Shown here: positions 1-64,000 of the stretch, one piece after another
How the letters are laid out: each line of letters begins with the position of its first letter
How positions within the stretch are numbered: position 1 is the first letter of the stretch
The notes under the pieces: model-generated
Database searches by the model: none
What the model saw: only the letters and a program-made list of their open reading frames with translations
What the model was told of the DNA's origin: nothing
Source: Nitrospina watsonii
GTDB lineage: Bacteria > Nitrospinota > Nitrospinia > Nitrospinales > Nitrospinaceae
DNA: 64,000 nucleotides
NCBI RefSeq assembly: GCF_946900835.1
Contig: NZ_OX336137.1
Coordinates: 1,228,213 to 1,292,212, forward strand
Direction: 5' to 3'
Translations under genes and position numbers: made by a program

Positions 1-333
1 CAGCGCCGCCGATTCCTTGACGTCCTCCGTCCATGTCACACCGGCCGAACCCGGCTCGAAAATGGGATCAAGATAAATGTCATCGCCGTATTTGTCCTTG
101 TTGGCCTTGTCCAACTCGAGCAGGCTGAAGGCCTCGTCTTCGAGAGGGAACCGCCAGTCGTCGAACCCGCCAAACCGTTCCAGGTTCACGATCTGCAGAT
201 ACTCGTGGCCACGGAACCAGTTCTGCCATTTTTTGGTGTCCTGAAACGAATCCGTCTTCTTCCACATCAGTTGCAATTGATGATCGGTGATGGTTCCGTT
301 TTCGTTATCGACAAAACGCGGTTGTTCGGTCAT
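1..333 (-). CDS. DUF1566 (Lcl C-terminal domain)-like protein, 3'-partial (runs off window start)
   Basis: Reverse-complement translation from the ATG at 331-333 gives MTEQPRFVDNENGTITDHQLQLMWKKTD...DDWRFP...DPIFEPGSAGVTWTEDV. This is clearly paralogous to the DUF1566 core of the CDS at 58121-59101 (ITDPNSGLMWKKTD...ADWRIP...DPIFEIGAAAVTWITEC). There is no stop before position 1. Confidence 0.5.
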   Translation of the reverse strand, partial: MTEQPRFVDNENGTITDHQLQLMWKKTDSFQDTKKWQNWFRGHEYLQIVNLERFGGFDDWRFPLEDEAFSLLELDKANKDKYGDDIYLDPIFEPGSAGVTWTEDVKESAAL

Positions 334-357
334 GATGCGCTGCTTTCAGTTTCCGGG

Positions 358-1785
358 TTAGCGATACTGGTTCATGACCAGAAGTTTGATTTCCGTCATC
401 TCTTCGATGGTGTACCTCAGGCCTTCGCGGCCAAAACCGGAGTCCTTGACGCCGCCGTAAGGCATGTTGTCCACGCGGAATGTGGGAACATCGTTGAGCA
501 CCACGCCACCGACCTCCAACTGGTGGAAGGCTTGCATGGACTTGTCCAGCTGGTTGGTGAAGAGGCCCGCCTGCAATCCGAAATCGGAATCGTTGAGGGT
601 GTCAAGCGCTCCCTGAAAATCGGAATACGGCTCGACCACCAACAGCGGGCCAAAGGCCTCCTCACACACGATTTTCTGTTTGCGTCCCACATTGGTGAGG
701 ATGGTGGGTTCGAAGAACGAGCCGTCACGTTTGCCGCCGATGACGAGTCTCGCCCCGCCGTCCAGGGCTTCCTGCACCCAGGATTCGATGCGTTCGGAGT
801 TGCCGGTATCGATCATGGGACCGAAGGTGGTGGACTCGTCCAGCGGGTCGCCTTTTTTGAGCTTGGCGGTTTCCGCCGTCAGTTTGCTCACAAATTGATC
901 GAACACCGATTCGTGAATGTACGTGCGCTGCACGGAAATGCACACCTGCCCGGAGAATGAAAAGGCGCCGAAGCAGACGCGCTGGGCCGCGAAGTCCAGA
1001 TCGGCATCGGGTTCGACGATGACGCCGGCGTTGCCACCCAGTTCCAGGATGACCCGTTTTTTCCCGGCGCGCTTCTTGATGTCCCATCCGATTGGAGGAC
1101 TGCCGGTGAAAGATACCAACTGAAGACGCGGGTCCTCGACCAGCGCCGTGGCGTCGCGGCTCTTGCAGGGCAGTACGCTGAAAATGCCTTCGGGCGCGTC
1201 ACTTTCCATGATGACTTCACCCAGCAAGAGGGCGGTGAGCGGGGTGGAGGACGCCGGTTTGAGCACGATGGGATTGCCCACCGCCAGGGCCGGGGCCACC
1301 TTGTGCGACACCAGGTTCAAAGGGAAGTTGAACGGCGAGATGCCGGAGATGGCGCCTATCGGGAACCGCCGGGTGAGGCCGGTTTTGTTTTTGGCCGGTT
1401 CGGTGATATCGAGGTTGAGCGTTTCACCCTGAATCCGGCTGGCTTCTTCCGCTGCCACCTGGAATGTGGAGATGGACCGTTCCACTTCGGCGCGGGAATA
1501 GATCAACGGCTTGCCGGATTCCCGGGCCAGAGTTTGCGAAAACTCTTCCTTGCGTTTTTCGATGCCATCGGCGACCTGCTGGCAGATATTCCGCCTCATG
1601 TAAGAGGGCAGGTTGCGCGTGGTCTTGAATGTTTCCACCGCCAACGCGATGGCCTGATCGATTTCTTTCTCCGAAGCCAGAGACACTTCGGCAAAAGGTT
1701 CCTGCGTATAGGGATTGATGACGGGAATGGCCTCAGCGGATCCCGTCCATTTTTTTCCGATTAGAAAATCATGCTTTTTGGTCAT
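358..1785 (-). CDS. NAD(P)-dependent aldehyde dehydrogenase family protein
   Basis: 475-aa ORF with typical ALDH family features (ELGGNAG, catalytic FSFSGQVC Cys region, EEAFGPL). Confidence 0.85.
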   Translation of the reverse strand: MTKKHDFLIGKKWTGSAEAIPVINPYTQEPFAEVSLASEKEIDQAIALAVETFKTTRNLPSYMRRNICQQVADGIEKRKEEFSQTLARESGKPLIYSRAEVERSISTFQVAAEEASRIQGETLNLDITEPAKNKTGLTRRFPIGAISGISPFNFPLNLVSHKVAPALAVGNPIVLKPASSTPLTALLLGEVIMESDAPEGIFSVLPCKSRDATALVEDPRLQLVSFTGSPPIGWDIKKRAGKKRVILELGGNAGVIVEPDADLDFAAQRVCFGAFSFSGQVCISVQRTYIHESVFDQFVSKLTAETAKLKKGDPLDESTTFGPMIDTGNSERIESWVQEALDGGARLVIGGKRDGSFFEPTILTNVGRKQKIVCEEAFGPLLVVEPYSDFQGALDTLNDSDFGLQAGLFTNQLDKSMQAFHQLEVGGVVLNDVPTFRVDNMPYGGVKDSGFGREGLRYTIEEMTEIKLLVMNQYR

Positions 1786-1884
1786 GGTCTTTCATCCAAG
1801 TAGGAGGTCCTGTTTGTATAGACACATTTTATACAAAAATGTTTCTTTATGGAAGGAACCATGCAGAAAAGTCGAGCGTCGAAC

Positions 1885-4197
1885 TCAGGCCGATGGAGAA
1901 ATTCGGGGTAGCGCCGGGGATTCGGCCGTGGTGAGGGTGGGCTGGGCCGTCGTATCCGGCAGGTCTATGATGAAAACCGTGCCTTTGGGGGTGTTGTCGG
2001 CAACGCGAATACTGCCGCTGTGTTCGTTGATAATGCGGGTGACGATGGCCAGCCCGAGGCCGGTGCCGCGCTTCTTGGTCGTAAAGTGCGGCAGAAACAG
2101 CTTGTCCTGGTCCGAGGGATTGATGCCTTTGCCATCGTCTGAAAACTGAATTTGAATGATGCCGGCGCGTTTGTCCCGTCGAGTGGTGATGTGCAGGGTG
2201 CCGCCGGGATCGATGGCATCCAGTGCATTGTCGAACAGGTTGATGAACACCCGGCGAATTTGGTCGGGGTCCAGATTCAGCAGGTTGATATCCTTATCGA
2301 ACTCCCGGACCACACGTGGTTTTTTTTCATGGGTTTTGTACAGCTTATGGATATCTTCGATGATCTGGTGGAGTGACGCCAGACGCGGCCGTGGCATGGG
2401 CATGCGGGAAAAGCGTAAAAACTCGTTCAGTAGCTCTTTCATTCCCTCGACTTCCTGCGTGATGATACGGATGCTCTCGTCGAACACCTTGGCGAAAGAT
2501 TTTTTGTCTTCATAATATTTTTTGCGGAGCCGCTGGGCGTTGAGCTGAATCGGGGTGAGGGGATTTTTAATCTCGTGAGCGATGCCCTGAGCCACTTCCT
2601 GCCAGGCCGAAATTTTCTGTGCCTTGATCAACTGGGTGACATCTTCGAACACAAGCAACATACCCAGGTATTTCCCGGCATCATCACGCATGAACTTGAT
2701 ATTCACCAGGAAGGTGCGCAGGCTGTCACCGACCATCAATTCCAGTTTTCTTTCCGAGGATTCCTGCTGGGTGAAATCCATTTGCTTGATGATGTTGCGG
2801 ATCGCTTCCTGGAAAACAGTGTCGAAGGCTTCCTTGTACGGTTGGCCGAAGGCTTTGCGGTCTCCCATTTTCAATAACCGCTTGGCACCTTTATTGATGG
2901 TGGTGATGATGCCTTTCTTATCGATGGAGACAACCCCGGCACCGATGTTTTCCAGAATGGTTTCGGTGTAATAGCGGCGGCGTTCCAGTTCGATATTGGT
3001 TTCGCTCAGGTTTTTGTGAACGCGCTCAATTTTAATCCGGCTTTGTTTCAACTCATCGGTCATGCTGTTGAACGAGTTCACCAGCATGCCGATCTCGTCT
3101 GTCGTGGCCACGTCCACTTTGAAATTGAGGTCCCCTTCGGCGATGCGCCGGGTGCCCAGCGCCAGTTCCTGGATCGGCACGGTGATGCCGCGGGCCATGT
3201 AGAAACCCAGCCAAATGGCGGAGAACAGGATCAGCAGGGTCATCAGAATGAAGGTGGTGAAGTAGTTGGCGCTTACCGGCAGCTTTAGAAAACTTTGCTT
3301 TTTATACTCTTCAAATGCGTTGCGGATGCTCTCGATTTTGAACAGGGTGCTTTGAGGGATTTTGGACAACGTGAGGATATATCCCCAGATGGCCTGGCGG
3401 CCCTCCAGACTTTGAACGAGGGGAGTGATCACCACCATGTAATTGCCTTTGGTGAAGGAACGGGGCTCCATGATGACTTCGTTGGCCATGCTTTCCCGAA
3501 TCAATTCGGAATAATCCTTGTTGGTGTAGGTCTCGGGCATGGACCGGCTGGCATAAGAAACGACCACCCTGCCGTCATGATCGTAGATGATGACGCCACC
3601 CAGCTGGTACTCCTCGACTTTCATTTCCGCAAGCCGCCGCAACTGATCACGCCGGTCTTCCAGGTAGAGCTGGTTGCTGGTGATGAACTGCTCCATCTTT
3701 TTTGCGTAAAAAAGATTTGTTTTCTCGATATGGGAATAATATTCCCGGGCAACTTCCATGGATTGCTGCAGGGACTGCTCCACCTGCACGCTGAACCAGG
3801 TGCCGATGCTGTAGCTGAACAGTTTGCTGGCGACGAAGAACAGCAGCATGGAGGGAACCAGCGCCAGAGTCAGGAATGCCAGGATCAAACGGGTTTGAAA
3901 TTTGGCCCCGATGATCATGCTTTTGCGTTCATTGTAAAGCTTGATCAGGTTGCGCGCGATCATGGCAACCAGTAAGACAAGCAGAATGATAATGATGTTG
4001 AAAAGCAGGAGAACGGGAATGTTGTCGGAGATGGTGGCGTTCTGCTGGCGGAGGTAAGAAAACTCGAAATACGAAAGGAGTCCGAGTGCGAGGACGATCA
4101 AAAACAGATTACGACGGGCCCGGACCTTTTTTCTGCGAAGTTGTTCTTCGGTGAGGTGGGACTCGTAGGGATTATTGGCTAAAGGCTCGAACGGCAT
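1885..4197 (-). CDS. Sensor histidine kinase, NtrY-like (N-terminal multi-TM, HAMP, PAS, HisKA, HATPase_c)
   Basis: 770 aa. Hydrophobic N-terminal segments, H-box HEIKNPLTPIQL typical of NtrY-type kinases, and G-box GTGLGLAIV at the C-terminus. Confidence 0.8.
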   Translation of the reverse strand: MPFEPLANNPYESHLTEEQLRRKKVRARRNLFLIVLALGLLSYFEFSYLRQQNATISDNIPVLLLFNIIIILLVLLVAMIARNLIKLYNERKSMIIGAKFQTRLILAFLTLALVPSMLLFFVASKLFSYSIGTWFSVQVEQSLQQSMEVAREYYSHIEKTNLFYAKKMEQFITSNQLYLEDRRDQLRRLAEMKVEEYQLGGVIIYDHDGRVVVSYASRSMPETYTNKDYSELIRESMANEVIMEPRSFTKGNYMVVITPLVQSLEGRQAIWGYILTLSKIPQSTLFKIESIRNAFEEYKKQSFLKLPVSANYFTTFILMTLLILFSAIWLGFYMARGITVPIQELALGTRRIAEGDLNFKVDVATTDEIGMLVNSFNSMTDELKQSRIKIERVHKNLSETNIELERRRYYTETILENIGAGVVSIDKKGIITTINKGAKRLLKMGDRKAFGQPYKEAFDTVFQEAIRNIIKQMDFTQQESSERKLELMVGDSLRTFLVNIKFMRDDAGKYLGMLLVFEDVTQLIKAQKISAWQEVAQGIAHEIKNPLTPIQLNAQRLRKKYYEDKKSFAKVFDESIRIITQEVEGMKELLNEFLRFSRMPMPRPRLASLHQIIEDIHKLYKTHEKKPRVVREFDKDINLLNLDPDQIRRVFINLFDNALDAIDPGGTLHITTRRDKRAGIIQIQFSDDGKGINPSDQDKLFLPHFTTKKRGTGLGLAIVTRIINEHSGSIRVADNTPKGTVFIIDLPDTTAQPTLTTAESPALPRISPSA

Positions 4198-4831
4198 TCT
4201 TCAATCCCCCGGTGTGGGGTCCCGAAGGACTCCGGTGCGGTTGAGTCGTCTCTGCGGGGAATCCTTTATTGGGTTCCACCTGGATCAGGCTGGATTCGGT
4301 CCATGACGTTTCAAAGTCATGGATCGGCACAAAGAACAACAGCCAGTTGAAGGGGAACCAAAGACCGTCGTCATTGACCATCTCCGCTTTAACGCGGACA
4401 TAATACCTCTCATCGGGATCGAGCAGGTACACCGAAGACAAAGGGATATCCTTCAAGGTCATCATCAGTTCGCGGCACAATTCGGATTTTTTGGTTGCCA
4501 CTTTGCGTTCGAGGTTGTCTCCCTGTGAAGAAAACTCGTAGCTTTTTTTGAGAGTGTCGTACTGGACCGTGTGCGTGATCTGACTTTGGCTGATGACTTC
4601 GTCGGGGTAAAAGTTCACATTGCGCAGCAGTTCGATCTTGTAATGAAATGTCAAGGGAACGCCGCTGTGCAACGCCTCCATCATTTTATCCGTGAATGCA
4701 TTTTCAAGGGTGCCTCCTACGCGAACCTGTTCGTGATCGGCGTGCAACGTCACTTGGGTCAGAACCGGTTTGGCCCAGGCGAAAGGGGTCATCAAGCCGA
4801 AACAGAGTACGACCAGAGGGATTCTTCGCAT
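4172..4831 (-). CDS. DUF4390-like secreted protein (commonly encoded upstream of NtrY-type kinases)
   Basis: ORF overlaps the kinase start by 26 bp. The Met (MRRIPLVVLCFGLMTPFAWA) gives a signal peptide; the ORF extends to 4858 upstream. Confidence 0.5.
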   Translation of the reverse strand: MRRIPLVVLCFGLMTPFAWAKPVLTQVTLHADHEQVRVGGTLENAFTDKMMEALHSGVPLTFHYKIELLRNVNFYPDEVISQSQITHTVQYDTLKKSYEFSSQGDNLERKVATKKSELCRELMMTLKDIPLSSVYLLDPDERYYVRVKAEMVNDDGLWFPFNWLLFFVPIHDFETSWTESSLIQVEPNKGFPAETTQPHRSPSGPHTGGLKNAVRAFSQ

Positions 4832-5147
4832 GCATCTTGAAAAAAAATGTGCCAACAATTTGCGTCCTCTTCAAATATCGCTTTTTAGGATGACTTTGAA
4901 TGAAGTCGGGAACTTCATAAAGCGACAGGCAAGATGATAACGATTTTTTTGCCCCACCAAACACTTTAATCTTAAAGCATTTTAAATTATATGTAAATAA
5001 TTACAATCATTGATTTTATTGTTTCAGGAGCCGCTGCAAGAGGATTTTCGGGGTAGCTTCGGATTGTGTGCGAGCTGGAGCCCGGATGAACCACCTTGAA
5101 TTTGAATGTTTTGGAGTTGGGCTTTGAAGGAAGCGGGGGAACCAGGA

Positions 5148-7796
5148 TCAACCATTTTTCAGTAGATCACGGAGCTCGTACAGCTTTTCCAGAGCCTGCC
5201 GCGGGGTGAGGTCGTCGATTTCCAGTTGCCGGAGTTTCTGCAGGAGGGGCGGCGGGGTCTCACCGAACAATCCCAGTTGCTGCGGGCCGGCAGCGGGGGC
5301 GTGCGGTTGCGCCAGCTTGGGGGTGCCGACTTCATCGTATTCGCTGTTCTCCAGGTTGAACAGCACTTCGTTGGCCCGGCGCAACACCGGGTCCGGCAAT
5401 CCGGCCAAACGGGCGACGTGGATGCCATAGCTTTTGTCAGCGCCTCCCGGAATGATCTTGCGCAGGAAAATGATTTCGTCGTTCCATTCCTTGATTTGCA
5501 CGTTGTAATTTTTAACACTGGGAAACAGCGTTTCGAGTTCGGTCAATTCGTGGTAATGCGTGGCGAATAAAGTTTTCGCACCGATGCGTTCCGGTCCCTG
5601 TAGAAATTCAACGATGGCCCAGGCGATGCTGATGCCGTCGAAGGTGCTGGTGCCGCGCCCGATCTCATCGAGAATGATGAGGCTTTGCCGCGTGGCGTTG
5701 TTCAAAATGTTCGCGGTCTCGATCATCTCCACCATGAAAGTGGATTGTCCTTTCTGCAAATGGTCCTGCGCGCCGACGCGCGAAAAGATGCGATCCACCA
5801 AGCCAATCGTTGCCTCTTCCGCCGGGATAAAACAACCGACCTGGGCCATGAGCACACTCAACGCCACCTGGCGCAGGTAGGTGGACTTGCCCGCCATGTT
5901 GGGTCCGGTGATGATCGCCACCTGGTTGCCGTCGCAATCGAGCAGGGTGTCGTTGGGGATGAACGGCTGATTGGGATCGATGCGTTCCACCAGTGGATGG
6001 CGACCGTTTTGCAGGCGCAGCGTGTCGGCGTCGTTCATCTCCGGCCGGCAGTAATTATGTTGATGCGCGATCTGCGCGAAGCCGATGAGCGTGTCCAGCT
6101 CACCGATGCGCTCCGCCATGACCTGAATGCGCATGCCTTCGGCAGCAATGTCCTGCCGGATTTGCTGAAACAGTTTCAATTCGATGGCCTGCACTTTTTC
6201 TTCGGCGCCGGTGATCTCGGTTTCGTACTGCTTGAGCTCGGGCGAGATGAAGCGTTCGGTATTGACCAACGATTGCTTGCGGATGAAATCGTCTGGAATG
6301 CGGTCGAGGTTTTTCTTGGTGACCTCAATGTAGTACCCATAAATTTTGTTGTAACCGACCTTGAGTTGCGGGATGCCGGTGCGTTCTTTTTCTCGTGCTT
6401 CCAGGTTGGCGATCGCCTGGTTGCTGTCCTTCATGATGGCTTTCAGCCGGTCCAGCTCCTCGTCGCATCCGGGTTTGATGAGGTTGCCGTCCTTGATGTT
6501 GAGGGGCGGGTCGTCTTCGATGCGTTCGTCGATGAGTTGATGAATCGACTCCAGGTTGTCCCAGCTTTCGCGGATGCGTTGCATGGCTGGAAGAGGACAA
6601 CGGGCGATCATTTCCTGGATCGAGGGCAATACCTGAAGCGAGGATTTGAGGGCGATCAGGTCGCGTGGCCCGCATGTGGCCATGGAAATCTTTCCGAGTA
6701 ATCGTTCCAGATCGAAAATGTGTTTCAACTGTTCGCGGATGTCATTGCGTTCGAGCAGGTGTTCCTTGTAATGTCCCACCAGGTCGAGGCGTTGCTGGAT
6801 CGGTTCCAGACGGATGAGCGGTTTTAGAATCCATTCCCGTACCCGGCGCGCCCCCAGTGGCGTGCAGGTGGCGTCGAGCAATCCAAGCAGGGAATGCTTG
6901 CGCTGGCCGTCGCTGGACTGCACGAGTTCGAGACTGTTGACCGTGGACCGGTCCAGCAACATGCAATCCTGCGTGCTGAAGGTGGACAGCGTCGTGATGT
7001 GTTGCAGTGCGGACTTTTGCGTGTCTTTCAGGTATTGAATGAGAGCTCCGGCGGCGCACACGGCGGCATGCCGGTCTTCGCAGCCGAAACCTTCCAGCGT
7101 TTTGGTTTTGAACTGTTCGGTCAGAATGCGATGCGCCTGGGTGTGGTGAAAGGTCCAGTCTTCCAGCGATTGCATGAAGTAGCCGGTGTCTTCGAGGCTG
7201 GCCGGTTGCGCTCCGTTGCCGTTCATGGCGCTTTCGGGAATCAGGACTTCCTTGGGATCGAGTTTGCTCAACTCATCGCGGAGCAGGTCCGGTGCCTGGG
7301 ACGGCAGTTCCGTCACTTTGAACAGGCCGGTGGACATGTCGAGTGCGGCCAGTCCCGTGTGATCTTTGCTGAAATACAACGACACCAGAAAGTGATGGCT
7401 CTTGGGATCGAGCAGGGTGTCGTCGAGCACGGTGCCGGGGGTGATGACGCGCACGACCTCGCGCCGGACCAGCCCCTTGGCCTGTTTCGGGTCCTCCACC
7501 TGTTCACAAATGGCGATGGTCTTGCCGCCTTTCACCAGGCGGTTGATGTACAGGGTGGACGAGTGATGCGGAATGCCGCACATGGGAATGGCATTGGGTT
7601 TGTTCTTGTTGCGGGAGGTGAGGGCGATGTCGAGAATTTTCGACGCTTCCTTCGCGTCTTCGTTGAACATCTCGTAGAAATCGCCCATCCGGAAAAACAA
7701 AATGGCGTCCGGGTATTCTTTTTTGATGCCCTGGTACTGCTGCATCATGGGGGTGTCGTCGTCCACGACATTCTGCTTGTTCGCGGTTTTGGCCAT
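5148..7796 (-). CDS. mutS: DNA mismatch repair protein MutS
   Basis: 882 aa. N-terminal mismatch-binding PMMQQY...FFRMGDFYEMF motif and Walker A GPNMAGKST. Confidence 0.95.
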   Translation of the reverse strand: MAKTANKQNVVDDDTPMMQQYQGIKKEYPDAILFFRMGDFYEMFNEDAKEASKILDIALTSRNKNKPNAIPMCGIPHHSSTLYINRLVKGGKTIAICEQVEDPKQAKGLVRREVVRVITPGTVLDDTLLDPKSHHFLVSLYFSKDHTGLAALDMSTGLFKVTELPSQAPDLLRDELSKLDPKEVLIPESAMNGNGAQPASLEDTGYFMQSLEDWTFHHTQAHRILTEQFKTKTLEGFGCEDRHAAVCAAGALIQYLKDTQKSALQHITTLSTFSTQDCMLLDRSTVNSLELVQSSDGQRKHSLLGLLDATCTPLGARRVREWILKPLIRLEPIQQRLDLVGHYKEHLLERNDIREQLKHIFDLERLLGKISMATCGPRDLIALKSSLQVLPSIQEMIARCPLPAMQRIRESWDNLESIHQLIDERIEDDPPLNIKDGNLIKPGCDEELDRLKAIMKDSNQAIANLEAREKERTGIPQLKVGYNKIYGYYIEVTKKNLDRIPDDFIRKQSLVNTERFISPELKQYETEITGAEEKVQAIELKLFQQIRQDIAAEGMRIQVMAERIGELDTLIGFAQIAHQHNYCRPEMNDADTLRLQNGRHPLVERIDPNQPFIPNDTLLDCDGNQVAIITGPNMAGKSTYLRQVALSVLMAQVGCFIPAEEATIGLVDRIFSRVGAQDHLQKGQSTFMVEMIETANILNNATRQSLIILDEIGRGTSTFDGISIAWAIVEFLQGPERIGAKTLFATHYHELTELETLFPSVKNYNVQIKEWNDEIIFLRKIIPGGADKSYGIHVARLAGLPDPVLRRANEVLFNLENSEYDEVGTPKLAQPHAPAAGPQQLGLFGETPPPLLQKLRQLEIDDLTPRQALEKLYELRDLLKNG

Positions 7797-7808
7797 GACC
7801 GGATGTGG

Positions 7809-8297
7809 TTAAATTTTGAGTTCCTGAAAAATCGGATACAGGCGTTGAAACGTGGCTTCGATGTGTTCCGGGTGGACTTTGGTTTCCGCGAGTACGGGCA
7901 TGAAATTGGTGTCGCCGGTCCAGCGTGGAACAATGTGGGAATGGATGTGTTCGTCGAAACCCGCGCCGCCGCTCTTACCGATATTGTAGCCCATGTTGAA
8001 GCCGTGCGGGTGGTACGACTGACGCAGAATCTCCATCGATTTCTGGGTCAACAGGCCGATCTCCGCGATTTCCTCGGCGTTCAACTCCGTGAAGCAGGCG
8101 AGGTGGCGATAGGGAGACACCATCAGGTGCCCATTGGAATACGGGAAAATATTGATGATGACGAAACTCAGTTTTCCACGGTACAAAATCTTGCGGCCCA
8201 TGTCGTCGCCCGCCTGCGGCGACGTGCAGAATATACACTCCTTGGTTTTATCCGATTTGATGTAGTTCATGCGCCAGGGGGCCCAGAGGTTTTCCAT
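7809..8297 (-). CDS. HIT family hydrolase
   Basis: 162 aa with histidine triad HIHSHIVPRW. Confidence 0.8.
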   Translation of the reverse strand: MENLWAPWRMNYIKSDKTKECIFCTSPQAGDDMGRKILYRGKLSFVIINIFPYSNGHLMVSPYRHLACFTELNAEEIAEIGLLTQKSMEILRQSYHPHGFNMGYNIGKSGGAGFDEHIHSHIVPRWTGDTNFMPVLAETKVHPEHIEATFQRLYPIFQELKI

Positions 8298-8328
8298 ATG
8301 CTCACTCTCCCGTGTGGAAGCCGGGAAA

Positions 8329-8796
8329 TCAGAAGTTGCTGGTCCCGGAGGGTTGCCGGCCGGGAAAGATGTGGCCGAATGCTTCCTGCGTTTTTTGTTT
8401 CATGTAGCGGGCGTCCTGTTTCGACGTTTCGTGGTCGTAGCCCATCAGGTGCAGTATGCCGTGAATGAGGAGGAGGATCAACTCCTCTTGCAGGGACAGG
8501 TGATGGTCGGTGGCCTGCCGGAACGCGGTTTCGACGGAAATGACCACATCTCCGAGCAGCACTTGTCCCTTTTCATTGACGGCATCTTCATCCTGTGGAA
8601 ACGATAGCACATCGGTTGCCTGATCCTTGTCCCGGTACTGATGATTGAGGTTGCGGATGGCGGGGTCGTCGGTCAACAGAATACTGAGCTCGTCGTCGCC
8701 GATCTCCAGGTATTTCAGGATGCGGCTCGCCTCTTTCTTGAGCCAGCGCACATCGACTTTGTGCGCGGACTGGTTGTTGGTCACAAGAATGGGCAT
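8329..8796 (-). CDS. ybeY: rRNA maturation endoribonuclease YbeY
   Basis: 155 aa with HGILHLMGYDHE metal-binding motif. Confidence 0.9.
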   Translation of the reverse strand: MPILVTNNQSAHKVDVRWLKKEASRILKYLEIGDDELSILLTDDPAIRNLNHQYRDKDQATDVLSFPQDEDAVNEKGQVLLGDVVISVETAFRQATDHHLSLQEELILLLIHGILHLMGYDHETSKQDARYMKQKTQEAFGHIFPGRQPSGTSNF

Positions 8797-8882
8797 GGCG
8801 TGTTGAGCCTGAGTGTGTCCTGTGAATGCGCCGTGTGGGTGATCGGGAGATCGTCGCGCACAACCGCCGGCTCGGATGTCTG

Positions 8883-9863
8883 TTATGCAGAGGGAGGCGG
8901 TTCGCTTTGCTCTGCCCGGTCGTAGGCACCGATGATTTTTTTCACCAACTCGTGGCGGACGACGTCTTTTCGGTCGAATTCAATCAAGTCGATGCCGTGA
9001 ATGTCTCTCAATATTTCTCTGGCATGCAAAAGGCCGGACTGGGTGCCGCGCGGCAAGTCCACCTGCGTGATGTCGCCGGTGACGACCATCTTCGAGCGGA
9101 ATCCCAACCGGGTGAGGAACATTTTCATCTGTTCCCGGGTCGAGTTCTGCGCTTCGTCCAGGATGATGAATGAGTCGTTCAGCGTGCGCCCGCGCATGTA
9201 GGCCAGCGGCGCGATTTCTATATACCCCTCCGCAATCATCTGCTGCACCTGATTGAACTCCACCATTTCGTAAAGCGCGTCGTAGAGCGGCATCAGGTAC
9301 GGTTGAATTTTTTCGGCGATGTCACCGGGCAGGAAGCCCAGTTTTTCTCCGGCTTCGACGGCAGGACGGGTCAGAATGATGCGCTTGAACTGGCGTTTCA
9401 AAAAGCCTTCGACCGCCATGGCCACCGCAAGGTACGTTTTGCCGGTGCCTGCCGGACCGATGGCAAGCACGACGTCGTGTTTGCGGATGGCCTGGATCAT
9501 CTTGCGCTGGGTGTTGCCCTTGGGCGTGATGAATCCTTTCTTGGGCGATACGGGAATACGTTCGTCGAACAGCCCCTTGATATCCACTTTAGGGTCTTCG
9601 GCCACCAGCCGGATGGCGAACTTGATGTCGCCGTTGACCAGGCGCTGGCCGCTGGCCATCATGTCGTGCAGTTGCACGAGCAGATGCTCGACCGCTTCGA
9701 CATCGTTCGGCTCGCCACTGATACGAATTTGATTCTCGCGCGTGGTGATGCGGACGTTGAACTTTTTTTCGATTTGTTTGAGGTTGGTGTCCTGAGTGCC
9801 GAATATTTCAGGAATGTATTCCGTACTTTCGAGAAGCAAGTCCCTGGAAGTGGAGTGGTTCAA
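8883..9863 (-). CDS. ybeZ: PhoH-like ATPase (YbeZ)
   Basis: 326 aa with Walker A GPAGTGKTYLAVAMAV. Conserved phoH-ybeY synteny. Confidence 0.9.
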   Translation of the reverse strand: MNHSTSRDLLLESTEYIPEIFGTQDTNLKQIEKKFNVRITTRENQIRISGEPNDVEAVEHLLVQLHDMMASGQRLVNGDIKFAIRLVAEDPKVDIKGLFDERIPVSPKKGFITPKGNTQRKMIQAIRKHDVVLAIGPAGTGKTYLAVAMAVEGFLKRQFKRIILTRPAVEAGEKLGFLPGDIAEKIQPYLMPLYDALYEMVEFNQVQQMIAEGYIEIAPLAYMRGRTLNDSFIILDEAQNSTREQMKMFLTRLGFRSKMVVTGDITQVDLPRGTQSGLLHAREILRDIHGIDLIEFDRKDVVRHELVKKIIGAYDRAEQSEPPPSA

Positions 9864-9996
9864 GCAGGAGAAACCTTTATTGGGTTTGAATTCACGTTCA
9901 TTATAGGGTGATCGATTGCCAATGTCAAAGCATACCGGGCGCTGTAACCGGCTACATTAAAAAGACTTATGTAGGTTGCCGGAGGCCTTGGGGTGA

Positions 9997-10560
9997 TCAG
10001 GTGCGGTACCGCTGCCCGCCGTTGATCAGGCTTAAAAACTCGCTGCGGGTGCTGGGGTTGGACTTGAAATAACCCAGCATGGAGCTTGTGGTGGTGAAGG
10101 AATTCTGCTTCTCCACGCCGCGCATGGACATGCACAGGTGCAGGGCTTCGATGACCACGGCAACACCCTTGGGCTTCAATACCCGGTTGATGCAATCGGC
10201 GACCTGCATGGTCAACCGTTCCTGCACCTGGAGGCGGCGGCTGAAAGCATCGACCACGCGCGGGATCTTGCTGAGGCCGATGATCTTGCCGTCAGGCAGG
10301 TAGGCAACATGGCACTTGCCAAAAAACGGAAGCATGTGGTGCTCGCACAGGCTGAACATGTCGATATCCTTGACGATCACCATTTCGTCGGTGTTGGCAT
10401 CGGTGAACAGGGCATCGTTGACCAGTTCGTCGATGTTCACCCAGTAGCCGCCGGTCAGGAACTTGAGGGAGCGCGAAACCCGTTCGGGGGTATTCTTCAG
10501 GCCTTCGCGGGAAGGGTCTTCTCCCAACTCGAGCAGTATCTTCTCAATCAACTCTTTCAC
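9997..10560 (-). CDS. folE: GTP cyclohydrolase I
   Basis: 187 aa: [10 protein letters not shown]...CEHHMLPF...VIEALHLCM conserved FolE residues. Confidence 0.9.
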
Positions 10561-10969
10561 GGACGTGTCCTCTATAGGTTACGAAGTTGCGCGGAGATTC
10601 GTACAACTTGATTTCGTGAAGCAACCCGTCGCCGAGCTTCGGTTCCAGCACTTCCCAGAACTTGATGGCCAGATTTTCGGCAGTGGGGATGACCCCTTGC
10701 AAAAACCCGACGTCCACGTTGAGATTCTTATGATCGACCTTGTCGATGATCTCATCGGTGACCAGCTTCTTGAGGAACTTCAGATCGAGAACCATGCCGG
10801 TTTCCGGATCGACGTCCCCGCGCACGGTCACTTCCATGGTGTAGTTGTGACCGTGACCATTGGGATTATTGCAAAGGCCAAACACCTGGGCGTTTTTTTC
10901 GTCAGAAAAGGATGGGTTGTACAGCCGGTGACTGGCGCAAAATTCTACTTTTCGTGTTATATAAATCAT
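10544..10969 (-). CDS. queD: 6-pyruvoyl-tetrahydropterin synthase / 6-carboxytetrahydropterin synthase (QueD/PTPS family)
   Basis: Start taken at [16 protein letters not shown] (PTPS ExxxxHRL motif). Size is about 141 aa. Overlaps folE by 17 bp. The ORF extends upstream to 11014. Confidence 0.75.
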
Positions 10970-11044
10970 AGGTTTTCTTTCGTTCATGTTATTGAAGGGG
11001 GCCCACATTGTCAATGAAATTCAGGGTTTAAAGCCTTTGGAGAT

Positions 11045-12013
11045 GTGTTTATGAACCGCTTGTCCGGAAAAAAAGTCGTCGTCATCCGCACCGGAGCGCT
11101 GGGTGATGTGTTGATGATCCTGCCGTTTTTACAGGCGGTGCAATCGGTGCAACCGGAATGCCTCCATGTCGTGGTCGAAGCCCGGCAGAAAGAACTGATG
11201 CAGGGCTTCGATTGCGTTGATCGAGCCTTTGCCGCCGACGACCTCCAGTGGTGGTAGGTTTACGGCGACACGGCGGATGCGCCTCCCTACCGGTTTCTGC
11301 AAGATTACGACTGCGTGGTGGCTTTCATTCAGGACCACGGTGCTACCGTGGCCGACCGCATGCGGCAACGCCTGTCCGCCGAGGTGGTGGTGCGGCCACC
11401 GTTTCCATACCGGCGGGAATTGCATGTCAGCGACTATTACCTGCAAACCTTTGCGGAGCGTGTGCCGCAACCGGACTGGCCACCTGCCTGGCAGGCTCCA
11501 GCAACATCCTGCGCGGTGGCCGAACAGAAACTCCTGTCTGTCAAAAATGCTGTCAGGGGCTGCTGGGTGATGCACCCGGGCAGCGGGGGCGTTTCCAAAA
11601 ACTGGCCGTTGCCGGCGTTTCGTCAGCAAGCCGAGTGGCTGCGACAGCAGGGAGCCGCTCCCGTGTTTCTGCTCGGTCCGGCGGAAGTGACGATGGCCGA
11701 AGCCGTTCACGCGTTGGCTCGTGAACTGATGACTCCTGTATGGGACAATTTTCCCCTGACTGATTGCGCGGCCCTGCTCAGCCGGTGCGATGGGTTTCTG
11801 GGCAACGATGCCGGCATCGCCCACCTGGCTGCAGTGCTGGGCCTGCCGACCGTGGCGGTGTTCGTGAACAGCGATCCTGTGATGTGGCAGCCGCTGGGGT
11901 CCAACGTGAGCGTGGTCGATGTCCGGAAGGAAAAAGAGGTCGTCCCCCTGCCGGGATCGGAAGCCGTGCAGGAAGCCCTGAGCCGTTGGGTGCCGTTACG
12001 TTCCAACCCCTGA
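11045..12013 (+). pseudogene. Glycosyltransferase family 9 (heptosyltransferase-like) gene interrupted by an in-frame TAG at 11255-11257
   Basis: ORFs 11045-11257 and 11315-12013 are in the same frame (both start positions have the same remainder mod 3). The N-terminal part (VVVIRTGALGDVLMILPFLQAV) and the C-terminal part (GSGGVSKNWPL...GNDAGIAHLAAVLGLPTVAVF) together form a full-length GT9 fold of about 323 codons. Confidence 0.6.
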
Positions 12014-12021
12014 AAACCGGG

Positions 12022-12213
12022 TCATTTTAGATACTTGCGTTTGTTGTCGGTGGTGTAGAATCCCGTTCCGTACAGGTGGAAGGTGGAGCCGGTCACGCAT
12101 TTCTGCAGGGGGCCTCCACACTTCTCACATGTTTCGAGTGGCGGGTCATCTGTCCTCTGCAGGGCTTCGGTCCGGTCCTTACACTTTTCGCATTCGTATT
12201 CGTAAATCGGCAT
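12022..12213 (-). CDS. FmdB-family zinc-ribbon protein
   Basis: 63 aa, MPIYEYECEKC...CEKCGG. Matches the FmdB putative regulatory zinc-ribbon signature. Confidence 0.75.
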   Translation of the reverse strand: MPIYEYECEKCKDRTEALQRTDDPPLETCEKCGGPLQKCVTGSTFHLYGTGFYTTDNKRKYLK

Positions 12214-12276
12214 GATCGCGCCTCCTGCTCATCCGGTGAGCCTTGCACGCAGGGCCACCGGGGTGGATTCCAGATT

Positions 12277-12783
12277 TCATGGCCGGGGCCAGGAAATGGG
12301 TTTCTTCCCGGACTGTTCCCGGAAGATATCCAGCGTTTTCGGGATATTTTCTTTGACCTCATCAAGCCGGTACACTTTTTGGGGCAGGGTGAGGCCGAAT
12401 TCCTGTTCCCAGATACCTACCATTATACCGATCCGGTCGCTCAAAACCTGAAGAATTATAAACCGGTCGATTTCGAACTGTTTCTGAATGGACTCCGGCA
12501 TCATGAAGGTGCCATTCTGATTGACCTCGCCGAAACGCATCACCGCCAGGCCCTGGTGGACTTCCCTGAACCCGATCGAGGTGAAGAACTCTTCCATTTC
12601 GGGGGAGATGGCGCTTCGCGGCCAGACCACGATGCCGTATTTCTCCATATTCTGGTAAAGCGTGTAGGGGTGGGCATCCTGGGAAAAAGCCGGGGGCGTT
12701 GCAATGAGGGCCACCCAAAGGGCCCACATGGCTAGGATTCTCAACCACAACTTGTTGGACTGGAACCGGGGTTGATGCATCAT
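12277..12783 (-). CDS. Hypothetical secreted protein
   Basis: 168 aa with a hydrophobic signal-like N-terminus (WLRILAMWALWVALIATPPAFSQD). No recognisable domain. Confidence 0.45.
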   Translation of the reverse strand: MMHQPRFQSNKLWLRILAMWALWVALIATPPAFSQDAHPYTLYQNMEKYGIVVWPRSAISPEMEEFFTSIGFREVHQGLAVMRFGEVNQNGTFMMPESIQKQFEIDRFIILQVLSDRIGIMVGIWEQEFGLTLPQKVYRLDEVKENIPKTLDIFREQSGKKPISWPRP

Positions 12784-12805
12784 GATTCACCCCCTTTCAG
12801 GGCAA

Positions 12806-13225
12806 TCAGGGTTGGATTTCCGTCAGGCTGAAGAAATAGGACAATTCAAACGCCGCGTTTTCCGGAGAGTCCGAGCCATGCACCGAGTTCTTTTCGATAT
12901 CCACGGCAAAATCCTTACGGATAGTGCCCGCGGCGGCATCTTTGGGATTGGTGGCGCCCATCAGTTCCCGCCAGCTGGCAATGGCATTGCCCTTTTCCAG
13001 GGCCAGCAGCACGACCGGGCCGCCGGTGGCCATGTACGTGGTGAGGTCTTTGAAGAAAGGGCGTTCCTTGTGCACGTGGTAAAAGCCCTCGACCTGCTCC
13101 AGAGTCAATTTGGTGCGTTTCATGGCGACGATCCGGAATCCTTTGGATTCGATCCGCTCAAGAATTTTTCCAATCAGGTTGCGTTCTACAGCGTCGGGTT
13201 TGATGATAGCGAACGTTCTTTCCAT
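12806..13225 (-). CDS. ndk: Nucleoside diphosphate kinase
   Basis: 139 aa, AIIKPDAV...NSVHGSDS with active-site His. Confidence 0.95.
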
Positions 13226-13270
13226 TAGGCTTCAGGATCTCCAGCGTAAAATAAGTTGACGGTGAATGGG

Positions 13271-13306
13271 AAAAAAAAAGGTATTTGGGGAGAGCCCCAA
13301 ATACCT
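13271..13306 (-). terminator. Rho-independent terminator downstream of the OFOR operon
   Basis: Minus-strand reading AAGGTATTTGGGG-CTCT-CCCCAAATACCTT followed by a 9-nt T-run. Perfect 12-bp stem. Confidence 0.7.
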
Positions 13307-13347
13307 TTTCCTTCTAAAGCTTCAAACCAATATGGGCTGAAGGATGG

Positions 13348-13611
13348 TCAGCGCTGAACCACTCCCACCCGCTTGATCACGAAACGATCTTCCAGATTGT
13401 CGATCCACTTCATCTGGATAGCATCGTGTTTTGCAACGTCTCTGCAGATGTAAACGCAGATCTCGCAAGACTTGCAGCGATCCACCGAAACATAGGCGGA
13501 TTTATCTTCCTCGCTGTAGTTGATGCAGTTCGCCTCAGGACAATAAGTCGTGCACAAGTGGCAGTTGGTTTCAGCACAGATATCCTTGTTTACATCTGCA
13601 ACATAGTACAT
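13348..13611 (-). CDS. 2-oxoacid:ferredoxin oxidoreductase delta subunit (2x[4Fe-4S] ferredoxin)
   Basis: 87 aa with two Cys clusters (CxxCxxxCP and CxxCxxC-like). Confidence 0.8.
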   Translation of the reverse strand: MYYVADVNKDICAETNCHLCTTYCPEANCINYSEEDKSAYVSVDRCKSCEICVYICRDVAKHDAIQMKWIDNLEDRFVIKRVGVVQR

Positions 13612-13641
13612 GCTTGATTACACTCCAATTCAAAAGTTGCG

Positions 13642-14352
13642 TTAAACAGCAACCGGTTTCTCTTTATCGGCATGGACACCCCATTTGTGATCTATCGCGT
13701 ACTGATAGGCGGCTTTGATGGTGTCCATATTTGCCTGAAGCAACTTCTGCTTTTTGGCAAATTTCTTTTCGATGACGCTATCCAAAGAGGCGGTACCACC
13801 GGAGGTAACAATACCCTTGCCGATGAAACGATCCTTGACGGATCCCTCGATGGATTCCATGTCCGGCATGCCAAAGATGGCGGAGATGGCACCGCACATG
13901 GCCATGTTGGTGGCCAGGTCGGTTCCCGCGACATCATTTGCAAGCTCGGTAGCGGGCAGATAATAGATATTCGCTTTCTTATCCACCAGCTCCTTCTCTT
14001 CATCGGGGATGAGCTTCAACGGTTCCCGGTTGTTGATCAGGATGATGCCGTTTTCCTTGAGGCCCGTATAGAAAGGCATGGTGTACGACTTGCCCAGGGT
14101 GATGACCTGTGCACTGAAAATCATCAACACATTGGGGAAGACGATCTCGCCGATTTCATAAATTTCATCGTTGGAGATCCGCACGTAACTTTCAACCGGG
14201 GCGTTGCGTTTTTCGGAACCGAAAAAGGGGACGAGGGAACTGAACCCGTTTCCGATGACGACCGCGTTACTCAGAATGTGAGAGGCGGTGACAACGCCCT
14301 GGCCGCCAATGCCGGCCATGCGAACGTTATAACGTTTGACTTCTTCTACCAT
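13642..14352 (-). CDS. 2-oxoacid:ferredoxin oxidoreductase gamma subunit
   Basis: Start chosen at MVEEVKRYNVRMAGIGGQGVVTA, the typical gamma-subunit GxGGQG motif. The ORF extends upstream to 14442 into the beta subunit. Confidence 0.8.
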   Translation of the reverse strand: MVEEVKRYNVRMAGIGGQGVVTASHILSNAVVIGNGFSSLVPFFGSEKRNAPVESYVRISNDEIYEIGEIVFPNVLMIFSAQVITLGKSYTMPFYTGLKENGIILINNREPLKLIPDEEKELVDKKANIYYLPATELANDVAGTDLATNMAMCGAISAIFGMPDMESIEGSVKDRFIGKGIVTSGGTASLDSVIEKKFAKKQKLLQANMDTIKAAYQYAIDHKWGVHADKEKPVAV

Positions 14353-14371
14353 GGGTTTAAAACCTCCTCGT

Positions 14372-15250
14372 TTATTTTTTAGCAGCTTTGGCTTTTTCTT
14401 TGTCTTTCTTTTCGAGGTCGGTGATGTACGCCTTGGCTTCATCCGTCATTTCTTCGAGAAAACCGTAACGTTCTTTTTCGACGTCGAAGGCATCCTGCAT
14501 GACTTCCGGGGTCGGAATTGCATACTCAATGTTGCAGGAGGTGTACGCCTGAATGAAAGTCGGACCGACTTCACGCGCGATGAGAATGGCGCGACGAACG
14601 GTGCGGACGACACGTGCCGGGTTGGTCGGCGCGATCCGGGCGATGTAGGCACAACCCGCTACCCGGGCGAGGCCCAGAGCATCGATCTTGTCCGTAGCTT
14701 TACCACGCGGAGCCATTTTCAAGACCTGGCCCTTCATGGTCATACCACTTTCCTGACCGCCGGTGTTGCCGTAAACTTCGTTGTCCAGCATGATGGTCGT
14801 GAACCGCTCCTGGCGGAACCAGGAATGCATCAGTGCCTGAAAGCCGATGTCGATCAATCCGCCGTCACCGGCCTGAACGATAACGTCCTTGGGCTGGTTC
14901 GGGAAACGAATTTCCAGACCGCGTTTGAGGCCGGAAGCCACGGAGTTGGTGTCGCCGTAGTTGCCGTAGATGAAGGGGATGTTGGCCTGGGAAATCGCCA
15001 GACGTCCACACCCTGCGGTACCAACATTGATGGTGTGTTCCGGAGCGGGCAGAGCCAGCATCGTCAGGCGGATGAACAGCGTCATCGCGCAGCCTGCGCA
15101 CATCGGATGCTCTTCCAGAAGCTCCTTGAATTTCCCCATTTCGCTGACTTTTACTTCACGACCATACTGACCGTACTTAACCAGGTCGCGATATTCTACC
15201 GGGAGAATTTCCTCATAACCAGGGGCTGGTTTGACGGTTTCGAGAGACAT
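14372..15250 (-). CDS. 2-oxoacid:ferredoxin oxidoreductase beta subunit (TPP-binding)
   Basis: 292 aa, GDGG TPP motif (QAGDGGLIDIG) and Cys ligands near the N-terminus. Confidence 0.9.
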   Translation of the reverse strand: MSLETVKPAPGYEEILPVEYRDLVKYGQYGREVKVSEMGKFKELLEEHPMCAGCAMTLFIRLTMLALPAPEHTINVGTAGCGRLAISQANIPFIYGNYGDTNSVASGLKRGLEIRFPNQPKDVIVQAGDGGLIDIGFQALMHSWFRQERFTTIMLDNEVYGNTGGQESGMTMKGQVLKMAPRGKATDKIDALGLARVAGCAYIARIAPTNPARVVRTVRRAILIAREVGPTFIQAYTSCNIEYAIPTPEVMQDAFDVEKERYGFLEEMTDEAKAYITDLEKKDKEKAKAAKK

Positions 15251-15429
15251 AATTGGGGTACCTTTCTATATATATTTAAGAAAGTATTTATAAAGATTTA
15301 TGAAAACCCTCAGCCTGCAAGGGTTGATACATCGTTATAAAGCGCTGCTCATCCGGACTTGCAACCCGAAAAGGACAGCCTACACAAAATACCGGGTTAA
15401 CGCAACCTTAACGCAACCCAACTTCTGTT

Positions 15430-16638
15430 TTATTGAAGATTGCCTTTGCGGGCTTCCGCCAGCCAATCCAGAATCATTTCCGTCGGCATGGTCATGCCGC
15501 CATAGACCCGGGGACCCCCGGAGATCTGGGCGTCGCACTTGCCGTACAGGGTGGAACAGACTTCCTTGTGCAGCCAGCCGGCCTGATTGAATTCCGGAAT
15601 CAGAATCCGCTTGGCATGCTTGACGGCGGCGATGATCTCCTTCCGCGGCCAGGGGCGGATGGTCTTGACTTTGACCAGGCCCACCTTGCGGCCGGCTTCG
15701 CCTTCCTGACGGACGGCTTCGCGGGACTGGGAAACGGCCGAGCCGGAAGCAATGAGAAACTCCTCGGCATCCGGGTTGACCACTTCGATCAGGTCGCCGA
15801 TGTACTTGCGCCAGTGCCGGGCGGAACGCTCGACGGCGGCAAAGACTTCCTGCTGCCAGCTCGCATGCATGTGATAGCTGATGAAGTTGGACTTCTGAAT
15901 GGGAGCGTCACGGGACAACCGCGCCGGCGGGTTCTCGTTGTCCATGGCCGGTACGGCAGAACGCCAGCCATCACGCGGCGGCAGTTTGAATTCTTCCGAA
16001 GGCATGGACACTTTACCGCGGGCGTGGGTGACGAAAAAGCCGTCAACCGAAACGACCGCCGGCAGGGTGACATCGACTTCCTCAGACACCATGAAAGCGG
16101 CGAGGGTGTAATCGAAGAAGTCCTGCTGGTGTTCGGCGTGGGCATGCAGGATGCCGGTATTCAGCAAAAAGGAAATTTCGATGTTGTCCGGCTGAATGGC
16201 CAGCGGCGTGTTGATGACGCGGCACATGTTCAGCAGAACCAGAGGAGTCCGCGCGCCGGGCCAGGAGGCAATGGCTTCCATGCCGCGCATCAGACCGGGA
16301 CCGGAGGTCGCCGTCAAGGAGCGCACGCCAGCGCGTGATGCACCGCCAATGGCCGTCATGACGCCGATTTCTTCTTCCGCCCGATAGTAGTCTTTCAGAT
16401 ACCCTTCATCGTAGAGATAACCCACCTGCTGCATGGTCTCACTCTGCGGGGTGATGGGATAGGAGATGGCACAATCCACATTGCAGCGACGGATGGCTTC
16501 CCGTGCCGCTTCACTCCCGGTGATGAACTGGGTTTCACGCGGCGCTTCGTTCAACAACCACACCGGGTCCACGACTTTTTGCAAGTCGCCTTTGGGGACC
16601 CATTCCTCCTTTTTTTGGGTTGCAGTTTGCTCGGTCAT
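15430..16638 (-). CDS. 2-oxoacid:ferredoxin oxidoreductase alpha subunit
   Basis: 402 aa, pyruvate/2-ketoisovalerate-ferredoxin oxidoreductase domain I/II pattern (YPITPQSE). Confidence 0.9.
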   Translation of the reverse strand: MTEQTATQKKEEWVPKGDLQKVVDPVWLLNEAPRETQFITGSEAAREAIRRCNVDCAISYPITPQSETMQQVGYLYDEGYLKDYYRAEEEIGVMTAIGGASRAGVRSLTATSGPGLMRGMEAIASWPGARTPLVLLNMCRVINTPLAIQPDNIEISFLLNTGILHAHAEHQQDFFDYTLAAFMVSEEVDVTLPAVVSVDGFFVTHARGKVSMPSEEFKLPPRDGWRSAVPAMDNENPPARLSRDAPIQKSNFISYHMHASWQQEVFAAVERSARHWRKYIGDLIEVVNPDAEEFLIASGSAVSQSREAVRQEGEAGRKVGLVKVKTIRPWPRKEIIAAVKHAKRILIPEFNQAGWLHKEVCSTLYGKCDAQISGGPRVYGGMTMPTEMILDWLAEARKGNLQ

Positions 16639-16828
16639 AACGACTCCTCAACGCAAAAAGTTTATTCCAAGTGTTTAATTTAATTAGCTTTTTTAGCTAT
16701 TTGGTGTATTTGGGGCAACAGGAAACGAGGTCCCGGTTTCAGGAATGTTCAGAACAACCTGATTTGCGGTGACTAAATTATCATGTTTGCCCGTGTAATA
16801 CAATTTTATTGAAGAATTTCAAATGAAA

Positions 16829-16847
16829 TTTGTCGAAATTCGACAAA
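16829..16847. promoter_or_regulatory. Perfect 9-1-9 palindrome TTTGTCGAA-A-TTCGACAAA in the AT-rich region upstream of the OFOR operon
   Basis: Read directly from the sequence. About 190 bp upstream of the alpha-subunit start codon. Candidate dimeric-regulator operator. Confidence 0.3.
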
Positions 16848-17040
16848 ACTCCCGGGGGAAGGACACTTCTACGAATCCCGATTGCCCGGAAATAACTATT
16901 ACCTATAATAAAATCAATATGTTATGTGGCCTCAGAGGGTGAGGACAAAGTCCGCAGTGTTTTCCTGGTTGTTGTAGCCTTGCAGGGTTGCTTAGGCCCA
17001 GAGGTGAACTTTTTGCGTCATTGTATTTTTGTCCAGATAT

Positions 17041-17355
17041 CTATTCTACCACACCTTCCGTGAAATTGGGCTTTTTAAGGTAAACGAAGGCTTTTTCCAG
17101 AAACTCGTTCACCGCACGGTCATTGCGAAACGTCAACGTTTTTTTCGCCAGGTCGGTCGTGTGGCACAGATCGTATTGCAGGCCGTCCGCAGTGCGAAAC
17201 TTGATGACATCCACGGTCCATTCCAGTTGGGTGATGTCCTGAGTGGGGAAGTTGACCGCGGCCACTCCGTAATTGTTGATGCGATACACAAACTGAAGGC
17301 CACCGTTTCCATTTGGCTCGGACCGGGTGAGCACGAGGTTTTCTTCAGTCAACAT
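17041..17355 (-). CDS. Hypothetical protein
   Basis: ORF runs to 17403. Start chosen at the MLTEENLV Met, which has a GGGAG RBS-like motif about 10 nt upstream. GC3 is higher than in the antisense ORF 17029-17364. Confidence 0.35.
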   Translation of the reverse strand: MLTEENLVLTRSEPNGNGGLQFVYRINNYGVAAVNFPTQDITQLEWTVDVIKFRTADGLQYDLCHTTDLAKKTLTFRNDRAVNEFLEKAFVYLKKPNFTEGVVE

Positions 17356-17585
17356 GGTAAATAGGCTCCCTGATTTAAAATGAAGGTTTACCTTGGGGAG
17401 CAACGGGTTTCCCCAAGGTCAAAACCTGTGTTAGGATGGGCCTCCGGCTTGGCCGGACACTCCGAATATCCAATCATACCAGACGGATGGGCTGTGCGTA
17501 AAGGCCTCTTCAGCCAGACCAAAATATTCGCAATCTTTTTTTGCGGTCAACCATCTTAATTCCAAACCTGACTTGAAATTGATTA

Positions 17586-17876
17586 TTGATTATGGAACCG
17601 ATTGAACTGAACGACCCGGCAGAGATTCAACAGTTTTTGAGCAAGATCCGGCTTTCCGGCAAAGGCTTCACCTCCGACGCCCTACTGGGCGACGTGTTTG
17701 ATGCCGGGTTGGATTACCCCGATTTTTTGAAGGCGGAAGGGGAGGACCCGGACGCCAGTTACGACGGCAAATCCCCGGCCTGGGCGAAATATCATGTCCG
17801 CCAGGGAAAACGGGTGTTCATGGTGTACGGTGCCAAAGGGCGGGACCGCCGCTCACACTTTTCAGAAACACCTTGA
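17586..17876 (+). CDS. Hypothetical protein
   Basis: 96-aa ORF with no recognisable domain. Confidence 0.35.
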   Translation: MIMEPIELNDPAEIQQFLSKIRLSGKGFTSDALLGDVFDAGLDYPDFLKAEGEDPDASYDGKSPAWAKYHVRQGKRVFMVYGAKGRDRRSHFSETP

Positions 17877-17949
17877 AACTCACCTTCTATTATTTAAATA
17901 TTTAAAGCCGTCGTCTTCGTACGATACGGACGCTGTTGGGAGAGCGATC

Positions 17950-18399
17950 ATGAAATTCGATAAAGAAACGCAGGAACGCGTTCTTCGCGTTGCGGCCGAC
18001 CGCAACCAGGGCAAGGATTTTGAGGAACTGGATGAGTGCATCGCCCGCATCATGGACATGCACCCGGAGTTCGATCAGGCCTGGGAGATGGGAGAGATGG
18101 CCGTGTACCCGCAGGAAATCGAGGGCAAGGTGGTCAACCCCTTTGTCCATACGGTTCTGCATGTCATCGTGGACCAGCAAATCCAGGACGAGGCGCCGGA
18201 TTTCGTGACCACGTCTTATAAAGAGATGGTCGATATGGGCATGGACAACCACGAGATCCTGCACAACCTGATCTCAGTTTATGCCGACCTGTACTTCACC
18301 AACTTCCGCCGCGGCGACAACTTCAGCAACCTGGATTACCAGGAACGTTTGAAGCAGTTGGTGCGGCAGGCGCGTGCCCAGATGGACGAGGGAGAATAG
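17950..18399 (+). CDS. DUF1841-like protein
   Basis: Start at MKFDKETQ (the ORF extends to 17794). HPEF..W and NPFVH..LH motifs are reminiscent of DUF1841. Confidence 0.5.
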   Translation: MKFDKETQERVLRVAADRNQGKDFEELDECIARIMDMHPEFDQAWEMGEMAVYPQEIEGKVVNPFVHTVLHVIVDQQIQDEAPDFVTTSYKEMVDMGMDNHEILHNLISVYADLYFTNFRRGDNFSNLDYQERLKQLVRQARAQMDEGE

Positions 18400-18409
18400 C
18401 TCTTCCTCA

Positions 18410-18613
18410 CTACTCCGCCTGACCGGGCTTCAACGGTTCGTGGCAGACTTCGCAGTGATCCAGTTGGTAGTCGTTGGGATGCTGGCAGTTGGGACAGTCC
18501 AGCGTTTTATTCTCGGCTTGGGGAGGATCGAACGGCGTCAGGCACTTTTCGCACCACGCGGTTTTGTTTGGATTGGGTGCCCCGCAATGGGGACAGATCG
18601 ATGTGTGGCTCAT
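18410..18613 (-). CDS. Double zinc-ribbon protein
   Basis: CPHCG...CEKC...CPNC...CEVC, four CxxC pairs. Start taken at MSHTSICPHCG, because the longer ORF start lies inside a terminator hairpin. Confidence 0.5.
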   Translation of the reverse strand: MSHTSICPHCGAPNPNKTAWCEKCLTPFDPPQAENKTLDCPNCQHPNDYQLDHCEVCHEPLKPGQAE

Positions 18614-18614
18614 A

Positions 18615-18655
18615 CCCCTTGGGATGCAGAACATCCCAAGGGGTTTTGTTTTTTT
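18615..18655 (+). terminator. Intrinsic terminator-like hairpin (plus-strand orientation)
   Basis: CCCCTTGGGATG-CAGAA-CATCCCAAGGGG followed by TTTTGTTTTTTT on the plus strand. The minus-strand reading has no U-tract. Confidence 0.45.
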
Positions 18656-18688
18656 AACGGATTCCCGGAAAAATCGGGGGGAGGGCGC

Positions 18689-19558
18689 TTACAGGCACTT
18701 GGCGAGGGTCTTGCCGATGTCGGCCGGACTCTTCACCACTTTGATGCCGCACTTCTTCATGACCTTCATCTTGCCTTCCGCCGTACCCTGGCCACCGGAA
18801 ATGATGGCGCCTGCGTGGCCCATGCGGCGGCCCGGAGGCGCAGTCTGCCCGGCGATGAACCCGACCACCGGTTTGGTGACGTGTTTCTTGATATAGTACG
18901 CCGCTTCGTCTTCCGCCGACCCGCCGATCTCGCCGATCATGCAGATGGCCTTGGTGGCGCGGTCCTTCTGGAACAGCTTGAGGGTGTCGATGTAGCGGGT
19001 GCCGATGATGGGATCGCCGCCGATGCCGACGCAGGTGGACTGGCCGATGCCCATGGCCGTCAACTGACCGACGGCCTCGTAGGTCAAGGTGCCGCTGCGG
19101 GAAATGATGCCGACGTTGCCCTTTTTGTGGATGTGTGCGGGCATGATGCCGATCTTGCATTTGCCGGGAGAGATGACGCCGGGGCAGTTGGGCCCGACCA
19201 GACGCGAATCGGAATCCTGGATGTACCGGTACACTTCCACCATGTCATACACCGGAATGCCTTCCGAGATGCAGATGATCAATTCGACACCCGCATCCGC
19301 CGCTTCGAGAATGGCGTCCGCGGCGAACGCCGGCGGCACGAAGATCATCGAGGCGTTGGCCTTGGTTTTGGCGACGGCGTCTTTGACCGAATTGAAAACA
19401 GGAACGGTGTCCAGCACCTTCTGTCCGCCTTTACCCGGAGTCACACCCGCCACCAGCTGGGTGCCGTACTTCATGCACTGCTCGGCGTGAAACATGCCTT
19501 CGCGACCGGTGATGCCCTGAACCAGCAATTTTGTGTTTTCATCTACGAGAATGCTCAT
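18689..19558 (-). CDS. sucD: Succinyl-CoA synthetase alpha subunit
   Basis: 289 aa, CoA-binding GITGREG and phosphohistidine region MGHAGAI. Confidence 0.95.
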
Positions 19559-20715
19559 TGGATTGCCTGTACGACCTTTTTCGCGGCATCTTTCATACCA
19601 TTGCCGACGATGAAGTTGATTTCGGATTCTTCAAGAATGCGGTGGCCTTCTTCCATGTTGGTGCCTTCCATGCGGATGACAACCGGAATAGTCACACTCA
19701 ATTTTTTCGCCGCCGCGACCACGCCTTTGGCGAGGATGTCGCAGCGCAGAATGCCACCGAATATATTAATGAAAATGGCTTTTACTTTGTTGTCAGAGAG
19801 GAGAATGCGGAATGCGTTTTCGATCATCTCCTCGTTGGCGCCGCCGCCGACATCCAGAAAGTTGGCGGGCTCGCCTCCACTGTGCTTGACGATATCCATC
19901 GTCGCCATCGCCAGTCCGGCGCCGTTCACCATGCAGCCGATGTTGCCATCGAGCTGAATGTAGTTGAGGTGGAACTTGGAGGCTTCGATCTCGTTGGGGT
20001 CTTCCTCGTCGAGGTCGCGCATCTCCTGTATGTCGGGATGCCGGCCCAGCGCGTTGTCGTCCACATCGATCTTGGCGTCGAGCGCCAAAAGACGGTTGTC
20101 GCCGGTGACCACCAGCGGGTTGATCTCCAGCATCGACAGGTCTTCCTTCACGAAGCACTGATACAGATTGATGATGAAGGGAATGGCCTGCTTGAAGACG
20201 TCGCCTTCCAGGTTCAGGGCGAACGCCAGTTTGCGTGCGAGATAGGGTTTGACGCCGATGACGGGATCGACGCGTTCGGTGATGATTTTTTCCGGCGTGG
20301 CTTCGGCCACTTCCTCGATTTCCATGCCACCGGCCTCACTGGCCATGATCATGACCTGGCTGGTCTCGCGGTCGAGGATGAGGCTCAGATACAATTCGCG
20401 GACGATGTCCATCCCCTCTTCGATCAGAACCTTTTTCACCAGCCGTCCTTCCGGGCCGGTCTGGTGCGTGACCAACTGCATACCGATGATATCTCCGGCG
20501 TGCTTCTCGGCTTCCTCCGGGCTTTTGGCCAGTTTCACGCCGCCACCCTTGCCACGGCCGCCGGCATGGATCTGCGCCTTGACCACAACGGGGGTGGTGC
20601 CGATCTTCTTCGCGGCGGCTGCCGCTTCGGATTTGTCGTGAACCAGGATGCCGTTGGGTACCGGGACCTTGTATTTTTTGAAGAGCTGTTTGCCCTGATA
20701 TTCGTGAATTTTCAT
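19555..20715 (-). CDS. sucC: Succinyl-CoA synthetase beta subunit
   Basis: 386 aa, ATP-grasp N-terminus [12 protein letters not shown]. Overlaps sucD by 4 bp. Confidence 0.95.
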
Positions 20716-20942
20716 GGTTCGAATTGAAAGAATTTAATAGGTAACCAAATGTGGGAGATGCTTTGTACCACAGGTTTTAACAGGTTGTCAAAAAAATAAG
20801 AGGGAAAGGAATGGGGGGCATAAAACGGCGGACGTGGGGTGCCGGGAAACACAGGCCCGTACGGGCGGGCGATTTTTGCACGGTAAGCGGTTGTGAAGAA
20901 AAAATGGGGAGGGCGGCGCGCTGGTTTTTATTTTTTAATGAG

Positions 20943-21374
20943 TCAACACCGGGCCACGAAGCCGGAGTTCGGGCTGGAGTGGGTACTGGATTCGGCTTCT
21001 TCCGCGGCGTTGAAGATCTGGTCCCAGGCTTCGCGCAGCGGTGTCATCACACGCAGGACCGCCTGCAGGGAGGCCTTGTCGTTTTTGATGTTGGCCAGGG
21101 TCAACTGGCGCAGCACAAACTGGTACAGCCGTTCCAGATTGCGGCACACCTCACCGCCCTTGTCGGTGTCGAGCGCCACCATCAACTCGTTGACGATGTC
21201 CCGCGACTTCTGGATGTACACACTCTTGTGAGCGACATCGTTCTGGTCCAGAGAATCCATCGCCATGGTGACAAACCGGATGGCTCCATCGTACATCATG
21301 AGAATCAGCTTGCCCTGGTTGGAGGTCGAGACCTCATTGATCCGGTATTCCTTGTGTCCCTGTGTCTGTCCCAT
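20943..21374 (-). CDS. fliS: Flagellar export chaperone FliS
   Basis: 143 aa with LILMMYDGAIRFV, a typical FliS helix. Confidence 0.85.
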   Translation of the reverse strand: MGQTQGHKEYRINEVSTSNQGKLILMMYDGAIRFVTMAMDSLDQNDVAHKSVYIQKSRDIVNELMVALDTDKGGEVCRNLERLYQFVLRQLTLANIKNDKASLQAVLRVMTPLREAWDQIFNAAEEAESSTHSSPNSGFVARC

Positions 21375-21419
21375 ATGTGCGCTCTCCTGTGAGTCTTCCG
21401 TGTGGCCGTGTTCGCAGAT

Positions 21420-23033
21420 TTATTTCTTGAGCAGTCCTGACAAATTGGATAAGGACGACTCCACCGCTTTTCGTTGCGCGTCGAGTTGACCCAGAATCAC
21501 TTCCAATTGGATAAACTGATTACGAATCCGGTCCTCAAACAATTTCAGCCGGTCATCCAGCCGGAGAATGACTTCATTGAGGTCCTCGATTTGTTCCGTG
21601 GTGGTGTTGATGTCACCCATCAACGGGCCGTTCTGCGTGGTGTCCGTGTTGAATGTCAGCACCCGGTCCAGTTTCTCCGCCACGCCGATGGAAACAGCGA
21701 TCGTCCCCTTGCTGCCGTTGCTGGCCAGTTCCGAGGAATCGATGCTGAACACCAGACCCTCGGCGCTGGTTCCCGCCGCGCCGATGAAGGTGCTGCCCGG
21801 ACCCTGCACGGCCGCAGTGAAACTGGCTTCGCCCACCTTGCGCAATTCCGGAACGCCGCCGGTGACCTGAAGCTCAAACGTGCCTTGCTCGGTTTTGCTG
21901 TTGGCGTTCAGGAAATCGACATTGGCGTCGGTGGCGGAACCGGAGGTGATGAACAGGTTGGCCACGCCTTCCGGATCGCTCACCAAGGCCGAGCTCAACT
22001 TGGCGCTGTCCAGCACCAACGTGCCGTCGTCCTGGGTGCTGATGCCGATTTGCGACAGGAAGCTGAACGAACTGCTCAACCCGGTCACCTGGCTCGAAAC
22101 CAGGTTGCTGAGGGTTTCTTCCAGGTTGCGCACCGAGAACTGGCCGAACAGCGGGCCGGACTCCAGCGTGTCGCTGTCGAAAAACGCCTGCTCGTCAATG
22201 AAAGTTTGCACCTCGTTGAACTGCTTGACGAAATCCTCGATCTTGGTGCGGATGTTGTCGGTGTCGATGCTGATGTTGATGGTGCCGGAACCCAGCGCGT
22301 CCAGGCTCAGCGTCGTGCCGGTGATGACGTCGTTGACGGTATTGGTGGAACGGGTGTAGCTGATGCTGTCGAGAGTGAACGTCGAATCCTGCGCCGTTTG
22401 AATGCTGGTGAAAAACTGGTCCGTTCCGCCTTCAAAATAACGGGCCGTCACATCCTGGCTGGAGCCGGTCTGGTTGCCCTCGATCACAATGCTGATGGGA
22501 GTGGCCGAACCGTCATCCACCACCTTGGCGGTGACATCCGCCGCTGAGGCGTTGATCAGGTCCACAATCTCCTGCACGGTTTCGTCGCCGCCGACGGTGA
22601 TATCGGTTACGGTGCTTCCGACTGTGATCCGGAAAAATTCGCCGTCCAGGCCCGGGTTGTAAGTATCCGTCGCTGCACTGAACCGGTCGTCGGACTGCAC
22701 AATCCCCGTCTGCGCCAGCTGGGTGACGTTGATGTCGAACGCGCCGGTGGGCGAGTTCACGCTGGTGTTGACGCCGACTTTGGCGGTGGAGGTGTCGCCC
22801 AGGAAATCGCCAACCTTGTTCAGCATGCGGTCGCGAATGTCCATGGTCCGCACCAGGCTCTTGAACGATCCAGCCAGCGTGCGCAACTCCTTGAACAGGT
22901 CGAGCTTGTCGATCTGCAACTCGCGTTCGGACACCTTCGCTTCCAGAGGACGCTGCTGCAGAGCGATCAGTTGCTCGACGACTTCCGAGGTGTTGAAGCC
23001 GGATTGAAGGCCAAATATGGATGTGATTGCCAT
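21420..23033 (-). CDS. fliD: Flagellar filament cap protein FliD
   Basis: Start at MAITSIFGL. Conserved FliD N-terminal and C-terminal coiled-coil segments (DRLKLFEDRIRNQFIQLE...). The ORF extends upstream to 23336. Confidence 0.85.
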   Translation of the reverse strand: MAITSIFGLQSGFNTSEVVEQLIALQQRPLEAKVSERELQIDKLDLFKELRTLAGSFKSLVRTMDIRDRMLNKVGDFLGDTSTAKVGVNTSVNSPTGAFDINVTQLAQTGIVQSDDRFSAATDTYNPGLDGEFFRITVGSTVTDITVGGDETVQEIVDLINASAADVTAKVVDDGSATPISIVIEGNQTGSSQDVTARYFEGGTDQFFTSIQTAQDSTFTLDSISYTRSTNTVNDVITGTTLSLDALGSGTINISIDTDNIRTKIEDFVKQFNEVQTFIDEQAFFDSDTLESGPLFGQFSVRNLEETLSNLVSSQVTGLSSSFSFLSQIGISTQDDGTLVLDSAKLSSALVSDPEGVANLFITSGSATDANVDFLNANSKTEQGTFELQVTGGVPELRKVGEASFTAAVQGPGSTFIGAAGTSAEGLVFSIDSSELASNGSKGTIAVSIGVAEKLDRVLTFNTDTTQNGPLMGDINTTTEQIEDLNEVILRLDDRLKLFEDRIRNQFIQLEVILGQLDAQRKAVESSLSNLSGLLKK

Positions 23034-23180
23034 GATGATGTTTCCCAATTGGACCGTTGCGTTGCCGCTGACCGGTCCCCCCTTCAGAGAAGGGGGAGCC
23101 CATCGGCTTGCGCCCATGGACCATCGTTCGCTCACAGAGCATCCGCCCGTTTGCCGCGGGCCACGCCCGCTCCTGATGAT

Positions 23181-23210
23181 CTTATCGGCCTTAAAATATG
23201 CGGACTTTAG
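23181..23210 (-). promoter_or_regulatory. Sigma-28 (FliA)-type promoter for fliD-fliS
   Basis: Minus strand reads TAAAG-N16-GCCGATAA (consensus TAAA-N15-GCCGATAA), about 150 bp upstream of the fliD start. Confidence 0.45.
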
Positions 23211-23337
23211 GAAAAAACAGGGCGGCCCCTGCCCTCTGCCTGAAGAACTTGCGTGGCAGGGGGCAGGGCATTGAAATTGCTGGGTTTGGGTATCGGGGCT
23301 TGAATCGGCTGCCGGGAAAGTGATATAAGGCCCCACT

Positions 23338-24027
23338 ATGCCCGATCAACTCGACCTGTTTTCCCAGCCGCCGGTGGAAGAGCCGGTAAAGCCCCAAAAA
23401 CCAAAGGATTTGGGGCCGCGTATCCTGTATTTCGACCTGGAGACGCAGAAGAGCGCCGATGAAGTGGGCGGCTGGGGCAATATCAAGGACATGCTGATGG
23501 CCGTCGGCGTCGTCTGGGACAGCCACGACCCGAAACACCACGTTTATTACGGCGAGCCGGACAAGAAGGACGGGCCGGGCTACACCGATCTCATCGACCA
23601 CCTCAAGTCCGCCGATCTGGTGGTCGGTTTCAACGTCATCGGCTTCGACTACACCGTCATCCAGGGCGCCGCCAGCCAGCGGCACATCGACTTGCTCGAC
23701 ATCCCCACCTTCGACATGCTCGTCGATTTCACCCAGAAAAAGAACCACCGCATCAAGCTCGACAACCTCGCCGGCTGCACGCTGGGCACGAAGAAGTCCG
23801 CCGACGGATTGATTTCACTGCAATGGTGGAAGGAATACCTGGGCGGGGACAAGATAAAGCTCGACCAGATCGTCGAGTACTGCAAGCAGGACGTCAACGT
23901 GACGCGTGACCTGTTCTTATTCGGCAAGGACCACGGCTACGTCGAGTACGACGGCCGCAGCGGCCAGCGCCTGCGCCTGAACGTGGACTGGACCGTCGAA
24001 ACCATCCTCAAATCCCCACATCGGTAA
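23338..24027 (+). CDS. PolB-type DEDDy 3'-5' exonuclease (COG3298-like)
   Basis: 229 aa. ExoI YFDLET, ExoII FNVIGFD and ExoIII YCKQDVNVTRD (YxxxD) motifs. Confidence 0.7.
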   Translation: MPDQLDLFSQPPVEEPVKPQKPKDLGPRILYFDLETQKSADEVGGWGNIKDMLMAVGVVWDSHDPKHHVYYGEPDKKDGPGYTDLIDHLKSADLVVGFNVIGFDYTVIQGAASQRHIDLLDIPTFDMLVDFTQKKNHRIKLDNLAGCTLGTKKSADGLISLQWWKEYLGGDKIKLDQIVEYCKQDVNVTRDLFLFGKDHGYVEYDGRSGQRLRLNVDWTVETILKSPHR

Positions 24028-24030
24028 ATA
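23977..24030. repeat. 54-bp perfect direct repeat, copy 1 (3' end of the exonuclease gene)
   Basis: Identical to 24917-24970. Verified base by base. Confidence 0.9.
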
Positions 24031-24094
24031 CGCGCACATCATTGCGGGAAGAAGAAGGGCTTATGGTCCGTGAGGGAAGAATCATAAGGTCCCT

Positions 24095-24250
24095 TTCCCC
24101 CCTCCCCTGTACCAAGGGGAGGGTCGGGGTGGGGTTTTGGAGTGCAACCCGTGTTCACGGGTTGCGACCACCAATACCTCCCCTCAATCCCCTCCTTGGA
24201 AAGGAGGGGAGATGATGGGGTCTCGCCGGAAGACGGTAGGCCGTCCTTGA
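24095..24250. repeat. Cluster of GC-rich REP-like hairpins
   Basis: Three hairpins here: CCCTCCCCT-GTACCA-AGGGGAGGG, GCAACCCGTG-TT-CACGGGTTGC and CCCCTCCTT-GGA-AAGGAGGGG. Related units occur at 26421-26530 and 53717-53789. Confidence 0.6.
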
Positions 24251-24373
24251 ATTTTGATTTCCCCGCGGCTTGAGTCTAAAATAGCGTGGAGTGCATTGAG
24301 AGCCGTCCGCCCGGCAAAGCCGGTTGAGGACATAATTAATGAGACCCTTGCGTAAGTGGGATTAAACCAAAAA

Positions 24374-24548
24374 CATAGATTCTTCGCTGACGCTCAGAAT
24401 GACAATTCAGGCTCCAGCATGTCATTCTGAGAAGCCGGGCCACGCCCGGAGGAGACAAGTGGCTTTTGGATTGGCTGACAACCCATCATTCGCCCTAATA
24501 GCAGAACCCTATTCCTCTCCCTGTAAGGGAGGCGACGAAGAATCTATG
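24374..24548. mobile_element. MITE-like element or structured RNA with 13-bp terminal inverted repeats
   Basis: CATAGATTCTTCG at 24374-24386 and CGAAGAATCTATG at 24536-24548. Internal hairpins include a perfect 12-bp stem (24393-24431), CCGGGC-CAC-GCCCGG, and CTCCC-TGTAA-GGGAG. Confidence 0.35.
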
Positions 24549-24604
24549 GGTTCACTCTTTTTAAGGCTTATGCGAAGCTCTCATTATTGATTGGAGATCG
24601 ATTC

Positions 24605-24835
24605 ATGAAACGCAATGTGATTCAGATCATTCTTTATCCGGGAGATCAAAGCGGCTATGTCGCCGAATGCGTCGGCCTGCCGGTCATCACCCAGGGGAGC
24701 ACGATCGACGAGACGGTGAAGAACATGCAGGAGGCGCTGGCTTTGCACCTCGACGGGGAGAACCTGGAAGAGTTGGAACTGTCACCCAATGCCCCCATCA
24801 TTGTGAGCATGGAGCTGCAACCGATTCATGGTTAA
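24605..24835 (+). CDS. hicB: HicB-family antitoxin (UPF0150)
   Basis: YPGDQSGYVAECVGLPVITQGSTIDETVKNMQEALALHLDGE, typical HicB RNase H-like fold signature. The ORF begins at 24587. Confidence 0.7.
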   Translation: MKRNVIQIILYPGDQSGYVAECVGLPVITQGSTIDETVKNMQEALALHLDGENLEELELSPNAPIIVSMELQPIHG

Positions 24836-24920
24836 ACTGCGCCGCCTGTCCGGAGGGCAAGTGGTAGCGATCCTGGAGAACTTCGGGTTTTCTCCAATCG
24901 GGCAAAAGGGAAGCATCTGA
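24828..24920 (+). pseudogene. hicA: HicA toxin, truncated after 30 codons
   Basis: Translates to MVKLRRLSGGQVVAILENFGFSPIGQKGSI*, which stops just before the conserved GSH catalytic region. The TGA stop lies inside the 54-bp repeat copy 2. Confidence 0.55.
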
Positions 24921-24970
24921 ACGTGGACTGGACCGTCGAAACCATCCTCAAATCCCCACATCGGTAAATA
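24917..24970. repeat. 54-bp perfect direct repeat, copy 2
   Basis: Identical to 23977-24030. Confidence 0.9.
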
Positions 24971-24978
24971 AAAGTTTG

Positions 24979-25362
24979 CTAGTACATATGTGTTCTGCCT
25001 AGTAGATATATCTTGGTTTGTTTGGCGGGCATTTTGTTGTATTCACGACATTCTGATTGTCCGCCTTCAAAAATATATCCCTGCTTTCCAAATCGGTTCA
25101 AAATCTGAATTTCAGAAACTCCTTTTAGACCCTTAGGCTTTTTTATTATTCCGGTACAAATTCCACCAATCATGGCTTGATATATTGTTTCTGTGACTCG
25201 CCGCTCTTTAGAGATGATTTCAACAATTCCTTGTTTGTGATTTACGGATTTTGGTTGCCACAGTTTCAGACTATTTAAAATCTGCGTTGAAACGGAGTCG
25301 GCATATACAGGAGTTATAAAAAAGAGAGATATTAATAAGATTTTCGGAAGAGTTCTTATCAA
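24979..25362 (-). CDS. Small secreted hypothetical protein (low-GC; TTG start overlapping the MoxR stop)
   Basis: 127 aa. Signal peptide ILLISLFFITPVYA-DS. GAGGTG RBS inside the MoxR 3' end. Local GC is about 38%. Confidence 0.45.
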   Translation of the reverse strand: MIRTLPKILLISLFFITPVYADSVSTQILNSLKLWQPKSVNHKQGIVEIISKERRVTETIYQAMIGGICTGIIKKPKGLKGVSEIQILNRFGKQGYIFEGGQSECREYNKMPAKQTKIYLLGRTHMY

Positions 25363-26354
25363 ACCTTCACCTCAGCGAGTAGCTTGTCGATGATGTCCTG
25401 GGTTTTGATGTTTTCGGCTTCGGCTTTGAAGTTGAGCAGGATGCGGTGTTCCAGCACCTGCTGGCTGACGCTTTTGATGTCGTCGATGGTGACGGCGACG
25501 CGGTTGTCCATCAGCGCCCGCGCCTTGGCGGCCAGCACCAGGTACTGACTGGCGCGCGGCCCCGCCCCCCAACTGACCCACTCGGTGACGAATCCCGGCG
25601 TCGTGCCGTTCCCCGGTCGTGACGCCCTAACCAAATCCACCGCATACCGCGCGACGTGATCCGACACCGGCACCTTCGGCACCAGCTTCTGCAAGGCCAG
25701 AATGCGGTCGGCCTCCATCACCACCTCCAGTTCCGGCTTCACGCCCGACGTGGTGGACAGCGCGATCTGCACCTCCTGCTCCTTGGTCGGGTAATCGACG
25801 TTGATGATGAACATGAAGCGGTCGAGCTGCGCCTCGGGCAGGGGATAGGTGCCCTCGTGTTCGATGGGGTTCTGCGTGGCGAACACGAGGAACGGCGGCT
25901 CGAGGTGATACGTGTTCGAGCCCACCGTCACCTGGTGTTCCTGCATGGCCTGCAACAGCGCCGCCTGCGTTTTCGGCGGGGTGCGGTTGATCTCGTCGGC
26001 CAAAATGATGTTGGCGAAGATGGGGCCGCGGATGAAGCGGAACTCGCGTTTGTTCGTCGCCTGGTCCTCGTACAGGATCTCGGTGCCGGTGATGTCCGAC
26101 GGCATGAGGTCGGGCGTGAACTGGATGCGGCTGAACTTGAGGTTGAGGACTTTCGCCAGCGAGCTGACGAGCAGCGTCTTGGCCAGCCCCGGCACGCCGA
26201 CGAACAGGCAGTGCCCGCGCGAGAACAGGGCGACCAGGAGGTCTTCGATGACGGCGTCCTGGCCGATGATGACCTTGCGGATTTCTTTCAGGACGTTGTT
26301 TTTGGCTTCCAGCAGCTCGCGGGCGAGATCGAGATCGGGCGTCGTTTGGTCCAT
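25359..26354 (-). CDS. MoxR-family AAA+ ATPase
   Basis: 331 aa, Walker A GVPGLAKT, Walker B ILADEINR, typical MoxR size. Confidence 0.9.
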   Translation of the reverse strand: MDQTTPDLDLARELLEAKNNVLKEIRKVIIGQDAVIEDLLVALFSRGHCLFVGVPGLAKTLLVSSLAKVLNLKFSRIQFTPDLMPSDITGTEILYEDQATNKREFRFIRGPIFANIILADEINRTPPKTQAALLQAMQEHQVTVGSNTYHLEPPFLVFATQNPIEHEGTYPLPEAQLDRFMFIINVDYPTKEQEVQIALSTTSGVKPELEVVMEADRILALQKLVPKVPVSDHVARYAVDLVRASRPGNGTTPGFVTEWVSWGAGPRASQYLVLAAKARALMDNRVAVTIDDIKSVSQQVLEHRILLNFKAEAENIKTQDIIDKLLAEVKV

Positions 26355-26420
26355 GTAGGGTCTCTTTGAAGTCAGGGAGTAAAGGGAACTGATCTTATTT
26401 TTTCATATAAGGTGCAGGAA

Positions 26421-26530
26421 GTCACCCTCCACCCCAGCCCGTCACTCTGTGAGTGCTCCCGTCAAGGGAGAGAGGGGGTTTAAAAGATTCCTTCTCCCCT
26501 GGCGGGAGAAGGTCAGGATGAGGGGGGATT
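26421..26530. repeat. REP-like hairpins
   Basis: CTCCC-GTCAA-GGGAG and CCTTCTCCC-CTGGC-GGGAGAAGG. Confidence 0.55.
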
Positions 26531-26569
26531 CATGATTCTTCCGTTTCCAGATGTATGTCCGGCTCATCC

Positions 26570-28147
26570 TCATTTTATCAGAGCCAGCAGGGTTTCCTGA
26601 TGTCCTTTCTTTGCGTTTTCGCCCAGTGCGGCGTAGATGCGGATCAGCCGCTGATGGACCTGCGGATTGAACGGATTGATGCGTTCCGCGCGCTGATAGT
26701 ACTCGCGCGCCGCTTCGTAATCCTTGCGCAGGAACGCCACCTCGCCGAGATTCGTGAGCGTGCTGGGGAACTGCGGATAGTATTCGAGGCTCTGCCGCAG
26801 CAGGGTTTCGGACTCATCGTACTTGCGCGTGATCATGTAGGTGTCGGCCAGCTTGTTGTACAGCACCGGCGACAGCGTGTCCGACTCCGAGATGGCTTTG
26901 CGGTACTCGATGATGGCGGCCTGGATGTGGTCGCGGCTCTTTAAAATGTCGCCCAGCATGGTGAGGTCGCGGGCACGGCGGCTTTCGATGAGGGCGCGTT
27001 CGCCGTCTTCATCCTCGGCGCGGCCGTTGTCGCGTTTGTCCTTGAACTGGAACTTGAGCACCTTGAGGCCGGGGATGCGTCTCAGTTGCTGCGTTTTGAT
27101 ATAAACCTTCCAGTCGTCCTGAAACCGGTCGAGCGTTTTGCCCACCAGTGTCTGCAGCACGTCACCGATGGGGCGGTTGTCTTTCAGGCCCGCCACCAGC
27201 GCTTCCAGTCCTTCGAGGCCTTTCAGGTGCACGAGGTACTGCACCATCGTCGCCACCTCGGCGTAGGCGAGTTGCACGTCCTCGGCGGTTTTGAGTTTGG
27301 CGAGCGACGGCATCATCGCTTCGAAATCGATCAGGTAATCGTTGTCGAGTCCGTTGGCCAGCACCGTTTCCATGATGGGGGTCAGGTGGCGGGGTTCACC
27401 GCGCCAGCGCGTCTCCAGGAATTTGGCGATGCCTTCATGCAGCCACAGCGGCACGTTGTTGTGGCTCTTGCTGCTCAGCAGGAAGTGCACGTACTCGTGG
27501 CTGATGGTGTCCAGCCAGTTGTAGCCGCGCACCAGCGAGCCCGGCGAGATGAGCATCAGCCGGTTGTACTTGCACAGGGCGACGGTGCCGGAGGTCATGA
27601 TGTCCTGCAAAGTGAGCGGCGAGATACGCGAAAACGGTTCGCGGCTGGGATAGATTTCCACCCGCACTTTCTCTTTCGGGTGGTGATCGAGGATGCCGCC
27701 CAGCACGGCGTAGGATTTTTCCAGCGTGTCGAGGGCGTAGTCCACCAGCACCGCATCCGGGCCGTCGGTGTAGCGCAGGATGAAGTGCTCCGATTCGCGG
27801 GTGACCATCCCCTGGGTGGCCTGATGCGTTTCGCGGACGTGGTGTTTGAACTCTTTAACGGTCGGCGCGGAGTCCGCGACTTTTCCGAGAAGGTCGAGCG
27901 CGCGGGCGTAGTCGCCTTGATAAAACACCAGCCGCGCCTGCAGAAACAGCACGTCGCCGGAGTCGGGGTACGTGTCCATCAACGATTGCGTGTGGGCTTC
28001 GGCTTCCTCGAAGCGCCACTGGTCGATGAGCGAATAACCTTTAGTGATATCTTCCTGCAACCCCGCGGTCACTGGAGCGGCAAACAGCGCGCCGCCCAGC
28101 AGAATGACGGCGATGGCAACGGCGATGCGGTGCAGGTGCGTTTTCAT
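26570..28147 (-). CDS. Secreted TPR-repeat protein with HExxH...ExxA (Peptidase_MA_2-like) metallopeptidase motif
   Basis: 525 aa. Signal peptide (AVAIAVILLGGALFAAPVTA). ISHEYVHFLL followed by WLHEGIAKF. TPR-like helices on both sides. Confidence 0.7.
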   Translation of the reverse strand: MKTHLHRIAVAIAVILLGGALFAAPVTAGLQEDITKGYSLIDQWRFEEAEAHTQSLMDTYPDSGDVLFLQARLVFYQGDYARALDLLGKVADSAPTVKEFKHHVRETHQATQGMVTRESEHFILRYTDGPDAVLVDYALDTLEKSYAVLGGILDHHPKEKVRVEIYPSREPFSRISPLTLQDIMTSGTVALCKYNRLMLISPGSLVRGYNWLDTISHEYVHFLLSSKSHNNVPLWLHEGIAKFLETRWRGEPRHLTPIMETVLANGLDNDYLIDFEAMMPSLAKLKTAEDVQLAYAEVATMVQYLVHLKGLEGLEALVAGLKDNRPIGDVLQTLVGKTLDRFQDDWKVYIKTQQLRRIPGLKVLKFQFKDKRDNGRAEDEDGERALIESRRARDLTMLGDILKSRDHIQAAIIEYRKAISESDTLSPVLYNKLADTYMITRKYDESETLLRQSLEYYPQFPSTLTNLGEVAFLRKDYEAAREYYQRAERINPFNPQVHQRLIRIYAALGENAKKGHQETLLALIK

Positions 28148-31100
28148 TTCACCAGTTCCTTATAATACTGGCCGATCATGCGCTCGTATTTTTCCGGGTA
28201 CTTGTTCTTCATGGCGTCGATGATGTCTTCGCGGAACTGCCCCGGCACCCGGTACTGATCCTCCGAGGGCAGGGTGATTTTTTCCTGGCGCAGACGGCGC
28301 GCGCCGCCGCTCTGGCTCGAATCGCGCTGGCTGCCTTTGCCCAGTTGCAGCGAGGACTTCGGCTTGCCCTGTCCCTGCCCGGAGCTTTTCAATTGTTGCA
28401 GCATGTCGCGCACTTCGTTGAGTCCCTGCAGCGCGTTGTTCTCCGACTCGATGCTGTCCTGCACGCGCTGGTCGGTGAGGCGGCTTTGCGACTGTTTCAT
28501 GTAGCGTCCGGTGCCGGTCATCTTGTTGGACAGGCGGGGGCTGATCATCGGGTTCTTGCGGTTCATCTCATTGAACAACTCGGACAACTGTTCGGTCTGC
28601 TGGGACAGGCCCTGCTGCTCGCCCGCCATCTGCTGCAACTGTTTCTTTTCCTCATCGGTGAGCAGGCTCTGGTAGTTCTGTTGCAGGGACTGCATCATGG
28701 TGCCCAGCTTCTTCGAGATTTCGCTGTTGAGCCGTGAGACCTCATACAGATCATCTTCGATACGGCTCAACAGGGCCTTGTCGATATCGCGCGACATGCG
28801 GAAGTGGTTCTGCCAGCGCAGGATATCGGGGTAGGTCTGCTTGAACAGGGAATTGAATTCAAACAGATCCTGAAGCTCGGTGAACTCCTCCAGCTTGTCG
28901 TACTTGGAATTCAACTCGGGCAGGTAATTTTTGAAGCCGTGGAACATCTTCATGTGCAGGGAATGGATGCGATCCATGACGTCGGACAGTTCGGACCGTT
29001 TCTGCTTGAGTTCCACAAAACTCTGCCGGTGTTCCTCTTCCTTGCCCAGCAACCCCAGGGTTTTCTCACTGAGGTCGCGGATCTCGCGGCTGATGGCATC
29101 TTCCTTATCCATCAACTCCACCAGTGTCTGCATGTCGGGATGCGTTTCGAGCAGTCGTTCGTCCGCGCGCAGGATGGACTGAATGGCGTTGACATCTTTC
29201 TTCAGGCTGGCGAAAAATTCATTGAGCCGATCCTCGAACAGGCCCAACTGCTGGGCGCGCAGGGATTTGTTGATGCTCATGGTTTTGTCGAGCAGACCTT
29301 TTTGCTGCTCGGTGAGTTCATCGATTTTTTGCAGCGACTCATCGATCTGCCGCATGATTTCAAGATCGACCATGTTTTCCTGGTTTTCACTCAGGTTTTC
29401 CAGGTTCTCCGAGAACGCGCGCAGGTCGTCCATCAGTTTTTCCATCTCCGCCATGGCTTCCTCGAATTTGCCCTGTTCGACCAGGTCCTTGAGTTTTTCC
29501 ATCGAGGCGTTGAGGTTTTCCATGTTCATATTTTCGAGCGCCTGCTTGTTGAGGAATTCGTCCGGGAGCCCCTGCATCTGTTTCGACAGCTGCTCCATGA
29601 TCTGATGAAGGGTTTCGCGGATTTTTTCCATCGCTTTTTTGAATTCGGCGGTTTCATTGGGCGAGTTTTTGTTCTTGATCTTTTCAAACTCCTCGCGCAG
29701 GTTCTCGGTCAGGTTGGACAACTCGCGGTCCAGATCCATGACCTGGTTCATGCGTTCGCGGTTGAGCAGCTTGACCAGGAACAGGACGTCGCGTTCCAGA
29801 TGAGTGATGAGGCGTTCCATCACCGGGCCGCCGGGCGCGGCGTTGAACGCGATCGGCGTGGTTTTGAACAGGGCGTCATTGAGTTGATTCATGGCCTGAA
29901 TCTGGTCTTCGCGGATTGCATTGAGGCCGCTGATGATGTTGCTCATCAACGTCAGGTACGGCTTCGGGAACGAGTTCACGTCCTGCGCCTGCGTCTGGAT
30001 GGCCTGCGCCAGGTTGATGATCTCGATCAGGCGGTCGGTGGTCCAGGCGAGGGTTTTCTTGTAGCGGGTCAGATCCTCCGGCGTGTCCGCCAAAGGCTCC
30101 GTATGGGACACCAGCGTCTTGGCCAGCAGCGTCACCATTTTCTCAACCAGTTGGTCCTGCAGGGCGAGCAGGTCCCAGCGTTTTTTGCGTTCGTCGAAAA
30201 TTTCAAACGAGAACATCTCCGACTGTCCGGTATTGGGACCATAGACATTGTCGTTGTCCTCAACCTCCAGGTAATACTGAATGCGGTTGCCCGGCTCCAG
30301 AGCCATGGTGGCCAGCTCCCAGGTGTACCCGTCCTTGGCTTCCGTCTCGTTACTCTTGAAGCGTTTGAGCGTGCGGCGCGTGATCTGGCCGTCCATGTCG
30401 ATGATCAGGTTGACGCGACCGAGGCCGAAGTCGTCGTGTGCTTCATAATAAAACTGGATCTGGTCGGTGACCATGTACACCGGCTTTGGGTTGCTGAGGA
30501 AGATGCGGATGGTCGGCGCTTTGTCCTGTCCCAGTTCGATCGGGTATTTCGTCGGCAACAGCACCTTGTGGCCATCCGGCGACTTGATGCGGAATTGGTA
30601 GAAGCCGCTTTCCTTGACGATGAAGCGGCCTTGAATTGTGTTGTCGCCCAGAGTGTCCATCGACAGGTTGTCGCGATTGTTCAACACCAGCGACGCGCCG
30701 GCAACCGGATGGTTGGTGCGCGCCGTGATCTCGACCTCGGTGCCGGGCAGCACGTGAATCTTGCCCTCGGAATGTTTCAACGACACACGTTTCATCTGCG
30801 TGTAGGCCGGGTAGTTGAACACCAGCGACAGCGACTCGATGGCGTAGCTGAATTTGGGACCTTCCGTACCGGTGGCATCGATCGGGCCGGCGGTGCGTTG
30901 GGCGGTATTGGCTTCGACCGGCGGCGTGATCCAGTTGTCGTAGCCGCGCGTCCAGAACTCCGGCAGGCTGAGCGCCATCACCAGCAACGCTGCCAACGCG
31001 CCGACCAATGCGTAACGCGTGCGTTGCAGGCGTTCGGTGGAGACGATGGATTTGGGATCGATGTCTTGGATGGCGCGCTCGGTGCGGGCCAGAAGCTCGA

Positions 31101-31476
31101 CGATCATATCGCGGGAGGCGCCCGTGCGTGTGCCGTCTTCGAGATGCGGTTGCAACTGGACGGAATTGATGAGGTGGTTGTTGAGGCTCTGGACCTTGTT
31201 TTCCACCAGCAGGGCGGTCTGCTCGCGCTTCGGGCGCAGGAACCACTCGACAACGAAGGTGCGCACCAGGAGGTACAGCACCGGCACCGACCAGACAACC
31301 AGGAAGGGGAACAGCCAGGGGCCGGGATCGTCCAGAAAATAGGCCAGCAGGTTGGCCGCCAGGGCTCCGGTGACGAGCAGGAACAGAATCAGGTAGGTTC
31401 CCTGAAGGAACGTGACCCGAGTCCGGTAGCGGCGAACGCGGTCGAGGAACTCATTTATGAGGTGCGCCGGGTCCAT
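28144..31476 (-). CDS. Large (1110 aa) membrane-anchored coiled-coil protein, DUF4175/TIGR02302-like architecture
   Basis: Two N-terminal TM helices, a beta-rich middle region, several hundred residues of E/K/Q/L-rich coiled coil, and a Gly/Gln/Ser-rich C-terminus. Overlaps the downstream TPR gene by 4 bp. Confidence 0.75.
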   Translation of the reverse strand: MDPAHLINEFLDRVRRYRTRVTFLQGTYLILFLLVTGALAANLLAYFLDDPGPWLFPFLVVWSVPVLYLLVRTFVVEWFLRPKREQTALLVENKVQSLNNHLINSVQLQPHLEDGTRTGASRDMIVELLARTERAIQDIDPKSIVSTERLQRTRYALVGALAALLVMALSLPEFWTRGYDNWITPPVEANTAQRTAGPIDATGTEGPKFSYAIESLSLVFNYPAYTQMKRVSLKHSEGKIHVLPGTEVEITARTNHPVAGASLVLNNRDNLSMDTLGDNTIQGRFIVKESGFYQFRIKSPDGHKVLLPTKYPIELGQDKAPTIRIFLSNPKPVYMVTDQIQFYYEAHDDFGLGRVNLIIDMDGQITRRTLKRFKSNETEAKDGYTWELATMALEPGNRIQYYLEVEDNDNVYGPNTGQSEMFSFEIFDERKKRWDLLALQDQLVEKMVTLLAKTLVSHTEPLADTPEDLTRYKKTLAWTTDRLIEIINLAQAIQTQAQDVNSFPKPYLTLMSNIISGLNAIREDQIQAMNQLNDALFKTTPIAFNAAPGGPVMERLITHLERDVLFLVKLLNRERMNQVMDLDRELSNLTENLREEFEKIKNKNSPNETAEFKKAMEKIRETLHQIMEQLSKQMQGLPDEFLNKQALENMNMENLNASMEKLKDLVEQGKFEEAMAEMEKLMDDLRAFSENLENLSENQENMVDLEIMRQIDESLQKIDELTEQQKGLLDKTMSINKSLRAQQLGLFEDRLNEFFASLKKDVNAIQSILRADERLLETHPDMQTLVELMDKEDAISREIRDLSEKTLGLLGKEEEHRQSFVELKQKRSELSDVMDRIHSLHMKMFHGFKNYLPELNSKYDKLEEFTELQDLFEFNSLFKQTYPDILRWQNHFRMSRDIDKALLSRIEDDLYEVSRLNSEISKKLGTMMQSLQQNYQSLLTDEEKKQLQQMAGEQQGLSQQTEQLSELFNEMNRKNPMISPRLSNKMTGTGRYMKQSQSRLTDQRVQDSIESENNALQGLNEVRDMLQQLKSSGQGQGKPKSSLQLGKGSQRDSSQSGGARRLRQEKITLPSEDQYRVPGQFREDIIDAMKNKYPEKYERMIGQYYKELVK

Positions 31477-31615
31477 TCAGGTAACAGTCCAAAAAATTAC
31501 ATTCTGTCTCTATTTTATTACATCGGCGGCTGTTTTTCCCGCGCAAAAGAACTCTAACGAAAAATACGGAGTGGGACCATCCGGCTTTCTCCGACCCCGG
31601 TTAGGGGGTTGATTT

Positions 31616-32386
31616 TCAGGCCGTTCCCGGATTGTTCTTGTCCGGCTTCGGGGATCCGGCCAGCGATTGCAGCATCTCCAGTGGGAACGGGAAAAACACG
31701 GTGCTGGTTTTGTCCACCGACAGATCCACCATGGTTTGCAGGAAGCGCAACTGCAACGCCGGGGGATGCGCGTGGATGATGTCCGCCGCGTCGCTGATGC
31801 GCTGGCTGGCTTCGAACTCGCCCTCGGCGTGGATCACCTTGGCGCGCCGCTCGCGCTCGGCTTCGGCCTGCTTGGCCAGCGCCCGCTGCATCTCGGTAGG
31901 CAGATCGACGTTTTTCAACTCGACGTTGGCGACCTTCACGCCCCAGGGTTCGGTCTGCTGGTCGATCACCTTCTGCAGGTGATCGTTGATCTTTTCGCGG
32001 TGGGCCAGCAGGTCGTCCAGCTGGCTTTTGCCCAGCACGCTGCGCAGGGTGGTCTGCGACAACTGCTGCGTGGCGTAGAGGTAGTCTTCGACGTCGATGA
32101 CCGCGCGCTGCGGATCGAGCACCCGGAAATAGACGACCGCATTGACGCGCACGGTGACGTTGTCGCGGGTGATGATGTCCTGCGGCGGCACGTCCATGAC
32201 CACGGTGCGGAGGCTGACTTTGACCATCTGTTGCAGAACCGGAATGACGAGGATCAGGCCGGGACCTTTCACCTTGTAAAACTTGCCGAGCAGGAAAATG
32301 ACGCCGCGTTCGTATTCACGGAGCACCTTGAAGGCGCTGAACAGGATGATGAGGATGATGATAAGACCGACGATGAATCCGTTCAT
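31616..32386 (-). CDS. SPFH/band-7 (stomatin-like) membrane protein
   Basis: 256 aa, N-terminal TM followed by an SPFH core ([14 protein letters not shown]...[17 protein letters not shown]). Confidence 0.85.
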
Positions 32387-32532
32387 GGTTCGAATCTCCC
32401 CCTTGAGTTGGTCTTGTGGTTGGCCTCATGATAGCACCTTTTCTGCCTGCCGCCCTACATCCTCTGGTGATCTGTGGCGGCGGTTTCCAGATAGCCCGCC
32501 CATCGGAACCGGCGATGTGATAAAATCGGGGC

Positions 32533-33414
32533 ATGTCGGACTCGCAGACACAGACTGCCGGAGGGACGGCGTTTTCAAGAAGCGTGCGGATGTTTGCCGT
32601 AACGCTGTTGCTGGCAGGCCTGCAGGCGGTGCTAGCGTCCGCCGCGCTGGCATCGGCAGCGCCGCTTGATATCCACACCACACCTGTGGTGGGAAAAGAC
32701 GGACGCGTGCGCATCACCCTTCACTTGGAGAACACCGGCTCCCGATCGCTGCACCACGTGCACCCGATGTTTCATTTTCATCACACCATGTCGCACATGC
32801 CGATGATCCACGAACTGAAGCCGGGGCAGTCGGTGACCCTGGTCAACGACCAGCATCCGCCGGTGGTGCGGGTCGGCAGTTACCCCCTCGTCGCCATGGT
32901 CAATTATAAGAACGACGCCGACAGCGACGCCACCCGCACACAGTTGCACACCAGTTCGTTCCATTATGAAGAACCCCTCCGGGCGGTCATCGACGGTGAC
33001 ATCGAGGCCCGGCACCGGGAGAATACGGACACCTCGACCCTGCGCATCGCCATCCGCAACAATTCCACGTCCTTCAAGAACGTGCGATTGATGCTGCTGT
33101 TGCCGCCGGAATTGACGGCGCGCAGTTTTCAGGGAATGCGCGGCTTCACCATCCACGGCGGACAGGAAAAACAGTTTGAAGTGCCGGTGCAGAAGGTGGT
33201 GGGGCGTCCCGGTGGCGAGTACCCGGTGCACCTTCTGGTCGAATACGGAGAAATGCTGAAACATTATTCCAGCGACATCACCGGCAGTGTGTACTTCGGG
33301 CCGGACTGGGGGCAGGAGCCGTTCTGGCCGCAACTGGTGGTCTTCCTGTTTCTCTTTCTCACTCTGACAACCCTCCTGCTGCGCCGCTGGCGCCACCGCC
33401 GCCGCAAAGTTTAA
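32533..33414 (+). CDS. Membrane-anchored secreted protein with His/Met-rich motif
   Basis: Signal-like N-terminus (alternative start MFAVTLLL at 32590), HHVHPMFHFHHTMSHMPMIHE, C-terminal TM plus RRWRHRRRK anchor. Confidence 0.5.
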   Translation: MSDSQTQTAGGTAFSRSVRMFAVTLLLAGLQAVLASAALASAAPLDIHTTPVVGKDGRVRITLHLENTGSRSLHHVHPMFHFHHTMSHMPMIHELKPGQSVTLVNDQHPPVVRVGSYPLVAMVNYKNDADSDATRTQLHTSSFHYEEPLRAVIDGDIEARHRENTDTSTLRIAIRNNSTSFKNVRLMLLLPPELTARSFQGMRGFTIHGGQEKQFEVPVQKVVGRPGGEYPVHLLVEYGEMLKHYSSDITGSVYFGPDWGQEPFWPQLVVFLFLFLTLTTLLLRRWRHRRRKV

Positions 33415-33562
33415 AGCTCCCGGCCTCTTTCCTTATAGGGAGGCGTCCCTTTACGTCATCTCCTTGATGTGAGCTTTTCCCCAGTGCCCACATGTGTCAT
33501 TTGACACCCCGCGTCCAGCCTTTATATTGGATGGAAGGCATCAACAACCATGAGGGGGCGCG

Positions 33563-34507
33563 ATGCAGGGGGAATCGACCGTCAATTGGGAACGCGTGCG
33601 GCTGGGCAAAAGCCGCAATTCGGTGAGCGGCACCACCCTTCACGGCTGGCCGTCCATCCTCTTCGGCCTGCCGTTCGCCGGGGTTGGCGTGATGTTGTTT
33701 TTGGTGTCGCAGGGCGTCATCGGCGTGGATCCGAAAAGCGTGCACGCACCGATGTGGATGATCGGTTTGATCGCCGGATTGTTCTTCCTGGCCGGGGCTT
33801 ACATGATGGTGCACGGCGTCATCGGGCTCGGCTTGAAAAAGAAGGTGGAGGAGGGCCGCCGCCGTTCGTTGCACCAGCCCTGGCTGTGGGATTACGTCTG
33901 GGACCCGCTCGGCGTCTCCGAAAACAAACTGAAAGAAGTGATGAAGCATTTTGCGGCGGCGCTCACCTTCATCGCCTTCCTTGCGCCGTTTCATTACATG
34001 GTCTGGTTCAGCGAAGAAAAGAGCGTGCCGACGTGGGTGAAGTTCGTGGTGATCTTTTTCGATTTCATCGTCGTCCTGATCATCGGCGACGGCATCCGCA
34101 AATACATGCAGTTCCTCAAATACGGCAACAGCCGCCTGCGCTTTCTGGGGTTTCCGTTTCACCTGGGGGAGAAGATGAAGCTGGCGCTGGAAGGCATGCC
34201 CGCCGCGTTCGATTCGGTCACGCTGAACCTGCGTTACATTGAGGAAGTGTATGAGACGCGGTACTCCGGACGGAGGCGCACGCGCGAAGTGGTGTGTTAC
34301 CAGATCTACGGTGAAGAACGGACGATGAACTCCGGCGCTTCCCGCAGCGGCGGGTTCTTGATGGAATGGGACCTGCCGGACAATAAGGAGATGACCACGG
34401 AGTTGAGCGGGCGGCCGGGACGGTTCTGGGAAATCGAGATCAAGGCCGAAACGCCCGGAGTCGATTACGACAGCCGCTTCCTCGTTCCCGTTTACGCGAA
34501 ACCCTGA
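33563..34507 (+). CDS. Integral membrane protein (about 4 TM) with C-terminal soluble domain
   Basis: 314 aa, no recognisable family. Confidence 0.55.
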   Translation: MQGESTVNWERVRLGKSRNSVSGTTLHGWPSILFGLPFAGVGVMLFLVSQGVIGVDPKSVHAPMWMIGLIAGLFFLAGAYMMVHGVIGLGLKKKVEEGRRRSLHQPWLWDYVWDPLGVSENKLKEVMKHFAAALTFIAFLAPFHYMVWFSEEKSVPTWVKFVVIFFDFIVVLIIGDGIRKYMQFLKYGNSRLRFLGFPFHLGEKMKLALEGMPAAFDSVTLNLRYIEEVYETRYSGRRRTREVVCYQIYGEERTMNSGASRSGGFLMEWDLPDNKEMTTELSGRPGRFWEIEIKAETPGVDYDSRFLVPVYAKP

Positions 34508-34602
34508 TCGCGCTCATGGAATTGAAAAAGACAAAAGGCCCGGACTGGGGGAGTCCGGGCCTTCTGCCCAGGGAGCGAAAGGGGAGGAGGAACCTTTCGC
34601 CA

Positions 34603-35742
34603 TCAAGCCTGTCTTTCCTGCATCTTCTCGATGGTGATCTGCACCGTCGCGGGCTTGCCGTTGCGCAGGATGTTCAGCGTCACGGTCTCGCCGGGCCGGG
34701 TTTTGGCCACCAGCTTCGGCAGGTCGGCGAAGTCCGCCAGCTCCTGCCCGTTGTATTGGACGATGACGTCCCCACGCAGCAGGCCGCCGCGTTCCGCCGG
34801 ACCTTTCGGCAGCACGCCGTTGACCAGCACGCCCTGAGGTTCGTTGAGGCCGAATGACGAGGCCAGCTCCAGCGTCATCTTTTGAATGGTGACGCCCAGC
34901 CAGCCACGCGTGACCTTGCCGTCCTTCATCAGATCGCTGACGATCGACTTCGCCATGTTGATGGGAATGGCGAAGCCGATGCCGACGTTGCCGCCGTTGC
35001 CGGACAGGATCATGGTGTTGATGCCGACCACGTCGCCGTTCATATTGAGCAACGGACCGCCGCTGTTGCCGGGGTTGATGGAAGCGTCGGTCTGGATGAA
35101 GGCGTCATACGGTCCCGCACCCAGGTTGCGCCCCTTGGCGCTGACGATGCCGGTGGTGACGGTGTGTTGCAGGCCGAACGGGTTGCCGATGGCGACCACC
35201 CATTCACCGACATCCAGCGTTGCGGAGTCACCCAGCTTCATGTGCGGCAGCGGAGAGGTGTGGCCATCCTTGCGCACGATTTTCAGCAGGGCGATGTCAG
35301 TGACCGCGTCCTGGCCGATGAGCTCGGCTTCATACTCCTTACCGTCGTGCAACTGCACCTGAACCTTGTCCGCTCCGTCCACCACGTGGTTGTTGGTGAG
35401 GACGTGGCCCTCGGCGTCAATGATGAATCCGGAACCGGACCCCTGTGGAGCCGGTTGCGGCATCGGTGCGCCTGGACCAAAAGGAGTTTGCCCAAAGGGC
35501 TTGTGTGGGCTGGAGCCGCGCATCTGAGCCACCTTCATGGTGGAGTGAACGCCAACCACGGCCTGGTCGTTCCACTTCACCACTTCGGTGATGCGGTTGG
35601 TCCCGACCGGGTTGATATCGGTGCTGAGGGCATACGCGTTGCCCGCTTGCAGACTCCGACCGCTTCCCACAATAGAAAGCATGGGGATGCCGACAAACAG
35701 CAACGCCGCCACAGTGAGAATTTTCCAATTCGGTTTCATCAT
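34603..35742 (-). CDS. htrA: HtrA/DegP-family serine protease with PDZ domain
   Basis: Catalytic His in HVLTNNHVV. Catalytic Ser in GNSGGPLLN. PDZ domain at the C-terminus. Start at MMKPNWKIL, which gives a signal peptide. Confidence 0.9.
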   Translation of the reverse strand: MMKPNWKILTVAALLFVGIPMLSIVGSGRSLQAGNAYALSTDINPVGTNRITEVVKWNDQAVVGVHSTMKVAQMRGSSPHKPFGQTPFGPGAPMPQPAPQGSGSGFIIDAEGHVLTNNHVVDGADKVQVQLHDGKEYEAELIGQDAVTDIALLKIVRKDGHTSPLPHMKLGDSATLDVGEWVVAIGNPFGLQHTVTTGIVSAKGRNLGAGPYDAFIQTDASINPGNSGGPLLNMNGDVVGINTMILSGNGGNVGIGFAIPINMAKSIVSDLMKDGKVTRGWLGVTIQKMTLELASSFGLNEPQGVLVNGVLPKGPAERGGLLRGDVIVQYNGQELADFADLPKLVAKTRPGETVTLNILRNGKPATVQITIEKMQERQA

Positions 35743-36027
35743 GGTGTGTCTCCATCGGGAGAAGAGTGGTTTGTCTAATTTTTGCCTGGAATGGGTTCCA
35801 AGTCTCTGCACTTAGGATAAGGACGGTGAATTAAGTTTGAATTAATGGAATATTAATTTATTTTAATTGAGCCCGAATGGAGAACGGGAAAAGGTGGGGA
35901 CGCCCGCAGAGGAAAAGGGGATGGGAACGTATCTTTCGGTTTTTTCAAGCAAAACGGTTTCAACTGCGGGAAATCTGGATTATACTTTTCAAGGGTCCCG
36001 CGACTCGGGGCCTCTTTCTTTAACAGG

Positions 36028-36588
36028 ATGGCGCAAGCGATGAAAACCGAAGACGTGGTCGATCATTTGAATCGCATTTCATTTTTCGACGATTTCTCTG
36101 AAGAAGACAAACAGAAGCTGGCACAGGTGCCGGGAACCGTGCAGAACCTGGCGGCCGGGGAGTGCATCATCCGCAAGGGCACCACGGACCCTACCATGTA
36201 TTTCGTGTTGGAGGGGGTGGTGATCATCTCCGCCGGCGAAGACCTGAGGCACGAAATCACCGAGCTGCATGCCGGCGCGCTGTTCGGTGATGTGCCGTTC
36301 GTCAAGGCGGTGCCGCGCGTGACCAGCGTTCTTGCCAAAAGCGCTGCCACGGTGTTGCGTTTCAACAAGGATCACATGGACCAGCTGGGGCCGGACCTCA
36401 TCGGCAAGTTCAAGGACCAGTTTCTGAGACTGTTCGTCATCCGCCTCGACATGCTGAAAAGCACCATCAGTCAGAATCGCGTCGATTTCGAAAAGTTTTT
36501 CGATTCCTTCCAGAGCATCTTCAAGGAAATCGAAATGATGAACCAGGACATCATCCTTCCCGACGACGACGACAACAACAACCGCTGA
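36028..36588 (+). CDS. Cyclic nucleotide-binding domain protein
   Basis: 186 aa, FGDVPF and a CAP-like beta-roll region. Acidic D/N-rich tail. Confidence 0.65.
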   Translation: MAQAMKTEDVVDHLNRISFFDDFSEEDKQKLAQVPGTVQNLAAGECIIRKGTTDPTMYFVLEGVVIISAGEDLRHEITELHAGALFGDVPFVKAVPRVTSVLAKSAATVLRFNKDHMDQLGPDLIGKFKDQFLRLFVIRLDMLKSTISQNRVDFEKFFDSFQSIFKEIEMMNQDIILPDDDDNNNR

Positions 36589-36701
36589 CGCGCCGTTCGC
36601 ATCCTCTGCGAACAGAAACTCTCATTCCGTAACAATAATAGTTTGTGTGGGTGTCTGTCTGCGTGAAAGCGGGCAGGGGGCGTGCGTCGTTGAGGGGTGC
36701 G

Positions 36702-37076
36702 CTACTTTTTGGGGATGGAGAAGGCGAGCAGGAACCAGCCGGTCATGAACGACAGGCCGCCCAGCGGCGTCACCGGACCCAGCACCCTGGGGCCGCCCAG
36801 CGCCAGCCAGTAGAGGCTGCCCGAAAACAAAACGATGCCCGCGAGGAAAAACCAGCCGGCCTTGATGACCTTCGAGTTGTGGCCCTCACCCAGTTGATGC
36901 GCGAGCAGGCCCACCAGCACCAGCGCCAGGCTGTGAAAGAACTGGTACTGCGTCGCGGTGTGAAACGTGGCCAGGCTTTTTTCGGTCAGCACCGCCTTGA
37001 GGGAATGCGCTCCGAACGCGCCCAGCATGACGCTCAACCCGCCCAGAATGCCGCCCAGCAGAATCCATTGCCGCAT
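36702..37076 (-). CDS. DUF423-family membrane protein
   Basis: Start at MRQWILLGGILGG. GAFGAHSL motif and four hydrophobic helices. Confidence 0.6.
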   Translation of the reverse strand: MRQWILLGGILGGLSVMLGAFGAHSLKAVLTEKSLATFHTATQYQFFHSLALVLVGLLAHQLGEGHNSKVIKAGWFFLAGIVLFSGSLYWLALGGPRVLGPVTPLGGLSFMTGWFLLAFSIPKK

Positions 37077-37081
37077 GATAG

Positions 37082-38473
37082 TCACCCCACGATGTTGTAA
37101 CGGCGCGGCCGGTACGTGACGCCGAACTGCTGCTCGGCGATCTCCGCGCATTTGTCTTCGTCCACGTCCTGCTGGTGGGTCACGATGGTGGCCTGCACCT
37201 CCGGGATGTGAACTTTGGCATCTTCAATGAATTTCAGAATCTCGTCGTAGATGCGACCGCGGTAATTCGGCAATGGCTGGCTGACTTCATCGTAGGCGTC
37301 GGAGTTGTCGGCGTTGAGGCTGATCGATACGGAATCGACGAGGCCTGCGAGCTCCGGCAGAATATTGCGTTTGTTGATGACGTTGCCGTGGCCGTTGGTA
37401 TTGAGCCGCACGCGTCCGCCCGCGGCCTTGATTTTTTGCGCCACGTTTTTGATGACGTCGAGACGCAGCGTCGGTTCGCCGTAGCCGCAGAACACGACCT
37501 CGTCGTACTTCGCCGGGTCGTCGATCGACGCCCACACCTCGTCGGCGGTGGGTTCGCGGTCCAGCGCCAGGTTGTAACCCTGCACGATGGGTTTCGAGAT
37601 ACGCGTGCAGAACACGCAATTGGCGGTGCAGCGTTGCGTCAGGTTCAGATAGAGCGAGTTCCTTATCTGGTACGAAATGGTGCCGGACTGCGCGGTGTTG
37701 CCGATGCCGTACAAATCGAAAAAGCTGAGCTCCACCGTGCGGTGCAGGTCCTGCACGCTGGTGCCGCGCAATTCGGCCAGAAACTCCGCCGTGTGGTTGA
37801 CGAACGCCGGTTCGTTGCGTTTGCCGCGCATGGGTACCGGCGCCATGTAGGGGCAATCGGTTTCGACGAACAGACGATCCGCTGGAATGGTTTTGGCGAC
37901 GGCGCGCAGGTCCTCCGCATTTTTGAAAGTCACCACGCCGGAAAAGGAAATGTAAAAGCCCATAGCCAGCGCCGCTTCCGCCATTTCCTGGTCGCCGGTG
38001 AAGCAGTGGAAAATGCCGGCGCGTCCGTTCGGGTCTTGCGGATAGTACTCGGACAGGATGGCGAGGGTGTCTTCCTTGGCGTCGCGGCTGTGGATGACCA
38101 GCGGTTTTTTGTGCTCGCGCGCCAGTTCGATGTGCTTGCGGAAATGCGCGCGTTGCAGGTCGTGCGGCGAATAGTTTTTAAAGTAGTCGAGGCCGGTCTC
38201 GCCGACGGCGATCACGCGTGGGTGTTGCAAGAGTTCGCGCAGCTCGAGATAGGTGTTGTCGTCGATGTCCTTGACGTCGTGCGGATGGATGCCGACGGCG
38301 GCGTAAATGAAGTCGTGCTCTTCCGTCAGCGCCACCGAACGGTGACTGCTCGGGATGTCGCAGCCGATGTTGACGATGTATTTGACGCCGTGGTCGCGGG
38401 CGCGCTGGATGATGGCGTCGCGGTCGGCGTCGAAATCGGCCATGTCAATGTGTGCGTGGGTGTCGATGATCAT
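37082..38473 (-). CDS. TatD-family metal-dependent hydrolase fused to a radical SAM domain (TIGR04038-like TatD-associated rSAM)
   Basis: N-terminal IIDTHAHID...HCFTG (TatD). C-terminal CTANCVFC (CxxxCxxC) plus TNGHG. Confidence 0.8.
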   Translation of the reverse strand: MIIDTHAHIDMADFDADRDAIIQRARDHGVKYIVNIGCDIPSSHRSVALTEEHDFIYAAVGIHPHDVKDIDDNTYLELRELLQHPRVIAVGETGLDYFKNYSPHDLQRAHFRKHIELAREHKKPLVIHSRDAKEDTLAILSEYYPQDPNGRAGIFHCFTGDQEMAEAALAMGFYISFSGVVTFKNAEDLRAVAKTIPADRLFVETDCPYMAPVPMRGKRNEPAFVNHTAEFLAELRGTSVQDLHRTVELSFFDLYGIGNTAQSGTISYQIRNSLYLNLTQRCTANCVFCTRISKPIVQGYNLALDREPTADEVWASIDDPAKYDEVVFCGYGEPTLRLDVIKNVAQKIKAAGGRVRLNTNGHGNVINKRNILPELAGLVDSVSISLNADNSDAYDEVSQPLPNYRGRIYDEILKFIEDAKVHIPEVQATIVTHQQDVDEDKCAEIAEQQFGVTYRPRRYNIVG

Positions 38474-40404
38474 TTCACGCGCGCTCCCAGTTCCAATTCT
38501 TCGTCGAATCCGGCGAGGACGACCTTGCCCTGATCGCTGCCCGCCAGGATCATGCCCTGCGATTCAATGCCCATCAGTTTCGCCGGTTTGAGGTTGGCGA
38601 CGAGGATCACCTTGCGCCCGACCAGCTGCTCCGGTTCGTAACTTTCGGCGATGCCCGCCACCACCTGCCGCTGTTCGTGGCCGAGATCGACCTTCAGCTT
38701 GATGAGTTTTTTTGATTTCTTCACCTTCTCCGCTTCGAGGATGAGGGCGACGCGCAGATCGAGCCTCATGAAATCGTCGATCTGGATGAGGTTGTCTTCC
38801 TCTACCGCGGCGGCGCCGTCGTCGCCGGAGGCCTTCACTTCCACAGTGGCCAGGATTTTTTCAGCGGCCTTGTCCTCGATGCGCGGGAAAATCTGCTCGC
38901 CCTGTTTCGACTGCGCACTGGCGGACAGCCAGCCCCAGGTGCGGATGGAAGGCAGACCCTGATCCTCGATCGGGGTTTCGACGCCGAGTTGCTGCATCAT
39001 CTTCTTCGACGTATCCGGCATGAACGGGTGGATGAGAATGGCGATGACACGGCAGGCCTCGGCGGCGTTGTAGAGCACGGTGGCGAGGCGTTTTTTGCCG
39101 TCGTCGGATTTGGCCAGGTTCCACGGCGCGGTGCTGTTGATGTATTGATTGGACGCGTCGAGCAGTTCCCAGATTTTCATCAGGATGCGGTTGTAGGCCA
39201 ACTCGTCGTACAACTCGTTGACCTGTTCGACCACTTCCTTGGACTTGCCCTTGAGGCCTGCGTCCTCGTCGCCTTCGACATCTATTTCCGGCACGCGGCC
39301 TTCAAAGTATTTGCCCAGCATGTTGAGCGTGCGGTTGAGCAGATTGCCCAGGTTGTTGGCGAGGTCGCTGTTGACGCGACCGATCAACGCCTTGTGCGAG
39401 AAATCGCCGTCGAGCCCGAACGGCACCTCGCGCATCAGGAAATAGCGGATGACGTCCACGCCGAACTGGTCGATCAACAGGTTCGGCTCGACCACGTTGC
39501 GCAGCGACTTCGACATCTTCTTGCCTTCCACCGTCCACCAGCCGTGCGCGAAAATATTGAGAGGCGGCGAGATGCCGATGGCCTTCAGCATGGTGGACCA
39601 GTACACCGCGTGCGTGGTCAAAATGTCCTTGCCGATGAGGTGATGCGCCGCCGGCCAGTAATCGCATTTTAAAATCTCGTCGTGGCTGCCGTGGATCGAG
39701 ATGTAGTTGATGAGCGCGTCGAACCAGACGTAGGTGACGTAATCCTCATCGAAGGGCAGGGGGATGCCCCAGGCGAGGCGTTCCTTGGGCCGCGAGATGC
39801 AGAGGTCTTCCAGTGGTTTTTTCAGGAAGCCCAGGATTTCGTTCTTCCGCGACGCGGGCAGGATGAACGATTCGTTTTTCTGGATGTGATCGATCAGCCA
39901 CTCCTGATACTGGCTCATCTTGAAAAAATAATTGTACTCTTTGATCTTTTCCACCTTGCGCCCACACTCCGGGCAGTTGCCCTCGACGAGGTCCTTCTCC
40001 GTCCAGAAACGTTCGTCGGGCATGCAGTACCAGCCTTCGTAACTGTCGCGGTAGATTTCGCCTTTCTCGTGGAGCGCCTGGAGGATTTCGCGGACCACCC
40101 GGGTGTGGCGTTCCTCCGTGGTGCGGATGAAATCGGTATTGGAAATGTTGAAGCGCGCCCACAGGTCCTTGAACGGTTTGTGCAGGGCATCGACGTACGC
40201 CTGGGCGCTGCGTCCGGCTTGCTCCGCCGCCTGCTGGACTTTCTGCCCGTGCTCGTCGGTGCCGGTCAGAAAAAACACGTCGTCGCCATCGAGCCTGCGG
40301 TAGCGGGCGGCGACGTCGGCGGCGATGGTGGTGTAGGCGTGGCCGATGTGGGGCACGTCGTTGACGTAATAAATGGGTGTGGTGATGTAGAACTTTCGAT
40401 TCAT
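38470..40404 (-). CDS. metG: Methionyl-tRNA synthetase with C-terminal tRNA-binding domain
   Basis: 644 aa, HIGH (PHIGHAYT), KMSKS, and a zinc knuckle CPECGRK. Confidence 0.95.
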   Translation of the reverse strand: MNRKFYITTPIYYVNDVPHIGHAYTTIAADVAARYRRLDGDDVFFLTGTDEHGQKVQQAAEQAGRSAQAYVDALHKPFKDLWARFNISNTDFIRTTEERHTRVVREILQALHEKGEIYRDSYEGWYCMPDERFWTEKDLVEGNCPECGRKVEKIKEYNYFFKMSQYQEWLIDHIQKNESFILPASRKNEILGFLKKPLEDLCISRPKERLAWGIPLPFDEDYVTYVWFDALINYISIHGSHDEILKCDYWPAAHHLIGKDILTTHAVYWSTMLKAIGISPPLNIFAHGWWTVEGKKMSKSLRNVVEPNLLIDQFGVDVIRYFLMREVPFGLDGDFSHKALIGRVNSDLANNLGNLLNRTLNMLGKYFEGRVPEIDVEGDEDAGLKGKSKEVVEQVNELYDELAYNRILMKIWELLDASNQYINSTAPWNLAKSDDGKKRLATVLYNAAEACRVIAILIHPFMPDTSKKMMQQLGVETPIEDQGLPSIRTWGWLSASAQSKQGEQIFPRIEDKAAEKILATVEVKASGDDGAAAVEEDNLIQIDDFMRLDLRVALILEAEKVKKSKKLIKLKVDLGHEQRQVVAGIAESYEPEQLVGRKVILVANLKPAKLMGIESQGMILAGSDQGKVVLAGFDEELELGARVK

Positions 40405-40428
40405 GTCGGTGGCGTTCGGGGTTGTGGG

Positions 40429-41325
40429 TTAGCTGGCTGGCTGCGTGGGCGCGTGGGGCTGCGGCGTCAGGTAGTCACGAAGCTCTTCCAGATCATAGTA
40501 CATGATGTAATCGTCCTCAAGGCGAACGGTCACCTTATGCTTCAGGATGTCGTTCTGGATCACACGGCCCTTGCCATCCGGAGTGGAAATGGTTTTGCCC
40601 AGTTTGGGCATTTCCTTGATGAGGTCCTTGTAGATGTTGTGTTCGTATTGCAGGCAGCACATGAGGCGGCCGCACACGCCGGAAATCTTGCTGGGGTTGA
40701 GCGCGAGGCCCTGGTCCTTGGCCATGCGGATGGTCACCGGGGTGAATTCCGGCAAAAAGCGCGAACAGCACAACTCCTCGCCGCACACGCCATGGCCGTT
40801 GATCGACTTGGCCTCGTCGCGCACCCCGACCTGCCGCATCTCGATTCGATGGCGCAGGCGCGAGGCCAGTTCCTTGACCAGCTGACGGAAATCGATGCGG
40901 CCCTCGGCGGTGAAGTAGAACACCGACTTGTTGAGTTCCTCGAAAAACACGACGCGGCTCAGGTTCATCGGCAGCTTCAGGCTTTCGATCAACTCCTGGC
41001 AGAGCACCGTGGACTTGCTTTCGCGCTGCCGCTTTTCTTCCTCATGGTGACGGTCTTCGTCGTTGGCGAGGCGCAGCACTTTGAGCGGGTGGCAGGCGTC
41101 CTTGCGGATGTTGATGATTTTGTTGGATGCGACGACTCCGATCTGCGGACCGTCCTCGGTATCGACCATCACGTCCATGCCGACGCGGAGCTTCAGCGTG
41201 TTCGGGTCGCACAACTGCGTCTTGTCACGGCCGCGCATGCGGATACCGATGACAAATTTCGGGCGCGTCGATTCCGCATCCGGGGACGTTGCGGCGGAGT
41301 CTGAATTCACTGGTTCGTTTTGCAT
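40429..41325 (-). CDS. PSP1 C-terminal domain protein (RicT/YaaT-like)
   Basis: PSP1 core with the CGRLMCCLQYE Cys motif. Start at MQNEPV. The ORF extends to 41394. Confidence 0.8.
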   Translation of the reverse strand: MQNEPVNSDSAATSPDAESTRPKFVIGIRMRGRDKTQLCDPNTLKLRVGMDVMVDTEDGPQIGVVASNKIINIRKDACHPLKVLRLANDEDRHHEEEKRQRESKSTVLCQELIESLKLPMNLSRVVFFEELNKSVFYFTAEGRIDFRQLVKELASRLRHRIEMRQVGVRDEAKSINGHGVCGEELCCSRFLPEFTPVTIRMAKDQGLALNPSKISGVCGRLMCCLQYEHNIYKDLIKEMPKLGKTISTPDGKGRVIQNDILKHKVTVRLEDDYIMYYDLEELRDYLTPQPHAPTQPAS

Positions 41326-41335
41326 GGAGTGTCCT

Positions 41336-42346
41336 TCACGCCGCTTCACAGAACTGAAGAAGCATGTTCTCCAGAGAGAGCTGAACGTTGGCATTCATAT
41401 TCAAAATGTGACGGGTGCGGAACACCGCATCCATCATGTGCAACACCGCAGCGCGCGATTTGCCCTGTGTGAGCGGAGCCAGCCGGGACGCAAGATCGCG
41501 ATTGTTCAAGGCCTCGGCGCCGCAACCCGCCTGCAGCACGGCGAGGTCACGCAGCAGGCCCAGCAGTTCTTCCAATATCTTTTGCGTGTCGCCGCCACGG
41601 GCCACCTCGCGCGACCATTGAAACAGCACGTCCATGCGGCGAAAACTCAACTGGCCGATCAATGCCAGCAGTTCCTCCCGGTAGCGGGCGATCTCGGCCA
41701 CATCTTCCGCCAGGGCACGCGCCACCTGGCCCTGCGAACGCAGCACCCGTAATTCGATTTCCTCGTCCAGCATGCCTTCGCTGTCCGGGTGGGTTTCGAG
41801 GATGGAACGCAACGCTTCCGGCGGCAGCGGATGGAACATCACCCCCTGGCAGCGCGAGATCAGCGTCGGCAGCATCTGGTAGGGATTCGACGTGACCAGG
41901 ATCAGGAGCGTTGAGCCGGGGGGTTCTTCCAGCGTTTTGAGGAAGGCGTTGCAGGCCTGCGGATTCATTTTCTCGGCACCGTCGATCACCGCAACCTTGT
42001 AGCGGCCTTCATAGGGCGTGTAGCCGAGTTTCTTTTGCAATTCGCGGATTTCTTCGATCTTGATGGCGGCGTCGCGGGCGGTGGAACTGGCCTTGGTCGG
42101 TTCCAGCAGGAACACGTCCGGGTGCTGGCCCTGATCGATTTTGAGGCAGGACGGGCACACACCGCAAGCACCGTCGGTGCCGGGCTGGGCGCAATTCAGA
42201 GCTTTGGCGAATTCCATCGCCATTCGCTTTTTGCCTACGCTTTCGGGGCCGTAGTACAGGTAGGCGTGCGCTACCGTGCCGTTTTCGATGGCACGACTGA
42301 TAATATGTTTAGCCTGGCCTTGGCCAAGTATCGTCTCGAAGGGCAT
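41336..42346 (-). CDS. holB: DNA polymerase III delta-prime subunit
   Basis: 336 aa, GPESVGKKRMA Walker-like motif and Zn module CGVCPSC. Confidence 0.85.
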   Translation of the reverse strand: MPFETILGQGQAKHIISRAIENGTVAHAYLYYGPESVGKKRMAMEFAKALNCAQPGTDGACGVCPSCLKIDQGQHPDVFLLEPTKASSTARDAAIKIEEIRELQKKLGYTPYEGRYKVAVIDGAEKMNPQACNAFLKTLEEPPGSTLLILVTSNPYQMLPTLISRCQGVMFHPLPPEALRSILETHPDSEGMLDEEIELRVLRSQGQVARALAEDVAEIARYREELLALIGQLSFRRMDVLFQWSREVARGGDTQKILEELLGLLRDLAVLQAGCGAEALNNRDLASRLAPLTQGKSRAAVLHMMDAVFRTRHILNMNANVQLSLENMLLQFCEAA

Positions 42347-42594
42347 GTGGACCTGATAAAATACATATATTCAAATGTTTAGCTCGTAAACGAGGGACTG
42401 TGCGCAGTGTGTCACGCCGGCACCGGGGTGAACGGTGCACGGAGGGTCTCCTCATATATAAGAGGAGGCCTTAAATCCAGTGAATATCATAGTATATGGA
42501 CCCGCCCCTGTAAATGAAAAAGCCGGAGGCAGGGCGTGGAAGAGGGCGGCGGTTTGGGAAAATGTTGGATTGATATTGAATCCCAATTTGGATT

Positions 42595-42624
42595 TTGCTA
42601 TAAAATCCACCTGTTTGCTACAAT
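42595..42624 (+). promoter_or_regulatory. Sigma-70-like promoter for the ferredoxin gene
   Basis: TTGCTA, 18-nt spacer, TACAAT. About 40 bp upstream of the start codon. Confidence 0.4.
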
Positions 42625-42663
42625 GTGGCTGAAACATGATACCAATCGTATGGAAGAATTGAC

Positions 42664-42990
42664 ATGGCCGTAGCCGAAAGAGCAAAACGTTCCGCACAGA
42701 GAAAACGCAAGCCGAAAGAGTTAGCAGTTATCAACGAAGCGTGCACCGGTTGCAGCGGCTCGCCGATCTGCATCACCGAATGTCCGGTGGAAAACTGCAT
42801 GTACGAAGTGCAGAATCCCTACGCCCCGGCGTTCAACGTGGTGCTGGTGGATGAACTGTTGTGCATCGGGTGCAAGAAATGCGTTTCCAAGGGGCCCATG
42901 GACACGTTCCTGGAAGGGTGTCCCTGGGATGCCATCGATATGCTGCCTCTGTCGGATTACGAAAAGAAGTACGGGGAAATGCCCTATTAG
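42664..42990 (+). CDS. 4Fe-4S ferredoxin-domain protein
   Basis: 108 aa, CTGCSGSPICITECP and CIGCKKC clusters. Confidence 0.7.
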   Translation: MAVAERAKRSAQRKRKPKELAVINEACTGCSGSPICITECPVENCMYEVQNPYAPAFNVVLVDELLCIGCKKCVSKGPMDTFLEGCPWDAIDMLPLSDYEKKYGEMPY

Positions 42991-43402
42991 TTCCAACCGG
43001 CGGATTTCCTGCGAGGGTTCCGAGGGGTTTCGAACAAGCAGAATCCAAATGGTTTCCTCAAGCCGTGCCCGGGACGCGCTGGCAGGATGACGCGGGATTT
43101 TTCAATTGACAGATTGGAAGTTCGGCGTTATTTTTTTGCGGCCCAAACGGTCTTGATGTTCAAAGAGCTGGACCGGCCCCTAGTGATAGGGTAAGTCATT
43201 CAGGTGAGGGGCGGTTTTGGCGGTTGCCATCCTTCCTTATCTCCCTGCAATTCGAGCGGTCAACGCGCGAACATTTCAGATTTTTGTCAAATTCCCGGGA
43301 CCTTTTTGAGAATCCCGAGAATTTCTTTTGGAAAACAGGGTCGGTGTTGTATGATTAGGCGTTTTTAGCCTTTCTGGCCTTGTCACCCCCACGACAAAAA
43401 AA

Positions 43403-43705
43403 ATGAAATCCGGGAGTCCCCTACGCCAGGGCCTGAGTTACGCATTCAGACTGGGCACCGAAATGACCGTGGCGACCCTCATCGGGGCGCTGATGGGTTA
43501 TGCGCTGGACTATTATTTGGGCACCGATCCCTGGTTTCTCGCACTCGGCGTGTTGTTTGGCGGGGCGGCGGGGTGCCTGAACGTGTACCGGGCGGGCATG
43601 GCCATGGAACAGGACTGGGGAGAGGACGCCCCGAAAAACGATAACGACGATCACCCGGATTCGGACGACGACCCTCCGGATCCCAACCACGATATTCAGA
43701 AATAA
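43403..43705 (+). CDS. AtpZ/AtpI-like putative F0F1-ATPase accessory membrane protein
   Basis: 100 aa with two TM helices, immediately upstream of atpB. Acidic C-terminal tail. Confidence 0.55.
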   Translation: MKSGSPLRQGLSYAFRLGTEMTVATLIGALMGYALDYYLGTDPWFLALGVLFGGAAGCLNVYRAGMAMEQDWGEDAPKNDNDDHPDSDDDPPDPNHDIQK

Positions 43706-43708
43706 TAA

Positions 43709-44437
43709 ATGGAAAACCCGCTACACCACTTCGAGCTGCACCCCATCATCGGCATCCACTTTCTGGGGCTGGACCTTTCCATCAACAAGGCGATCATCGT
43801 CATGTGGATCGGCATTGCCCTCGTGTTCGGCCTGTTCATGCTGGTGATCAAGGGCGGCCTGCGGCTGGTTCCCGGCAAGATGCAGAGCGTCGCCGAGATG
43901 TCGCTGGAATTCATTCAGAACATGGTGACCGAGTTCATCGGCAAGGACGGCAAGAAATACTTTTCCTTCATTGCCACCCTGTTTTTCTTCATTCTGGCCT
44001 GCAACCTGATCGGCCTCGTGCCCGGCTCTTACACCATGACGAGCCAGTTGGCCGTGACCGGCGCCTTCGCCATCACCATCTTTTTAATGACGCTGGTCAT
44101 CGGTTTCGTCACGCACGGCGGACGCTTCCTGAGCATACTGGTGCCTCCTGGCGTGCCCAAACTCATGATCCCGTTCATGATTCCGATCGAAGTCATCAGC
44201 ATGCTGGCACGGCCGATTTCCCTGTCGGTGCGGCTGTTCGCCAACATGACGGCGGGCCATACGGTGCTTGCGGTGTTGTTCGCGTTGACCCTCACGGCCC
44301 CGGCCTGGGTCAGCTGGATGCCTTTCGGCTTCACTGTGGTCATCAACGTATTGGAAGTAGCCATAGCATTTATCCAGGCATATATCTTTACGGTCCTGAC
44401 GTGCATGTACATCGGGGACGTTATTAATTTGCATTAA
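43709..44437 (+). CDS. atpB: ATP synthase F0 subunit a
   Basis: 242 aa, conserved Arg in LSVRLFANM. Confidence 0.9.
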   Translation: MENPLHHFELHPIIGIHFLGLDLSINKAIIVMWIGIALVFGLFMLVIKGGLRLVPGKMQSVAEMSLEFIQNMVTEFIGKDGKKYFSFIATLFFFILACNLIGLVPGSYTMTSQLAVTGAFAITIFLMTLVIGFVTHGGRFLSILVPPGVPKLMIPFMIPIEVISMLARPISLSVRLFANMTAGHTVLAVLFALTLTAPAWVSWMPFGFTVVINVLEVAIAFIQAYIFTVLTCMYIGDVINLH

Positions 44438-44460
44438 ATCACCAAGAGAGGAGCTCCAGA

Positions 44461-44688
44461 ATGGAAGCAGCAGCTGCAGCTTATTTGGGAATGGGCCTGT
44501 GTGCCGCCGGGTTTTTCGGTGCGGCGATCGGTATCGCCAATATTTTTTCAACAACCATCGAGACCGTCGGCCGCCAGCCGAATGCCGAAGGCCGTGTGGC
44601 CAAGTACTGCTGGATCGGGTTTGCGCTGGTAGAAGCCGTCGCGTTGTACGCGTTGGTCCTTGCCTTCATTCTCATGGGCAAAGCGTGA
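44461..44688 (+). CDS. atpE: ATP synthase F0 subunit c
   Basis: 75-aa hairpin with the conserved carboxylate (ALVEAVAL). Confidence 0.9.
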   Translation: MEAAAAAYLGMGLCAAGFFGAAIGIANIFSTTIETVGRQPNAEGRVAKYCWIGFALVEAVALYALVLAFILMGKA

Positions 44689-44771
44689 GCGCACTTTAGA
44701 GAGACGCCCCCAGGGGGCGCTTTCTGCATGGCAACCCTTATGTACAACCTTTACCCCAGGTCACCCGGACA

Positions 44772-45281
44772 ATGCCACAACTAGAGCAGGTATCGGTATT
44801 TTCTTCGTTGATATTCTGGTCGATCATTTCGTTCGTCCTGCTTCTTTGGTTGTTGAAGAAGTACGCGTTCCCGCCCATCCTGCAAATGCTGGAGGAGCGG
44901 CAGAAGAAGATTTCCGGAGATATCAAGAGCGCAGAAGCGATGCGCGCGGAAGCGGAGAAGATCAAGCAGGAGTTTGACGCTCAACTCCAGACCGCGCACG
45001 ACAAGGCCTCCACCATCGTCCAACTGGCGCAAGATGAGTCCCGTAAAATGCAGGAAAAAACCCTCAACGAGACCCAGGCCAAGGTCCGGCAGATGCAAAA
45101 GGAAGCCGAGCATGAAATCCGGGTGGCGCGTGACAAGCTGATGGGGGAAATCCGGCAATACGTTTCGGTCCTGACCATCGCCTCGACCGAGAAAATTCTG
45201 CGCCGGACCATGCAGGACGACGACAAAAAGAGGCTGGTGGACGAGTCCATTGAAGAGGTGGTTAAAAACCTCGGCAAATAA
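44772..45281 (+). CDS. atpF: ATP synthase F0 subunit b
   Basis: 169 aa, N-terminal TM then a long charged helix. Confidence 0.8.
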   Translation: MPQLEQVSVFSSLIFWSIISFVLLLWLLKKYAFPPILQMLEERQKKISGDIKSAEAMRAEAEKIKQEFDAQLQTAHDKASTIVQLAQDESRKMQEKTLNETQAKVRQMQKEAEHEIRVARDKLMGEIRQYVSVLTIASTEKILRRTMQDDDKKRLVDESIEEVVKNLGK

Positions 45282-45327
45282 CAGAACCTGACCGGGTTCC
45301 AGATCGCTGGAATGAATTGATACCACG

Positions 45328-45888
45328 ATGATAGAAAACCAGATAGGCAAACGATTTTCGGAAGCGCTTTCCAGTTCCATCCAGGACGACACCAGGCTCC
45401 AGGAGGCGTTGGACCATGTATGCGATCTGGACGACGCCATCGAGTCCGATCCCAAGCTTCCCAAGTTTTTTCTGCACCCGTCGGTTTCAGATAAAAAGAA
45501 GCTCGAGTTCGTGATGTCGCTGTGCGACGCCATTCCGGCGGGGAAAGAGGTGCGCAAGCTGGCTGAAATGCTGGTGCAGCGCAACAAGATGACCTATCTG
45601 AAAAACGTTCGGGAATATTTCGATAAAACGGTGGCCGATCGGCTCAACCAGGTGCGGGTGAAAATCGTGTCTGCTTACCCCGTGTCCGAGGAACAATTGA
45701 ACAAACTGAAATCGTCCCTGGATCAGGCTTTGGGAAAAAGTGCGGTGATCGAGAGCCAGGTGGACGAGTCGTTGCTCGGCGGAGTCCGCGTCAGTATTGG
45801 GAGCTGGGTCGCCGATGCCACTATCAAGAACCGCCTGGCGCTGCTGCGACGGTCGATTGAGAAGGAGGAGGTCTTAAGTGAGTCTTAG
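45328..45888 (+). CDS. atpH: ATP synthase F1 delta subunit
   Basis: 186 aa, OSCP-like. Position between atpF and atpA. Confidence 0.8.
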
Positions 45889-47383
45889 AGCGGATGAAAT
45901 CAGCACCCTGATTCAAAAGCAGATCGAAGGGTTCGAGTCCGAAGTCGAATTGAAGGAAACCGGCCGCGTCATCTCCGTCGGCGACGGCATCGCCCGCATT
46001 TATGGCCTCGAAAACGCCATGGCCGGCGAACTGGTGGACTTTCCCCATGATGTCACCGGCATGGTCCTGAACCTGGAAGAGGACAACGTCGGCGCCGTGC
46101 TCATGGGCTTCGACAACCTGATCAAGGAAGGCGACGAAGTCAAGCGCACCGGCCGCATCATGGACGTGCCCGTCGGACCGGAACTGGTTGGGCGCGTGGT
46201 CAATGCCCTGGGCGAACCGATCGATGGCAAAGGTCCGATCAACGCCAAGCAGCGCGGTCCCATCGAGCGCATCGCGCCGGGCGTCATCGAGCGCAAATCC
46301 GTTCACGAACCCATGCAGACCGGTATCAAGGCGATCGACGGCATGATCCCGATCGGCCGCGGTCAGCGCGAGCTGATCATTGGCGATCGTCAGACCGGCA
46401 AGACCGCTGTGGCCATCGACGCCATCCTCAATCAGAAGGGCCAGAACGTATTCTGCATTTACGTCGCCGTCGGCCAGAAACGGTCCACGGTGGCGCGCGT
46501 CGTCAAAACGCTGGAAGAGCATGGCGCCATGGAGTACTCGATGGTCGTCTCCGCCAGCGCCAGCGACCCGGCGCCGATGCAGTTCATCGCGCCGTACGCA
46601 GGCTGCGCCATGGGCGAATATTTCCGCGACAACGGCCAGCATGCGCTCATCATTTATGATGATCTGTCGAAGCAGGCCGCGGCCTACCGCCAGTTGAGCC
46701 TGCTGCTGCGCCGGCCTCCGGGACGCGAAGCGTATCCCGGCGACGTCTTCTTCCTGCATTCGCGTCTCTTGGAGCGTGCGGCGAAATTGAACGACGACCT
46801 CGGAGCGGGTTCGATGACGGCGTTGCCGATCATTGAAACGCAGGCGGGCGACGTCTCGGCCTACATCCCGACCAACGTCATTTCCATCACCGACGGTCAG
46901 ATCTACCTGGAAACGGACCTGTTCTATTCCGGTGTGCGCCCGGCCATCAACGTCGGCCTGTCGGTATCCCGCGTCGGCGGTTCCGCCCAGATCAAAGCCA
47001 TGAAGCAGGTGGCCGGTCAGTTGCGGCTGGACCTCGCGCAGTACCGCGAAATGGCGGCCTTCTCCCAGTTCGGCAGTGACCTCGACGCCGCCACGCAGGC
47101 GCAGTTGGCCCGCGGGGAACGTCTCGTTGAGTTGCTGAAGCAGCCGCAGTACCGGCCGTTGAACGTGGTGCAGCAGGTGGCCTCGCTGTTCACCGGTGTA
47201 CGCGGGCATCTCGACGATATCAAGGTGCGCGACGTCCAGCGCTTCGAGGAAAGCTTCATCAACTTCATGGAAGAAAAGAAAAAAGACCTCATGGAAACCA
47301 TCGCCAAGGACAAAAAGCTCACCGATGAAACCGAGGAGCAGTTGACTGCGGCGGTCAAAGAGTTCAAGGAATTGTTTAAATAA
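45878..47383 (+). CDS. atpA: ATP synthase F1 alpha subunit
   Basis: 501 aa, Walker A GDRQTGKT. Confidence 0.97.
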
Positions 47384-47386
47384 ATC

Positions 47387-48244
47387 ATGCCAAACTTACG
47401 GGACGTTAAAAGCCGGATACGGAGTGTCAAGAACACCCAGCAGACCACCAAGGCCATGAAGCTGGTGTCGGCCTCCAAGTTGCGCCGCGCCCAGGAAGCC
47501 ATCCTGACGGCCCGGCCGTATGCCACCAAGATGCGGGATGTGTTGAACCACCTGGCCGCCCGCTGCAATCACGATCTGCACCCGCTGTTGAACGACCGCG
47601 AAGGCGACAAGGTGCTGCTGGTGGTCATCACGGCGGACCGCGGCCTGTGCGGCGCGTTCAACGCCAACATCGTCAAGATGGCGGCCAAGGTCATCGAAGA
47701 ACATCAGGGCAGTTCCATTTCCCTGTTTCTTGCGGGCAAAAAGGGCGGGGATCACTTCAGGCGCCGCTCCTACAAGATTCAGGAAAATTATCCAGGCTGG
47801 ACCAAGGAGTTCAATTACGCCAAGGCGGTGGAGATCGGCGAAAAACTGGGCCAGTTGTTCATCGATAAGGAAGTGGACCGCATTTTTCTGGTGTACAACG
47901 AATTCAAATCCGTCCTCCGGCAGGAGGTCATCAGCGAGCAGTTGTTGCCGGTGGCGCCCGAAGAGACGGAAGATCAGTTCCCGGTGGATTATATTTATGA
48001 ACCGGACGAGGAAAGCATTCTGGAAGACATTCTGAAACGGTACATGACTTTGCAGGTGTACCGCGCCTTTCTGGAATCCAGTGCCAGCGAACACGGCGCC
48101 CGCATGACCGCGATGGACAACGCGTCGCGCAACGCCAAGGAAATGATCGGTCAGTTGACCCTGTTCTACAACCGGACTCGACAGGCGTACATCACCAAGG
48201 AACTGATCGAAGTGGTCAACGGGGCGGAAGCGCTGAAAGACTGA
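47387..48244 (+). CDS. atpG: ATP synthase F1 gamma subunit
   Basis: 285 aa, conserved N-terminus (MPNLRDVKSRIRSVKNTQQ) and C-terminus. Confidence 0.95.
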   Translation: MPNLRDVKSRIRSVKNTQQTTKAMKLVSASKLRRAQEAILTARPYATKMRDVLNHLAARCNHDLHPLLNDREGDKVLLVVITADRGLCGAFNANIVKMAAKVIEEHQGSSISLFLAGKKGGDHFRRRSYKIQENYPGWTKEFNYAKAVEIGEKLGQLFIDKEVDRIFLVYNEFKSVLRQEVISEQLLPVAPEETEDQFPVDYIYEPDEESILEDILKRYMTLQVYRAFLESSASEHGARMTAMDNASRNAKEMIGQLTLFYNRTRQAYITKELIEVVNGAEALKD

Positions 48245-48250
48245 ATATAA

Positions 48251-50124
<1,874 letters not shown>

Positions 50125-50226
50125 CCGCCGCCCTCTTGTGGCGGTCCGTTCAAACCGCTGTCACCCGCGGTTCACCCCAGCGTGCAGACATCCTGCACCG
50201 GCGGGCTCTCCAACGTCAAATTTGTA

Positions 50227-50646
50227 TTAAAAAGTCCGCATGCGCGGGTTGGAAAAATAATGCACCAGGTCGCGCACCGACAACACCCCGACCACTTCCC
50301 CCTTGTCCGTCACGACCACGTGGCGGATTTTATTTTTGGCCATGAACTTGTTGGCGTCCAGCACCGCCTCGTGACAGTCGATGCTGTGCACGGGCGAGGT
50401 CATGATGTCCTCCACCTTTGCGGTGTCGGGCTTGAGTCCTTTGGCAATCACCTTGCGCGCAAAATCGGTTTCGGTGACGATGCCGATGGGCTTGCCCGCC
50501 TGTTGCACGATCAAGGATCCCACATGCTGGTCGTGCATGAACTTGGCGGCGGCCTGGATGTTCTGCGTCGCGTCAACCGTCACCACCGGCGCGTTCATGT
50601 AATCGCCCACTTCTTCGATCGGGTTTTCCTGTTTGCGTTTTTTCAT
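50227..50646 (-). CDS. CBS-pair domain protein
   Basis: 139 aa with two CBS motifs. Confidence 0.7.
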   Translation of the reverse strand: MKKRKQENPIEEVGDYMNAPVVTVDATQNIQAAAKFMHDQHVGSLIVQQAGKPIGIVTETDFARKVIAKGLKPDTAKVEDIMTSPVHSIDCHEAVLDANKFMAKNKIRHVVVTDKGEVVGVLSVRDLVHYFSNPRMRTF

Positions 50647-50794
50647 TGGAACACCTCCTTTGCTTGCCCTCAGGAGCCAGTATTCCTCGGCTCATTATGG
50701 AACCATCCATATTGTACGGATATCCAGCCGGATGTGTACAAGGAAAGAATGGAAATTTGAAAGGCAGGGCGTCAGCGGGCTCCCGCGGCAGGCC

Positions 50795-53683
<2,889 letters not shown>

Positions 53684-53716
53684 AAGCGGAATAGTTATTG
53701 ACCCCCCTCATCCTAG

Positions 53717-53789
53717 CCTTCTCCCACCAGGGGAGAAGGTACCTAAAATACCCCCTCTCCCTTGATGGGAGAGGGTCGGGGTGAGGGTG
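53717..53789. repeat. REP-like hairpin pair
   Basis: CCTTCTCCC-ACCAG-GGGAGAAGG and CCCTCTCCC-TTGAT-GGGAGAGGG, followed by TCGGGGTGAGGGTG. The same architecture occurs at 24100-24136. Confidence 0.6.
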
Positions 53790-53830
53790 ATTATCTTTAT
53801 TTATTTTTAATAAGCGTTACTAAAGCCTAT

Positions 53831-55699
53831 TCAAGAAATGGATTTTGGGAACATGCGTTCCCATTTTTCATCGACCTTTTGTTTGATGTCGCCGGACATG
53901 TGGATCTCTTCCGGCCAGTCCTGCGTGTAACCTTCCTCCGGCAGTTTCTTCGTGGCGTCGATGCCGAGGCGTCCGCCAACCACCTGCACGTCGCGGCGCG
54001 GGTCGAGATTGTTGAACAGTTTCCACAACACGGTGGAGGTGTGGTTGAGATCGACATGCGCTTCGAGCGCCACGATAACCCCCGCTGCGGAGAGACCGTC
54101 GTCTTCCAGGCACTGGCGGAGGAAGTCGCGGCCTTGATGCGGCCGCGTCTTGTCCAGCGCCACCAGCACCACATGGCGTTTGGTGTTCAGCCCACACACC
54201 CGCACCGATTGGACATCCGCGAATTTATTTTGGATGGTTTGAATCAACTGGGTATCGGGCGCAGTGGCTTTCCCCTGCGGCGGGTTCGCCGCCGCTTCGC
54301 CGTCGATCGGGCGAGTGGCGTCGATGCCCAGCTTCGATCCGTAGAGGGCGTGATCGGAGGCGTGGTTGAGCACGTCGAGGATGCCTTCCGAAAAAAACAG
54401 GTCGCGGTTGAAATCGATTTCGTTGAGCAACAACTCCAGTACGGTCTGTTCGTCCTGCACATCGACATCGTGATCGACGACGACGATGGTTTTGACGAAG
54501 CTCATCTGCCCCGCGCCCCACAGCGTGCTCATCAAGCGGCGCGCCTGCATGGGATAGCGTTTGTCCATGGAGACGAGGACGCAGTTGTGGAACACGCCTT
54601 CGAGCGGCATGTTCATGTCCACCAGTTCCGGCAACTGCGTGCGCAATAGCGGCAGGAAGATGCGCTCGGTGGCCTTACCCAGATAAAAATCTTCCTGCGG
54701 CGGGATGCCGACGATGGTGGTGAGATAGATCGGGTTGCGGCGATGCGTCACGGCGGTGACGTGGAACACCGGATAGTCGCCGTCCTGCGAGTAATAGCCG
54801 GTGTGGTCGCCGAAGGGTCCCTCGCGCCGCATCTCGGCGGGATCGATGTAGCCTTCCAGCACGATCTCGGCGTGGGCCGGCACTTCCAGGTTCACCGTCT
54901 TGCATTTGACCAGAGGCACCGCTTTTTTGCGGATGAATCCGGCCAGGAGAAACTCATCGACGCCGTAGGGCAGGGGAGCCGAGGCGGCGTAGCAGGTGAC
55001 CGGGTCCGCGCCCAGCGCCACCGCCACTTCCATGATCTTGCCCTTGCGTTTGAATTCGTGAAAAAAATGCGCGCCGTCTTTGTGGATGTGCCAGTGCATG
55101 GCGGTGGTTTTTTTGTCGTACACCTGCATGCGGTAGAGGCCGACGTTGCGGATGCTGCGATCGACGCTGCGGTTGACGACGATGGGATAGGTGATGAAGC
55201 GTCCCGCATCGTGCGGCCAGCACTGGATGATGGGGATTTCGTCGAGGTTGACCGCGTCGCCGGTCTTGACCACGTCCTGGCAGGGCGCGTTCGACACCAT
55301 CTTCGGCGGAAACTGCGACGCCTGCAACAGGATGGGCAGCATCTTTGCCTTGTCGAGCAGCGTCTCCGGCGGCGCCATGTGCAGGTAGGCGTCGATGTCG
55401 CGGGCGATCTTGTCGAGTTTCGTCACGCCCAGTGCAGCCTGGATGCGGCTCCAACTGCCGAAGGCGTTGATGAGCACCGGCATGGAAGATCCCTCCACGT
55501 TTTCGAACAACAGCGCCTTGCCGCCGCCGTTTTGTTTGGAGACGCGGTCGGTGATCTCGGCGATTTCCAGATGCGCGGAGACCGTCTCGCGGATGCGCAC
55601 CAGTTCCCCGGCGTCGTCGAGGTGTTTGACAAAATCCTGCAGGCAGTCGAAAATCATCGGGTTGATTCGGGCAAAGGGGTCGCTGACCCTCGGGTTCAT
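53831..55699 (-). CDS. UbiD-family (prenylated-FMN dependent) decarboxylase, long form
   Basis: 622 aa with UbiD core motifs across the first 480 residues and about 130 extra C-terminal residues. Confidence 0.85.
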   Translation of the reverse strand: MNPRVSDPFARINPMIFDCLQDFVKHLDDAGELVRIRETVSAHLEIAEITDRVSKQNGGGKALLFENVEGSSMPVLINAFGSWSRIQAALGVTKLDKIARDIDAYLHMAPPETLLDKAKMLPILLQASQFPPKMVSNAPCQDVVKTGDAVNLDEIPIIQCWPHDAGRFITYPIVVNRSVDRSIRNVGLYRMQVYDKKTTAMHWHIHKDGAHFFHEFKRKGKIMEVAVALGADPVTCYAASAPLPYGVDEFLLAGFIRKKAVPLVKCKTVNLEVPAHAEIVLEGYIDPAEMRREGPFGDHTGYYSQDGDYPVFHVTAVTHRRNPIYLTTIVGIPPQEDFYLGKATERIFLPLLRTQLPELVDMNMPLEGVFHNCVLVSMDKRYPMQARRLMSTLWGAGQMSFVKTIVVVDHDVDVQDEQTVLELLLNEIDFNRDLFFSEGILDVLNHASDHALYGSKLGIDATRPIDGEAAANPPQGKATAPDTQLIQTIQNKFADVQSVRVCGLNTKRHVVLVALDKTRPHQGRDFLRQCLEDDGLSAAGVIVALEAHVDLNHTSTVLWKLFNNLDPRRDVQVVGGRLGIDATKKLPEEGYTQDWPEEIHMSGDIKQKVDEKWERMFPKSIS

Positions 55700-55807
55700 G
55701 GCCGTAAAAATGCGAAGGTTCCATTATATCGCACTTCACCCGCCTGCGTGGGAATTGATTGGGGAATCCTGTTAGGCCGGGGATTCTGACGGAGAGGACA
55801 GGTTGTC

Positions 55808-56737
<930 letters not shown>

Positions 56738-56745
56738 GGCGCGCG

Positions 56746-57576
56746 ATGACGATGTGGAGACGGTTTTCCCTGCCCGCGAAACTGAGCGCCTGCTTTCTTG
56801 CCGCCATCGCGCTGGCAGCGCTGTTCGCGCCATGGCTGTCGTCCTTCTCGTATGAAGAGCAGGACACGCTGAACGCATTGGCTGCGCCCGACGCCACGCA
56901 CTGGATGGGCACCGACCGGCTGGGACGCGACCTGTTCTCGCGCATGCTGTACGGGGCGCGCGTGTCGCTCTTTCTCGGCGTTGGCACCACGTTGATCGCG
57001 CTGGTCATCGGCACCGTGTATGGTGCGGTGTCCGGGTACATCGGCGGGCGTACGGACAACATCCTGATGCGGATCGTTGATGTGGTCTTTGCGCTGCCCG
57101 ACCTATTGCTGATTATCCTGATTATGGTGGTTTTGGGACGGGGACTGGCCAGCATTTTCCTGGCGCTCACCCTGGTGAGCTGGGTGACGGTGGCGCGGCT
57201 GGTGCGCGGCGAAGTGCTGCGCATCAAGGAGTTCACCTTCGTCGAGGCGGCTAGGGCGCTGGGAGCCGGGCACGGGCGCATTCTGTTTTCCGAAATCGTG
57301 CCCAACCTGTGGGGAATCTTGATTGTAACGCTCACCTTCCGCATTCCGGTGGCGATCCTGGCGGAATCGACACTCAGTTTCATCGGTCTCGGCATTGCGC
57401 CGCCGTTCAGCAGTTGGGGCACGCTGGCCAACGACGGCTGGACGGCCATCAAGTTTTACCCGCACCTCATTGTGTTTCCGTCGCTCGCCATCTTCCTGAC
57501 CATTCTGGCCTTCAACTTTTTAGGGGAGGGGCTGCGCGATCATTTCGACCCGCGGAAATCGGTGAAAATAAGTTGA
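56746..57576 (+). CDS. ABC transporter permease (Opp/Dpp C-type)
   Basis: 276 aa, EAARALG EAA motif. Confidence 0.9.
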   Translation: MTMWRRFSLPAKLSACFLAAIALAALFAPWLSSFSYEEQDTLNALAAPDATHWMGTDRLGRDLFSRMLYGARVSLFLGVGTTLIALVIGTVYGAVSGYIGGRTDNILMRIVDVVFALPDLLLIILIMVVLGRGLASIFLALTLVSWVTVARLVRGEVLRIKEFTFVEAARALGAGHGRILFSEIVPNLWGILIVTLTFRIPVAILAESTLSFIGLGIAPPFSSWGTLANDGWTAIKFYPHLIVFPSLAIFLTILAFNFLGEGLRDHFDPRKSVKIS

Positions 57577-57705
57577 ACGGTTTTCAGGTTGGGGGTTTTC
57601 ATTCCGGTCAAAGGGTCTTAAAATAGAGATAAGGCATTGTTAAAGTTTGATTAGCAATCGAAGGGACCATGGCTTGAAACCGATTGGAAAAGAGGTTGTT
57701 TCATG

Positions 57706-57733
57706 TTGACATCCCACTGAAGTTGATTAAAAT
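57706..57733 (+). promoter_or_regulatory. Sigma-70-like promoter
   Basis: TTGACA, 16 nt, TAAAAT. About 55 bp upstream of the 57789 ORF. Confidence 0.4.
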
Positions 57734-57788
57734 ACCCAACTCAAGCTGCATGGGCTTGAATTGGGTTGAATGAGGACGGTGCCACTTT

Positions 57789-58094
57789 ATGTCTCGAATA
57801 AAAGCCGACCTGATTTGCGAGATCATTCGCAAATCACAAACCAATTTTTTGGAAAAACAAGATTGGTCGGATCCTGGTAAGCCAGAAATCAACGAGCAGT
57901 TCGTTCTCGATTGGGTGAAGAATCACGCCAAGCAATACCGCGAGTATTACGTGGCGCAGCTTCAGATGTATTCCACAACGCGGCTGGGTGAAATTTTAAA
58001 AGCCCTGACCGAAAGCGGAAAAGATCTGACCGATGTCATTCACCGTGCTCCGCAGTATTCGGAGAAACCCGATTCGGGGCCTGTTCCCAGATAA
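57789..58094 (+). CDS. Hypothetical protein
   Basis: 101-aa ORF preceding the DUF1566 gene. Confidence 0.4.
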   Translation: MSRIKADLICEIIRKSQTNFLEKQDWSDPGKPEINEQFVLDWVKNHAKQYREYYVAQLQMYSTTRLGEILKALTESGKDLTDVIHRAPQYSEKPDSGPVPR

Positions 58095-58120
58095 CGTTGC
58101 GTCTTGCTCTGAATTGATCG

Positions 58121-59101
58121 ATGGTCGAAACCAATCCGCAGAACGAAGAAAAACAGTCGAACGAAGGCAACGGGCCTTCGGGAACTCCAGCCAAACCAGC
58201 ATCGACACCCGCTCCCAAACCCGATGCGGGTGCCAAACCCGATGCGGGTGCCAAACCCGACGCAGGAGCCAAGCCCGATGCGGGCTCCAAGCCCGATGCG
58301 GGCTCCAAGCCCGATGCGGGCTCCAAGCCGGAAGGCGGAGCCGCACCCGCCGCCAAACCCGCTGCCGCGAAACCGGCAGGGGCCGCTGCGCCGGGTGCCA
58401 AGCCGGCTGCTCCCGCCAAACCTGCCGCCAAACCCAAAGTCGAGAAGAAACCGCTCATCGACAACGGCGACGGCACCATCACCGATCCCAATTCCGGTTT
58501 GATGTGGAAAAAGACCGACGCGTGGATCGACACCAAAAAATTCTACACCTGGCCACAGGCTCCCGAATACGTGGACAAGGTCAACGCGGAGAAGTTCGCC
58601 GGTCACGCCGATTGGCGTATTCCCAACAAGGCGGAAGCCGCGTCGCTGGTGGACAAGACCAAAAAGAGCATGGACAAGAACGGCACCGAGTACCCGTTCG
58701 ATCCGATTTTTGAAATCGGCGCGGCGGCGGTGACGTGGATCACCGAATGCACCGAAGAAAAAGTCGTGCGCTTCGATTACAAGATCAGCAGTGAGTTCAC
58801 CTATCCCCCGTGTGAGCTCTGGTCGTCCATCCGCGTGGTGCGGAACGCCGAAGGCTACGAAGACGTGCCCAAACCCGGTGCAGCTCCCGCCGCGAAACCC
58901 GCTCCGAAACCGGGCGCCCCGGCGGCCGGTGCAAAGCCCGCGGCTCCGGCCGGCACGGCTCCCAAACCTGCCGCACCCGCCGGCGACAAGCCTGCCGCTC
59001 CGGCGGGAGACAAGCCCAAACCGCCCGAAGGACAGGATAACGCGCCTTCGGGAGAGACGCCCGCCGCGCCCAAACCGGCGGACCCTCCGGCATCGCAATA
59101 A
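58121..59101 (+). CDS. DUF1566 (Lcl C-terminal domain) protein flanked by Ala/Pro/Lys-rich low-complexity repeats
   Basis: Core NGDGTITDPNSGLMWKK...DWRIPNKAEAASL. N-terminal (KPDAGA)n repeats and a C-terminal AP-rich tail. Confidence 0.7.
   Translation: MVETNPQNEEKQSNEGNGPSGTPAKPASTPAPKPDAGAKPDAGAKPDAGAKPDAGSKPDAGSKPDAGSKPEGGAAPAAKPAAAKPAGAAAPGAKPAAPAKPAAKPKVEKKPLIDNGDGTITDPNSGLMWKKTDAWIDTKKFYTWPQAPEYVDKVNAEKFAGHADWRIPNKAEAASLVDKTKKSMDKNGTEYPFDPIFEIGAAAVTWITECTEEKVVRFDYKISSEFTYPPCELWSSIRVVRNAEGYEDVPKPGAAPAAKPAPKPGAPAAGAKPAAPAGTAPKPAAPAGDKPAAPAGDKPKPPEGQDNAPSGETPAAPKPADPPASQ
58217..58342. repeat. Seven tandem copies of an 18-bp unit (AAACCCGATGCGGGTGCC / AAGCCCGATGCGGGCTCC) encoding KPDAGA/KPDAGS
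   Basis: Read directly from the sequence. Units 1-2 are identical and units 4-6 are identical. Confidence 0.85.
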
Positions 59102-59108
59102 GTCCGTT

Positions 59109-59408
59109 CTATCTTTCTCGTAACCAGTTCTGAATAATTTTAGCTGATGAGGCGGGGTTTTCCGCGACGAAGGCTTCGACGACCTTGCGGATGGCCTCCC
59201 TTTCGGTCATGCCCGCTCGCGCCATCATGACTTCATCGGCGGAGCGTTCCCTGGGAGGGGCTTTGGTTTGAGCTTTTGCGGTCCCTGGGGTTTTGCGTTT
59301 TTTGACAGCGCGCCGGGTGGGGCTTGTGTTTTGGGGCGGAAAAAGAATCCAGGCCAGGCCGATGCCGCAGAGCAGGATAACGAGAAGCAGCAGGACTGTT
59401 ATGCTCAT
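59109..59408 (-). CDS. Small membrane-anchored hypothetical protein
   Basis: Start MSITVLLLLVILL (N-terminal TM), basic region, C-terminal helix. Confidence 0.4.
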   Translation of the reverse strand: MSITVLLLLVILLCGIGLAWILFPPQNTSPTRRAVKKRKTPGTAKAQTKAPPRERSADEVMMARAGMTEREAIRKVVEAFVAENPASSAKIIQNWLRER

Positions 59409-59418
59409 GGGCAGACCC

Positions 59419-60366
59419 TCAGGTGGCGGGCTCAGCGACATGGAATTTCACCACAAAGTCGCCACGTTTTTTGCTGGTACGTTCGCGGCACCCGGCACCG
59501 GGAATGCGATGCTCCTCGCCCGTCAAGGTGCCGTCTTCCACATCGATGGTGACCGTCGAGTCCAGGGTCTGCACTTCCAGCGGGCCGCCATTCTCCGCCA
59601 GTTCCGGCGGGATGACGATGTCTGCGTACACATCCGACTGCACCCGGCGGAATTGGGGATGCGGCTCGATGCACACCTTCAGTAACAGGTCTCCGGGAGG
59701 CCCACCGTTGCGTCCACAAGCTCCCTCATGCTGCATGCGCAGCGTGTACTGATCCGCCACCCCTCCCGGAATATCGACATGGACCGTCACCGGTTCGACG
59801 ATGCGTTGCGTGCCTTCACAGAGGCCGCAGGCATCCTGCACCGTATTCAGTCCGGTGCCGCCACACTCCGTGCAGGTGACGTATTTTTCGTAATGGAAGG
59901 GCAGGGTGCCGCCCAGCGCGGCGGTGACAAAGGGCACGTCCACCATAAACTGAAGATCGAAGCCCTGTGTCGGGATATCCGGATCGAACGGCGGCGGTTC
60001 CTCGAAATCGGGCGGGGGTGCATTGCGGAAATCGTCACGCGGTCCCTGCCGTGTGTACTGGCGGGCGTAATCGTAGGCTCCCTGCCAGGGGTTGCCGCCT
60101 CGCGGCCGCCCTCCACCTCTACCGCGCGGCGTGCGGGCGTAGTCGGCCTGCATCTGGTCGTATTGCTTGCGCTTCTTGGCATCTTTCAGCGTGGTGTAAG
60201 CCTCGGAGATGAGCTTGAAGGATTCTTCCGACTTGGCACTGCCCGAATTGATGTCCGGGTGATGTTTTTTGGCGAGATCGCGGTAGGCTTTTTTGATCTC
60301 TTGCATCTTCGCCGTTTTGGCGACCCCGAGCACTTTGTAATAGTCTTTTGACTGGGAGACGGGCAT
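59419..60366 (-). CDS. DnaJ-domain protein (J domain, single CxxCxGxG zinc module, DnaJ-C-like)
   Basis: DYYKVLGV...HPD J-domain signature. CTECGGTG...CGLCEG. Confidence 0.8.
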   Translation of the reverse strand: MPVSQSKDYYKVLGVAKTAKMQEIKKAYRDLAKKHHPDINSGSAKSEESFKLISEAYTTLKDAKKRKQYDQMQADYARTPRGRGGGRPRGGNPWQGAYDYARQYTRQGPRDDFRNAPPPDFEEPPPFDPDIPTQGFDLQFMVDVPFVTAALGGTLPFHYEKYVTCTECGGTGLNTVQDACGLCEGTQRIVEPVTVHVDIPGGVADQYTLRMQHEGACGRNGGPPGDLLLKVCIEPHPQFRRVQSDVYADIVIPPELAENGGPLEVQTLDSTVTIDVEDGTLTGEEHRIPGAGCRERTSKKRGDFVVKFHVAEPAT

Positions 60367-60441
60367 GGTTCGGTTTTTTTCCTGGTTGAGGCTGAACGTG
60401 TCCGATTCTGCCGTTCATTCTATCCGCATGTGGCGGCCAGT

Positions 60442-61203
60442 TCAACCGGCAGACCGCCATCGGGGGGCCGAAACCGTGGGCAGCGGTGCTTCGATAGCTT
60501 CCGTTTCCGGCTGGAGGATTTCCTGGATCTCGTCGCGGACCGCCCGGCAGCGGAACGGATAAAACTGGTCGCGCACAATCAAAAGGTACGCGGCTGCGCC
60601 GCCGTGACGGTGTTCCGGCTGCGGCGTGAGCCGCAGTTTTTCCGCACTCACTTTTTCCAACTGGGAAAAATGCGCCGGTGTCCAGGTTTCCTGAATCAAC
60701 AGGCCTTCGAAATAAATCCGGTTTTCTTCCAGTGTCAGGTAGCCCGCATCGAGGAAGGCAGGAAGCATACCCAGTCCCAAGCCGGAATGAGGCCGGAAAG
60801 CGATGAGCAGGGTCAGGGTCCCGGAGGCACTGGAAGCGGTGTTGGCGTTGCGCCGGAGTTTATGGAGATACAGCCTGAACAGCGAATGGGTGTAGTCGAA
60901 CCACCGGTAGGAAATGAAAAAGCAAAACAGAAAATTAAAAATGAACAGGAAATAGTTTTTGAAAATGAGGTGGTGGATAAATAACGCCATGACGACGGCC
61001 AGCCCCAGACTGAGGGAAAAATTCAGAAAGTGGCAGGTCCAGTAGGCCGCCAGCAGTCTGCGTGCGGAGGCGGGCTGGTGTTTCCATAAATAATGTTTGC
61101 GAAACAGCAGGTAACAGGTGCCCGCGCCCAGCGTGGCTGAAAGCACAGGCAGGGGAAAGATGAACGCGATCAGGATATAGAGCACAAAAAGGAACTCAAT
61201 CAT
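60442..61203 (-). CDS. Hypothetical integral membrane protein
   Basis: 253 aa with 4-5 hydrophobic helices. Confidence 0.45.
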   Translation of the reverse strand: MIEFLFVLYILIAFIFPLPVLSATLGAGTCYLLFRKHYLWKHQPASARRLLAAYWTCHFLNFSLSLGLAVVMALFIHHLIFKNYFLFIFNFLFCFFISYRWFDYTHSLFRLYLHKLRRNANTASSASGTLTLLIAFRPHSGLGLGMLPAFLDAGYLTLEENRIYFEGLLIQETWTPAHFSQLEKVSAEKLRLTPQPEHRHGGAAAYLLIVRDQFYPFRCRAVRDEIQEILQPETEAIEAPLPTVSAPRWRSAG

Positions 61204-61280
61204 GATTTTCTATTGTAACGCAGACCCCGGTGGGGTTGTATAATGAAAGCGGAGGGGTTATCCGGACAAGGAGAGTTTTT

Positions 61281-61829
61281 ATGACTCGCAAACAGGGCCT
61301 GCTTGCAGGAGTGCTGTTTTTGGTTTGGATGGCTGCGGGATGCGCCCATCCGATTTCCGGCTCCCTGCGGGAACAGGTGGACAAGGACATGAATTTCGGA
61401 CGCCTCGTGGCGGCCCCGGAGCGGTTTGCCGGGGAAAAAGTGGTGCTGGGCGGGATCATCGTTCAGACCCGCAATTATGACGGCTGGTCGGAGGTCGAGG
61501 TCATTCAGGTGCCTTTGAGCCGGTGGGGACGCCCGGATGATCGCGATGCATCGATGGGGCGGGTGCTGTTCCGCTACGAAGGTTTCCTGGAACCGGAAAT
61601 TTACAAAAAGGACCGGGAAATCACGGTAGGTGGGACGATCTCGGGGACCAAAACCGGAACCATCGACAAGGCGGTCTATGCCTACCCGGTGGTGAAGGTG
61701 GAAGAGTTCCGGTTGTGGGACAAGGTCGATTATGGCTATTACGGCTACCCGTATCCTTATTACGGGTATGGATACTGGGGACCCTATTATTCGCCTGCCT
61801 ACTTTCGGCGAGGGCCTTTTTTCTGGTGA
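61281..61829 (+). CDS. Slp-family outer-membrane lipoprotein with Tyr/Gly-rich C-terminal tail
   Basis: Lipobox LVWMAAGC. GEKVVLGGIIV. YGYYGYPYPYYGYGYWGPYY tail. Confidence 0.55.
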   Translation: MTRKQGLLAGVLFLVWMAAGCAHPISGSLREQVDKDMNFGRLVAAPERFAGEKVVLGGIIVQTRNYDGWSEVEVIQVPLSRWGRPDDRDASMGRVLFRYEGFLEPEIYKKDREITVGGTISGTKTGTIDKAVYAYPVVKVEEFRLWDKVDYGYYGYPYPYYGYGYWGPYYSPAYFRRGPFFW

Positions 61830-62638
61830 GTCCCAGGTAGCGATCCGGGGTGGAGGGTGACTTCCCCGCCATCGAACGCACGCACTTCTCCTGAATTCAG
61901 GCGGACCACCAGACGGCCTGCGGCATCCAGATCGATGGCCACCCCGGTATGGGTCTCGGCACCCTGCCGCAGCAGAATCGATGAGCCCAGCATGCGCGAG
62001 TTCTGCCGCCAGCGGGACAGAATGGGGCTGGCACCATCTTCAAGTAAAATCTGATAGTATTTGTATAAATAATTGATTATAAAGGAGAATATATCCGAAC
62101 GCTCGGGTTGCTCCCGGGTTTCGATATACAGAGACGTGGCGACTGCGGCCAGCTCTTCCGGGAACCGGGTCTGGTTGACGTTGATGCCGATGCCGACGAC
62201 CACTCCGCTGACGGTGTCGCCGGGAGCCAGAACCTGTTCCGACAGAATGCCGCCCAGCTTGCGCTGGTTGAGGAGGATGTCGTTGGGCCACTTCAGGGTG
62301 ATGGGATGCGGGCTGAAGGGTTGCAGGGCCTCGACGGTGGCCACAGCCGCCATGAGAGTCAGGGACGGATGCTGTTCCCTGGGCAGCGCGGGTTTGAGGA
62401 TCAGCGAAAAGTACAGCCCGGTGCCTTTTTCGGAGAACCATGAGCGGCCGAGGCGGCCTTTGCCGCGGGTCTGGGTATCGGCCAGCACCAGAGTGCCTTC
62501 TTCGGCACCGTCAGCGAGTAATTTTTTGGCCAGATCATTGGTGGATTCGAGCTCATCATGGGCTATAATTTGCCTGGCCCACCGGGGGGTCTGGCGTTGA
62601 CGTTGGATCGCATCCAGTTGTTCCTGTGAGTAGGCCAT
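61799..62638 (-). CDS. birA: Biotin--[acetyl-CoA-carboxylase] ligase
   Basis: Start at MAYSQEQLD. GRGRxGRxW motif (TRGKGRLGRSWFS). Confidence 0.8.
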   Translation of the reverse strand: MAYSQEQLDAIQRQRQTPRWARQIIAHDELESTNDLAKKLLADGAEEGTLVLADTQTRGKGRLGRSWFSEKGTGLYFSLILKPALPREQHPSLTLMAAVATVEALQPFSPHPITLKWPNDILLNQRKLGGILSEQVLAPGDTVSGVVVGIGINVNQTRFPEELAAVATSLYIETREQPERSDIFSFIINYLYKYYQILLEDGASPILSRWRQNSRMLGSSILLRQGAETHTGVAIDLDAAGRLVVRLNSGEVRAFDGGEVTLHPGSLPGTHQKKGPRRK

Positions 62639-62717
62639 GACGTTGTTTATGTGTTCAATGGGTAGGTGATCGATTGTTGGGTGGCTCGTCCACCCTTTTT
62701 TATATTCCAAAAGCGCT

Positions 62718-63227
62718 ATGGAATCCATTAAAAGAGCCTGCAAGTATTTTTACTACCGTTTTATCCGATTGCAGTCGAGTCCGGAGAAGCTGGCTTGGGG
62801 GATGGCGTTGGGGCTGTTCATCAGCACCACCCCGACGTTTGGATTCCAGATGGCTCTGGGATTGGTGATAGCGGCGTTGTTCCGGGTCAGCAAACTGTGT
62901 GCGCTGATCGGGGTGCAGGTCACCAATGCCTTGACGGCTCCCTTTGTGTATGCCGGAACGTACTATCTGGGGGCGGTTATCCTGAACCGGCCTTTCAAAA
63001 GGGAGTATCTGGAGAACCTTTCCTGGAGCAGCCTTTGGGAAATGGGTCCGGATGTCTTTGCTTCCTTGTGGGTTGGTGGCGTGATCGTCGGCATTATCCT
63101 GGCCGTTGTCGGGTATTTTGTGGTGCTCGGTATCGATACCAAGTCGCATTTGCAGATTGTGCGGGCCAGGCGGCAACTGGACCGGATGAAACGAAAAAAT
63201 CCGCCTGTCTTTGAAAAAATTGATTGA
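62718..63227 (+). CDS. DUF2062-family membrane protein
   Basis: 169 aa, TPTFGF motif. Confidence 0.6.
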   Translation: MESIKRACKYFYYRFIRLQSSPEKLAWGMALGLFISTTPTFGFQMALGLVIAALFRVSKLCALIGVQVTNALTAPFVYAGTYYLGAVILNRPFKREYLENLSWSSLWEMGPDVFASLWVGGVIVGIILAVVGYFVVLGIDTKSHLQIVRARRQLDRMKRKNPPVFEKID

Positions 63228-63313
63228 ATTGTTTTAAAAATATTGATACAAACCTATTTCCAAATTGCATCAGTTTGCAACAGGTAGGTAAGTCTTTAAT
63301 GAGGAGAACATTA

Positions 63314-63454
63314 ATGAGAAAACTGGTGATTTTCTTGATGTTGAGCGTGTTCGCCATGGTGGCGACCGGGTGTGAAAATGCCCAGGGAACCTGTCCGCAT
63401 GGTGTTTGTAAGCCGGCTTATTATGAGGATAAGGATGCTCCTCCCAAAGAGTAA
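63314..63454 (+). CDS. Small putative lipoprotein
   Basis: MRKLVIFLMLSVFAMVATGC lipobox. GAGGAG RBS 5 nt upstream. Alternative start at 63299. Confidence 0.4.
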   Translation: MRKLVIFLMLSVFAMVATGCENAQGTCPHGVCKPAYYEDKDAPPKE

Positions 63455-63677
63455 TCGCGTTTAAGAATTGAAGGCCGATATAGCCTCCCTCCCATTAGCC
63501 GGATAAAGTGGTTGCGGTTCCAGGCAGTTTTACTCCCTGACCCCATTTTGGTTTTTCAGTGTTTGAAAGTCCAGGATTTGGGGAGGACTGCCTTTTTCTC
63601 TCCTTTTCGGGATTCCCGATTTCGATTGAAACCCTTTAAAAATGGCCAGCCGAAGGTGCGTGCGGATGGTGGAATTT

Positions 63678-63712
63678 TTGACAATCCTTGGGAACGCTTT
63701 GGTACAATGTGG
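63678..63712 (+). promoter_or_regulatory. Sigma-70-like promoter
   Basis: TTGACA, 19 nt, TGGTACAAT (extended -10). Upstream of the CDS starting at 63809. Confidence 0.35.
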
Positions 63713-63808
63713 GCGTTTCCAAGGGGTTGTTAACCATCCTGAGCGGTCTGGGGACCGCTGGACTCGAACGCTGATAATCTAATAAAGGTAAATTGAGTCG
63801 AAGCTGAT

Positions 63809-64000
63809 ATGGATCACGATCCAGTTACTGTTGAGCAAGTACGGGAAGTCCAGGAACTGTTTAAAGCAGGGTACAAATTCCATCAAGAGCAGAAGTATAA
63901 AGAAGCCATCGCGGAATTCAAAAAGGCGGCGTCCGTTCGCCCGATTGAGGAGGGCCACCTGAAGGAGCTGGCGACGCGTCTCAAAGGCATGTCGGTGAAG
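63809..64000 (+). CDS. Hypothetical protein, 5' fragment (runs off window end)
   Basis: MDHDPVTVEQVREVQELFKAGYKFHQEQKYKEAIAEFKKA..., TPR-like helix. No stop before 64000. Confidence 0.4.
   Translation, partial: MDHDPVTVEQVREVQELFKAGYKFHQEQKYKEAIAEFKKAASVRPIEEGHLKELATRLKGMSVK

What the first reader, a model, noticed from the sequence alone, without database searches (positions are those of the whole stretch)
11045..12013. GT9 heptosyltransferase-like gene split by a single in-frame amber codon
ORFs 11045-11257 and 11315-12013 are in the same frame and together encode a full-length GT9 protein of about 323 aa. The only interruption is TAG at 11255-11257 (…DDLQWW*VYGD…). This could be a recent pseudogenisation, a sequencing error, or programmed readthrough. 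No other gene in the window needs TAG as a sense codon.
Basis: seen in the sequence. Interest (0 to 1): 0.5.

Follow-up and report, generated by a model that had tools for sequence, protein, structure and literature searches.

The report
Amber-mutated GT9 glycosyltransferase pseudogene, Nitrospina watsonii
A sugar-transferase gene of the marine nitrite oxidiser Nitrospina watsonii strain 347 carries one real, recent C-to-T mutation that turned a glutamine codon into a stop codon, which makes it an ordinary young pseudogene and not a case of genetic recoding.

Summary
TAG at 11255-11257 is the only interruption of a 320-codon GT9 (heptosyltransferase-family) reading frame. The true start is ATG 11051, not 11045. 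The window is Nitrospina watsonii 347, where the two pieces are annotated as separate genes of 68 aa and 231 aa. Every relative examined has one uninterrupted gene of 318-320 aa in the same gene neighbourhood. Five more distant Nitrospina sequences have CGG (Arg) at the site. A 96.9%-identical contig has CAG (Gln), so TAG is one C>T transition from CAG. An Illumina-only assembly of the strain's reads reproduces the TAG, so it is not a Nanopore or assembly error. TAG ends other genuine genes in the window. The genome paper assigns all 45 tRNAs to the 20 standard amino acids. There is no RNA structure after the TAG, and no Shine-Dalgarno sequence at the first restart codons. The stop separates the catalytic-base Asp19 from the donor-binding Lys183 and Asp253. 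All family-invariant residues are retained and dN/dS is 0.15, so the lesion is recent. The strain has been cultured since 1969. Verdict: an ordinary nonsense pseudogene, or at most a leaky hypomorph. Low interest.

The parts
11051..12013 (+). Complete GT9 glycosyltransferase reading frame (320 codons including the amber codon), now a nonsense-mutated gene
   Evidence: Translation. Pfam PF01075. Full-length alignment to orthologues of 318-320 aa. 97.0% nucleotide identity to the intact allele in L001.
11255..11257 (+). Premature amber codon TAG (codon 69), derived from CAG (Gln) by a C>T change at 11255; the deeper ancestral codon is CGG (Arg)
   Evidence: Codon comparison: window TAG, L001 CAG, and CGG in L083, L084, L085, L086 and L087. 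Reproduced in the Illumina-only assembly L002.
11051..11257 (+). N-terminal fragment (68 aa plus stop), annotated as WP_282010936.1 / CAI2718025.1. It carries beta1-alpha-beta2-alpha-beta3 of the N-terminal Rossmann-like domain and the GALGD motif with the catalytic-base Asp19
   Evidence: Exact look-up. AF2 model of orthologue P0002. HepI D13 equivalence. SD-like GGAG upstream, dG -6.4.
11258..11314 (+). 19 codons (residues 70-88) left without an in-frame start codon. They still match the orthologues, with only 3 synonymous and 0 nonsynonymous differences from L001
11315..12013 (+). C-terminal ORF (232 aa from GTG 11315; annotated as 231 aa from GTG 11318, WP_282010937.1, or 221 aa, CAI2718026.1). 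It holds the rest of the N-domain and the whole nucleotide-sugar-binding C-domain, with Lys183 and Asp253. The first start codons have no Shine-Dalgarno sequence
   Evidence: SD energies of -0.5 kcal/mol at 11315 and 11318.

Best explanation
This is a real, evolutionarily recent nonsense mutation in the genome of Nitrospina watsonii strain 347. A C>T transition at 11255 changed CAG (Gln69) to TAG. It truncates a conserved, single-copy-in-locus GT9 (GT-B fold, ADP-heptose-type) glycosyltransferase after 68 residues. Translation ends inside the N-terminal acceptor-binding domain. The 68-aa product carries the catalytic-base Asp19 but lacks the donor site. The downstream 232-codon ORF carries the donor-binding Lys183 and Asp253 but has no ribosome-binding site and lacks residues 1-88. 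The gene is therefore most likely non-functional, a young pseudogene. At most, rare near-cognate readthrough would give a trace of full-length protein. Shown here: the stop is present in the DNA, the ancestral codon states, the intact state in all relatives, the normal use of TAG as a stop, and the absence of restart or readthrough signals. Inferred: loss of enzymatic function, and the timing. The mutation arose either in the wild lineage or during the more than 50 years of laboratory culture since 1969.
For: (1) TAG is the only disruption of a 320-codon frame. (2) The window is N. watsonii 347: exact matches to CAI2718025/26 and WP_282010936/37 on the 3,011,914-bp genome. (3) Five relatives have an uninterrupted gene of 318-320 aa in identical synteny, queD-folE upstream and Zn-ribbon-ndk-POR downstream. 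(4) Codon at the site: CAG in the 96.9%-identical L001, and CGG in L083, L084 (N. gracilis 3/211), L085, L086 and L087. This gives the path CGG>CAG>TAG, with a single C>T as the last step. (5) The Illumina-only Logan assembly of ERR10676991 is 100% identical to the window over 6,699 bp, TAG included. The genome paper identifies that run as the MiSeq reads used in a hybrid Unicycler assembly at 54x coverage. (6) All 31 columns that are invariant in alignment A1 are retained in the window protein. dN/dS against L001 is 0.147, not different from the neighbours' 0.078 (Fisher p=0.31). Residues 70-88 show 3 synonymous and 0 nonsynonymous differences. All of this points to a recent lesion. (7) TAG ends genuine genes with complete Pfam domains: a BirA-like ligase, a DUF1841 protein and a ferredoxin. 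[quoted passage not shown] (9) The 101 nt around and after the TAG fold no better than shuffles (z +0.71). (10) The first in-frame restart codons have SD dG -0.5, against -6.4 at the native start. (11) In the AF2 model of orthologue P0002 (pLDDT 93.9), residue 69 lies in a short helix after beta3 of the N-domain. Foldseek's top hits are GT9 structures: 3TOV, HepII 1PSW and WaaC 2H1F/2GT1/6DFE. HepI D13, K192 and D261 are catalytic or binding residues (PMC5713226). They map to the invariant D19, K183 and D253.
Against: No read-level data could be inspected. A minority wild-type allele in the culture, or an error shared by both assemblies of the same Illumina library, cannot be formally excluded. 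Loss of function is inferred, not measured. Basal readthrough of UAG, or re-initiation at GTG 11348 or 11390 (SD-like dG -5.4 and -7.2), could give some product. The excess of nonsynonymous changes on the N. watsonii branch (6-7, against 1 on the L001 branch) hints that constraint may have relaxed earlier than 'very recent', but it is not significant (p=0.07-0.3).
Confidence: 0.87

Rival explanations
1. Sequencing or assembly artefact: the true genome has CAG, or another sense codon, and the TAG is a consensus error.
For: The reference is a Nanopore-first (canu/racon) hybrid assembly, and such assemblies can retain errors. Only one strain and one Illumina library support the TAG.
Against: The change is a substitution outside any homopolymer (GGTGGTAGGTT). 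Unicycler hybrid assembly uses the Illumina reads. An independent Illumina-only Logan assembly of ERR10676991 gives the identical sequence over 6.7 kb.
Confidence: 0.03
2. Programmed recoding: the UAG is decoded as a sense codon, by a suppressor tRNA, pyrrolysine or stimulated readthrough, so that full-length GT9 is made on purpose.
For: The frame is perfectly open and conserved on both sides of the TAG. From my own knowledge, not tested here: in suppressor-free E. coli, near-cognate readthrough of UAG inserts mainly Gln, which would restore exactly the Q69 protein of the closest relative.
Against: The TAG is not conserved: the closest relative has CAG and all others have CGG. TAG ends at least three genuine genes in the window. 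The paper reports 45 tRNAs, all for the 20 standard amino acids, and there is no tRNA in the window. There is no stable structure downstream. The +4 base is G (TAGG), which from my own knowledge is not a notably leaky context in E. coli. No other gene in the window is bridged by a TAG.
Confidence: 0.03
3. Functional split gene: the 68-aa N-fragment and a re-initiated C-fragment are both made and reassemble into an active two-chain GT-B enzyme.
For: NCBI and ENA annotate two separate CDSs. Two-chain GT-B enzymes exist (Alg13/Alg14, from my own knowledge). Weak SD-like sequences precede GTG 11348 and GTG 11390.
Against: The break lies inside the N-terminal Rossmann-like domain, after beta3, and not at the inter-domain linker. 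At least residues 69-88, including a helix and the start of beta4, would be missing from both chains. The first restart codons have no SD. No relative shows such a split. In the 15-billion-protein collection the 68-aa product is on record from a single contig, that of this strain's genome.
Confidence: 0.05

Closest known systems
Ordinary bacterial nonsense-mutation pseudogenes in surface-polysaccharide genes of long-cultured strains (for example the rfb-50 wbbL::IS5 lesion of E. coli K-12, cited from my own knowledge)
   Same: A single lesion inactivates an envelope glycosyltransferase in a strain kept in the laboratory for decades. The gene is intact in close relatives, and the rest of the reading frame is still undecayed.
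   Different: The lesion here is a point nonsense mutation, not an IS insertion. Nothing shows that it arose in culture rather than in the wild ancestor. The phenotype is unknown.
GT9 ADP-heptose:LPS heptosyltransferases (E. coli WaaC/HepI, WaaF/HepII; V. parvula GT9, PDB 3TOV)
   Same: Pfam PF01075 hit. GT-B fold with the top Foldseek hits 3TOV, 1PSW and 2H1F/2GT1/6DFE. The equivalents of HepI D13, K192 and D261 are conserved.
   Different: Only 16-20% identity to the solved enzymes. Scores are far below the NCBIfam equivalog cut-offs for HepI, HepII and HepIII: 72 against 185, 51 against 135, 37 against 170 bits. The gene stands alone between queD/folE and a Zn-ribbon/ndk/POR cluster, not in an LPS-core operon. 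The acceptor substrate is unknown.
Natural amber suppression and pyrrolysine decoding of UAG
   Same: An in-frame UAG inside an otherwise intact, conserved ORF.
   Different: The UAG is not conserved among orthologues. No suppressor or Pyl tRNA is reported, and TAG is used as an ordinary terminator.

Membership tests
Glycosyltransferase family 9 (Pfam PF01075; GT-B fold) | Significant match to the PF01075 profile above the gathering score | tested here: met
   75.4 bits against a cut-off of 22, E 5.7e-21, residues 157-293 of the joined protein.
Glycosyltransferase family 9 (Pfam PF01075; GT-B fold) | Two Rossmann-like domains (GT-B) that superpose on solved GT9 enzymes | tested here: met
   AF2 model of the intact orthologue P0002 (69% identical to the window protein): pLDDT 93.9, pTM 0.92. 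Foldseek top hits are 3TOV (TM 0.77), 1PSW (0.76) and WaaC (0.69-0.70), all with probability 1.00. The test was run on the orthologue, not on the interrupted window protein itself.
Glycosyltransferase family 9 (Pfam PF01075; GT-B fold) | Conserved catalytic and binding residues equivalent to HepI D13, K192 and D261 | tested here: met
   D19, K183 and D253 are invariant in A1 and A2 (as D19, K182 and D252 in P0002 numbering) and are present in the window sequence. The register with WaaC 2GT1 (179-287 against 188-295) places K183 at K192 and D253 at D261. The roles of the residues come from PMC5713226.
LPS heptosyltransferase I / II / III (WaaC / WaaF / WaaQ equivalogs) | Score above the NCBIfam equivalog cut-off (TIGR02193, TIGR02195, TIGR02201) | tested here: not met
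   72.1 against 185.3, 51.4 against 134.6, and 36.6 against 170.2 bits for the intact allele P0123; similar for N. gracilis P0004. I therefore file it only as a generic GT9 protein.
LPS heptosyltransferase I / II / III (WaaC / WaaF / WaaQ equivalogs) | ADP-L-glycero-D-manno-heptose donor and an LPS inner-core acceptor | not testable with these tools
   This needs biochemistry. The genomic context is not an LPS-core cluster.
Pseudogene by nonsense mutation | A premature stop inside a frame that is uninterrupted in orthologues, derived by an identifiable mutation | tested here: met
   TAG against CAG in L001 and CGG in five others, with full-length orthologues in conserved synteny.
Pseudogene by nonsense mutation | Loss of the functional product | not testable with these tools
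   Inferred from the position of the stop in the fold, the separation of catalytic residues and the lack of an SD for restart. No expression or activity data.
Programmed UAG recoding (suppressor tRNA / Pyl / stimulated readthrough) | Conservation of the in-frame UAG among orthologues | tested here: not met
   None of seven orthologous sequences has TAG at the site.
Programmed UAG recoding (suppressor tRNA / Pyl / stimulated readthrough) | Presence of a tRNA with a CUA anticodon or of the Pyl machinery | tested here: inconclusive
   No tRNA in the 64-kb window. The genome paper reports 45 tRNAs, all for the 20 standard amino acids. The whole genome could not be scanned here.

The most novel reading that the evidence does not exclude
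The amber codon may not be a dead end but a leaky attenuator. Near-cognate tRNA-Gln readthrough of UAG would regenerate exactly the Q69 protein of the closest wild relative. Strain 347 would then keep a low, possibly condition-dependent level of this envelope glycosyltransferase, and selection would maintain the rest of the frame. A milder version is that the mutation is a laboratory-domestication allele, selected during more than 50 years of batch culture because it changes the cell surface.
Probability: 0.05. Interest if true: 0.35.

Novelty: new member of a known kind. Interest (0 to 1): 0.1.

Why it matters
The main value is for annotation and strain biology. The two CDSs in the N. watsonii 347 record (WP_282010936.1, 68 aa, and WP_282010937.1, 231 aa) should be merged and flagged as one pseudogene. 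The type strain of one of the few cultured Nitrospina species probably lacks an envelope glycosyltransferase that every other examined Nitrospina retains. This may matter for anyone comparing cell-surface, aggregation or phage-sensitivity phenotypes between N. watsonii and N. gracilis. It has no bearing on the genetic code.

Tried and rejected
It returned no Nitrospina locus, so I fetched orthologous DNA by exact protein look-up instead. (2) A metagenome contigs pattern scan around the site gave only one true orthologue, L087 with CGG, and two chance matches, L088 and L089. It gave no population-level view of the TAG allele. (3) I tested for GT9-specific relaxed selection. The branch-polarised counts (window 6 synonymous / 7 nonsynonymous, L001 8 / 1) looked suggestive. 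They are not significant against the L001 branch (p=0.07) or against the neighbours' window-branch counts of 12 nonsynonymous / 28 synonymous (p=0.18-0.30), so I make no claim of prolonged decay. (4) I looked for a readthrough-stimulating RNA structure and for any Rfam family in the window and found none. (5) Promoter and terminator scans around the gene showed nothing relevant on the + strand. (6) A scan for other TAG-bridged ORF pairs gave only antisense-frame artefacts besides GT9. (7) Literature searches for the sample SRR29340338 and for Nitrospina heptosyltransferases found nothing useful, so the source of the intact conspecific allele remains unknown. I rely only on its D261 region, and the residue mapping rests on the PDB alignment.

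Full report
**Observation.** The window has TAG at 11255-11257, in frame between a short ORF (11045/11051-11257) and a longer one (11315-12013). Continuous translation of 11045-12013 gives ...DDLQWW*VYGD... with no other stop until TGA at 12011-12013. The joined protein matches Pfam PF01075 (Glyco_transf_9) at 75 bits over residues 157-293. The 68-aa N-terminal piece alone matches nothing. The start is ATG 11051 (MNRLSGKK...), as in all orthologues, with a GGAG upstream (SD duplex -6.4 kcal/mol). The gene therefore has 320 codons, not 323.

**Identity of the sequence.** Exact look-ups place both pieces on the 3,011,914-bp genome of Nitrospina watsonii. The 68-aa piece is CAI2718025.1 / WP_282010936.1. 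The C-terminal piece is annotated as 221 aa (CAI2718026.1) or 231 aa (WP_282010937.1), so the public records hold two separate CDSs. The genome announcement (PMC10112255) gives the relevant history:
- Strain 347 derives from a Black Sea enrichment started in 1969.
- The assembly is a canu/racon/Unicycler hybrid at 54x coverage.
- ERR10676991 is the MiSeq read set.
[quoted passage not shown] **Is the stop real?** An independent Logan assembly made from ERR10676991 alone yields an 81.8-kb contig. The 6,699 bp of it fetched here (L002) are 100% identical to window 8315-15013, TAG included, and the gene is called in the same two pieces. The change is a substitution in a non-homopolymeric context. 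A Nanopore or assembly artefact is therefore very unlikely. Only an error systematic to that one Illumina library, or culture heterogeneity, remains untested.

**What orthologues show.**
- A homology search returned full-length proteins of 318-320 aa at 61-69% identity, among them N. gracilis 3/211 NITGR_910016.
- In the alignment, all five close orthologues and a 37%-identical Nitrospinaceae protein have Arg at the stop position (WWRVYGD).
- The 90%-identity cluster of the C-terminal piece also holds a 320-aa protein, P0123, from Logan sample SRR29340338, with Gln at the site (WWQVYGD).
- Its contig (L001) is 96.9% identical to the window over 7.1 kb, which is conspecific-level. The other Nitrospina loci are 82-83% identical.
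- At the DNA level the site reads TAG in the window, CAG in L001, and CGG in L083, L084 (N. gracilis), L085, L086 and the metagenome contig L087. The history is CGG (Arg), then CAG (Gln), then TAG, and the last step is a single C>T transition at 11255.
- In all five loci with flanks the gene is uninterrupted and sits in the same neighbourhood: mutS-HIT-ybeY-phoH-folE-queD, then GT9, then Zn-ribbon, a 168-aa hypothetical, ndk, an 87-aa ferredoxin-like protein and POR gamma/beta/alpha on the opposite strand.

**Age of the lesion.**
- The window gene differs from L001 at 29 sites: 19 synonymous, 9 nonsynonymous and the stop.
- Nei-Gojobori dN/dS is 0.147, against 0.078 pooled for eight neighbouring genes (Fisher p=0.31).
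- The 19 codons now stranded between the TAG and the first downstream start show 3 synonymous and 0 nonsynonymous differences.
- All 31 columns that are invariant in alignment A1 are retained in the window sequence.
- Polarising with four outgroups puts 6 synonymous and 7 nonsynonymous changes on the N. watsonii branch, including G98A, P109S and R281Q at otherwise conserved sites. The L001 branch has 8 synonymous and 1 nonsynonymous.
- This asymmetry is suggestive but not significant (p=0.07). It also does not differ from the neighbours' window-branch counts of 12 nonsynonymous and 28 synonymous (p=0.18-0.30).
- The gene was therefore under purifying selection for most or all of the time since the two lineages split, so the stop is young. 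Whether it arose in the sea or during more than 50 years of culture cannot be decided from these data.

**Recoding and restart.**
- TAG is an ordinary terminator in this genome. Within the window it ends a BirA-type biotin ligase (61799-62743, minus strand; BPL_C domain complete), a DUF1841 protein (17794-18399; profile matched to position 134 of 135) and a ferredoxin (42664-42990).
- A scan for other TAGs bridging coding-like ORFs found only antisense-frame artefacts.
- The window has no tRNA gene and no Rfam family hit.
- The 101 nt around and after the TAG fold no better than shuffled sequence (z +0.71).
- The +4 base is G.
- The first in-frame start codons after the stop, GTG 11315 and 11318 (residues 89 and 90), have essentially no SD complementarity (-0.5 kcal/mol). 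Weak SD-like matches occur only further in, at GTG 11348 (-5.4) and GTG 11390 (-7.2).

**Consequence for the protein.**
- An AlphaFold2 model of the intact orthologue P0002 (65-sequence alignment; pLDDT 93.9, pTM 0.92) has the two Rossmann-like domains of the GT-B fold.
- Foldseek's best PDB matches are the GT9 structures 3TOV, E. coli HepII (1PSW) and E. coli WaaC/HepI (2H1F, 2H1H, 2GT1, 6DFE), with TM 0.69-0.77.
- Residue 69 lies in a short helix (67-71) right after beta3 of the N-terminal domain. Truncation leaves only beta1-alpha-beta2-alpha-beta3.
- In HepI, D13 is the proposed catalytic base, and the D13A, K192A and D261A mutations reduce activity about 900- to 4,700-fold (PMC5713226).
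- The equivalents here are the invariant D19, K183 and D253.
- The stop therefore separates the catalytic base, on the 68-aa fragment, from the donor-site residues, on the downstream ORF. At least residues 69-88 would be missing from both chains. Neither piece should be active alone, and reassembly of the two is unlikely. This step is inference.

**Family placement.** The protein is a GT9 member by profile, fold and catalytic residues. It scores far below the NCBIfam equivalog cut-offs for heptosyltransferases I, II and III. It is also not in an LPS-core operon. Its donor and acceptor should be regarded as unknown.

**Verdict.** This is an ordinary, real, young nonsense mutation (CAG>TAG) in a lab-maintained type strain. 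It is worth a correction to the annotation (one pseudogene instead of two CDSs) and a note for anyone studying the N. watsonii envelope. It is not evidence of recoding. Interest is low.

Noticed in passing
window 37082-38473 (-): A 463-aa ORF combines a complete TatD_DNase domain (residues 3-255, E 5e-88) with a Radical_SAM domain (277-440, E 2e-15). It lies directly downstream of metG (38470-40404, minus strand). This looks like an uncommon domain fusion.
   Followed up: no
window 11255-11257 and orthologues (L001, L083-L087): The Arg at position 69 is conserved in all other Nitrospina orthologues. It had already been replaced by Gln (CGG>CAG) in the N. watsonii-like lineage before the nonsense mutation, so the site needed two successive transitions to become a stop.
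   Followed up: yes
window 10544-11014 (-) (queD / PTPS): The longest ORF, from TTG, is 156 aa. Logan aa for this strain (L002), while the relatives are called at 141 aa, which corresponds to a start at window 10969. The SD there is weak (-1.2 kcal/mol), so the start-codon assignment of queD is uncertain. queD also overlaps folE by 17 bp.
   Followed up: partly
window 18374-19957 (+), 20811-21392 (+), 32533-33414 (+), 33563-34507 (+), 12277-12783 (-): Five sizeable ORFs of 168-527 aa have no Pfam match. The 168-aa one is conserved in synteny across all Nitrospina loci examined.
   Followed up: no
Foldseek hits to the P0002 model: After the bacterial GT9 enzymes, the next-best structural matches are subunits of plant chloroplast NDH-PSI supercomplexes (9grx_1, 7f9o_6, 7wff_a; TM 0.65-0.68). 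These are GT9-like folds used as structural subunits.
   Followed up: no
window 12806-13225 (-) (ndk): All four polarised nonsynonymous differences between strain 347 and the conspecific contig L001 in ndk fall on the strain-347 branch, with none on the L001 branch. The numbers are too small to interpret.
   Followed up: partly
NCBI/ENA records WP_282010936.1, WP_282010937.1, CAI2718025.1, CAI2718026.1: The public annotations treat the two halves as independent protein-coding genes, with three different start choices for the C-terminal piece (221, 231 and 232 aa), rather than as one pseudogene.
   Followed up: yes

Follow-up and report, generated by a model that had tools for sequence, protein, structure and literature searches.

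Illegitimate recombination as a plausible source of a duplicated exonuclease gene end in Nitrospina watsonii

Introduction

How did the 3′ end of an exonuclease gene come to stand twice, in identical copies, around a stretch of 886 bp in the genome of Nitrospina watsonii? A sequence-only reading of the locus had named two origins: site-specific integration into a gene terminus, with the copies as attL and attR, or a recombination scar. We compared the locus with its counterparts in other Nitrospinaceae and weighed these and other explanations.

Results

In the 64-kb window (the whole stretch of DNA that we analyzed), the 54-mer CTGAACGTGGACTGGACCGTCGAAACCATCCTCAAATCCCCACATCGGTAAATA occurs at 23977–24030 and again at 24917–24970 with 0 mismatches. 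The bases flanking the two copies differ on both sides, which sets the length of the repeat at exactly 54 bp. It is the sole long perfect repeat of the window; no third copy was found there with up to 3 mismatches allowed, and the number expected by chance is zero (100 shuffles). Copy 1 (+ strand) comprises the final 51 nt of the exonuclease coding sequence (ORF 23338–24027) plus 3 nt, and copy 2 (+ strand) is an orphan, non-coding duplicate of the exonuclease tail. Both the perfect repeat and its derivation from the gene end are as the sequence-only reading had described them. The copies have in common the N. watsonii-specific bases AAC and TAAATA, which are absent from N. gracilis, Nitrospina sp. 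32_T5 and the L091 locus, and copy 2 differs from each of these three relatives at 5 of 54 positions. Because both copies carry AAC and TAAATA, they have the same lineage origin, rather than being an attP and an attB that evolved independently. The duplication of the native exonuclease 3′ tail is real and recent. The 35-nt core of the repeat had no matches in metagenome and viral contigs. A tRNA-type att site is excluded, since the window contains no tRNA and an Rfam scan of 22900–25500 returned only sub-threshold noise.

The exonuclease itself (23338–24027, + strand) is full length, with 229 aa, and of the RNase H-like/DEDDy type. It matches Pfam PF13482 (RNase_H_2; E = 3.4e-14) and phrog_403, ‘DNA polymerase exonuclease subunit’, and its translation contains the motifs YFDLETQK, FNVIGFDY and YCKQD. 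The protein is equal in length to that of N. gracilis, with 90% amino acid identity, and ends in the N. gracilis-type tail ...DWTVETILKSPHR. Our survey of tails showed them to be hypervariable between lineages after a conserved DW, and the body of the gene shows 84–89% nucleotide identity among lineages up to GACTGGA. Position 23977 lies 16 nt before GACTGGA, where N. watsonii/N. gracilis-type and L090-type alleles can no longer be aligned without heavy divergence. On these alignments, the region of 23977 near GACTGGA is the ‘border of homology’. Mosaic identity patterns among lineages hint at recombination within the exonuclease gene, although the counts are small. For the N. watsonii gene, a recombinant 3′ segment received no significant support (4 versus 4 differences in 101 nt).

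The DNA between the copies, which ends at 24916, begins with what resembles a second, divergent exonuclease tail. This stretch (24032–24070, + strand; ‘t2’) starts 2 nt past copy 1 and reads AHIIAGRRRAYGP followed by a stop. For comparison, the tail of one exonuclease homolog (P0048) is ...DWNPAHIIAGMKKG and that of another (P0049, at locus L090) is ...DWNPTHIIEGRKKVG. The pairing of AHIIAGMKK with AHIIAGRRR gave a tblastn E value of 0.008 in a 1.5-kb region, and the DNA at 24035–24058 matches the 3′ end of the L090 gene at 21 of 25 positions. The Smith–Waterman score for the relic against L090 was 28, a value reached by none of 300 shuffles (17.6 ± 2.1). Hence 24032–24070 is a probable relic of another exonuclease tail, by a match that is short (∼9–13 codons, or 25 nt). 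Because exonuclease tails are hypervariable between lineages, the relic points to a P0048-like lineage as its source. We also considered that the AHIIAG-like stretch might be native spacer that became fused to the gene in L090 by deletions. This was rejected, as collinear alignment and the tail survey indicate that the L090 tail is a diverged orthologous tail.

Two palindromic modules follow, each made of inverted repeats, with no strand assigned. Module 1 (24057–24284) forms one long composite hairpin, inside which perfect hairpins are nested at 24100–24123, 24144–24165 and 24188–24210; the predicted fold of 24028–24330 has an energy of −140.8 kcal/mol (z = −4.6). Module 2 (24332–24591), the ‘MITE-like element’, has outer 25-nt imperfect inverted repeats around the pairs 24374–24386/24536–24548 and 24393–24404/24420–24431, and folds at −91.1 kcal/mol (z = −4.1). 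The insert had been described as made of repetitive hairpins. Its palindromes are indeed strong, but their repetitive nature was not confirmed: no hairpin or module recurs in the window or in ∼170 related loci. The hairpin patterns at 24101–24122 and 24188–24210 found no further match in the window, BLAST returned no second copy of module 1, and no other copy of module 2 was seen in the window or the related loci fetched. Searches of plasmid and phage collections with the 886-bp insert gave no meaningful DNA match, the one match of 43 nt being at chance level.

Next comes hicB (24605–24835, + strand), which encodes a 76-aa antitoxin and is apparently intact, though now an orphan. Its product is 100% identical to an N. 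watsonii protein annotated as a HicB family antitoxin, has 31 homologs at 54–92% identity, and keeps all 23 invariant positions of a 14-sequence alignment (own sequence included); its matches to HicB in Pfam and PHROG are weak. In relatives, hicB is followed by an 80-aa HicA of PF07927. Here, alignment with the intact hicA genes of L081, L083 and L085 shows that codons 1–29 of ∼80 remain (24828–24916, + strand), and the Pfam HicA_toxin match covers residues 11–29 only. The break falls at the His codon CAT (24914–24916) of the GSH motif and is followed by exonuclease sequence. A 1-nt deletion 3 nt before the break shifts the frame, and the present stop (24918–24920) lies inside repeat copy 2. 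The locus thus retains the HicB of a HicAB module and lacks an intact HicA toxin (PF07927, ∼60–80 aa), in agreement with the earlier description of hicB with a truncated hicA between the repeats. At the joint, hicA codon 29 meets the equivalent of exonuclease nt 23977: two unrelated sequences, at an arbitrary position. No convincing microhomology could be shown at either junction; at the hicA joint, the intact relatives read CAT-ATC/ATT-AAA, not CAT-CTGAA. In the five other contexts that we read, the hicBA family consists of solitary chromosomal cassettes with no integrases, and none of these five hicB cassettes has flanking repeats. No hicB-bearing locus has an exonuclease homolog nearby, and the viral contig collection held no relatives of hicB.

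To the right of copy 2 lies an accessory ORF (24979–25362, − strand) of 127 aa with a signal-peptide-like N-terminus. Its GC content is 36%, versus 57% for the window; its stop is 8 nt from copy 2 and its start overlaps the stop of the next gene (TTGA). That gene encodes a MoxR-type AAA ATPase (25359–26354, − strand; Pfam AAA_3, E = 1.3e-62), the conserved convergent right neighbor that marks the end of the variable spot, with 96% amino acid identity to its counterparts in L001, L088 and L089. The ORF matches phrog_3807 over its full length (E = 1.1e-25) and has 12 homologs at 47–57% identity, found beside transposase/AbiGi or methyltransferase genes and in P2-like prophages near the att end. 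It is absent from N. gracilis and 32_T5 and has no relatives in the viral contig collection. The low GC content had been read as a sign of a larger acquired segment. The ORF is indeed foreign; it is a separate acquisition, of the phage protein family phrog_3807.

Empty-site alleles, which the sequence-only reading had proposed looking for in relatives, were found in N. gracilis 3/211, Nitrospina sp. 32_T5 and a contig of SRR35217041 (L001, L088 and L089), with 15–22 bp between the exonuclease and MoxR stops. In ∼25 further Nitrospinaceae loci, 8–73 bp separate these convergent stops, so a tight exonuclease/MoxR junction is the common state in the family. Given the empty sites in relatives, the 1.33 kb at the N. 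watsonii locus was gained, and comparison with the closest relatives supports the proposal that the DNA between the two copies, and that beyond copy 2, was acquired. Other lineages have other insertions at this spot: higBA and a secreted protein (L043), a 260-aa protein (L002), umuDC-like genes (L012), a DUF4011 helicase (L090) and an unknown 450-aa gene (L091). None of them is accompanied by a tail repeat. Overall, a duplicated exonuclease 3′ end was seen in 0 of ∼84 loci (80 + 4; repeats of at least 13–14 nt, within the fetched flanks).

Discussion

We favor, at somewhat better than even chances, the interpretation that the repeat and insert arose by homology-guided illegitimate recombination in a variable intergenic spot, as a by-product of recombination that is not site-specific. 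The 885 bp at 24032–24916 do not look like a mobile element; they look like a piece of DNA that lay downstream of this gene in a different Nitrospina lineage. Recombination with its anchor in the conserved body of the exonuclease gene would have brought in the downstream DNA of that lineage. The incoming DNA would have run from the AHIIAG... tail relic through non-coding palindromic DNA to hicB-hicA, stopping mid-hicA, and illegitimate, non-homologous joints would have closed the structure where the homology runs out. This would leave the exonuclease intact and in possession of its native tail (copy 1), next to a second, orphan tail (copy 2), an antitoxin gene without its partner and a toxin gene that is dead. 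We infer three candidate routes, any one of which may apply: two successive one-sided homologous-plus-illegitimate events (‘tail displacement’, akin to homology-facilitated illegitimate recombination, HFIR), a Campbell-type single crossover of a circularized 940-bp fragment via the 54-bp homology, or template switching in replication or repair.

The locus has two features of an HFIR-type scar, in that a conserved anchor (the exonuclease body, with MoxR on the other side) adjoins acquired DNA and unrelated sequences meet at a joint. The recombination scar, the second option of the sequence-only reading, is the one preferred here. We found no donor of the predicted form (an AHIIAG-tailed exonuclease with the modules and then hicBA downstream), and in L090 the tail is followed by other DNA. 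This counts against the favored interpretation, as do the shortness of the tail relic and the lack of convincing microhomology at either junction. The interpretation also calls for two events or for an unusual event that generates a duplication. And a repeat that ends 3 nt past the stop codon is also expected of an integrative element that restores the gene end.

Such an element is the strongest rival, though we consider it unlikely. Here, a tyrosine or serine recombinase element would have entered the exonuclease 3′ end and supplied a replacement tail; the 54-mers would be attL and attR, and loss of the integrase and most cargo would have left a CIME-like remnant. In a variant, the divergent AHIIAG tail would be the element-borne replacement end, as for e14/phage 21 in icd. 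Integrative elements at the 3′ ends of protein-coding genes and their integrase-less remnants are known from the CIMEs of Streptococcus thermophilus at fda and from e14/phage 21 at icd. The N. watsonii locus resembles them in that direct repeats over a gene 3′ end bracket DNA absent from empty-site strains, the gene is intact and the integrase is missing. In its favor, the repeats take in the final codons together with the stop and 3 nt beyond it; a toxin-antitoxin cassette near the border would fit element stabilization; a phage-family gene lies next door; an accessory gene also follows the divergent tail in L090; and the direct contact of hicA with the repeat could be due to a deletion that ran into attR.

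Several findings speak against the integrative element. The earlier statement that no integrase lies between the repeats is correct, and no recombinase was found within ∼12 kb either: 20 ORFs at 11.3–20.7 kb and 26.6–41.4 kb matched non-recombinase Pfam domains or, in five cases, nothing. Beside the exonuclease 3′ end at nine other loci, the genes tested likewise carry non-recombinase Pfam domains or no domain (L091). The absence of tail duplication at the ∼84 loci gives no sign of recurrent use of the site, and the hicBA family is one of solitary, integrase-less cassettes without flanking repeats in the five contexts. Identity at 54 of 54 positions would need an attP exactly matching N. watsonii, whereas relatives differ from it at 5 of 54. 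Directly after copy 1, where the left end of the element would lie, stands probable exonuclease sequence, in a place not expected for a displaced native tail; on the right, the arm consists of hicA broken off at codon 29 instead of element DNA; and the phage-family ORF lies outside the repeats. So while repeats do flank DNA absent from the empty site, the locus differs from CIME- and e14-type cases in that no integrase family, recurrent site use or related intact element was found, and in that a cut gene and the relic of an exonuclease tail stand at its junctions in place of the arms of an element. With the N. watsonii-specific bases common to both copies, this argues against the site-specific integration, with attL and attR, that had first been proposed.

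Doubtful, in our view, is a purely internal rearrangement with no foreign donor, by a 940-bp tandem duplication plus deletion, or by slippage or template switching in a chromosome that already had the hairpins and hicBA. The copies are identical and lineage-specific, both junctions look illegitimate, and palindromic DNA favors replication errors, all of which would fit. Yet this account needs the coincidence of a deletion or switch point 3 nt after the stop codon, and explains neither the tail relic of another lineage nor why the nearest relatives lack the entire patch. More speculative, and a long shot, is the idea that the exonuclease 3′ end is a reusable docking site. Small integrase-less cassettes (hicBA plus a palindromic leader) would, one after another, be taken up at this site and then displaced, by a recombinase acting in trans from elsewhere in Nitrospina genomes or by Rhs/CDI-like ‘tail displacement’. 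If true, the hypervariable tail and downstream spacer would be a dedicated gene-capture locus in Nitrospinaceae.

It is very improbable that the structure stems from an assembly artefact or a mixed population, with some short stretch of common sequence having led to a collapsed or chimeric join. The length of the repeat equals k−1 for k = 55, but we dropped this as the mark of a de Bruijn artefact in view of the assembly methods (PMC10112255). The genome, of strain N. watsonii 347, comes from a pure culture and a hybrid Nanopore/MiSeq assembly, which makes an artefact unlikely; it was built with canu on Nanopore reads (N50 8.2 kb) and Unicycler with 2 × 300-bp MiSeq reads, at 54× coverage (PMC10112255). 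With reads of these lengths, a single one would cover a 54-mer together with the sequence on either side, and the long ones would cover the whole 940-bp unit.

The chance that a transposase duplicated its target on insertion of a MITE or transposon is negligible: there is a MITE-like palindrome in the insert, but the insert ends (CGCGCACATC... and ...GGGAAGCAT) do not form inverted repeats, a broken gene makes up one of them, a transposase is lacking, the target duplications known for transposases are far shorter than 54 bp, and the locus shows no terminal inverted repeats with a 2–15 bp duplication.

How, then, does recombination by HFIR or a Campbell-type crossover compare with known cases? 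In an E. coli conjugation experiment set up to detect HFIR, most events were single crossovers of circular molecules (PMC3240628), and 109–950 bp of the homologous segment were duplicated around the inserted DNA (PMC3240628). The N. watsonii locus is alike in having foreign DNA beside a conserved anchor gene, with no recombinase gene needed. In both, at least one joint is non-homologous and sits where homology ends, and a duplicated piece of the anchor can flank the insertion. It differs in that the duplicated segment is only 54 bp, versus 109–950 bp (PMC3240628), and in that the donor, in place of a construct, seems to be the orthologous locus in a different lineage. The route is also read from one genome rather than observed, without verified microhomology.

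A second parallel is with Rhs/CDI/T6SS effector loci, where HFIR (de Vries and Wackernagel 2002 and Prudhomme et al. 2002, both as cited in PMC5361080) has been put forward to explain arrays in which displaced 3′ ends and orphan immunity genes are lined up (PMC5361080). Those loci likewise have a conserved 5′ body with a hypervariable 3′ tail and a new tail before an older relic (PMC5361080), and in them, too, the protective partner is retained (here hicB) and the toxic partner truncated. In contrast, the N. watsonii exonuclease is no toxin, hicBA is not functionally tied to it, and there is one relic and one orphan copy instead of a long array. As for HicAB type II toxin-antitoxin cassettes, the order of hicB and then an overlapping hicA is that of ∼60 intact homologous pairs, but of the 80 codons of the toxin only 29 are left in N. 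watsonii, with a frameshift, and the antitoxin alone survives.

The locus is real but fairly ordinary, and it is no new kind of system. For annotation, hicB should be flagged as an orphan, hicA as a pseudogene and copy 2 as a non-coding gene-tail duplicate that could mediate loss of the 940-bp unit. More broadly, a duplicated gene end, often taken as an att site, may stem from homology-guided illegitimate recombination. The locus illustrates cleanly how, in a slow-growing marine nitrite oxidizer, a spot between convergent genes gains accessory genes without visible mobile-element machinery: an antitoxin and a phage-family secreted protein here and, in relatives, higBA, helicases and umuDC.

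An exact repeat of the exonuclease 3' end

The 54-mer CTGAACGTGGACTGGACCGTCGAAACCATCCTCAAATCCCCACATCGGTAAATA occurs at 23977–24030 and again at 24917–24970 without a mismatch (54/54), bearing out the sequence-only reading that the exonuclease 3' end is perfectly repeated. Copy 1 consists of the last 51 nt of a plus-strand ORF (23338–24027, 229 aa) plus 3 nt. This ORF carries DEDDy-type motifs, matches RNase_H_2 (PF13482, E = 3.4e-14), and also matches a phage family annotated as 'DNA polymerase exonuclease subunit'. Because the bases adjoining the two copies differ on both left and right, the repeat is exactly 54 bp long. It is the sole long exact repeat within the 64 kb, and no third copy was found in the window with up to 3 mismatches allowed; shuffles also gave none. 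Both copies carry AAC and TAAATA, and N. gracilis, Nitrospina sp. 32_T5 and related locus L091 each differ at 5 of the 54 positions.

Two other features were seen in the window. An ORF contains seven tandem 18-nt units, CCAAACCCGATGCGGGTG-like, at 58197–58340, giving a six-residue peptide repeat; after 58340, further Pro/Ala/Lys-rich repeats continue to ~59000. Upstream of the exonuclease gene, fliD (flagellar cap) is one long ORF (21420–23336). N. gracilis and Nitrospina sp. 32_T5 apparently have two tandem fliD copies there (L001 1–1732 and 4219–5789; L088 1–3787); in N. gracilis 3/211 the gene calls divide the copies into separate N- and C-terminal parts.

Comparison with related loci

The sequence-only reading proposed looking for an empty site in relatives, and one was found. 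Between the stop codons of the exonuclease gene and the convergent MoxR gene lie 15–22 bp in the three closest relatives (N. gracilis 3/211, a near-identical SRR35217041 contig and Nitrospina sp. 32_T5) and 8–73 bp in ~25 other Nitrospinaceae loci. The whole 1.33 kb was therefore gained in the N. watsonii lineage. None of 84 loci has a duplicated exonuclease 3' end, and what lies downstream of the gene varies: higBA (4773–5384) and a secreted protein at the same exonuclease–MoxR site in L043, a 260-aa protein in L002, umuDC-like genes in L012, a DUF4011 helicase in L090 and a 450-aa gene without assigned function in L091. In L090, a related Nitrospina contig (region 3472–8240), the next neighbour of the exonuclease gene is not MoxR but an accessory protein, 1849 aa or longer, with DUF4011, AAA_11/AAA_12 helicase, MTES_1575 and GreA_GreB domains; it looks defence-like, and the far end of the insertion is outside the contig.

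Contents of the acquired segment

Two nucleotides past copy 1, a stretch at 24032–24070 reads AHIIAGRRRAYGP and then stop. P0048, an exonuclease homolog with 84% identity, has DWNPAHIIAGMKKG as its C-terminal end, and that of L090 (P0049) has DWNPTHIIEGRKKVG. The match was detected by tblastn (E = 0.008 in a search space of the 1.5-kb region), and at DNA level 21 of 25 positions agree with the 3' end of the L090 gene; none of 300 shuffles scored as high. Beyond the conserved D/N-W, the exonuclease tail is hypervariable yet collinear in an alignment and in 30 further homologs. This survey and the matches to the P0048 and L090 ends lead us to read 24032–24070 as a second exonuclease tail, probably a relic of the P0048 type, short as the match is. 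By alignment, it lacks only the first ~21 nt of its tail.

Tail hypervariability past D/N-W extends throughout Nitrospinota (window 23338–24027; L088, L001, L091, L090). Identity along the gene is also mosaic: over the first 135 nt L091 is nearer N. watsonii (93% versus 76% for N. gracilis), whereas at positions 135–330 it instead groups with N. gracilis (96%), a pattern that hints at inter-lineage recombination.

Next come two large nested palindromes, ~24057–24284 and ~24332–24591 (fold z –4.6 and –4.1), each containing perfect inner hairpins. Neither has a second copy in the window or among ~170 related loci; they may derive from a MITE, an RNA or a structured spacer. An intact hicB follows (24605–24835), then a truncated hicA whose homology to intact 80-aa relatives ends at the GSH-motif His codon (24914–24916), just ahead of which 1 nt is deleted. 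The base after this codon is the first of copy 2. In 80 metagenomic loci of this hicB-hicA family, hicA is mostly intact. Five contexts examined closely, including three in which the cassette is placed between hemA and hemC, showed no integrase or flanking repeats, so the family looks like solitary cassettes. The three hemA–hemC contigs are L081, L082 and L084; hicA is missing or truncated in several of these cassettes, and that of L082 adjoins HEPN/nucleotidyltransferase pairs. Varied toxin-antitoxin cassettes thus occupy tight intergenic spots in other Nitrospina-like genomes.

Eight nucleotides beyond copy 2 lies a single minus-strand ORF (24979–25362; 127 aa, 36% GC) with a signal-peptide-like N-terminus, a member of the phage family phrog_3807 (E = 1.1e-25). 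Its TTG start codon shares bases with the MoxR stop (TTGA), an overlap that points to translational coupling with MoxR (25359–26354, minus strand). Homologs at 47–57% identity adjoin transposase/AbiGi or methyltransferase genes; those at 30–35% occur close to the attachment end of P2-like prophages.

Origin of the insert

Our preferred explanation is a scar of recombination with another Nitrospina lineage, although the relic is short and at least one step would be unusual. The patch at 24032–24916 would be a piece of the downstream region of an orthologous exonuclease gene from another Nitrospina lineage, comprising tail relic, palindromic spacer and hicBA. The conserved exonuclease body would have guided the recombination that brought it in, and illegitimate joints would have closed the insert. 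Similarity between the two exonuclease allele types ends at GACTGGA (23986–23992), and both joints lie near this point, the right one at exonuclease-side coordinate 23977. The donor arrangement of tail relic type, palindromes and hicBA was not found among the related loci.

Three routes would yield exactly this structure, and we cannot choose among them. One is a pair of one-sided homologous plus illegitimate events resembling homology-facilitated illegitimate recombination (HFIR): the first would bring in a foreign tail with its cargo and leave the native tail orphaned further downstream, and the second would put a native tail back ahead of the foreign tail, perhaps with the orphan as template. 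HFIR has been proposed at T6SS and Rhs loci for displaced 3' ends with the protective partner gene kept (PMC5361080). Another starts from a 940-bp fragment that had circularised and then entered by a Campbell-type single crossover at the 54-bp homology; such crossovers, duplicating 109–950 bp, accounted for most events when HFIR was looked for in E. coli with an experiment built to detect it (PMC3240628). The third is template switching in replication or repair.

Of the sequence-only reading, acquisition and a recombination scar stood; for site-specific integration, with the repeats as attL/attR, the evidence is weak. A decayed integrative element, either an integrase-less remnant (CIME-like) or one resembling e14/phage 21 at icd with an element-borne tail, would account for repeats spanning a gene end, the empty site in relatives and the toxin-antitoxin cassette, yet we consider it unlikely. 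A recombinase was found neither in the insert nor among the 20 ORFs that cover ~12 kb on either side, nor, at nine other loci, beside the exonuclease gene, and the hicB-hicA contexts speak against it too. An independently evolving attP is unlikely to match 54/54, given the lineage-specific AAC and TAAATA. Moreover, one end is a broken gene (hicA), and the other carries a tail relic from the target gene itself; a displaced tail is expected at the element's far end, not directly behind the new one. Purely internal duplication plus deletion is less probable still, as it would have to meet the stop codon by coincidence, and the tail relic would go unexplained. An assembly artefact is very improbable: the genome, in which hicB and the exonuclease have 100% identical proteins, is that of a pure culture and was built with canu from Nanopore reads and with Unicycler using 2x300-bp MiSeq reads (PMC10112255). 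Single short reads would cover a 54-mer together with the flanks on either side, and the 940-bp unit would fit within long reads. Target duplication by a transposase is extremely unlikely, the repeat being 54 bp long and the insert without terminal inverted repeats.

The locus adds one more case to a type of event already described and is not a new system. It cautions that duplicated gene ends should not always be read as att sites, and it offers a small window on gene flow between Nitrospina lineages.

What the first reader, a model, noticed from the sequence alone, without database searches (positions are those of the whole stretch)
24374..24548. 175-bp element with 13-bp terminal inverted repeats and nested perfect hairpins upstream of hicB
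CATAGATTCTTCG at 24374-24386 is matched by CGAAGAATCTATG at 24536-24548. Inside are a perfect 12-bp stem with a 15-nt loop (24393-24431), a CCGGGC-CAC-GCCCGG hairpin, and a CTCCC-TGTAA-GGGAG hairpin related to the REP-like units. It could be a MITE, a structured ncRNA, or a 5' leader regulating hicB. The 63-aa ORF 24399-24590 overlapping it is probably not coding.
Basis: seen in the sequence. Interest (0 to 1): 0.5.

Follow-up and report, generated by a model that had tools for sequence, protein, structure and literature searches.

The report
REP-type hairpin dimer with nested insert
The 175-bp "element" upstream of hicB is a pair of inverted copies of a small palindromic repeat found in many bacterial phyla, with one copy split by a ~93-nt insertion; it is ordinary repetitive intergenic DNA and not a dedicated hicB regulator.

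Summary
In detail: a perfect 13-bp inverted repeat, a perfect 12-bp stem and two small hairpins lie at the stated coordinates, far beyond chance. The interpretation needs changing.

The window is Nitrospina watsonii. The left arm (24374-24404) is one complete unit of a widespread palindromic repeat, (T/C)GTC-AT-YCY-GAG...CGA-RGR-AT-C. This repeat occurs in >120 viral contigs and >120 genome stretches from at least 12 phyla, and its stem shows clear compensatory variation.

The right arm is a second, inverted unit, split into 24420-24439 and 24533-24548 by a ~93-nt insertion. The same tags-inside dimer, without the insertion, occurs in other Nitrospinaceae and Nitrospirae genomes, in intergenic regions with no hicB.

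None of 80 hicB-homologue loci carries the motif, and similarity to them starts at the hicB ATG. There is no Rfam match. The 63-aa ORF has no relatives.

The closest known kind is the CGTC/TGTC-tagged REP repeats. The locus lies inside a 1.3-kb N. watsonii-specific insertion with a degraded hicBA cassette. Copy number in the full genome could not be tested.

The parts
24374..24404 (-). Complete compact repeat unit. It reads on the minus strand as TGTC tag, ATTCT stem arm, GAG, 6-nt loop CGTCAG, CGA, AGAAT stem arm, then tail CTATG.
   Evidence: Sequence. It matches the family pattern found in >120 viral and >120 genome stretches. blastn hits from dozens of loci cover only 24364-24431.
24405..24419 (.). 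15-nt spacer between the two tags (tags-inside, 'TT' dimer).
   Evidence: Related dimers in L308, L259, L322 and L207 have spacers of 11-16 nt at the same place.
24420..24439 (+). 5' half of the second unit: TGTC tag, ATTCT stem arm, GAG, and the start of a 12-nt-type loop (AAGCCGGG).
   Evidence: Aligns with L308 TGTCATCCTGAG-GAGCCGGG.
24440..24532 (+). ~93-nt nested insertion in the apical loop of the second unit (boundaries +/-2 nt). It holds part of the CCGGGC-CAC-GCCCGG hairpin and the CTCCC-TGTAA-GGGAG hairpin (24517-24531).
   Evidence: Absent from the otherwise collinear dimers of L308, L322 and L207. It has no similarity to any of 345 loci or to the rest of the window. The CTCCC-N5-GGGAG hairpin type occurs 5 times in the window against 0.10 expected.
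24533..24548 (+). 3' half of the second unit: CGA-CGA, AGAAT stem arm, C, tail TATG.
   Evidence: Aligns with L308 and L322 ...ACGACGAAGRATCTATG.
24332..24373 (.). Left outer flank, weakly complementary to 24549-24591. It may be a remnant of a longer inverted duplication.
   Evidence: 25 nt are 76% complementary in a near-symmetrical register. The local alignment has p about 0.02.
24549..24604 (+). Right outer flank, including the hicB ribosome-binding site (GGAG at 24593-24596).
24605..24835 (+). hicB (76 aa, HicB N-terminal domain only).
   Evidence: 100% identical to N. watsonii HicB. Similarity to 80 loci starts here.
24828..24920 (+). hicA remnant (30 codons), cut at the second copy of the 54-bp repeat.
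   Evidence: Pfam HicA_toxin matches positions 3-21 only. Full-length HicA in L122 is 80 aa.
23977..24030 (+). 54-bp direct repeat, copy 1 (3' end of the RNase-H-like gene).
   Evidence: family D1, 100% identity.
24917..24970 (+). 54-bp direct repeat, copy 2.
   Evidence: The Logan contig L121 ends exactly here.

Best explanation
The feature is a tags-inside ('tail-to-tail') dimer of a REP-type palindromic repeat unit. Each unit has four parts:
- an unpaired (T/C)GTC tag;
- an 8-position stem, made of five Watson-Crick pairs AT-YCY/RGR-AT, a tandem G.A/A.G, and one G-C pair;
- a variable apical loop;
- a short C-initial tail.

In N. watsonii both units carry the same stem variant (TCT/AGA).

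The right-hand unit has acquired a ~93-nt insertion in its apical loop. The insertion carries a hairpin of a second, Nitrospina-resident repeat family.

Shown here: the family membership, the architecture, the insertion, the lack of any link to hicB, and the position inside lineage-specific inserted DNA.

Inferred, not shown: such units spread or persist as DNA-level hairpins, acted on in trans by an unidentified enzyme, as proposed for REP/CGTC repeats. The copy here is probably a passive, partly decayed passenger. It could at most act incidentally on hicB mRNA, as a stable stem-loop in the leader if transcription starts upstream.
For: These come from Acidobacteriota, Chloroflexota, Planctomycetota, Fibrobacter, Bacteroidales, Nitrospinaceae, Nitrospirae, cyanobacteria, CPR, Omnitrophota, Campylobacterales, Clostridia and proteobacteria.

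Covariation: 154 of 160 units keep both variable pairs Watson-Crick. Further compensated variants exist, such as ATGCT/AGCAT and ATTTT/AAAAT.

Same dimer without the insertion: Nitrospirae L308, Nitrospina L259, Nitrospinaceae L322 and viral L207, which even shares the CTGACG loop. There the dimers lie between ordinary genes.

Pair counts on 7 dimers: intra-unit structure is 98.8% paired with compensatory changes. The inter-unit structure fails at the one variable position in 5-6 of 7 dimers.

Not hicB-linked.

N. gracilis has only 15 nt between the RNase-H-like gene and moxR, where N. watsonii has 1331 bp.

No transposase lies next to units flanked on both sides. Those neighbours are EF-Tu, PheS, a 3-hydroxyacyl-CoA dehydrogenase, a phage capsid protein and a phage tail tube protein.

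The features agree with the published description of CGTC-tagged REPs (PMC3733652).
Against: Only one locus of this family lies in the 64-kb window, and the full N. watsonii genome could not be searched. High copy number, a hallmark of REPs, is therefore unproven for this organism.

The mobilising enzyme is unknown.

The tail is CTA/CTC rather than the published CCA consensus.

The figure with the published CGTC consensus sequences could not be read, so identity with one of the four published families is not established.

The 7-dimer alignment is small, and 4 of its rows come from one contig.

A role in hicB expression cannot be excluded without transcript data. A promoter-like site at 24254-24282 would place the element in the leader (not above chance).
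Confidence: 0.8

Rival explanations
1. It is a classical MITE: a non-autonomous derivative of an insertion sequence, 175 bp (or about 260 bp) long, moved as a whole by a transposase that recognises its terminal inverted repeats.
For: It has a perfect 13-bp terminal inverted repeat and a weaker outward extension to about 55 nt. It lies in lineage-specific inserted DNA.
Against: There is no target-site duplication. There is no second copy of the whole, or of its 93-nt interior, in the window or in 345 loci. The 'TIRs' are the arms of units that occur singly and in other arrangements in many phyla. In related dimers the outer arms are not perfectly complementary.
Confidence: 0.08
2. It is a cis-acting RNA leader or small RNA that controls hicB (or the remnant hicBA operon) through its stem-loops.
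For: It ends 56 nt upstream of the hicB start on the same strand. It folds very stably as RNA. A promoter-like hexamer pair lies upstream at 24254-24282.
Against: 0 of 80 hicB homologues carry it, and there is no upstream similarity at all. There is no Rfam family. The global helices are not supported by compensation. This HicB lacks a DNA-binding domain and hicA is destroyed, so there is little left to regulate. The promoter count is not above the shuffled expectation.
Confidence: 0.07
3. The repeat units work mainly at the RNA level, as in E. coli REPs. They would be intercistronic or 3'-end hairpins that protect or attenuate transcripts of neighbouring genes. The copy here would then stabilise a transcript end.
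For: Units flank highly expressed genes on both sides: EF-Tu, PheS, a phage major capsid protein and a tail tube protein. They are mostly intergenic. The REP literature proposes such roles (PMC3733652).
Against: There is no orientation bias relative to neighbouring genes. G.T wobble is almost absent at the covarying positions (4 of 1160 pairs), which fits DNA pairing better than RNA. No transcript data are available.
Confidence: 0.15

Closest known systems
CGTC/TGTC-tagged REP repeats (Di Nocera, De Gregorio & Rocco 2013, PMC3733652). They include Neisseria dRS3 and Rickettsia RPE-4/RPE-6.
   Same: An unpaired terminal tag, CGTC 'changed to TGTC ... in many repeats'. A stem of 8-9 positions that starts with complementary A-T, T-A. 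A loop of 4-5 nt in most units. A short unpaired tail. Dimers mostly with tags outside, and tags-inside dimers rare. No dedicated transposase. Occurrence in several phyla (for the definitions; for the data).
   Different: The tail is CTC/CTA rather than CCA. The stem contains a conserved tandem G.A/A.G. The loops range from 3 to more than 80 nt. The distribution seen here is far wider than the 5 phyla reported. I could not read the published consensus figure, so assignment to one of the four families is open. The window copy is the rare tags-inside dimer and carries a 93-nt loop insertion.
REPINs / BIMEs (GTAG-tagged REP doublets mobilised by RAYT transposases)
   Same: Short imperfect palindromes occur as inverted doublets that can fold into one long hairpin. 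They are intergenic and sometimes form clustered arrays.
   Different: The tag is (T/C)GTC, not GTAG. No RAYT (Y1 transposase) gene was found flanked by units in the loci examined.
Bacterial MITEs (e.g. Correia/NEMIS, ERIC, RUP, Nezha)
   Same: Small, non-coding, with terminal inverted repeats, a strong predicted fold and an intergenic location.
   Different: There is no target-site duplication, no full-length second copy and no parent IS. The ends are self-contained hairpin units that also occur alone.

Membership tests
CGTC/TGTC-tagged REP superfamily | Unpaired terminal tag CGTC (TGTC or CCTC allowed) | tested here: met
   Both window units have TGTC. Across 158 units the base before GTC is T in 122 and C in 31. 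Definition.
CGTC/TGTC-tagged REP superfamily | Stem of 8-9 bp with complementary A-T at positions 1 and 2 | tested here: met
   The stem is AT-YCY-GAG / C-GA-RGR-AT: 8 positions, of which 6 are Watson-Crick and 2 are a tandem G.A/A.G. AT is invariant, and positions 3-5 covary.
CGTC/TGTC-tagged REP superfamily | Loop of 4-5 nt | tested here: inconclusive
   The 5-nt loop CGNAG is the commonest, but loops of 6-33 nt and of 40-82 nt are frequent. The window units have a 6-nt loop and a loop of about 104 nt.
CGTC/TGTC-tagged REP superfamily | 3-nt unpaired tail, consensus CCA | tested here: inconclusive
   The tail starts with C but is mostly CTC or CTA; CCA is rare.
CGTC/TGTC-tagged REP superfamily | Dimers mainly with tags outside (HH); tags-inside (TT) rare | tested here: met
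   39 HH versus 9 TT in the viral loci, and 36 versus 2 in the genome loci. The window copy is a TT dimer.
CGTC/TGTC-tagged REP superfamily | Many copies per genome | not testable with these tools
   Met for some genomes: four or more separate stretches on one Terriglobia contig, and 7 half-sites in the 8 kb of L292.
CGTC/TGTC-tagged REP superfamily | No dedicated transposase gene flanked by the repeats | tested here: met
   Ten ORFs flanked by units on both sides were scanned. They were housekeeping or phage structural genes, or had no Pfam family; none was a transposase.
MITE | Target-site duplication flanking the terminal inverted repeats | tested here: not met
   The flanks are CCAAAAA|CATAG... 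and ...CTATG|GGTTCAC. There is also none at the 260-bp boundaries.
MITE | Several full-length copies | tested here: not met
   There is no second copy in the window or in 345 loci. The whole genome was not testable.
cis-regulatory leader of hicB / Rfam RNA family | Conserved upstream of orthologous genes | tested here: not met
   0 of 80 loci. Similarity starts at 24605, and only the ribosome-binding site aligns.
cis-regulatory leader of hicB / Rfam RNA family | Match to a curated covariance model | tested here: not met
   Nothing relevant at E <= 10 in the window region, nor at E <= 0.1 in 7 unit-rich loci.
cis-regulatory leader of hicB / Rfam RNA family | Compensatory changes supporting the global fold | tested here: not met
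   For the inter-unit helices, the variable pair is broken in 5-6 of 7 dimers and the covariation score is below the shuffled mean. Intra-unit hairpins are supported.
REPIN/RAYT system | GTAG tag and a RAYT gene flanked by the repeats | tested here: not met
   The tag is TGTC. No Y1 transposase was found among the flanked ORFs. This was a limited sample.

The most novel reading that the evidence does not exclude
The (T/C)GTC hairpin may be more than a passive REP. Its apical loop tolerates, or attracts, structured insertions: 40-82 nt in L242, L289, L026 and L297, and 93 nt here. Its 5' half forms 24-nt tandem arrays, and the unit is conserved almost base for base across more than 12 phyla and on viral contigs. 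This could mark an uncharacterised hairpin-directed insertion or copying system, for example an enzyme that nicks at the tag and primes template switching. In that reading the N. watsonii copy would be a caught example of cargo loaded into the loop.
Probability: 0.1. Interest if true: 0.55.

Novelty: new member of a known kind. Interest (0 to 1): 0.3.

Why it matters
For this locus the result is mainly a clarification. It stops a striking nested-hairpin structure next to a toxin-antitoxin remnant from being annotated as a riboswitch-like leader, a small RNA or a MITE.

The wider point is that one 25-nt hairpin unit, with clear compensatory variation, recurs in Acidobacteriota, Chloroflexota, Planctomycetota, Nitrospinota, cyanobacteria, CPR bacteria and phage-like contigs. 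It is absent from Rfam.

Gene callers and RNA-motif screens will keep rediscovering it as spurious ORFs or 'novel structured RNAs'. A covariance model and a name for the family would be useful. The enzyme that maintains it remains unknown.

Tried and rejected
- Exact-protein look-ups for the RNase-H-like protein and HicB found no contig. The moxR look-up gave only a 1.6-kb Logan contig. The rest of the N. watsonii genome therefore could not be fetched.
- The single genome-contig scan used a pattern calibrated on viral contigs (0 and 31 hits). Genome-wide copy number stays unknown.
- Full-text searches for seven 13-mers of the unit returned only unrelated primer sequences. The supplements of PMC3733652 do not contain peptides translated from the unit. 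PMC12306157 and PMC6006769 do not print the motif.
- blastn against plasmids found only 5 short hits, in Calothrix, Planktothrix, Phocaeicola and Halarchaeum, with no informative annotation.
- A crude ORF-based orientation test showed no bias of units relative to neighbouring genes.
- Hammerhead-like and other ribozyme readings of CUGAG...GAAG were considered. They were dropped because the core does not fit by inspection and Rfam gave nothing.
- An operator reading of the 12-bp palindrome was dropped. This HicB has no DNA-binding domain, and the palindrome is imperfect in all related dimers.
- A regex for alphaproteobacterial units returned nothing because of a faulty constraint and was redone.

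Full report
**Observation**

The region was read directly and scanned for repeats.
- CATAGATTCTTCG (24374-24386) and CGAAGAATCTATG (24536-24548) are perfectly complementary over 13 nt.
- CTCAGAATGACA (24393-24404) and TGTCATTCTGAG (24420-24431) are perfectly complementary over 12 nt, with a 15-nt loop.
- CCGGGC-CAC-GCCCGG lies at 24435-24449 and CTCCC-TGTAA-GGGAG at 24517-24531.

The z-scores are -5.2 (DNA) and -4.3 (RNA), and no shuffle among 200 folds as well.

A weaker symmetry continues outwards. Positions 24332-24356 and 24567-24591 are 76% complementary, and a local alignment of these flanks is reached by 39 of 2000 shuffles.

**Source and gene context**

The 76-aa protein encoded at 24605-24835 is 100% identical to the HicB-family antitoxin of Nitrospina watsonii. 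The upstream 229-aa RNase-H-like protein is likewise 100% identical to the N. watsonii protein and 90% identical to that of N. gracilis 3/211.

In N. gracilis the RNase-H-like gene is followed after 15 nt by the convergent moxR gene. N. watsonii has 1331 extra base pairs there (24028-25358). This extra DNA consists of:
- a segment bounded by a perfect 54-bp direct repeat (23977-24030 and 24917-24970). It holds GC-rich hairpins, the element in question, hicB, and a hicA cut after about 29 codons exactly at the second repeat copy;
- a low-GC stretch with a 127-aa ORF on the minus strand.

The element therefore sits in lineage-specific, probably acquired and already decaying DNA.

**Not a hicB leader**

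I fetched 80 metagenomic loci encoding HicB relatives with 51-89% identity.
- None has the half-motif within 350 nt upstream of hicB.
- blastn similarity to the window begins at 24602-24605, the start codon, and runs into hicA.
- An alignment of the 80 nt upstream in the four closest loci shares only the ribosome-binding site.
- Rfam gives nothing relevant.
- The overlapping 63-aa ORF has no Pfam hit and no relative among 1.84 billion representative proteins.

**What the arms are**

The reverse complement of 24374-24404 reads TGTCATTCTGAGCGTCAGCGAAGAATCTATG.

These come from Acidobacteriota, Chloroflexota, Planctomycetota, Fibrobacter, Bacteroidales, Nitrospinaceae, Nitrospirae, cyanobacteria, CPR bacteria, Omnitrophota, Campylobacterales, Clostridia, and alpha-, gamma- and deltaproteobacteria.

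The two degenerate stem positions were free to take any of 16 combinations. In 154 of 160 units both are Watson-Crick (TCT/AGA 56, CCT/AGG 52, TCC/GGA 25, CCC/GGG 21). A looser anchor adds other compensated variants, such as ATGCT/AGCAT and ATTTT/AAAAT, with 96-99% pairing at all five positions and almost no G.T.

The unit is therefore a selected hairpin with four parts:
- a (T/C)GTC tag;
- a stem, AT-YCY plus a tandem G.A/A.G and one G-C;
- a loop, usually CGNAG;
- a tail that starts with C.

Units are mostly intergenic and show no orientation bias relative to genes (crude ORF calls). They often occur as inverted dimers: 39 with tags outside against 9 with tags inside in the viral loci, and 36 against 2 in the genome loci.

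**The window element as a dimer with an insertion**

Three related genomes carry the same arrangement: Nitrospirae SZUA-226 (L308), a Nitrospina MAG (L259) and Nitrospinaceae OFTM368 (L322). Each has an inverse unit, an 11-16-nt spacer and a forward unit, with ends AAAACAYAGATYCTTCG ... CGAAGRATCTATGTTTT.

A viral contig (L207) has four tandem copies of this dimer, and its left unit even shares the CTGACG loop of the window.

In L308 the right unit reads GTCATCCTGAG-GAGCCGGGACGA-CGAAGGATCTATG. In the window it reads GTCATTCTGAG-AAGCCGGG-[93 nt]-CGA-CGAAGAATCTATG. The window copy is thus the same dimer with an insertion at about 24440-24532.

The inserted piece has no similarity to any of the 345 loci fetched or to the rest of the window. 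It does contain one CTCCC-N5-GGGAG hairpin. That hairpin type occurs five times in the window against 0.10 expected, usually in pairs in intergenic regions.

Long structured loops of 40-82 nt also occur in units of other genomes (L242, L289, L026, L297). Loop expansion is therefore a recurrent property of the family.

In the other Nitrospinaceae and Nitrospirae loci the dimers lie between ordinary chromosomal genes and not near hicB.

**Which stems are selected**

I aligned seven dimers (the window with the insertion removed, L308, L322, and four from L207) and counted pairs for two structures.
- The intra-unit hairpins are 98.8% paired, with compensatory changes at the variable position.
At the variable position the outer pair is broken in five of seven dimers and is a wobble in one. 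The inner pair is G.T in five and unpaired in one. The covariation score is below the shuffled mean.

Elsewhere the two units of a tags-inside dimer carry different stem variants (CCT with TCT). Only N. watsonii has two TCT units, which is why its long stems are perfect. The alignment is small, and four rows come from one contig. The result nevertheless agrees with the 160-unit covariation.

**Comparison with known families**

Di Nocera et al. (PMC3733652) describe CGTC-tagged REPs as follows:
- the tag is often changed to TGTC;
- stems are 8-9 bp with complementary A-T at positions 1 and 2;
- loops are 4-5 nt;
- there is a 3-nt tail;
- dimers are predominantly tags-outside and rarely tags-inside;
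- there is no dedicated transposase;
- they were found in five phyla and include Neisseria dRS3 and Rickettsia RPE-4/6.

The family found here meets the tag, stem, dimer and no-transposase criteria. Ten ORFs flanked by units on both sides were scanned: six were EF-Tu, PheS, two 3-hydroxyacyl-CoA dehydrogenases, a phage capsid protein and a tail tube protein, and four had no Pfam family.

It differs in the tail (CTC/CTA rather than CCA) and in loop variability. I could not see the published consensus figure, and the motif is not printed in any searchable paper. Assignment to a specific published family therefore remains open. No Rfam model covers the units.

**Mechanism**

Shown: the feature is repetitive palindromic DNA of a widespread family, arranged as a dimer, interrupted by a nested insertion, unrelated to hicB, and lying in lineage-specific DNA.

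Inferred:
- The units are maintained as hairpins. The near-absence of G.T wobble and the lack of strand bias favour the DNA level.
- They are copied or retained by an unidentified trans-acting activity, as is assumed for REPs.
- The copy here is a passive passenger.

If hicB transcription starts upstream, the element would form a very stable leader structure. A promoter-like site lies at 24254-24282 but is not above chance. Any such effect would be incidental rather than conserved.

**Limits**

Copy number in the full N. watsonii genome could not be determined. The window has a single locus, the genome scan saturated, and the genome could not be fetched through protein look-ups.

**Verdict**

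The leader and ncRNA readings are not supported, and the MITE reading is only loosely right. The element is an ordinary REP-type dimer with a nested insertion, a new member of a known kind.

Noticed in passing
window 23977-24030 and 24917-24970: A perfect 54-bp direct repeat (the 3' end of the RNase-H-like gene) bounds an 886-bp segment. The right junction cuts hicA after about 29 codons. N. gracilis has no insertion at this site, with 15 nt between the convergent genes. A Logan contig ends exactly at 24917. The origin is unexplained; it could be an att-like duplication from an integration event, illegitimate recombination or an assembly issue.
   Followed up: partly
window 24102-24121, 24190-24208, 24517-24531, 26456-26470, 26494-26508, 53721-53735, 53757-53771: A second hairpin repeat family, CTCCC-N5-GGGAG, often followed by GGGTCGGGGTG. 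It has 5 exact matches against 0.10 expected and usually occurs in pairs in intergenic regions. A match in Nitrospinaceae locus L322 (7135-7172) suggests it is shared within the family.
   Followed up: partly
window 24971-25358: A low-GC (about 37%) stretch with a 127-aa ORF on the minus strand (24979-25362). The ORF has no Pfam family and looks like a signal-peptide protein. It is absent from N. gracilis and abuts the moxR stop codon.
   Followed up: no
L223 about 10500-10700 (minus strand), L050 189-330 and 3791-3920, L028 1268-1370, L105 3633-3770: Tandem arrays of only the 5' half of the unit (TGTCATTCTGAG plus about 12 nt, period about 24 nt), ending in one complete unit. This suggests a copying or slippage process anchored at the tag.
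   Followed up: no
L242, L289, L026, L297 (units with 40-82-nt loops): Units whose apical loop is expanded into long, GC-rich, self-complementary inserts. The window's 93-nt insertion is the longest seen, but loop expansion is not unique to it.
   Followed up: partly
L207 8583-8941: A viral contig carries four tandem copies (87-nt period) of the same tags-inside heterodimer. The left unit has the same CTGACG loop as in N. watsonii.
   Followed up: partly
L338, L297, L277, L244, L026, L089: Units or dimers flank both ends of highly expressed genes: EF-Tu, PheS, 3-hydroxyacyl-CoA dehydrogenase, a phage capsid protein and a phage tail tube protein. This is compatible with an mRNA-level side role.
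   Followed up: partly
L346 1-5787 (N. gracilis) versus window 21420-23336: N. gracilis has a run of several FliD-like genes, some called as split N- and C-terminal parts, upstream of the RNase-H-like gene. The window shows one long fliD ORF.
   Followed up: no

Follow-up and report, generated by a model that had tools for sequence, protein, structure and literature searches.

The hicB locus of Nitrospina watsonii very probably represents an eroded small type II hicBA module, whose toxin gene acquired its present end through one illegitimate-recombination or template-switch event. It is an ordinary and well-documented kind of toxin-antitoxin decay that leaves an orphan antitoxin, in which the clean 54-nt duplication alone is unusual. 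The features of the locus are listed in Table 1, numbered along the window, by which we mean the whole 64-kb stretch of N. watsonii DNA that was analysed. The two copies of the direct repeat, 100% identical and spaced 940 nt apart, enclose 561 nt of non-coding structured DNA, an intact hicB and a short hicA ORF that overlaps it. A perfect repeat of 54 nt is beyond chance for 64 kb, and for the insert region this pair was the sole repeat found within the window.

Table 1. Features of the hicB locus of N. watsonii and of its borders, in window positions
Feature	Position	Strand	Description
Gene X	23338..24027	+	Intact; 229-aa RNase H-superfamily protein (3'-5' exonuclease-like); PF13482 RNase_H_2, E 3.4e-14
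Direct repeat copy 1	23977..24030	+	Native 3' end of gene X (last 51 nt), stop codon, ATA
Module A	24031..24591		Non-coding filler; mostly structured palindromes (24080-24225, 24328-24596); absent from sister species
hicB	24605..24835	+	Intact 76-codon ORF; predicted small antitoxin without DNA-binding domain
hicA remnant	24828..24920	+	29 HicA codons, then Ile and TGA; ORF of 30 codons
Direct repeat copy 2	24917..24970	+	Non-functional duplicate of the 3' end of gene X, 54 nt
AT-rich ORF	24979..25362	-	127 aa; GC 36%, GC3 32% (genome 57% GC); not part of the hicBA module
moxR	25359..26354	-	Core AAA_3 ATPase; PF07726, E 1.3e-62; right border of the variable spacer

The hicB gene and the hicA fragment

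An earlier note, made from the letters of this DNA, had described hicB as intact, and the uninterrupted reading frame bears this out. The HicB protein is 100% identical to the NCBI entry 'type II toxin-antitoxin system HicB family antitoxin [Nitrospina watsonii]'; exact-protein look-ups of HicB and of the gene X product returned no record. All the residues that are invariant across 31 relatives are kept in the window protein. On Nitrospinota-type metagenome contigs, relatives sharing 78 to 91% identity with it are immediately followed by the gene for an 80-aa PF07927 protein, and in four of them a full-length 80-aa HicA gene overlaps hicB by 8 nt, as in the window (window, ATGGTTAA; relatives, ATGCCTAA).

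HicB was modeled with AlphaFold (pLDDT 83) as having the element order beta-beta-beta-alpha-beta (E6-12, E18-22, E28-31, H34-49, E65-69). This predicted structure corresponds to a partial RNase H fold with no C-terminal HTH or RHH, and the gene falls within the range of 63-103 codons of such antitoxins. The top Foldseek matches in the PDB were 6g1n/6g1c (HicB), 3k6q, 2yzt and 4p7d, with a probability of 0.66-1.0 and E values of only 0.03-0.7, the domain being small; the best folds were those of Burkholderia pseudomallei HicB, the SWOL_0700 antitoxin, TTHA1756 and HicB3. When the family profile was compared with the PDB, it retrieved TTHA1756 (1.7e-5) and the N-terminal domains of HicB proteins (0.003-0.007). 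The gathering score of PF15919 (HicB_lk_antitox) was not reached by the window HicB (16.4 bits vs a cut-off of 27), and 25 of the 31 family members give sub-threshold matches only; no NCBIfam model covers the HicB or the HicA proteins of this kind.

In Class 2 hicBA modules (Gerdes 2024, mBio, PMC10865869), hicB comes first and overlaps hicA, HicB has 63-103 codons and no DNA-binding domain, and HicA has 60-85 aa. Such modules are very common, and none has yet been tested experimentally (PMC10865869). The window shares with them the gene order, the 8-nt overlap and a 76-aa HicB with the predicted partial RNase H fold, and the intact relatives of its module carry an 80-aa PF07927 HicA. Unlike them, it retains 29 codons of the toxin and is no longer a toxin-antitoxin pair.

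The ORF that overlaps hicB encodes MVKLRRLSGGQVVAILENFGFSPIGQKGSI followed by a stop. Its TGA (24918-24920) corresponds to bases 2-4 of copy 2 and thus lies inside the repeat, as had been noticed earlier. The same note regarded the toxin as truncated, and this is corroborated by the full-length homologs: the remnant aligns with residues 1-29 of the 80-aa HicA from the four relatives in which the gene overlaps hicB by 8 nt (63-79% identity, tblastn E values down to 7.5e-11), and hicA residues 30-80 are absent in every frame and elsewhere in the 64-kb window, by both tblastn and blastn. Against PF07927 (HicA_toxin) the remnant covers profile positions 3-21 of 58 (E 0.003), with a score of 18.1 bits that is below the cut-off of 27, as expected for 19 residues; the full-length relatives reach 62-65 bits over positions 1-57. 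The nucleotide similarity to the hicA genes of the relatives vanishes right after GGAAGCAT, at the repeat boundary, and the homology ends 1-3 nt from the left edge of copy 2.

The cut had been placed just before the conserved GSH region. The catalytic His is indeed lost, but Gly28 and Ser29 are kept, the His being replaced by an Ile that is followed by the stop (GQKGSI-stop in the window vs GQ(K/R)GSH in the relatives). The KGSH motif of S. pneumoniae HicA and that of this hicA family align, and His36 of the S. pneumoniae protein is needed for RNase activity (PMC6159526). Lacking the catalytic His and over half of its double-stranded-RNA-binding fold, the predicted product cannot be an RNase toxin. 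The ORF has the adjacency to hicB and the overlap expected of hicA but not the catalytic His; judged by its sequence, it is a fragment of a HicA gene and not a HicA.

Nor is a HicA of about 30 aa the native form. A reconstructed full-length HicA query found 306 relatives, the best 120 of which carry PF07927 and are nearly all 79-82 aa long. As had been proposed, hicB is an orphan at this locus; among the best 120 of these 306 protein matches, no full-length HicA of N. watsonii occurs. Correcting the frame does not restore a longer toxin either: the result is a 46-aa fusion to the C-terminal end of the gene X product, and its match to the HicA profile breaks off at position 26 of 58 (PF07927, 23.8 bits, cut-off 27).

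The GC3 of hicB is 0.71, compared with 0.47-0.67 in the relatives and 0.85-0.89 in the core genes of the host. Because this value lies between those of the relatives and of the core genes, we infer that hicB may have resided for long in GC-rich genomes; being well above that of the relatives, it also points to a GC-similar donor rather than to a fresh import. A promoter and terminator scan gave nothing better than shuffled sequence.

The gene X-moxR spacer

The juxtaposition of gene X and the convergent moxR is conserved across Nitrospinaceae, and their spacer measures 11-85 bp in 21 of 27 loci of this family. In Nitrospina sp. 32_T5, the closest available species, the site is empty, with about 20 bp from gene X to moxR and both flanks collinear with the window. 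The gene X product is 90% identical to its orthologue in this species over residues 1-229, and that of moxR is 96% identical. The N. watsonii spacer holds 1,328 extra bases (24031-25358), namely the filler, hicB with the hicA remnant, copy 2 and the AT-rich gene. Unrelated cargo occupies this spacer in other genomes, which marks it as a small insertion hot spot, used recurrently, between core genes. The cargo consists of a HigB/HigA-like toxin-antitoxin pair with a secreted protein at one locus (L047:4711-6397), an amidase-like gene at a second (L006:6657-7578) and umuD/umuC with an SRAP-like gene at a third (L016:6642-11381). Insertion spots between core genes are a typical place for chromosomal toxin-antitoxin modules (Belot et al. 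2026, PMC13617665).

The filler, module A, contains nested inverted repeats, and its RNA folds have z values of -5.0 and -4.1 relative to shuffled sequences. The first value belongs to three G/C-rich hairpins clustered at 24080-24225 and the second to a 260-nt nested palindrome at 24328-24596, with inverted-repeat pairs of 25 nt, 13 nt and 12 nt, whose right arm stops 2 nt before the ribosome-binding site of hicB. Neither of these structured elements matches Rfam or recurs elsewhere in the window or in 170 loci; REP- or MITE-like elements are one possibility, a regulatory leader of hicB another. Rfam and tRNA scans of 23800-25500 returned only noise (microRNA models on a hairpin), with no tRNA that could serve as an att site.

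On the other side of copy 2, GC content falls from 24971 onward. The AT-rich ORF is a separate acquisition in the gene X-moxR spacer. It has no Pfam or NCBIfam match and is absent from 80 of 80 gene X loci. Its N-terminus carries a hydrophobic, signal-peptide-like segment, and its TTG start overlaps the stop codon of moxR (TTGA), as if the two genes were translationally coupled. The homologs form a small family of about 129 aa sharing 47-57% identity, and are found near an IS transposase, AbiGi and a DNA methyltransferase.

Upstream of gene X, a minus-strand ORF (21420-23336) encodes a 638-aa protein that we presume to be FliD-like, that is, a flagellar cap protein. Positions 21317-23035 of the window match two stretches of the 32_T5 locus (L005:1-1732 and L005:4219-5789) with about 70% nucleotide identity, which suggests that the sister species has a putative duplicated paralogue of this ORF.

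Origin of the truncation

The left edge of copy 2 is the joint at which hicA is truncated; at the right edge of this copy the AT-rich DNA begins. Because the hicA homology stops at this left edge and the site is empty in the sister species, the joint that ends hicA is also the one that starts the duplicate. To this extent, the earlier proposal that the event that created the repeat also disrupted the toxin holds; 'disrupted' may be the wrong word, hicA having perhaps been captured incomplete. The C-terminus LNVDWTVETILKSPHR, encoded by copy 1, is conserved in the 32_T5 orthologue of gene X. A 'TILKS' resemblance had suggested that this C-terminus derived from hicA, an idea that was rejected because it is conserved in orthologues with no hicBA nearby. 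As the copies are identical at 54 of 54 positions, the duplication is young by comparison with the 11% by which gene X differs from that of 32_T5.

The single-event origin that we favour would have proceeded as follows. An 886-nt stretch comprising the filler, hicB and 89 nt of hicA would have entered the end of gene X by copying or recombination, and rejoining 54 nt upstream of the exit point would have produced both the 54-nt duplication and the end point inside hicA. The mechanism may have been a replication template switch, or a recombination with homology at one end and an illegitimate joint at the other, and the donor would be a GC-similar genome, whether in the same cell, on a sister chromosome or in a close relative. 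Of the module, no more than hicB and the initial 89 nt of hicA would ever have been copied in, and an intact hicA may never have been present here. No donor or progenitor of the 886-nt insert was found, and nothing in 170 loci matches 24031-24591 by blastn. The closest hicB relative, about 91-92% identical at the protein level (P0030), is at the end of a contig and has no downstream sequence.

Some details of the joint bear on the mechanism. Between the beginning of the repeat and the hicA sequence that would normally follow the Ser codon, 8 of 12 bases agree, an imperfect microhomology that is a weak statistic chosen post hoc. Because one nucleotide is missing relative to the family (GGAAG-CAT), 3 nt before the joint, this does not appear to be a clean microhomology junction. 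Against a template switch, the right edge of copy 2 coincides with the start of the AT-rich gene, for which a coincidence or a fragile spot would be needed. The 12-16 nt that follow each repeat copy have only short matches to the 32_T5 spacer.

The locus could instead be the remnant of a site-specific integrative element that targeted the 3' end of gene X, with the 54-nt repeats as attL and attR, the integrase and the 3' part of hicA having been lost by a deletion into attR, and the unit being mobilisable in cis by another element. The foreign DNA does lie between perfect repeats, and gene X has its 3' end restored by copy 1, the classic layout of insertion at a gene end; this origin would also account for repeat identity ending exactly where the flanks differ, at 24030/24031 and 24970/24971. 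We nonetheless consider it unlikely. No integrase or recombinase ORF is present in the 886 nt, where hicB and the hicA remnant are the only ORFs for which homologs were found (24031-24916), and the flanks are core genes syntenic with 32_T5. No terminal inverted repeats and no recurrent use of an att site were found; five other filled spacers (L006, L010, L026, L046 and L047) have no duplicate of the end of gene X, and the filled spacer of L016 has only a 27-nt, 89% match to it. Past the AT-rich gene the repeat does not occur a third time, and at least two events would be required, since the integration would have to be followed by a deletion with an end point inside att.

The CIMEs of Streptococcus are integrase-less elements mobilised in cis and flanked by att repeats. 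The N. watsonii locus resembles them in layout only, with recombinase-less foreign DNA enclosed by direct repeats that contain the target gene's 3' end; it differs in that no integrase partner, reuse of the site in relatives or evidence of excision was found.

Rather less probable is a decay in situ over several steps, in which a complete resident hicBA, a separate duplication of the gene X end and a later deletion of hicA codons 30-80 would have followed one another. Deletions of part or all of hicA that spare hicB do occur in the family (L085, L170, L098/L099 and L143). However, three independent events would be needed, a second gene X end downstream of hicA would be left unexplained, and the 54/54 identity argues for a young duplicate.

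That the lesion is an artefact of assembly or sequencing, a mis-join or indel error hiding an intact hicA, is highly improbable. The sequence is one base short 3 nt ahead of the joint, relative to the family, and assemblies based on Nanopore reads can carry indels; against this, the assembly is a circular Unicycler hybrid of MiSeq 2x300 (54x coverage) and Nanopore reads (PMC10112255), in which 300-nt reads span the 54-nt repeat, and the 150 nt for residues 30-80 are absent, so that correcting the frame cannot restore HicA. The source of the assembly is a cultured strain, for which a purity check is not stated in the paper (PMC10112255). Insertion of a transposon, IS or MITE was rejected, since no inverted repeat pairs the ends at 24031 and 24916, the duplication measures 54 nt rather than 2-15 bp and there is no transposase ORF.

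The HicB protein would now be idle, or would only buffer related HicA toxins that arrive on mobile DNA. The 940-nt unit would be open to loss by homologous recombination between the two 54-nt repeats.

Loss of hicA in the family

To place the locus in its family, the gene downstream of hicB was scored in 80 metagenome loci obtained by HicB alignment and in six earlier loci, of which 81 were evaluable. An intact hicA of 80-82 aa follows in 47 of these 81 (with RESH in place of RGSH in one case), an in-frame nonsense codon interrupts it in 11, a truncation, internal deletion or frameshift affects 20, and in 3 no trace of it is left. Dereplication at 97% nucleotide identity gave 64 clusters. In 38 of them only intact copies occur, showing that hicB regularly lies just upstream of a bona fide hicA; 24 contain only defective alleles, and 2 contain both kinds. 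Recognisable hicA remnants follow hicB in most of the other clusters. Thus hicA is defective, through nonsense mutation, deletion or full loss, in 26 of 64 dereplicated hicB loci, a count from which an asymmetry between toxin and antitoxin decay cannot be read, the loci having been picked by an intact hicB. Toxin-only decay is common in this small hicBA family. The dN/dS of hicB in the family is 0.05-0.19, also between loci that each lack hicA.

Recoding or readthrough of the in-frame stops was considered and rejected: TAA, TGA and TAG are mixed and occur at codons one mutation away from a stop, which identifies them as plain nonsense mutations. Two loci (L086:4224-4466 and L088:3224-3466) have hicA genes about 78% identical to each other and the same CAA-to-TAA nonsense mutation at codon 42, with the 38 codons beyond the stop in frame and well conserved. 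Either this is a parallel recent mutation at a rare one-step codon, or it is an older shared lesion with an unexplained conservation downstream.

Different states of hicA are found at one and the same site, and among nearly identical sequences. Uncultured Nitrospinota-like bacteria show three allelic states at a hemA-hemC locus: L001 and L087 have an intact hicBA, an internal deletion cuts hicA at codon 23 in L085, and a clean deletion of hicA in L170 leaves only the 8 nt that overlap hicB; hicB is intact in all four. Among contigs at least 97% identical over hicB and the downstream region, L137 and L140 differ from L143 by a deletion that makes hicA defective, and intact and defective alleles differ by a CGA-to-TGA change between L152 and L151, L154 and L156. 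As intact and defective hicA thus coexist among contigs at least 97% identical, the toxin was lost recently among close sequences.

Comparable erosion has been described in other bacteria, and decay that begins with the toxin is the norm in published work (PMC13617665). In Photorhabdus, toxin-only decay affects 185 copies vs 8 for antitoxin-only decay (Belot et al. 2026, MBE, PMC13617665); in Klebsiella, orphan antitoxins are abundant, and an anti-addiction role has been suggested for them (Horesh et al. 2020, NAR, PMC7192599); in E. coli, ccdO157 is reported to have decayed (Mine et al. 2009, cited in PMC13617665). As in these eroded chromosomal systems, the N. watsonii toxin is inactivated and the antitoxin ORF is kept, at a variable spot between core genes with no mobile-element genes nearby, and the lesions are truncations or deletions rather than point mutations. 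Unlike them, the joint bears a 54-nt duplicate of the end of the neighbouring gene, which records the origin of the lesion, and the host is a marine nitrite oxidiser, not an enterobacterium.

For annotation, the locus consists of hicB and a hicA pseudogene fragment, and no active HicA can be credited to N. watsonii here. The survey carries the observation that the toxin decays first, made in Photorhabdus, E. coli and Klebsiella, to Class 2 hicBA of environmental bacteria, as a hint only, since the loci were selected by hicB. With its readable joint, the locus offers an example of how an antitoxin-only locus may arise in one step.

Given that hicA has been lost again and again in the family, in Nitrospinota and in other phyla, whereas strong purifying selection acts on hicB, one may speculate, with little confidence, that the solitary HicB is kept by selection as an immunity against incoming HicA from plasmids, phages or defence islands, or that the 940-nt unit is still a mobile cassette. 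If so, a solitary HicB would have an anti-addiction or anti-defence role, and the 940-nt unit would be an antitoxin-only cassette that excises and reinserts.

Follow-up and report, generated by a model that had tools for sequence, protein, structure and literature searches.

A stretch of DNA that departs sharply in base composition from its surroundings and lies directly behind a resident housekeeping gene raises three questions: whether it is a gene at all, where it came from and whether it can be expressed where it now stands. Such a stretch occurs in Nitrospina watsonii, in the 64,000-nt segment of the genome that we analyzed (the window), where it adjoins the 3' end of a gene coding for a MoxR-family AAA+ ATPase (Pfam AAA_3 at 1.3e-62, plus AAA_lid_2). 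A first-pass annotation had proposed that about 390 bp of foreign, low-GC DNA, coding for a 127-aa protein with a signal peptide (orf127), had been grafted behind this gene and coupled to it translationally through a TTG start codon. The features that bear on this proposal are collected in Table 1.

Table 1. Features of the moxR/exonuclease junction of N. watsonii, in window coordinates
Feature	Position	Strand	Remarks
RNase H-like (RNase_H_2) exonuclease gene, convergent ancestral moxR neighbor	23338..24027	+	CAI2718043.1; Pfam PF13482 at 3.4e-14
Direct-repeat copy 1	23977..24030	+	Genuine 3' end of the exonuclease gene
Non-coding, hairpin-rich stretch ahead of hicB	24031..24604	.	~570 bp
hicB-like antitoxin gene	24605..24835	+	CAI2718044.1; second insertion at the same spot
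Truncated hicA toxin gene	24828..24920	+	29 native codons, cut at the conserved GSH motif
Direct-repeat copy 2	24917..24970	+	Repeats the final 51 nt of the exonuclease gene and 3 nt more; adjoins orf127 on its 3' side
orf127	24979..25362	-	Intact 384-bp ORF, 127 aa, TTG start; predicted exported protein of the phrog_3807 family
TTGA stop/start overlap	25359..25362	-	orf127 TTG 25362-25360, MoxR TGA 25361-25359, two bases in common
SD-like element GAGGTGAAGG	25364..25373	-	In the last MoxR codons (Glu-Val-Lys)
MoxR-family AAA+ ATPase gene (resident, upstream)	25359..26354	-	CAI2718045.1 / WP_282010955.1, exact match

The compositional anomaly is borne out by a sliding-window analysis. The stretch 24971-25362 has a GC content of 36.0%, against a window mean of 56.7% (standard deviation 4.9%, 392-bp windows), and at 4.2 standard deviations below that mean it is the GC minimum among all 392-bp windows of the 64 kb. 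The drop starts exactly where the second copy of a direct repeat ends (24970), as had been claimed, and codon usage points the same way, with a GC3 of 0.32 in orf127 versus 0.89 in the adjacent MoxR gene. Elsewhere in the window, two further patches fall below 42% GC in 392-bp windows (~4860-5147 and ~16640-17030); both are intergenic, each preceding a large gene (by eye, a MutS-like ORF in one case and an oxidoreductase-like ORF in the other), and are probably promoter regions, not foreign genes.

Low GC content, the lack of an ORF call in the deposited annotations and the intergenic position of these two further low-GC patches are also what one would see if orf127 were spurious and the stretch were an AT-rich 3' untranslated region or terminator of moxR, the alternative that the first-pass annotation had itself named. 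We put the probability of that reading close to nil: orf127 has homologs with E values down to 1e-36, 294 clusters of relatives, a match to a phage protein family and a confident structural model. Moreover, no terminator-like hairpin was found within the low-GC stretch or between moxR and orf127, and the strains that lack the insert lack any such sequence. Because its homologs are conserved and it matches PHROG 3807 (E value of 1e-25), we judge orf127 to be a real and intact coding gene. The homology search retrieved no shorter version of it. The exact 127-aa sequence is absent from a collection of 15 billion proteins, in which its three neighbors are present under consecutive CAI and WP accession numbers; orf127 thus seems to lack an entry in the ENA and RefSeq records alike, the two public annotations of N. 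watsonii 347 having apparently missed it.

The homology search with the 127-aa protein, which had been suggested as a check, recovered 12 metagenome homologs of 121 to 130 aa (46 to 57% identity; E values of 1e-30 to 1e-36), the closest of which, at 57% identity, comes from an unrelated context. When 1.84 billion cluster representatives were searched with a profile, the family grew to 294 clusters, 186 of them at E values of 1e-10 or below, most being stand-alone proteins of 120 to 135 aa; a second, word-indexed homology search with a deep alignment added little. Comparison with the PHROG profiles matched orf127 to phrog_3807 (E value of 1.1e-25, 91 bits), residues 11-127 aligning with positions 11-132 of the 135 in the profile, and all 95 relatives tested match the same family, which is annotated as being of "unknown function." Searches of Pfam and NCBIfam with orf127, and of Pfam with the 95 relatives, assigned no family; a sequence profile search of the PDB gave chance matches only (E values of 0.1 or above), and PADLOC returned no match for orf127 or its close relatives. 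The residues that are nearly invariant in the 95-member alignment (P37, C69, N89, G95 and C105) are all retained in orf127, as are the invariant columns of the smaller alignment and the family motifs, namely, W-x-P, the cysteine pair, LN.F..QGY.FEGG and a C-terminal LG.TH. By profile, conserved residues and architecture, orf127 is therefore a member of the phrog_3807 family.

The N terminus of orf127 reads MIRTLPK, followed by the hydrophobic segment ILLISLFFITPV and a putative cleavage site, VYA-DS. The signal-peptide call, although heuristic only (K/R followed by a hydrophobic 10-mer), agrees with the earlier proposal, and the same pattern is found in 92 of the 95 family members. Exactly two cysteines are present in the mature part of 90 of the 95, and a lipobox-like motif in just 2. 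The combination of this N terminus, the two cysteines and the rarity of the lipobox suggests a family of soluble, Sec-exported and probably disulfide-bonded proteins; the orf127 product would likewise be exported by Sec, probably with a disulfide bond, leaving a predicted mature form of ~105 aa that is basic (17 K/R versus 7 D/E). AlphaFold2, given the 95-sequence alignment, produced an alpha/beta model with a pLDDT of 93 and a pTM of 0.81, as opposed to a pLDDT of 47 with an alignment of 13 sequences. In a library of viral protein structures, this model matched only uncharacterized proteins of Serratia phage KSP20 and of Klebsiella prophages, the TM score against the BFVD model of the KSP20 protein being 0.78. 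In a few family members (P0042, P0035, P0084 and P0115), the ~105-aa domain is found at the C terminus of longer envelope proteins, which include a secreted pentapeptide-repeat protein, a staphylococcal-nuclease fusion and membrane-anchored coiled-coil proteins. These C-terminal fusions suggest that the domain is a portable binding module.

The contexts in which homologs occur show that the family is borne by mobile elements: phages, plasmids and islands carrying integrases or transposases, in unrelated bacteria. Among deposited P2-like phages, 21 carry it (Peduoviridae of Klebsiella, Yersinia, Salmonella and Serratia); in the three that we inspected, the gene is labeled "hypothetical protein" and adjoins int, or a regulator gene, and the tail gene D, a position that we take to be the attP region. 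In genomes of 28 to 30% GC, homologs are found in prophages between tail/baseplate genes and an S24 repressor-like gene, and another, with AbiJ beside it, is the terminal gene of a prophage. Eight plasmids carry the family, among them NC_009444.1 of Pseudomonas fluorescens SBW25 and a 5.8-kb plasmid of Halomonas, and a further homolog, in a context read from its ORFs, shares a small plasmid with mobilization, relaxase, toxin and Rep genes. Other homologs lie beside a DDE transposase and AbiGi, in an island of 38 to 47% GC next to a cobalamin operon of 72% GC; near a zinc-ribbon protein and an N6/N4 methyltransferase; and, with an AIPR-like gene close by, between an integrase and a ParA-like gene (again as read from the ORFs). 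The GC content of the homologous genes tracks that of the host, from 27 to 58%. In none of the contexts inspected does a homolog adjoin MoxR.

We then compared the MoxR loci of the Nitrospinaceae. In about 25 of 37 such loci, MoxR is followed directly by the convergent exonuclease gene, and a homolog of orf127 is present in none of the 37; it is also absent from the four closest strains. The stop codons of the two genes are 15 nt apart in Nitrospina gracilis 3/211 and 12 nt apart in Nitrospina sp. 32_T5, strains with an empty site whose MoxR is 96% identical; relative to this empty site, N. watsonii has ~1.33 kb of extra DNA. Other strains carry different cargo at the same place, always between moxR and the exonuclease gene and co-oriented with moxR. 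A second N. gracilis genome has an NspV-family restriction enzyme with an N6 methyltransferase (L106:3997-6319; 2.3 kb, 39.5% GC), and another Nitrospina strain has a HIRAN-domain gene (L108:3997-5084; 1.1 kb, 34% GC). In two more distant relatives, with functions read from the sequence, the junction holds an amidase-like gene (L024:7104-7886) or small secreted proteins with an M4-like protease (L006:7275-10416). Because the cargo at this one site differs from strain to strain, the moxR/exonuclease junction is a hot spot at which insertions vary among Nitrospina strains. It has no integrase, tRNA gene or att-type repeat linked to it. Next to the exonuclease gene, we noted that fliD is called as two pieces of 219 and 359 aa in N. 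gracilis 3/211 (L104:4915-6752) and as a single gene of 539 aa in a near-identical contig (L105:4915-6534); the split in the 3/211 assembly may reflect a frameshift or a sequencing error.

The absence from 37 loci, the homologs on mobile elements and the GC3 of 0.32 versus 0.89 support the view that orf127 was acquired horizontally, is specific to this strain and is linked to mobile elements. Together with the 12- to 15-nt empty sites, they uphold the earlier claim that foreign DNA was grafted behind MoxR. It had been recognized at that stage that MoxR loci of relatives carrying the same gene would argue for vertical inheritance, in which case orf127 would be an ancestral Nitrospina gene lost in the relatives. 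We found no support for such a history, which is exceedingly improbable given 37 loci and four closest strains without the gene, two of them with spacers of 12 to 15 nt, the low GC3 and a closest homolog of only 57% identity from an unrelated context.

The extra DNA comprises more than orf127. Reading from the exonuclease gene, its stop and repeat copy 1 are followed by the hairpin-rich stretch, the hicB-like gene, the cut hicA, repeat copy 2, 8 nt and then orf127 in reverse orientation. The two repeat copies are exact over 54 nt, which cannot be a matter of chance, and the sequence of copy 2 corresponds in relatives to the true 3' end of the exonuclease gene beside MoxR. The hairpin-rich stretch contains perfect palindromes (24144-24165, 24188-24210 and 24393-24431) and a 13-nt inverted repeat (24374/24548); Rfam gave sub-threshold hairpin matches only over 23900-25500, and no second copy of 24031-24604 exists within the window. 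The source records name the hicB product HicB, though its Pfam match is sub-threshold. No intact HicA accompanies it in the window, hicA being cut exactly at the boundary of repeat copy 2, and this truncation apparently leaves an orphan antitoxin. A metagenome contig (L103) carries an intact hicBA pair of 82% DNA identity, with a HicA of 80 aa that matches PF07927. Since the similarity to that pair stops within 3 nt of repeat copy 2, the hicA/repeat-2 boundary is likely to be a joint of illegitimate recombination.

An exact 54-nt repeat flanking an odd joint inside a gene could also betray an assembly chimera or a contaminant joined through the repeat. However, both flanks are native Nitrospina sequence, and the N. 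watsonii 347 genome is a closed Nanopore and Illumina hybrid assembly from a pure culture, with a GC content of 57.16% (PMC10112255). With a Nanopore N50 of 8.2 kb and Illumina reads of 2x300 (PMC10112255), single reads span the 940-bp repeat unit. A closed hybrid genome from a pure culture thus makes a chimera unlikely, and we regard it as very improbable.

As regards the route of entry, we considered and set aside an attC/integron cassette and att-type integration for orf127, which has a 3' flank of 8 nt and no integrase, the L106 and L108 inserts being free of repeats. A flanking duplication at the junction is in fact confined to N. watsonii. The preferred reading is that the foreign orf127 entered the very short gap separating the two convergent stop codons as a naked ORF lacking a promoter, and that a hicBA cassette, since truncated, arrived beside it along with the duplicated 54 nt from the end of the exonuclease gene. 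Such events could be accounted for by illegitimate recombination facilitated by homology, in which either the exonuclease or the MoxR gene anchored one end.

The joint on the MoxR side bears on expression. The minus-strand text here runs ...GCT GAG GTG AAG GTT TGA TAA GAA CTC..., so that the TTG of orf127 takes its first T from the end of the last sense codon of MoxR and its TG from the TGA stop. The overlap proposed in the first-pass annotation is therefore real, though the text is GT-TTG-A, the earlier G-TTG-A being one T short. No canonical in-frame start other than the TTG (25362-25360) precedes codon 64 of orf127, and four codons ahead of that TTG the frame is closed by a TGA; as the only usable start, the TTG is where orf127 must begin if it is made with its signal peptide. 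Similarity among close strains extends through GAGGTGAA and ends at the last MoxR codon. This codon and the stop differ among strains (GTT TGA, ATC TGA, ACC TGA, GCT TAA and GTG TAA), while the window and strain 32_T5 both have TGATAA at the MoxR side and diverge immediately thereafter. It is a matter of speculation that a joint within this common TGATAA could have turned a native ATG-ATA-A... start into TTG-ATA-A.... The idea that GTT TGA arose here by mutation was dropped, since the last codon and stop vary by strain and GTT TGA also occurs in L038, where there is no insert.

The stop/start overlap is accompanied by an SD-like sequence in the upstream gene. It comprises GAGGTG at 25373-25368, directly followed by AAGG; the measured spacing from GAGGTG to the TTG is 5 nt, which corrects the 3 nt given before. 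The GAGGTGAA segment is conserved in strains without the insert. As ancestral MoxR Glu-Val codons that are found without the insert too, GAGGTG is a fortuitous, pre-existing element that was not imported with the graft. A native overlap of similar form exists between two genes upstream of moxR: at 28144-28147 of the window, a DUF4175 gene and a TPR/peptidase-MA gene overlap by ATGA. A gap of 215 nt separates moxR from this pair, and because of it the "MoxR operon" may be two transcription units.

A scan for promoters and terminators at the borders of orf127 found no site above the expectation from shuffled sequence, and its stop is only 8 nt from repeat copy 2. Since there is no room for a promoter and the sole start lies in the TTGA overlap, any expression of orf127 must come by read-through from the moxR transcript. 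On the basis of these observations, we propose, with a probability of roughly 75%, that orf127 is acquired mobile-element cargo, lodged without a promoter behind moxR, and expressed by transcriptional read-through and re-initiation at the TTGA overlap. Under this proposal, ribosomes finishing MoxR at its TGA would start again on the TTG of orf127, aided by GAGGTGAAGG, and the product would be exported to the periplasm; both the transcriptional and the translational coupling of moxR and orf127 are predictions from the sequence.

Some of the same facts would fit a recent foreign fragment that is intact and silent, the TTG/TGA overlap being an accident of the joint. TTG is a weak initiator, the gene has no promoter of its own, and the SD-like element, being made of old MoxR codons, did not evolve for orf127, all of which count against expression. 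The neighboring hicA is already broken, the un-ameliorated GC content of 36% points to a recent arrival, and a very recent insert could stay intact though unused. Against this, orf127 is not truncated, has lost none of the near-invariant residues and can be aligned with phrog_3807 from one end to the other; the joint preserves a signal peptide of normal length (the relative P0014 is also 127 aa long); and the geometry of the overlap resembles that of the native ATGA overlap upstream. We consider a silent passenger unlikely, though a serious contender, and favor the read-through and re-initiation proposal.

What such a product would do is a guess from context. The accessory positions of the homologs in phages, their Abi, restriction-modification (R-M) and toxin-antitoxin (TA) neighbors, their presence on plasmids and the fusions to envelope proteins make us think, as the likeliest guess though at odds well short of even, of a role for mobile elements at the level of the envelope, such as superinfection or entry exclusion or the binding of an envelope target. 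If the family does provide such a periplasmic accessory factor, orf127 would be an orphan passenger in Nitrospina. A bolder version holds that phrog_3807 is a new periplasmic fold that serves phages, plasmids and integrative elements for envelope exclusion or protection and that the Nitrospina copy is a domesticated, functional "promoterless capture" under the translational control of MoxR, of a kind that annotation pipelines systematically miss; this we hold to be quite doubtful.

Taken as a whole, orf127 is a genuine horizontal acquisition of a fairly ordinary sort and changes no major question; what is mildly unusual is that a bare ORF was captured on the stop codon of a resident gene, that annotation apparently missed it and that its family is uncharacterized. 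Its significance is that a conserved gene is seemingly missing from both public annotations of a type-strain genome from a major group of marine nitrite oxidizers, and that the moxR/exonuclease junction stands out in Nitrospina as a strain-variable hot spot, most of whose foreign cargo is of the defense type. It offers a clean natural case of a foreign ORF that came without regulatory DNA and has its start built on a resident stop, a simple route by which acquired genes may come to be expressed. It also draws attention to an uncharacterized, exported mobile-element family of about 300 clusters with a confidently predicted fold and no solved relative.

Several known systems offer points of comparison. 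The likeness to anti-phage defense consists of neighborhood ties to AbiGi, AbiJ, AIPR-like, R-M and TA genes, with no PADLOC match. The named phage members of phrog_3807 (Salmonella phage FSL SP-004 gp27, Yersinia phage P37 gp16, Klebsiella phage ST147-VIM1phi7.1 gp35 and a protein of Serratia phage KSP20) share with orf127 their size, the signal peptide and two-cysteine pattern and a full-length profile match, but only 27 to 35% identity. Unlike them, orf127 has no phage around it and no promoter region of its own, and its start is joined to the stop of a housekeeping gene. The homologs are placed like phage morons or lysogenic-conversion genes (between int and ogr/gpD, beside an S24 repressor gene, or at a prophage end next to AbiJ), and orf127 itself is moron-like in having a GC content unlike that of its host and a small product predicted to be exported. 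However, it lies outside any prophage, with moxR, the hicBA remnant and the exonuclease gene as neighbors, and whereas classical morons have their own promoter and terminator, orf127 has neither.

The junction, in turn, recalls the strain-variable integration hot spots and "defense islands" that lie among conserved core genes. It likewise holds R-M, HIRAN, hicBA-remnant, amidase-like or protease cargo, and the two inserts that were measured, L106 and L108, are of low GC content; orf127 itself is absent from relatives, deviates in composition and has alternative cargo in its place in other strains. In contrast to integration hot spots, the junction is devoid of an integrase, a tRNA gene and an att-type repeat. 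Finally, the moxR/orf127 pair may be set beside the translationally coupled gene pairs that overlap by ATGA, GTGA or TTGA. It differs from them in that the two genes did not co-evolve, the downstream gene being foreign and the SD-like element pre-existing, and the coupling is putative; yet it has the same 4-nt overlap, and the upstream gene likewise contains an SD-like sequence close to its end.
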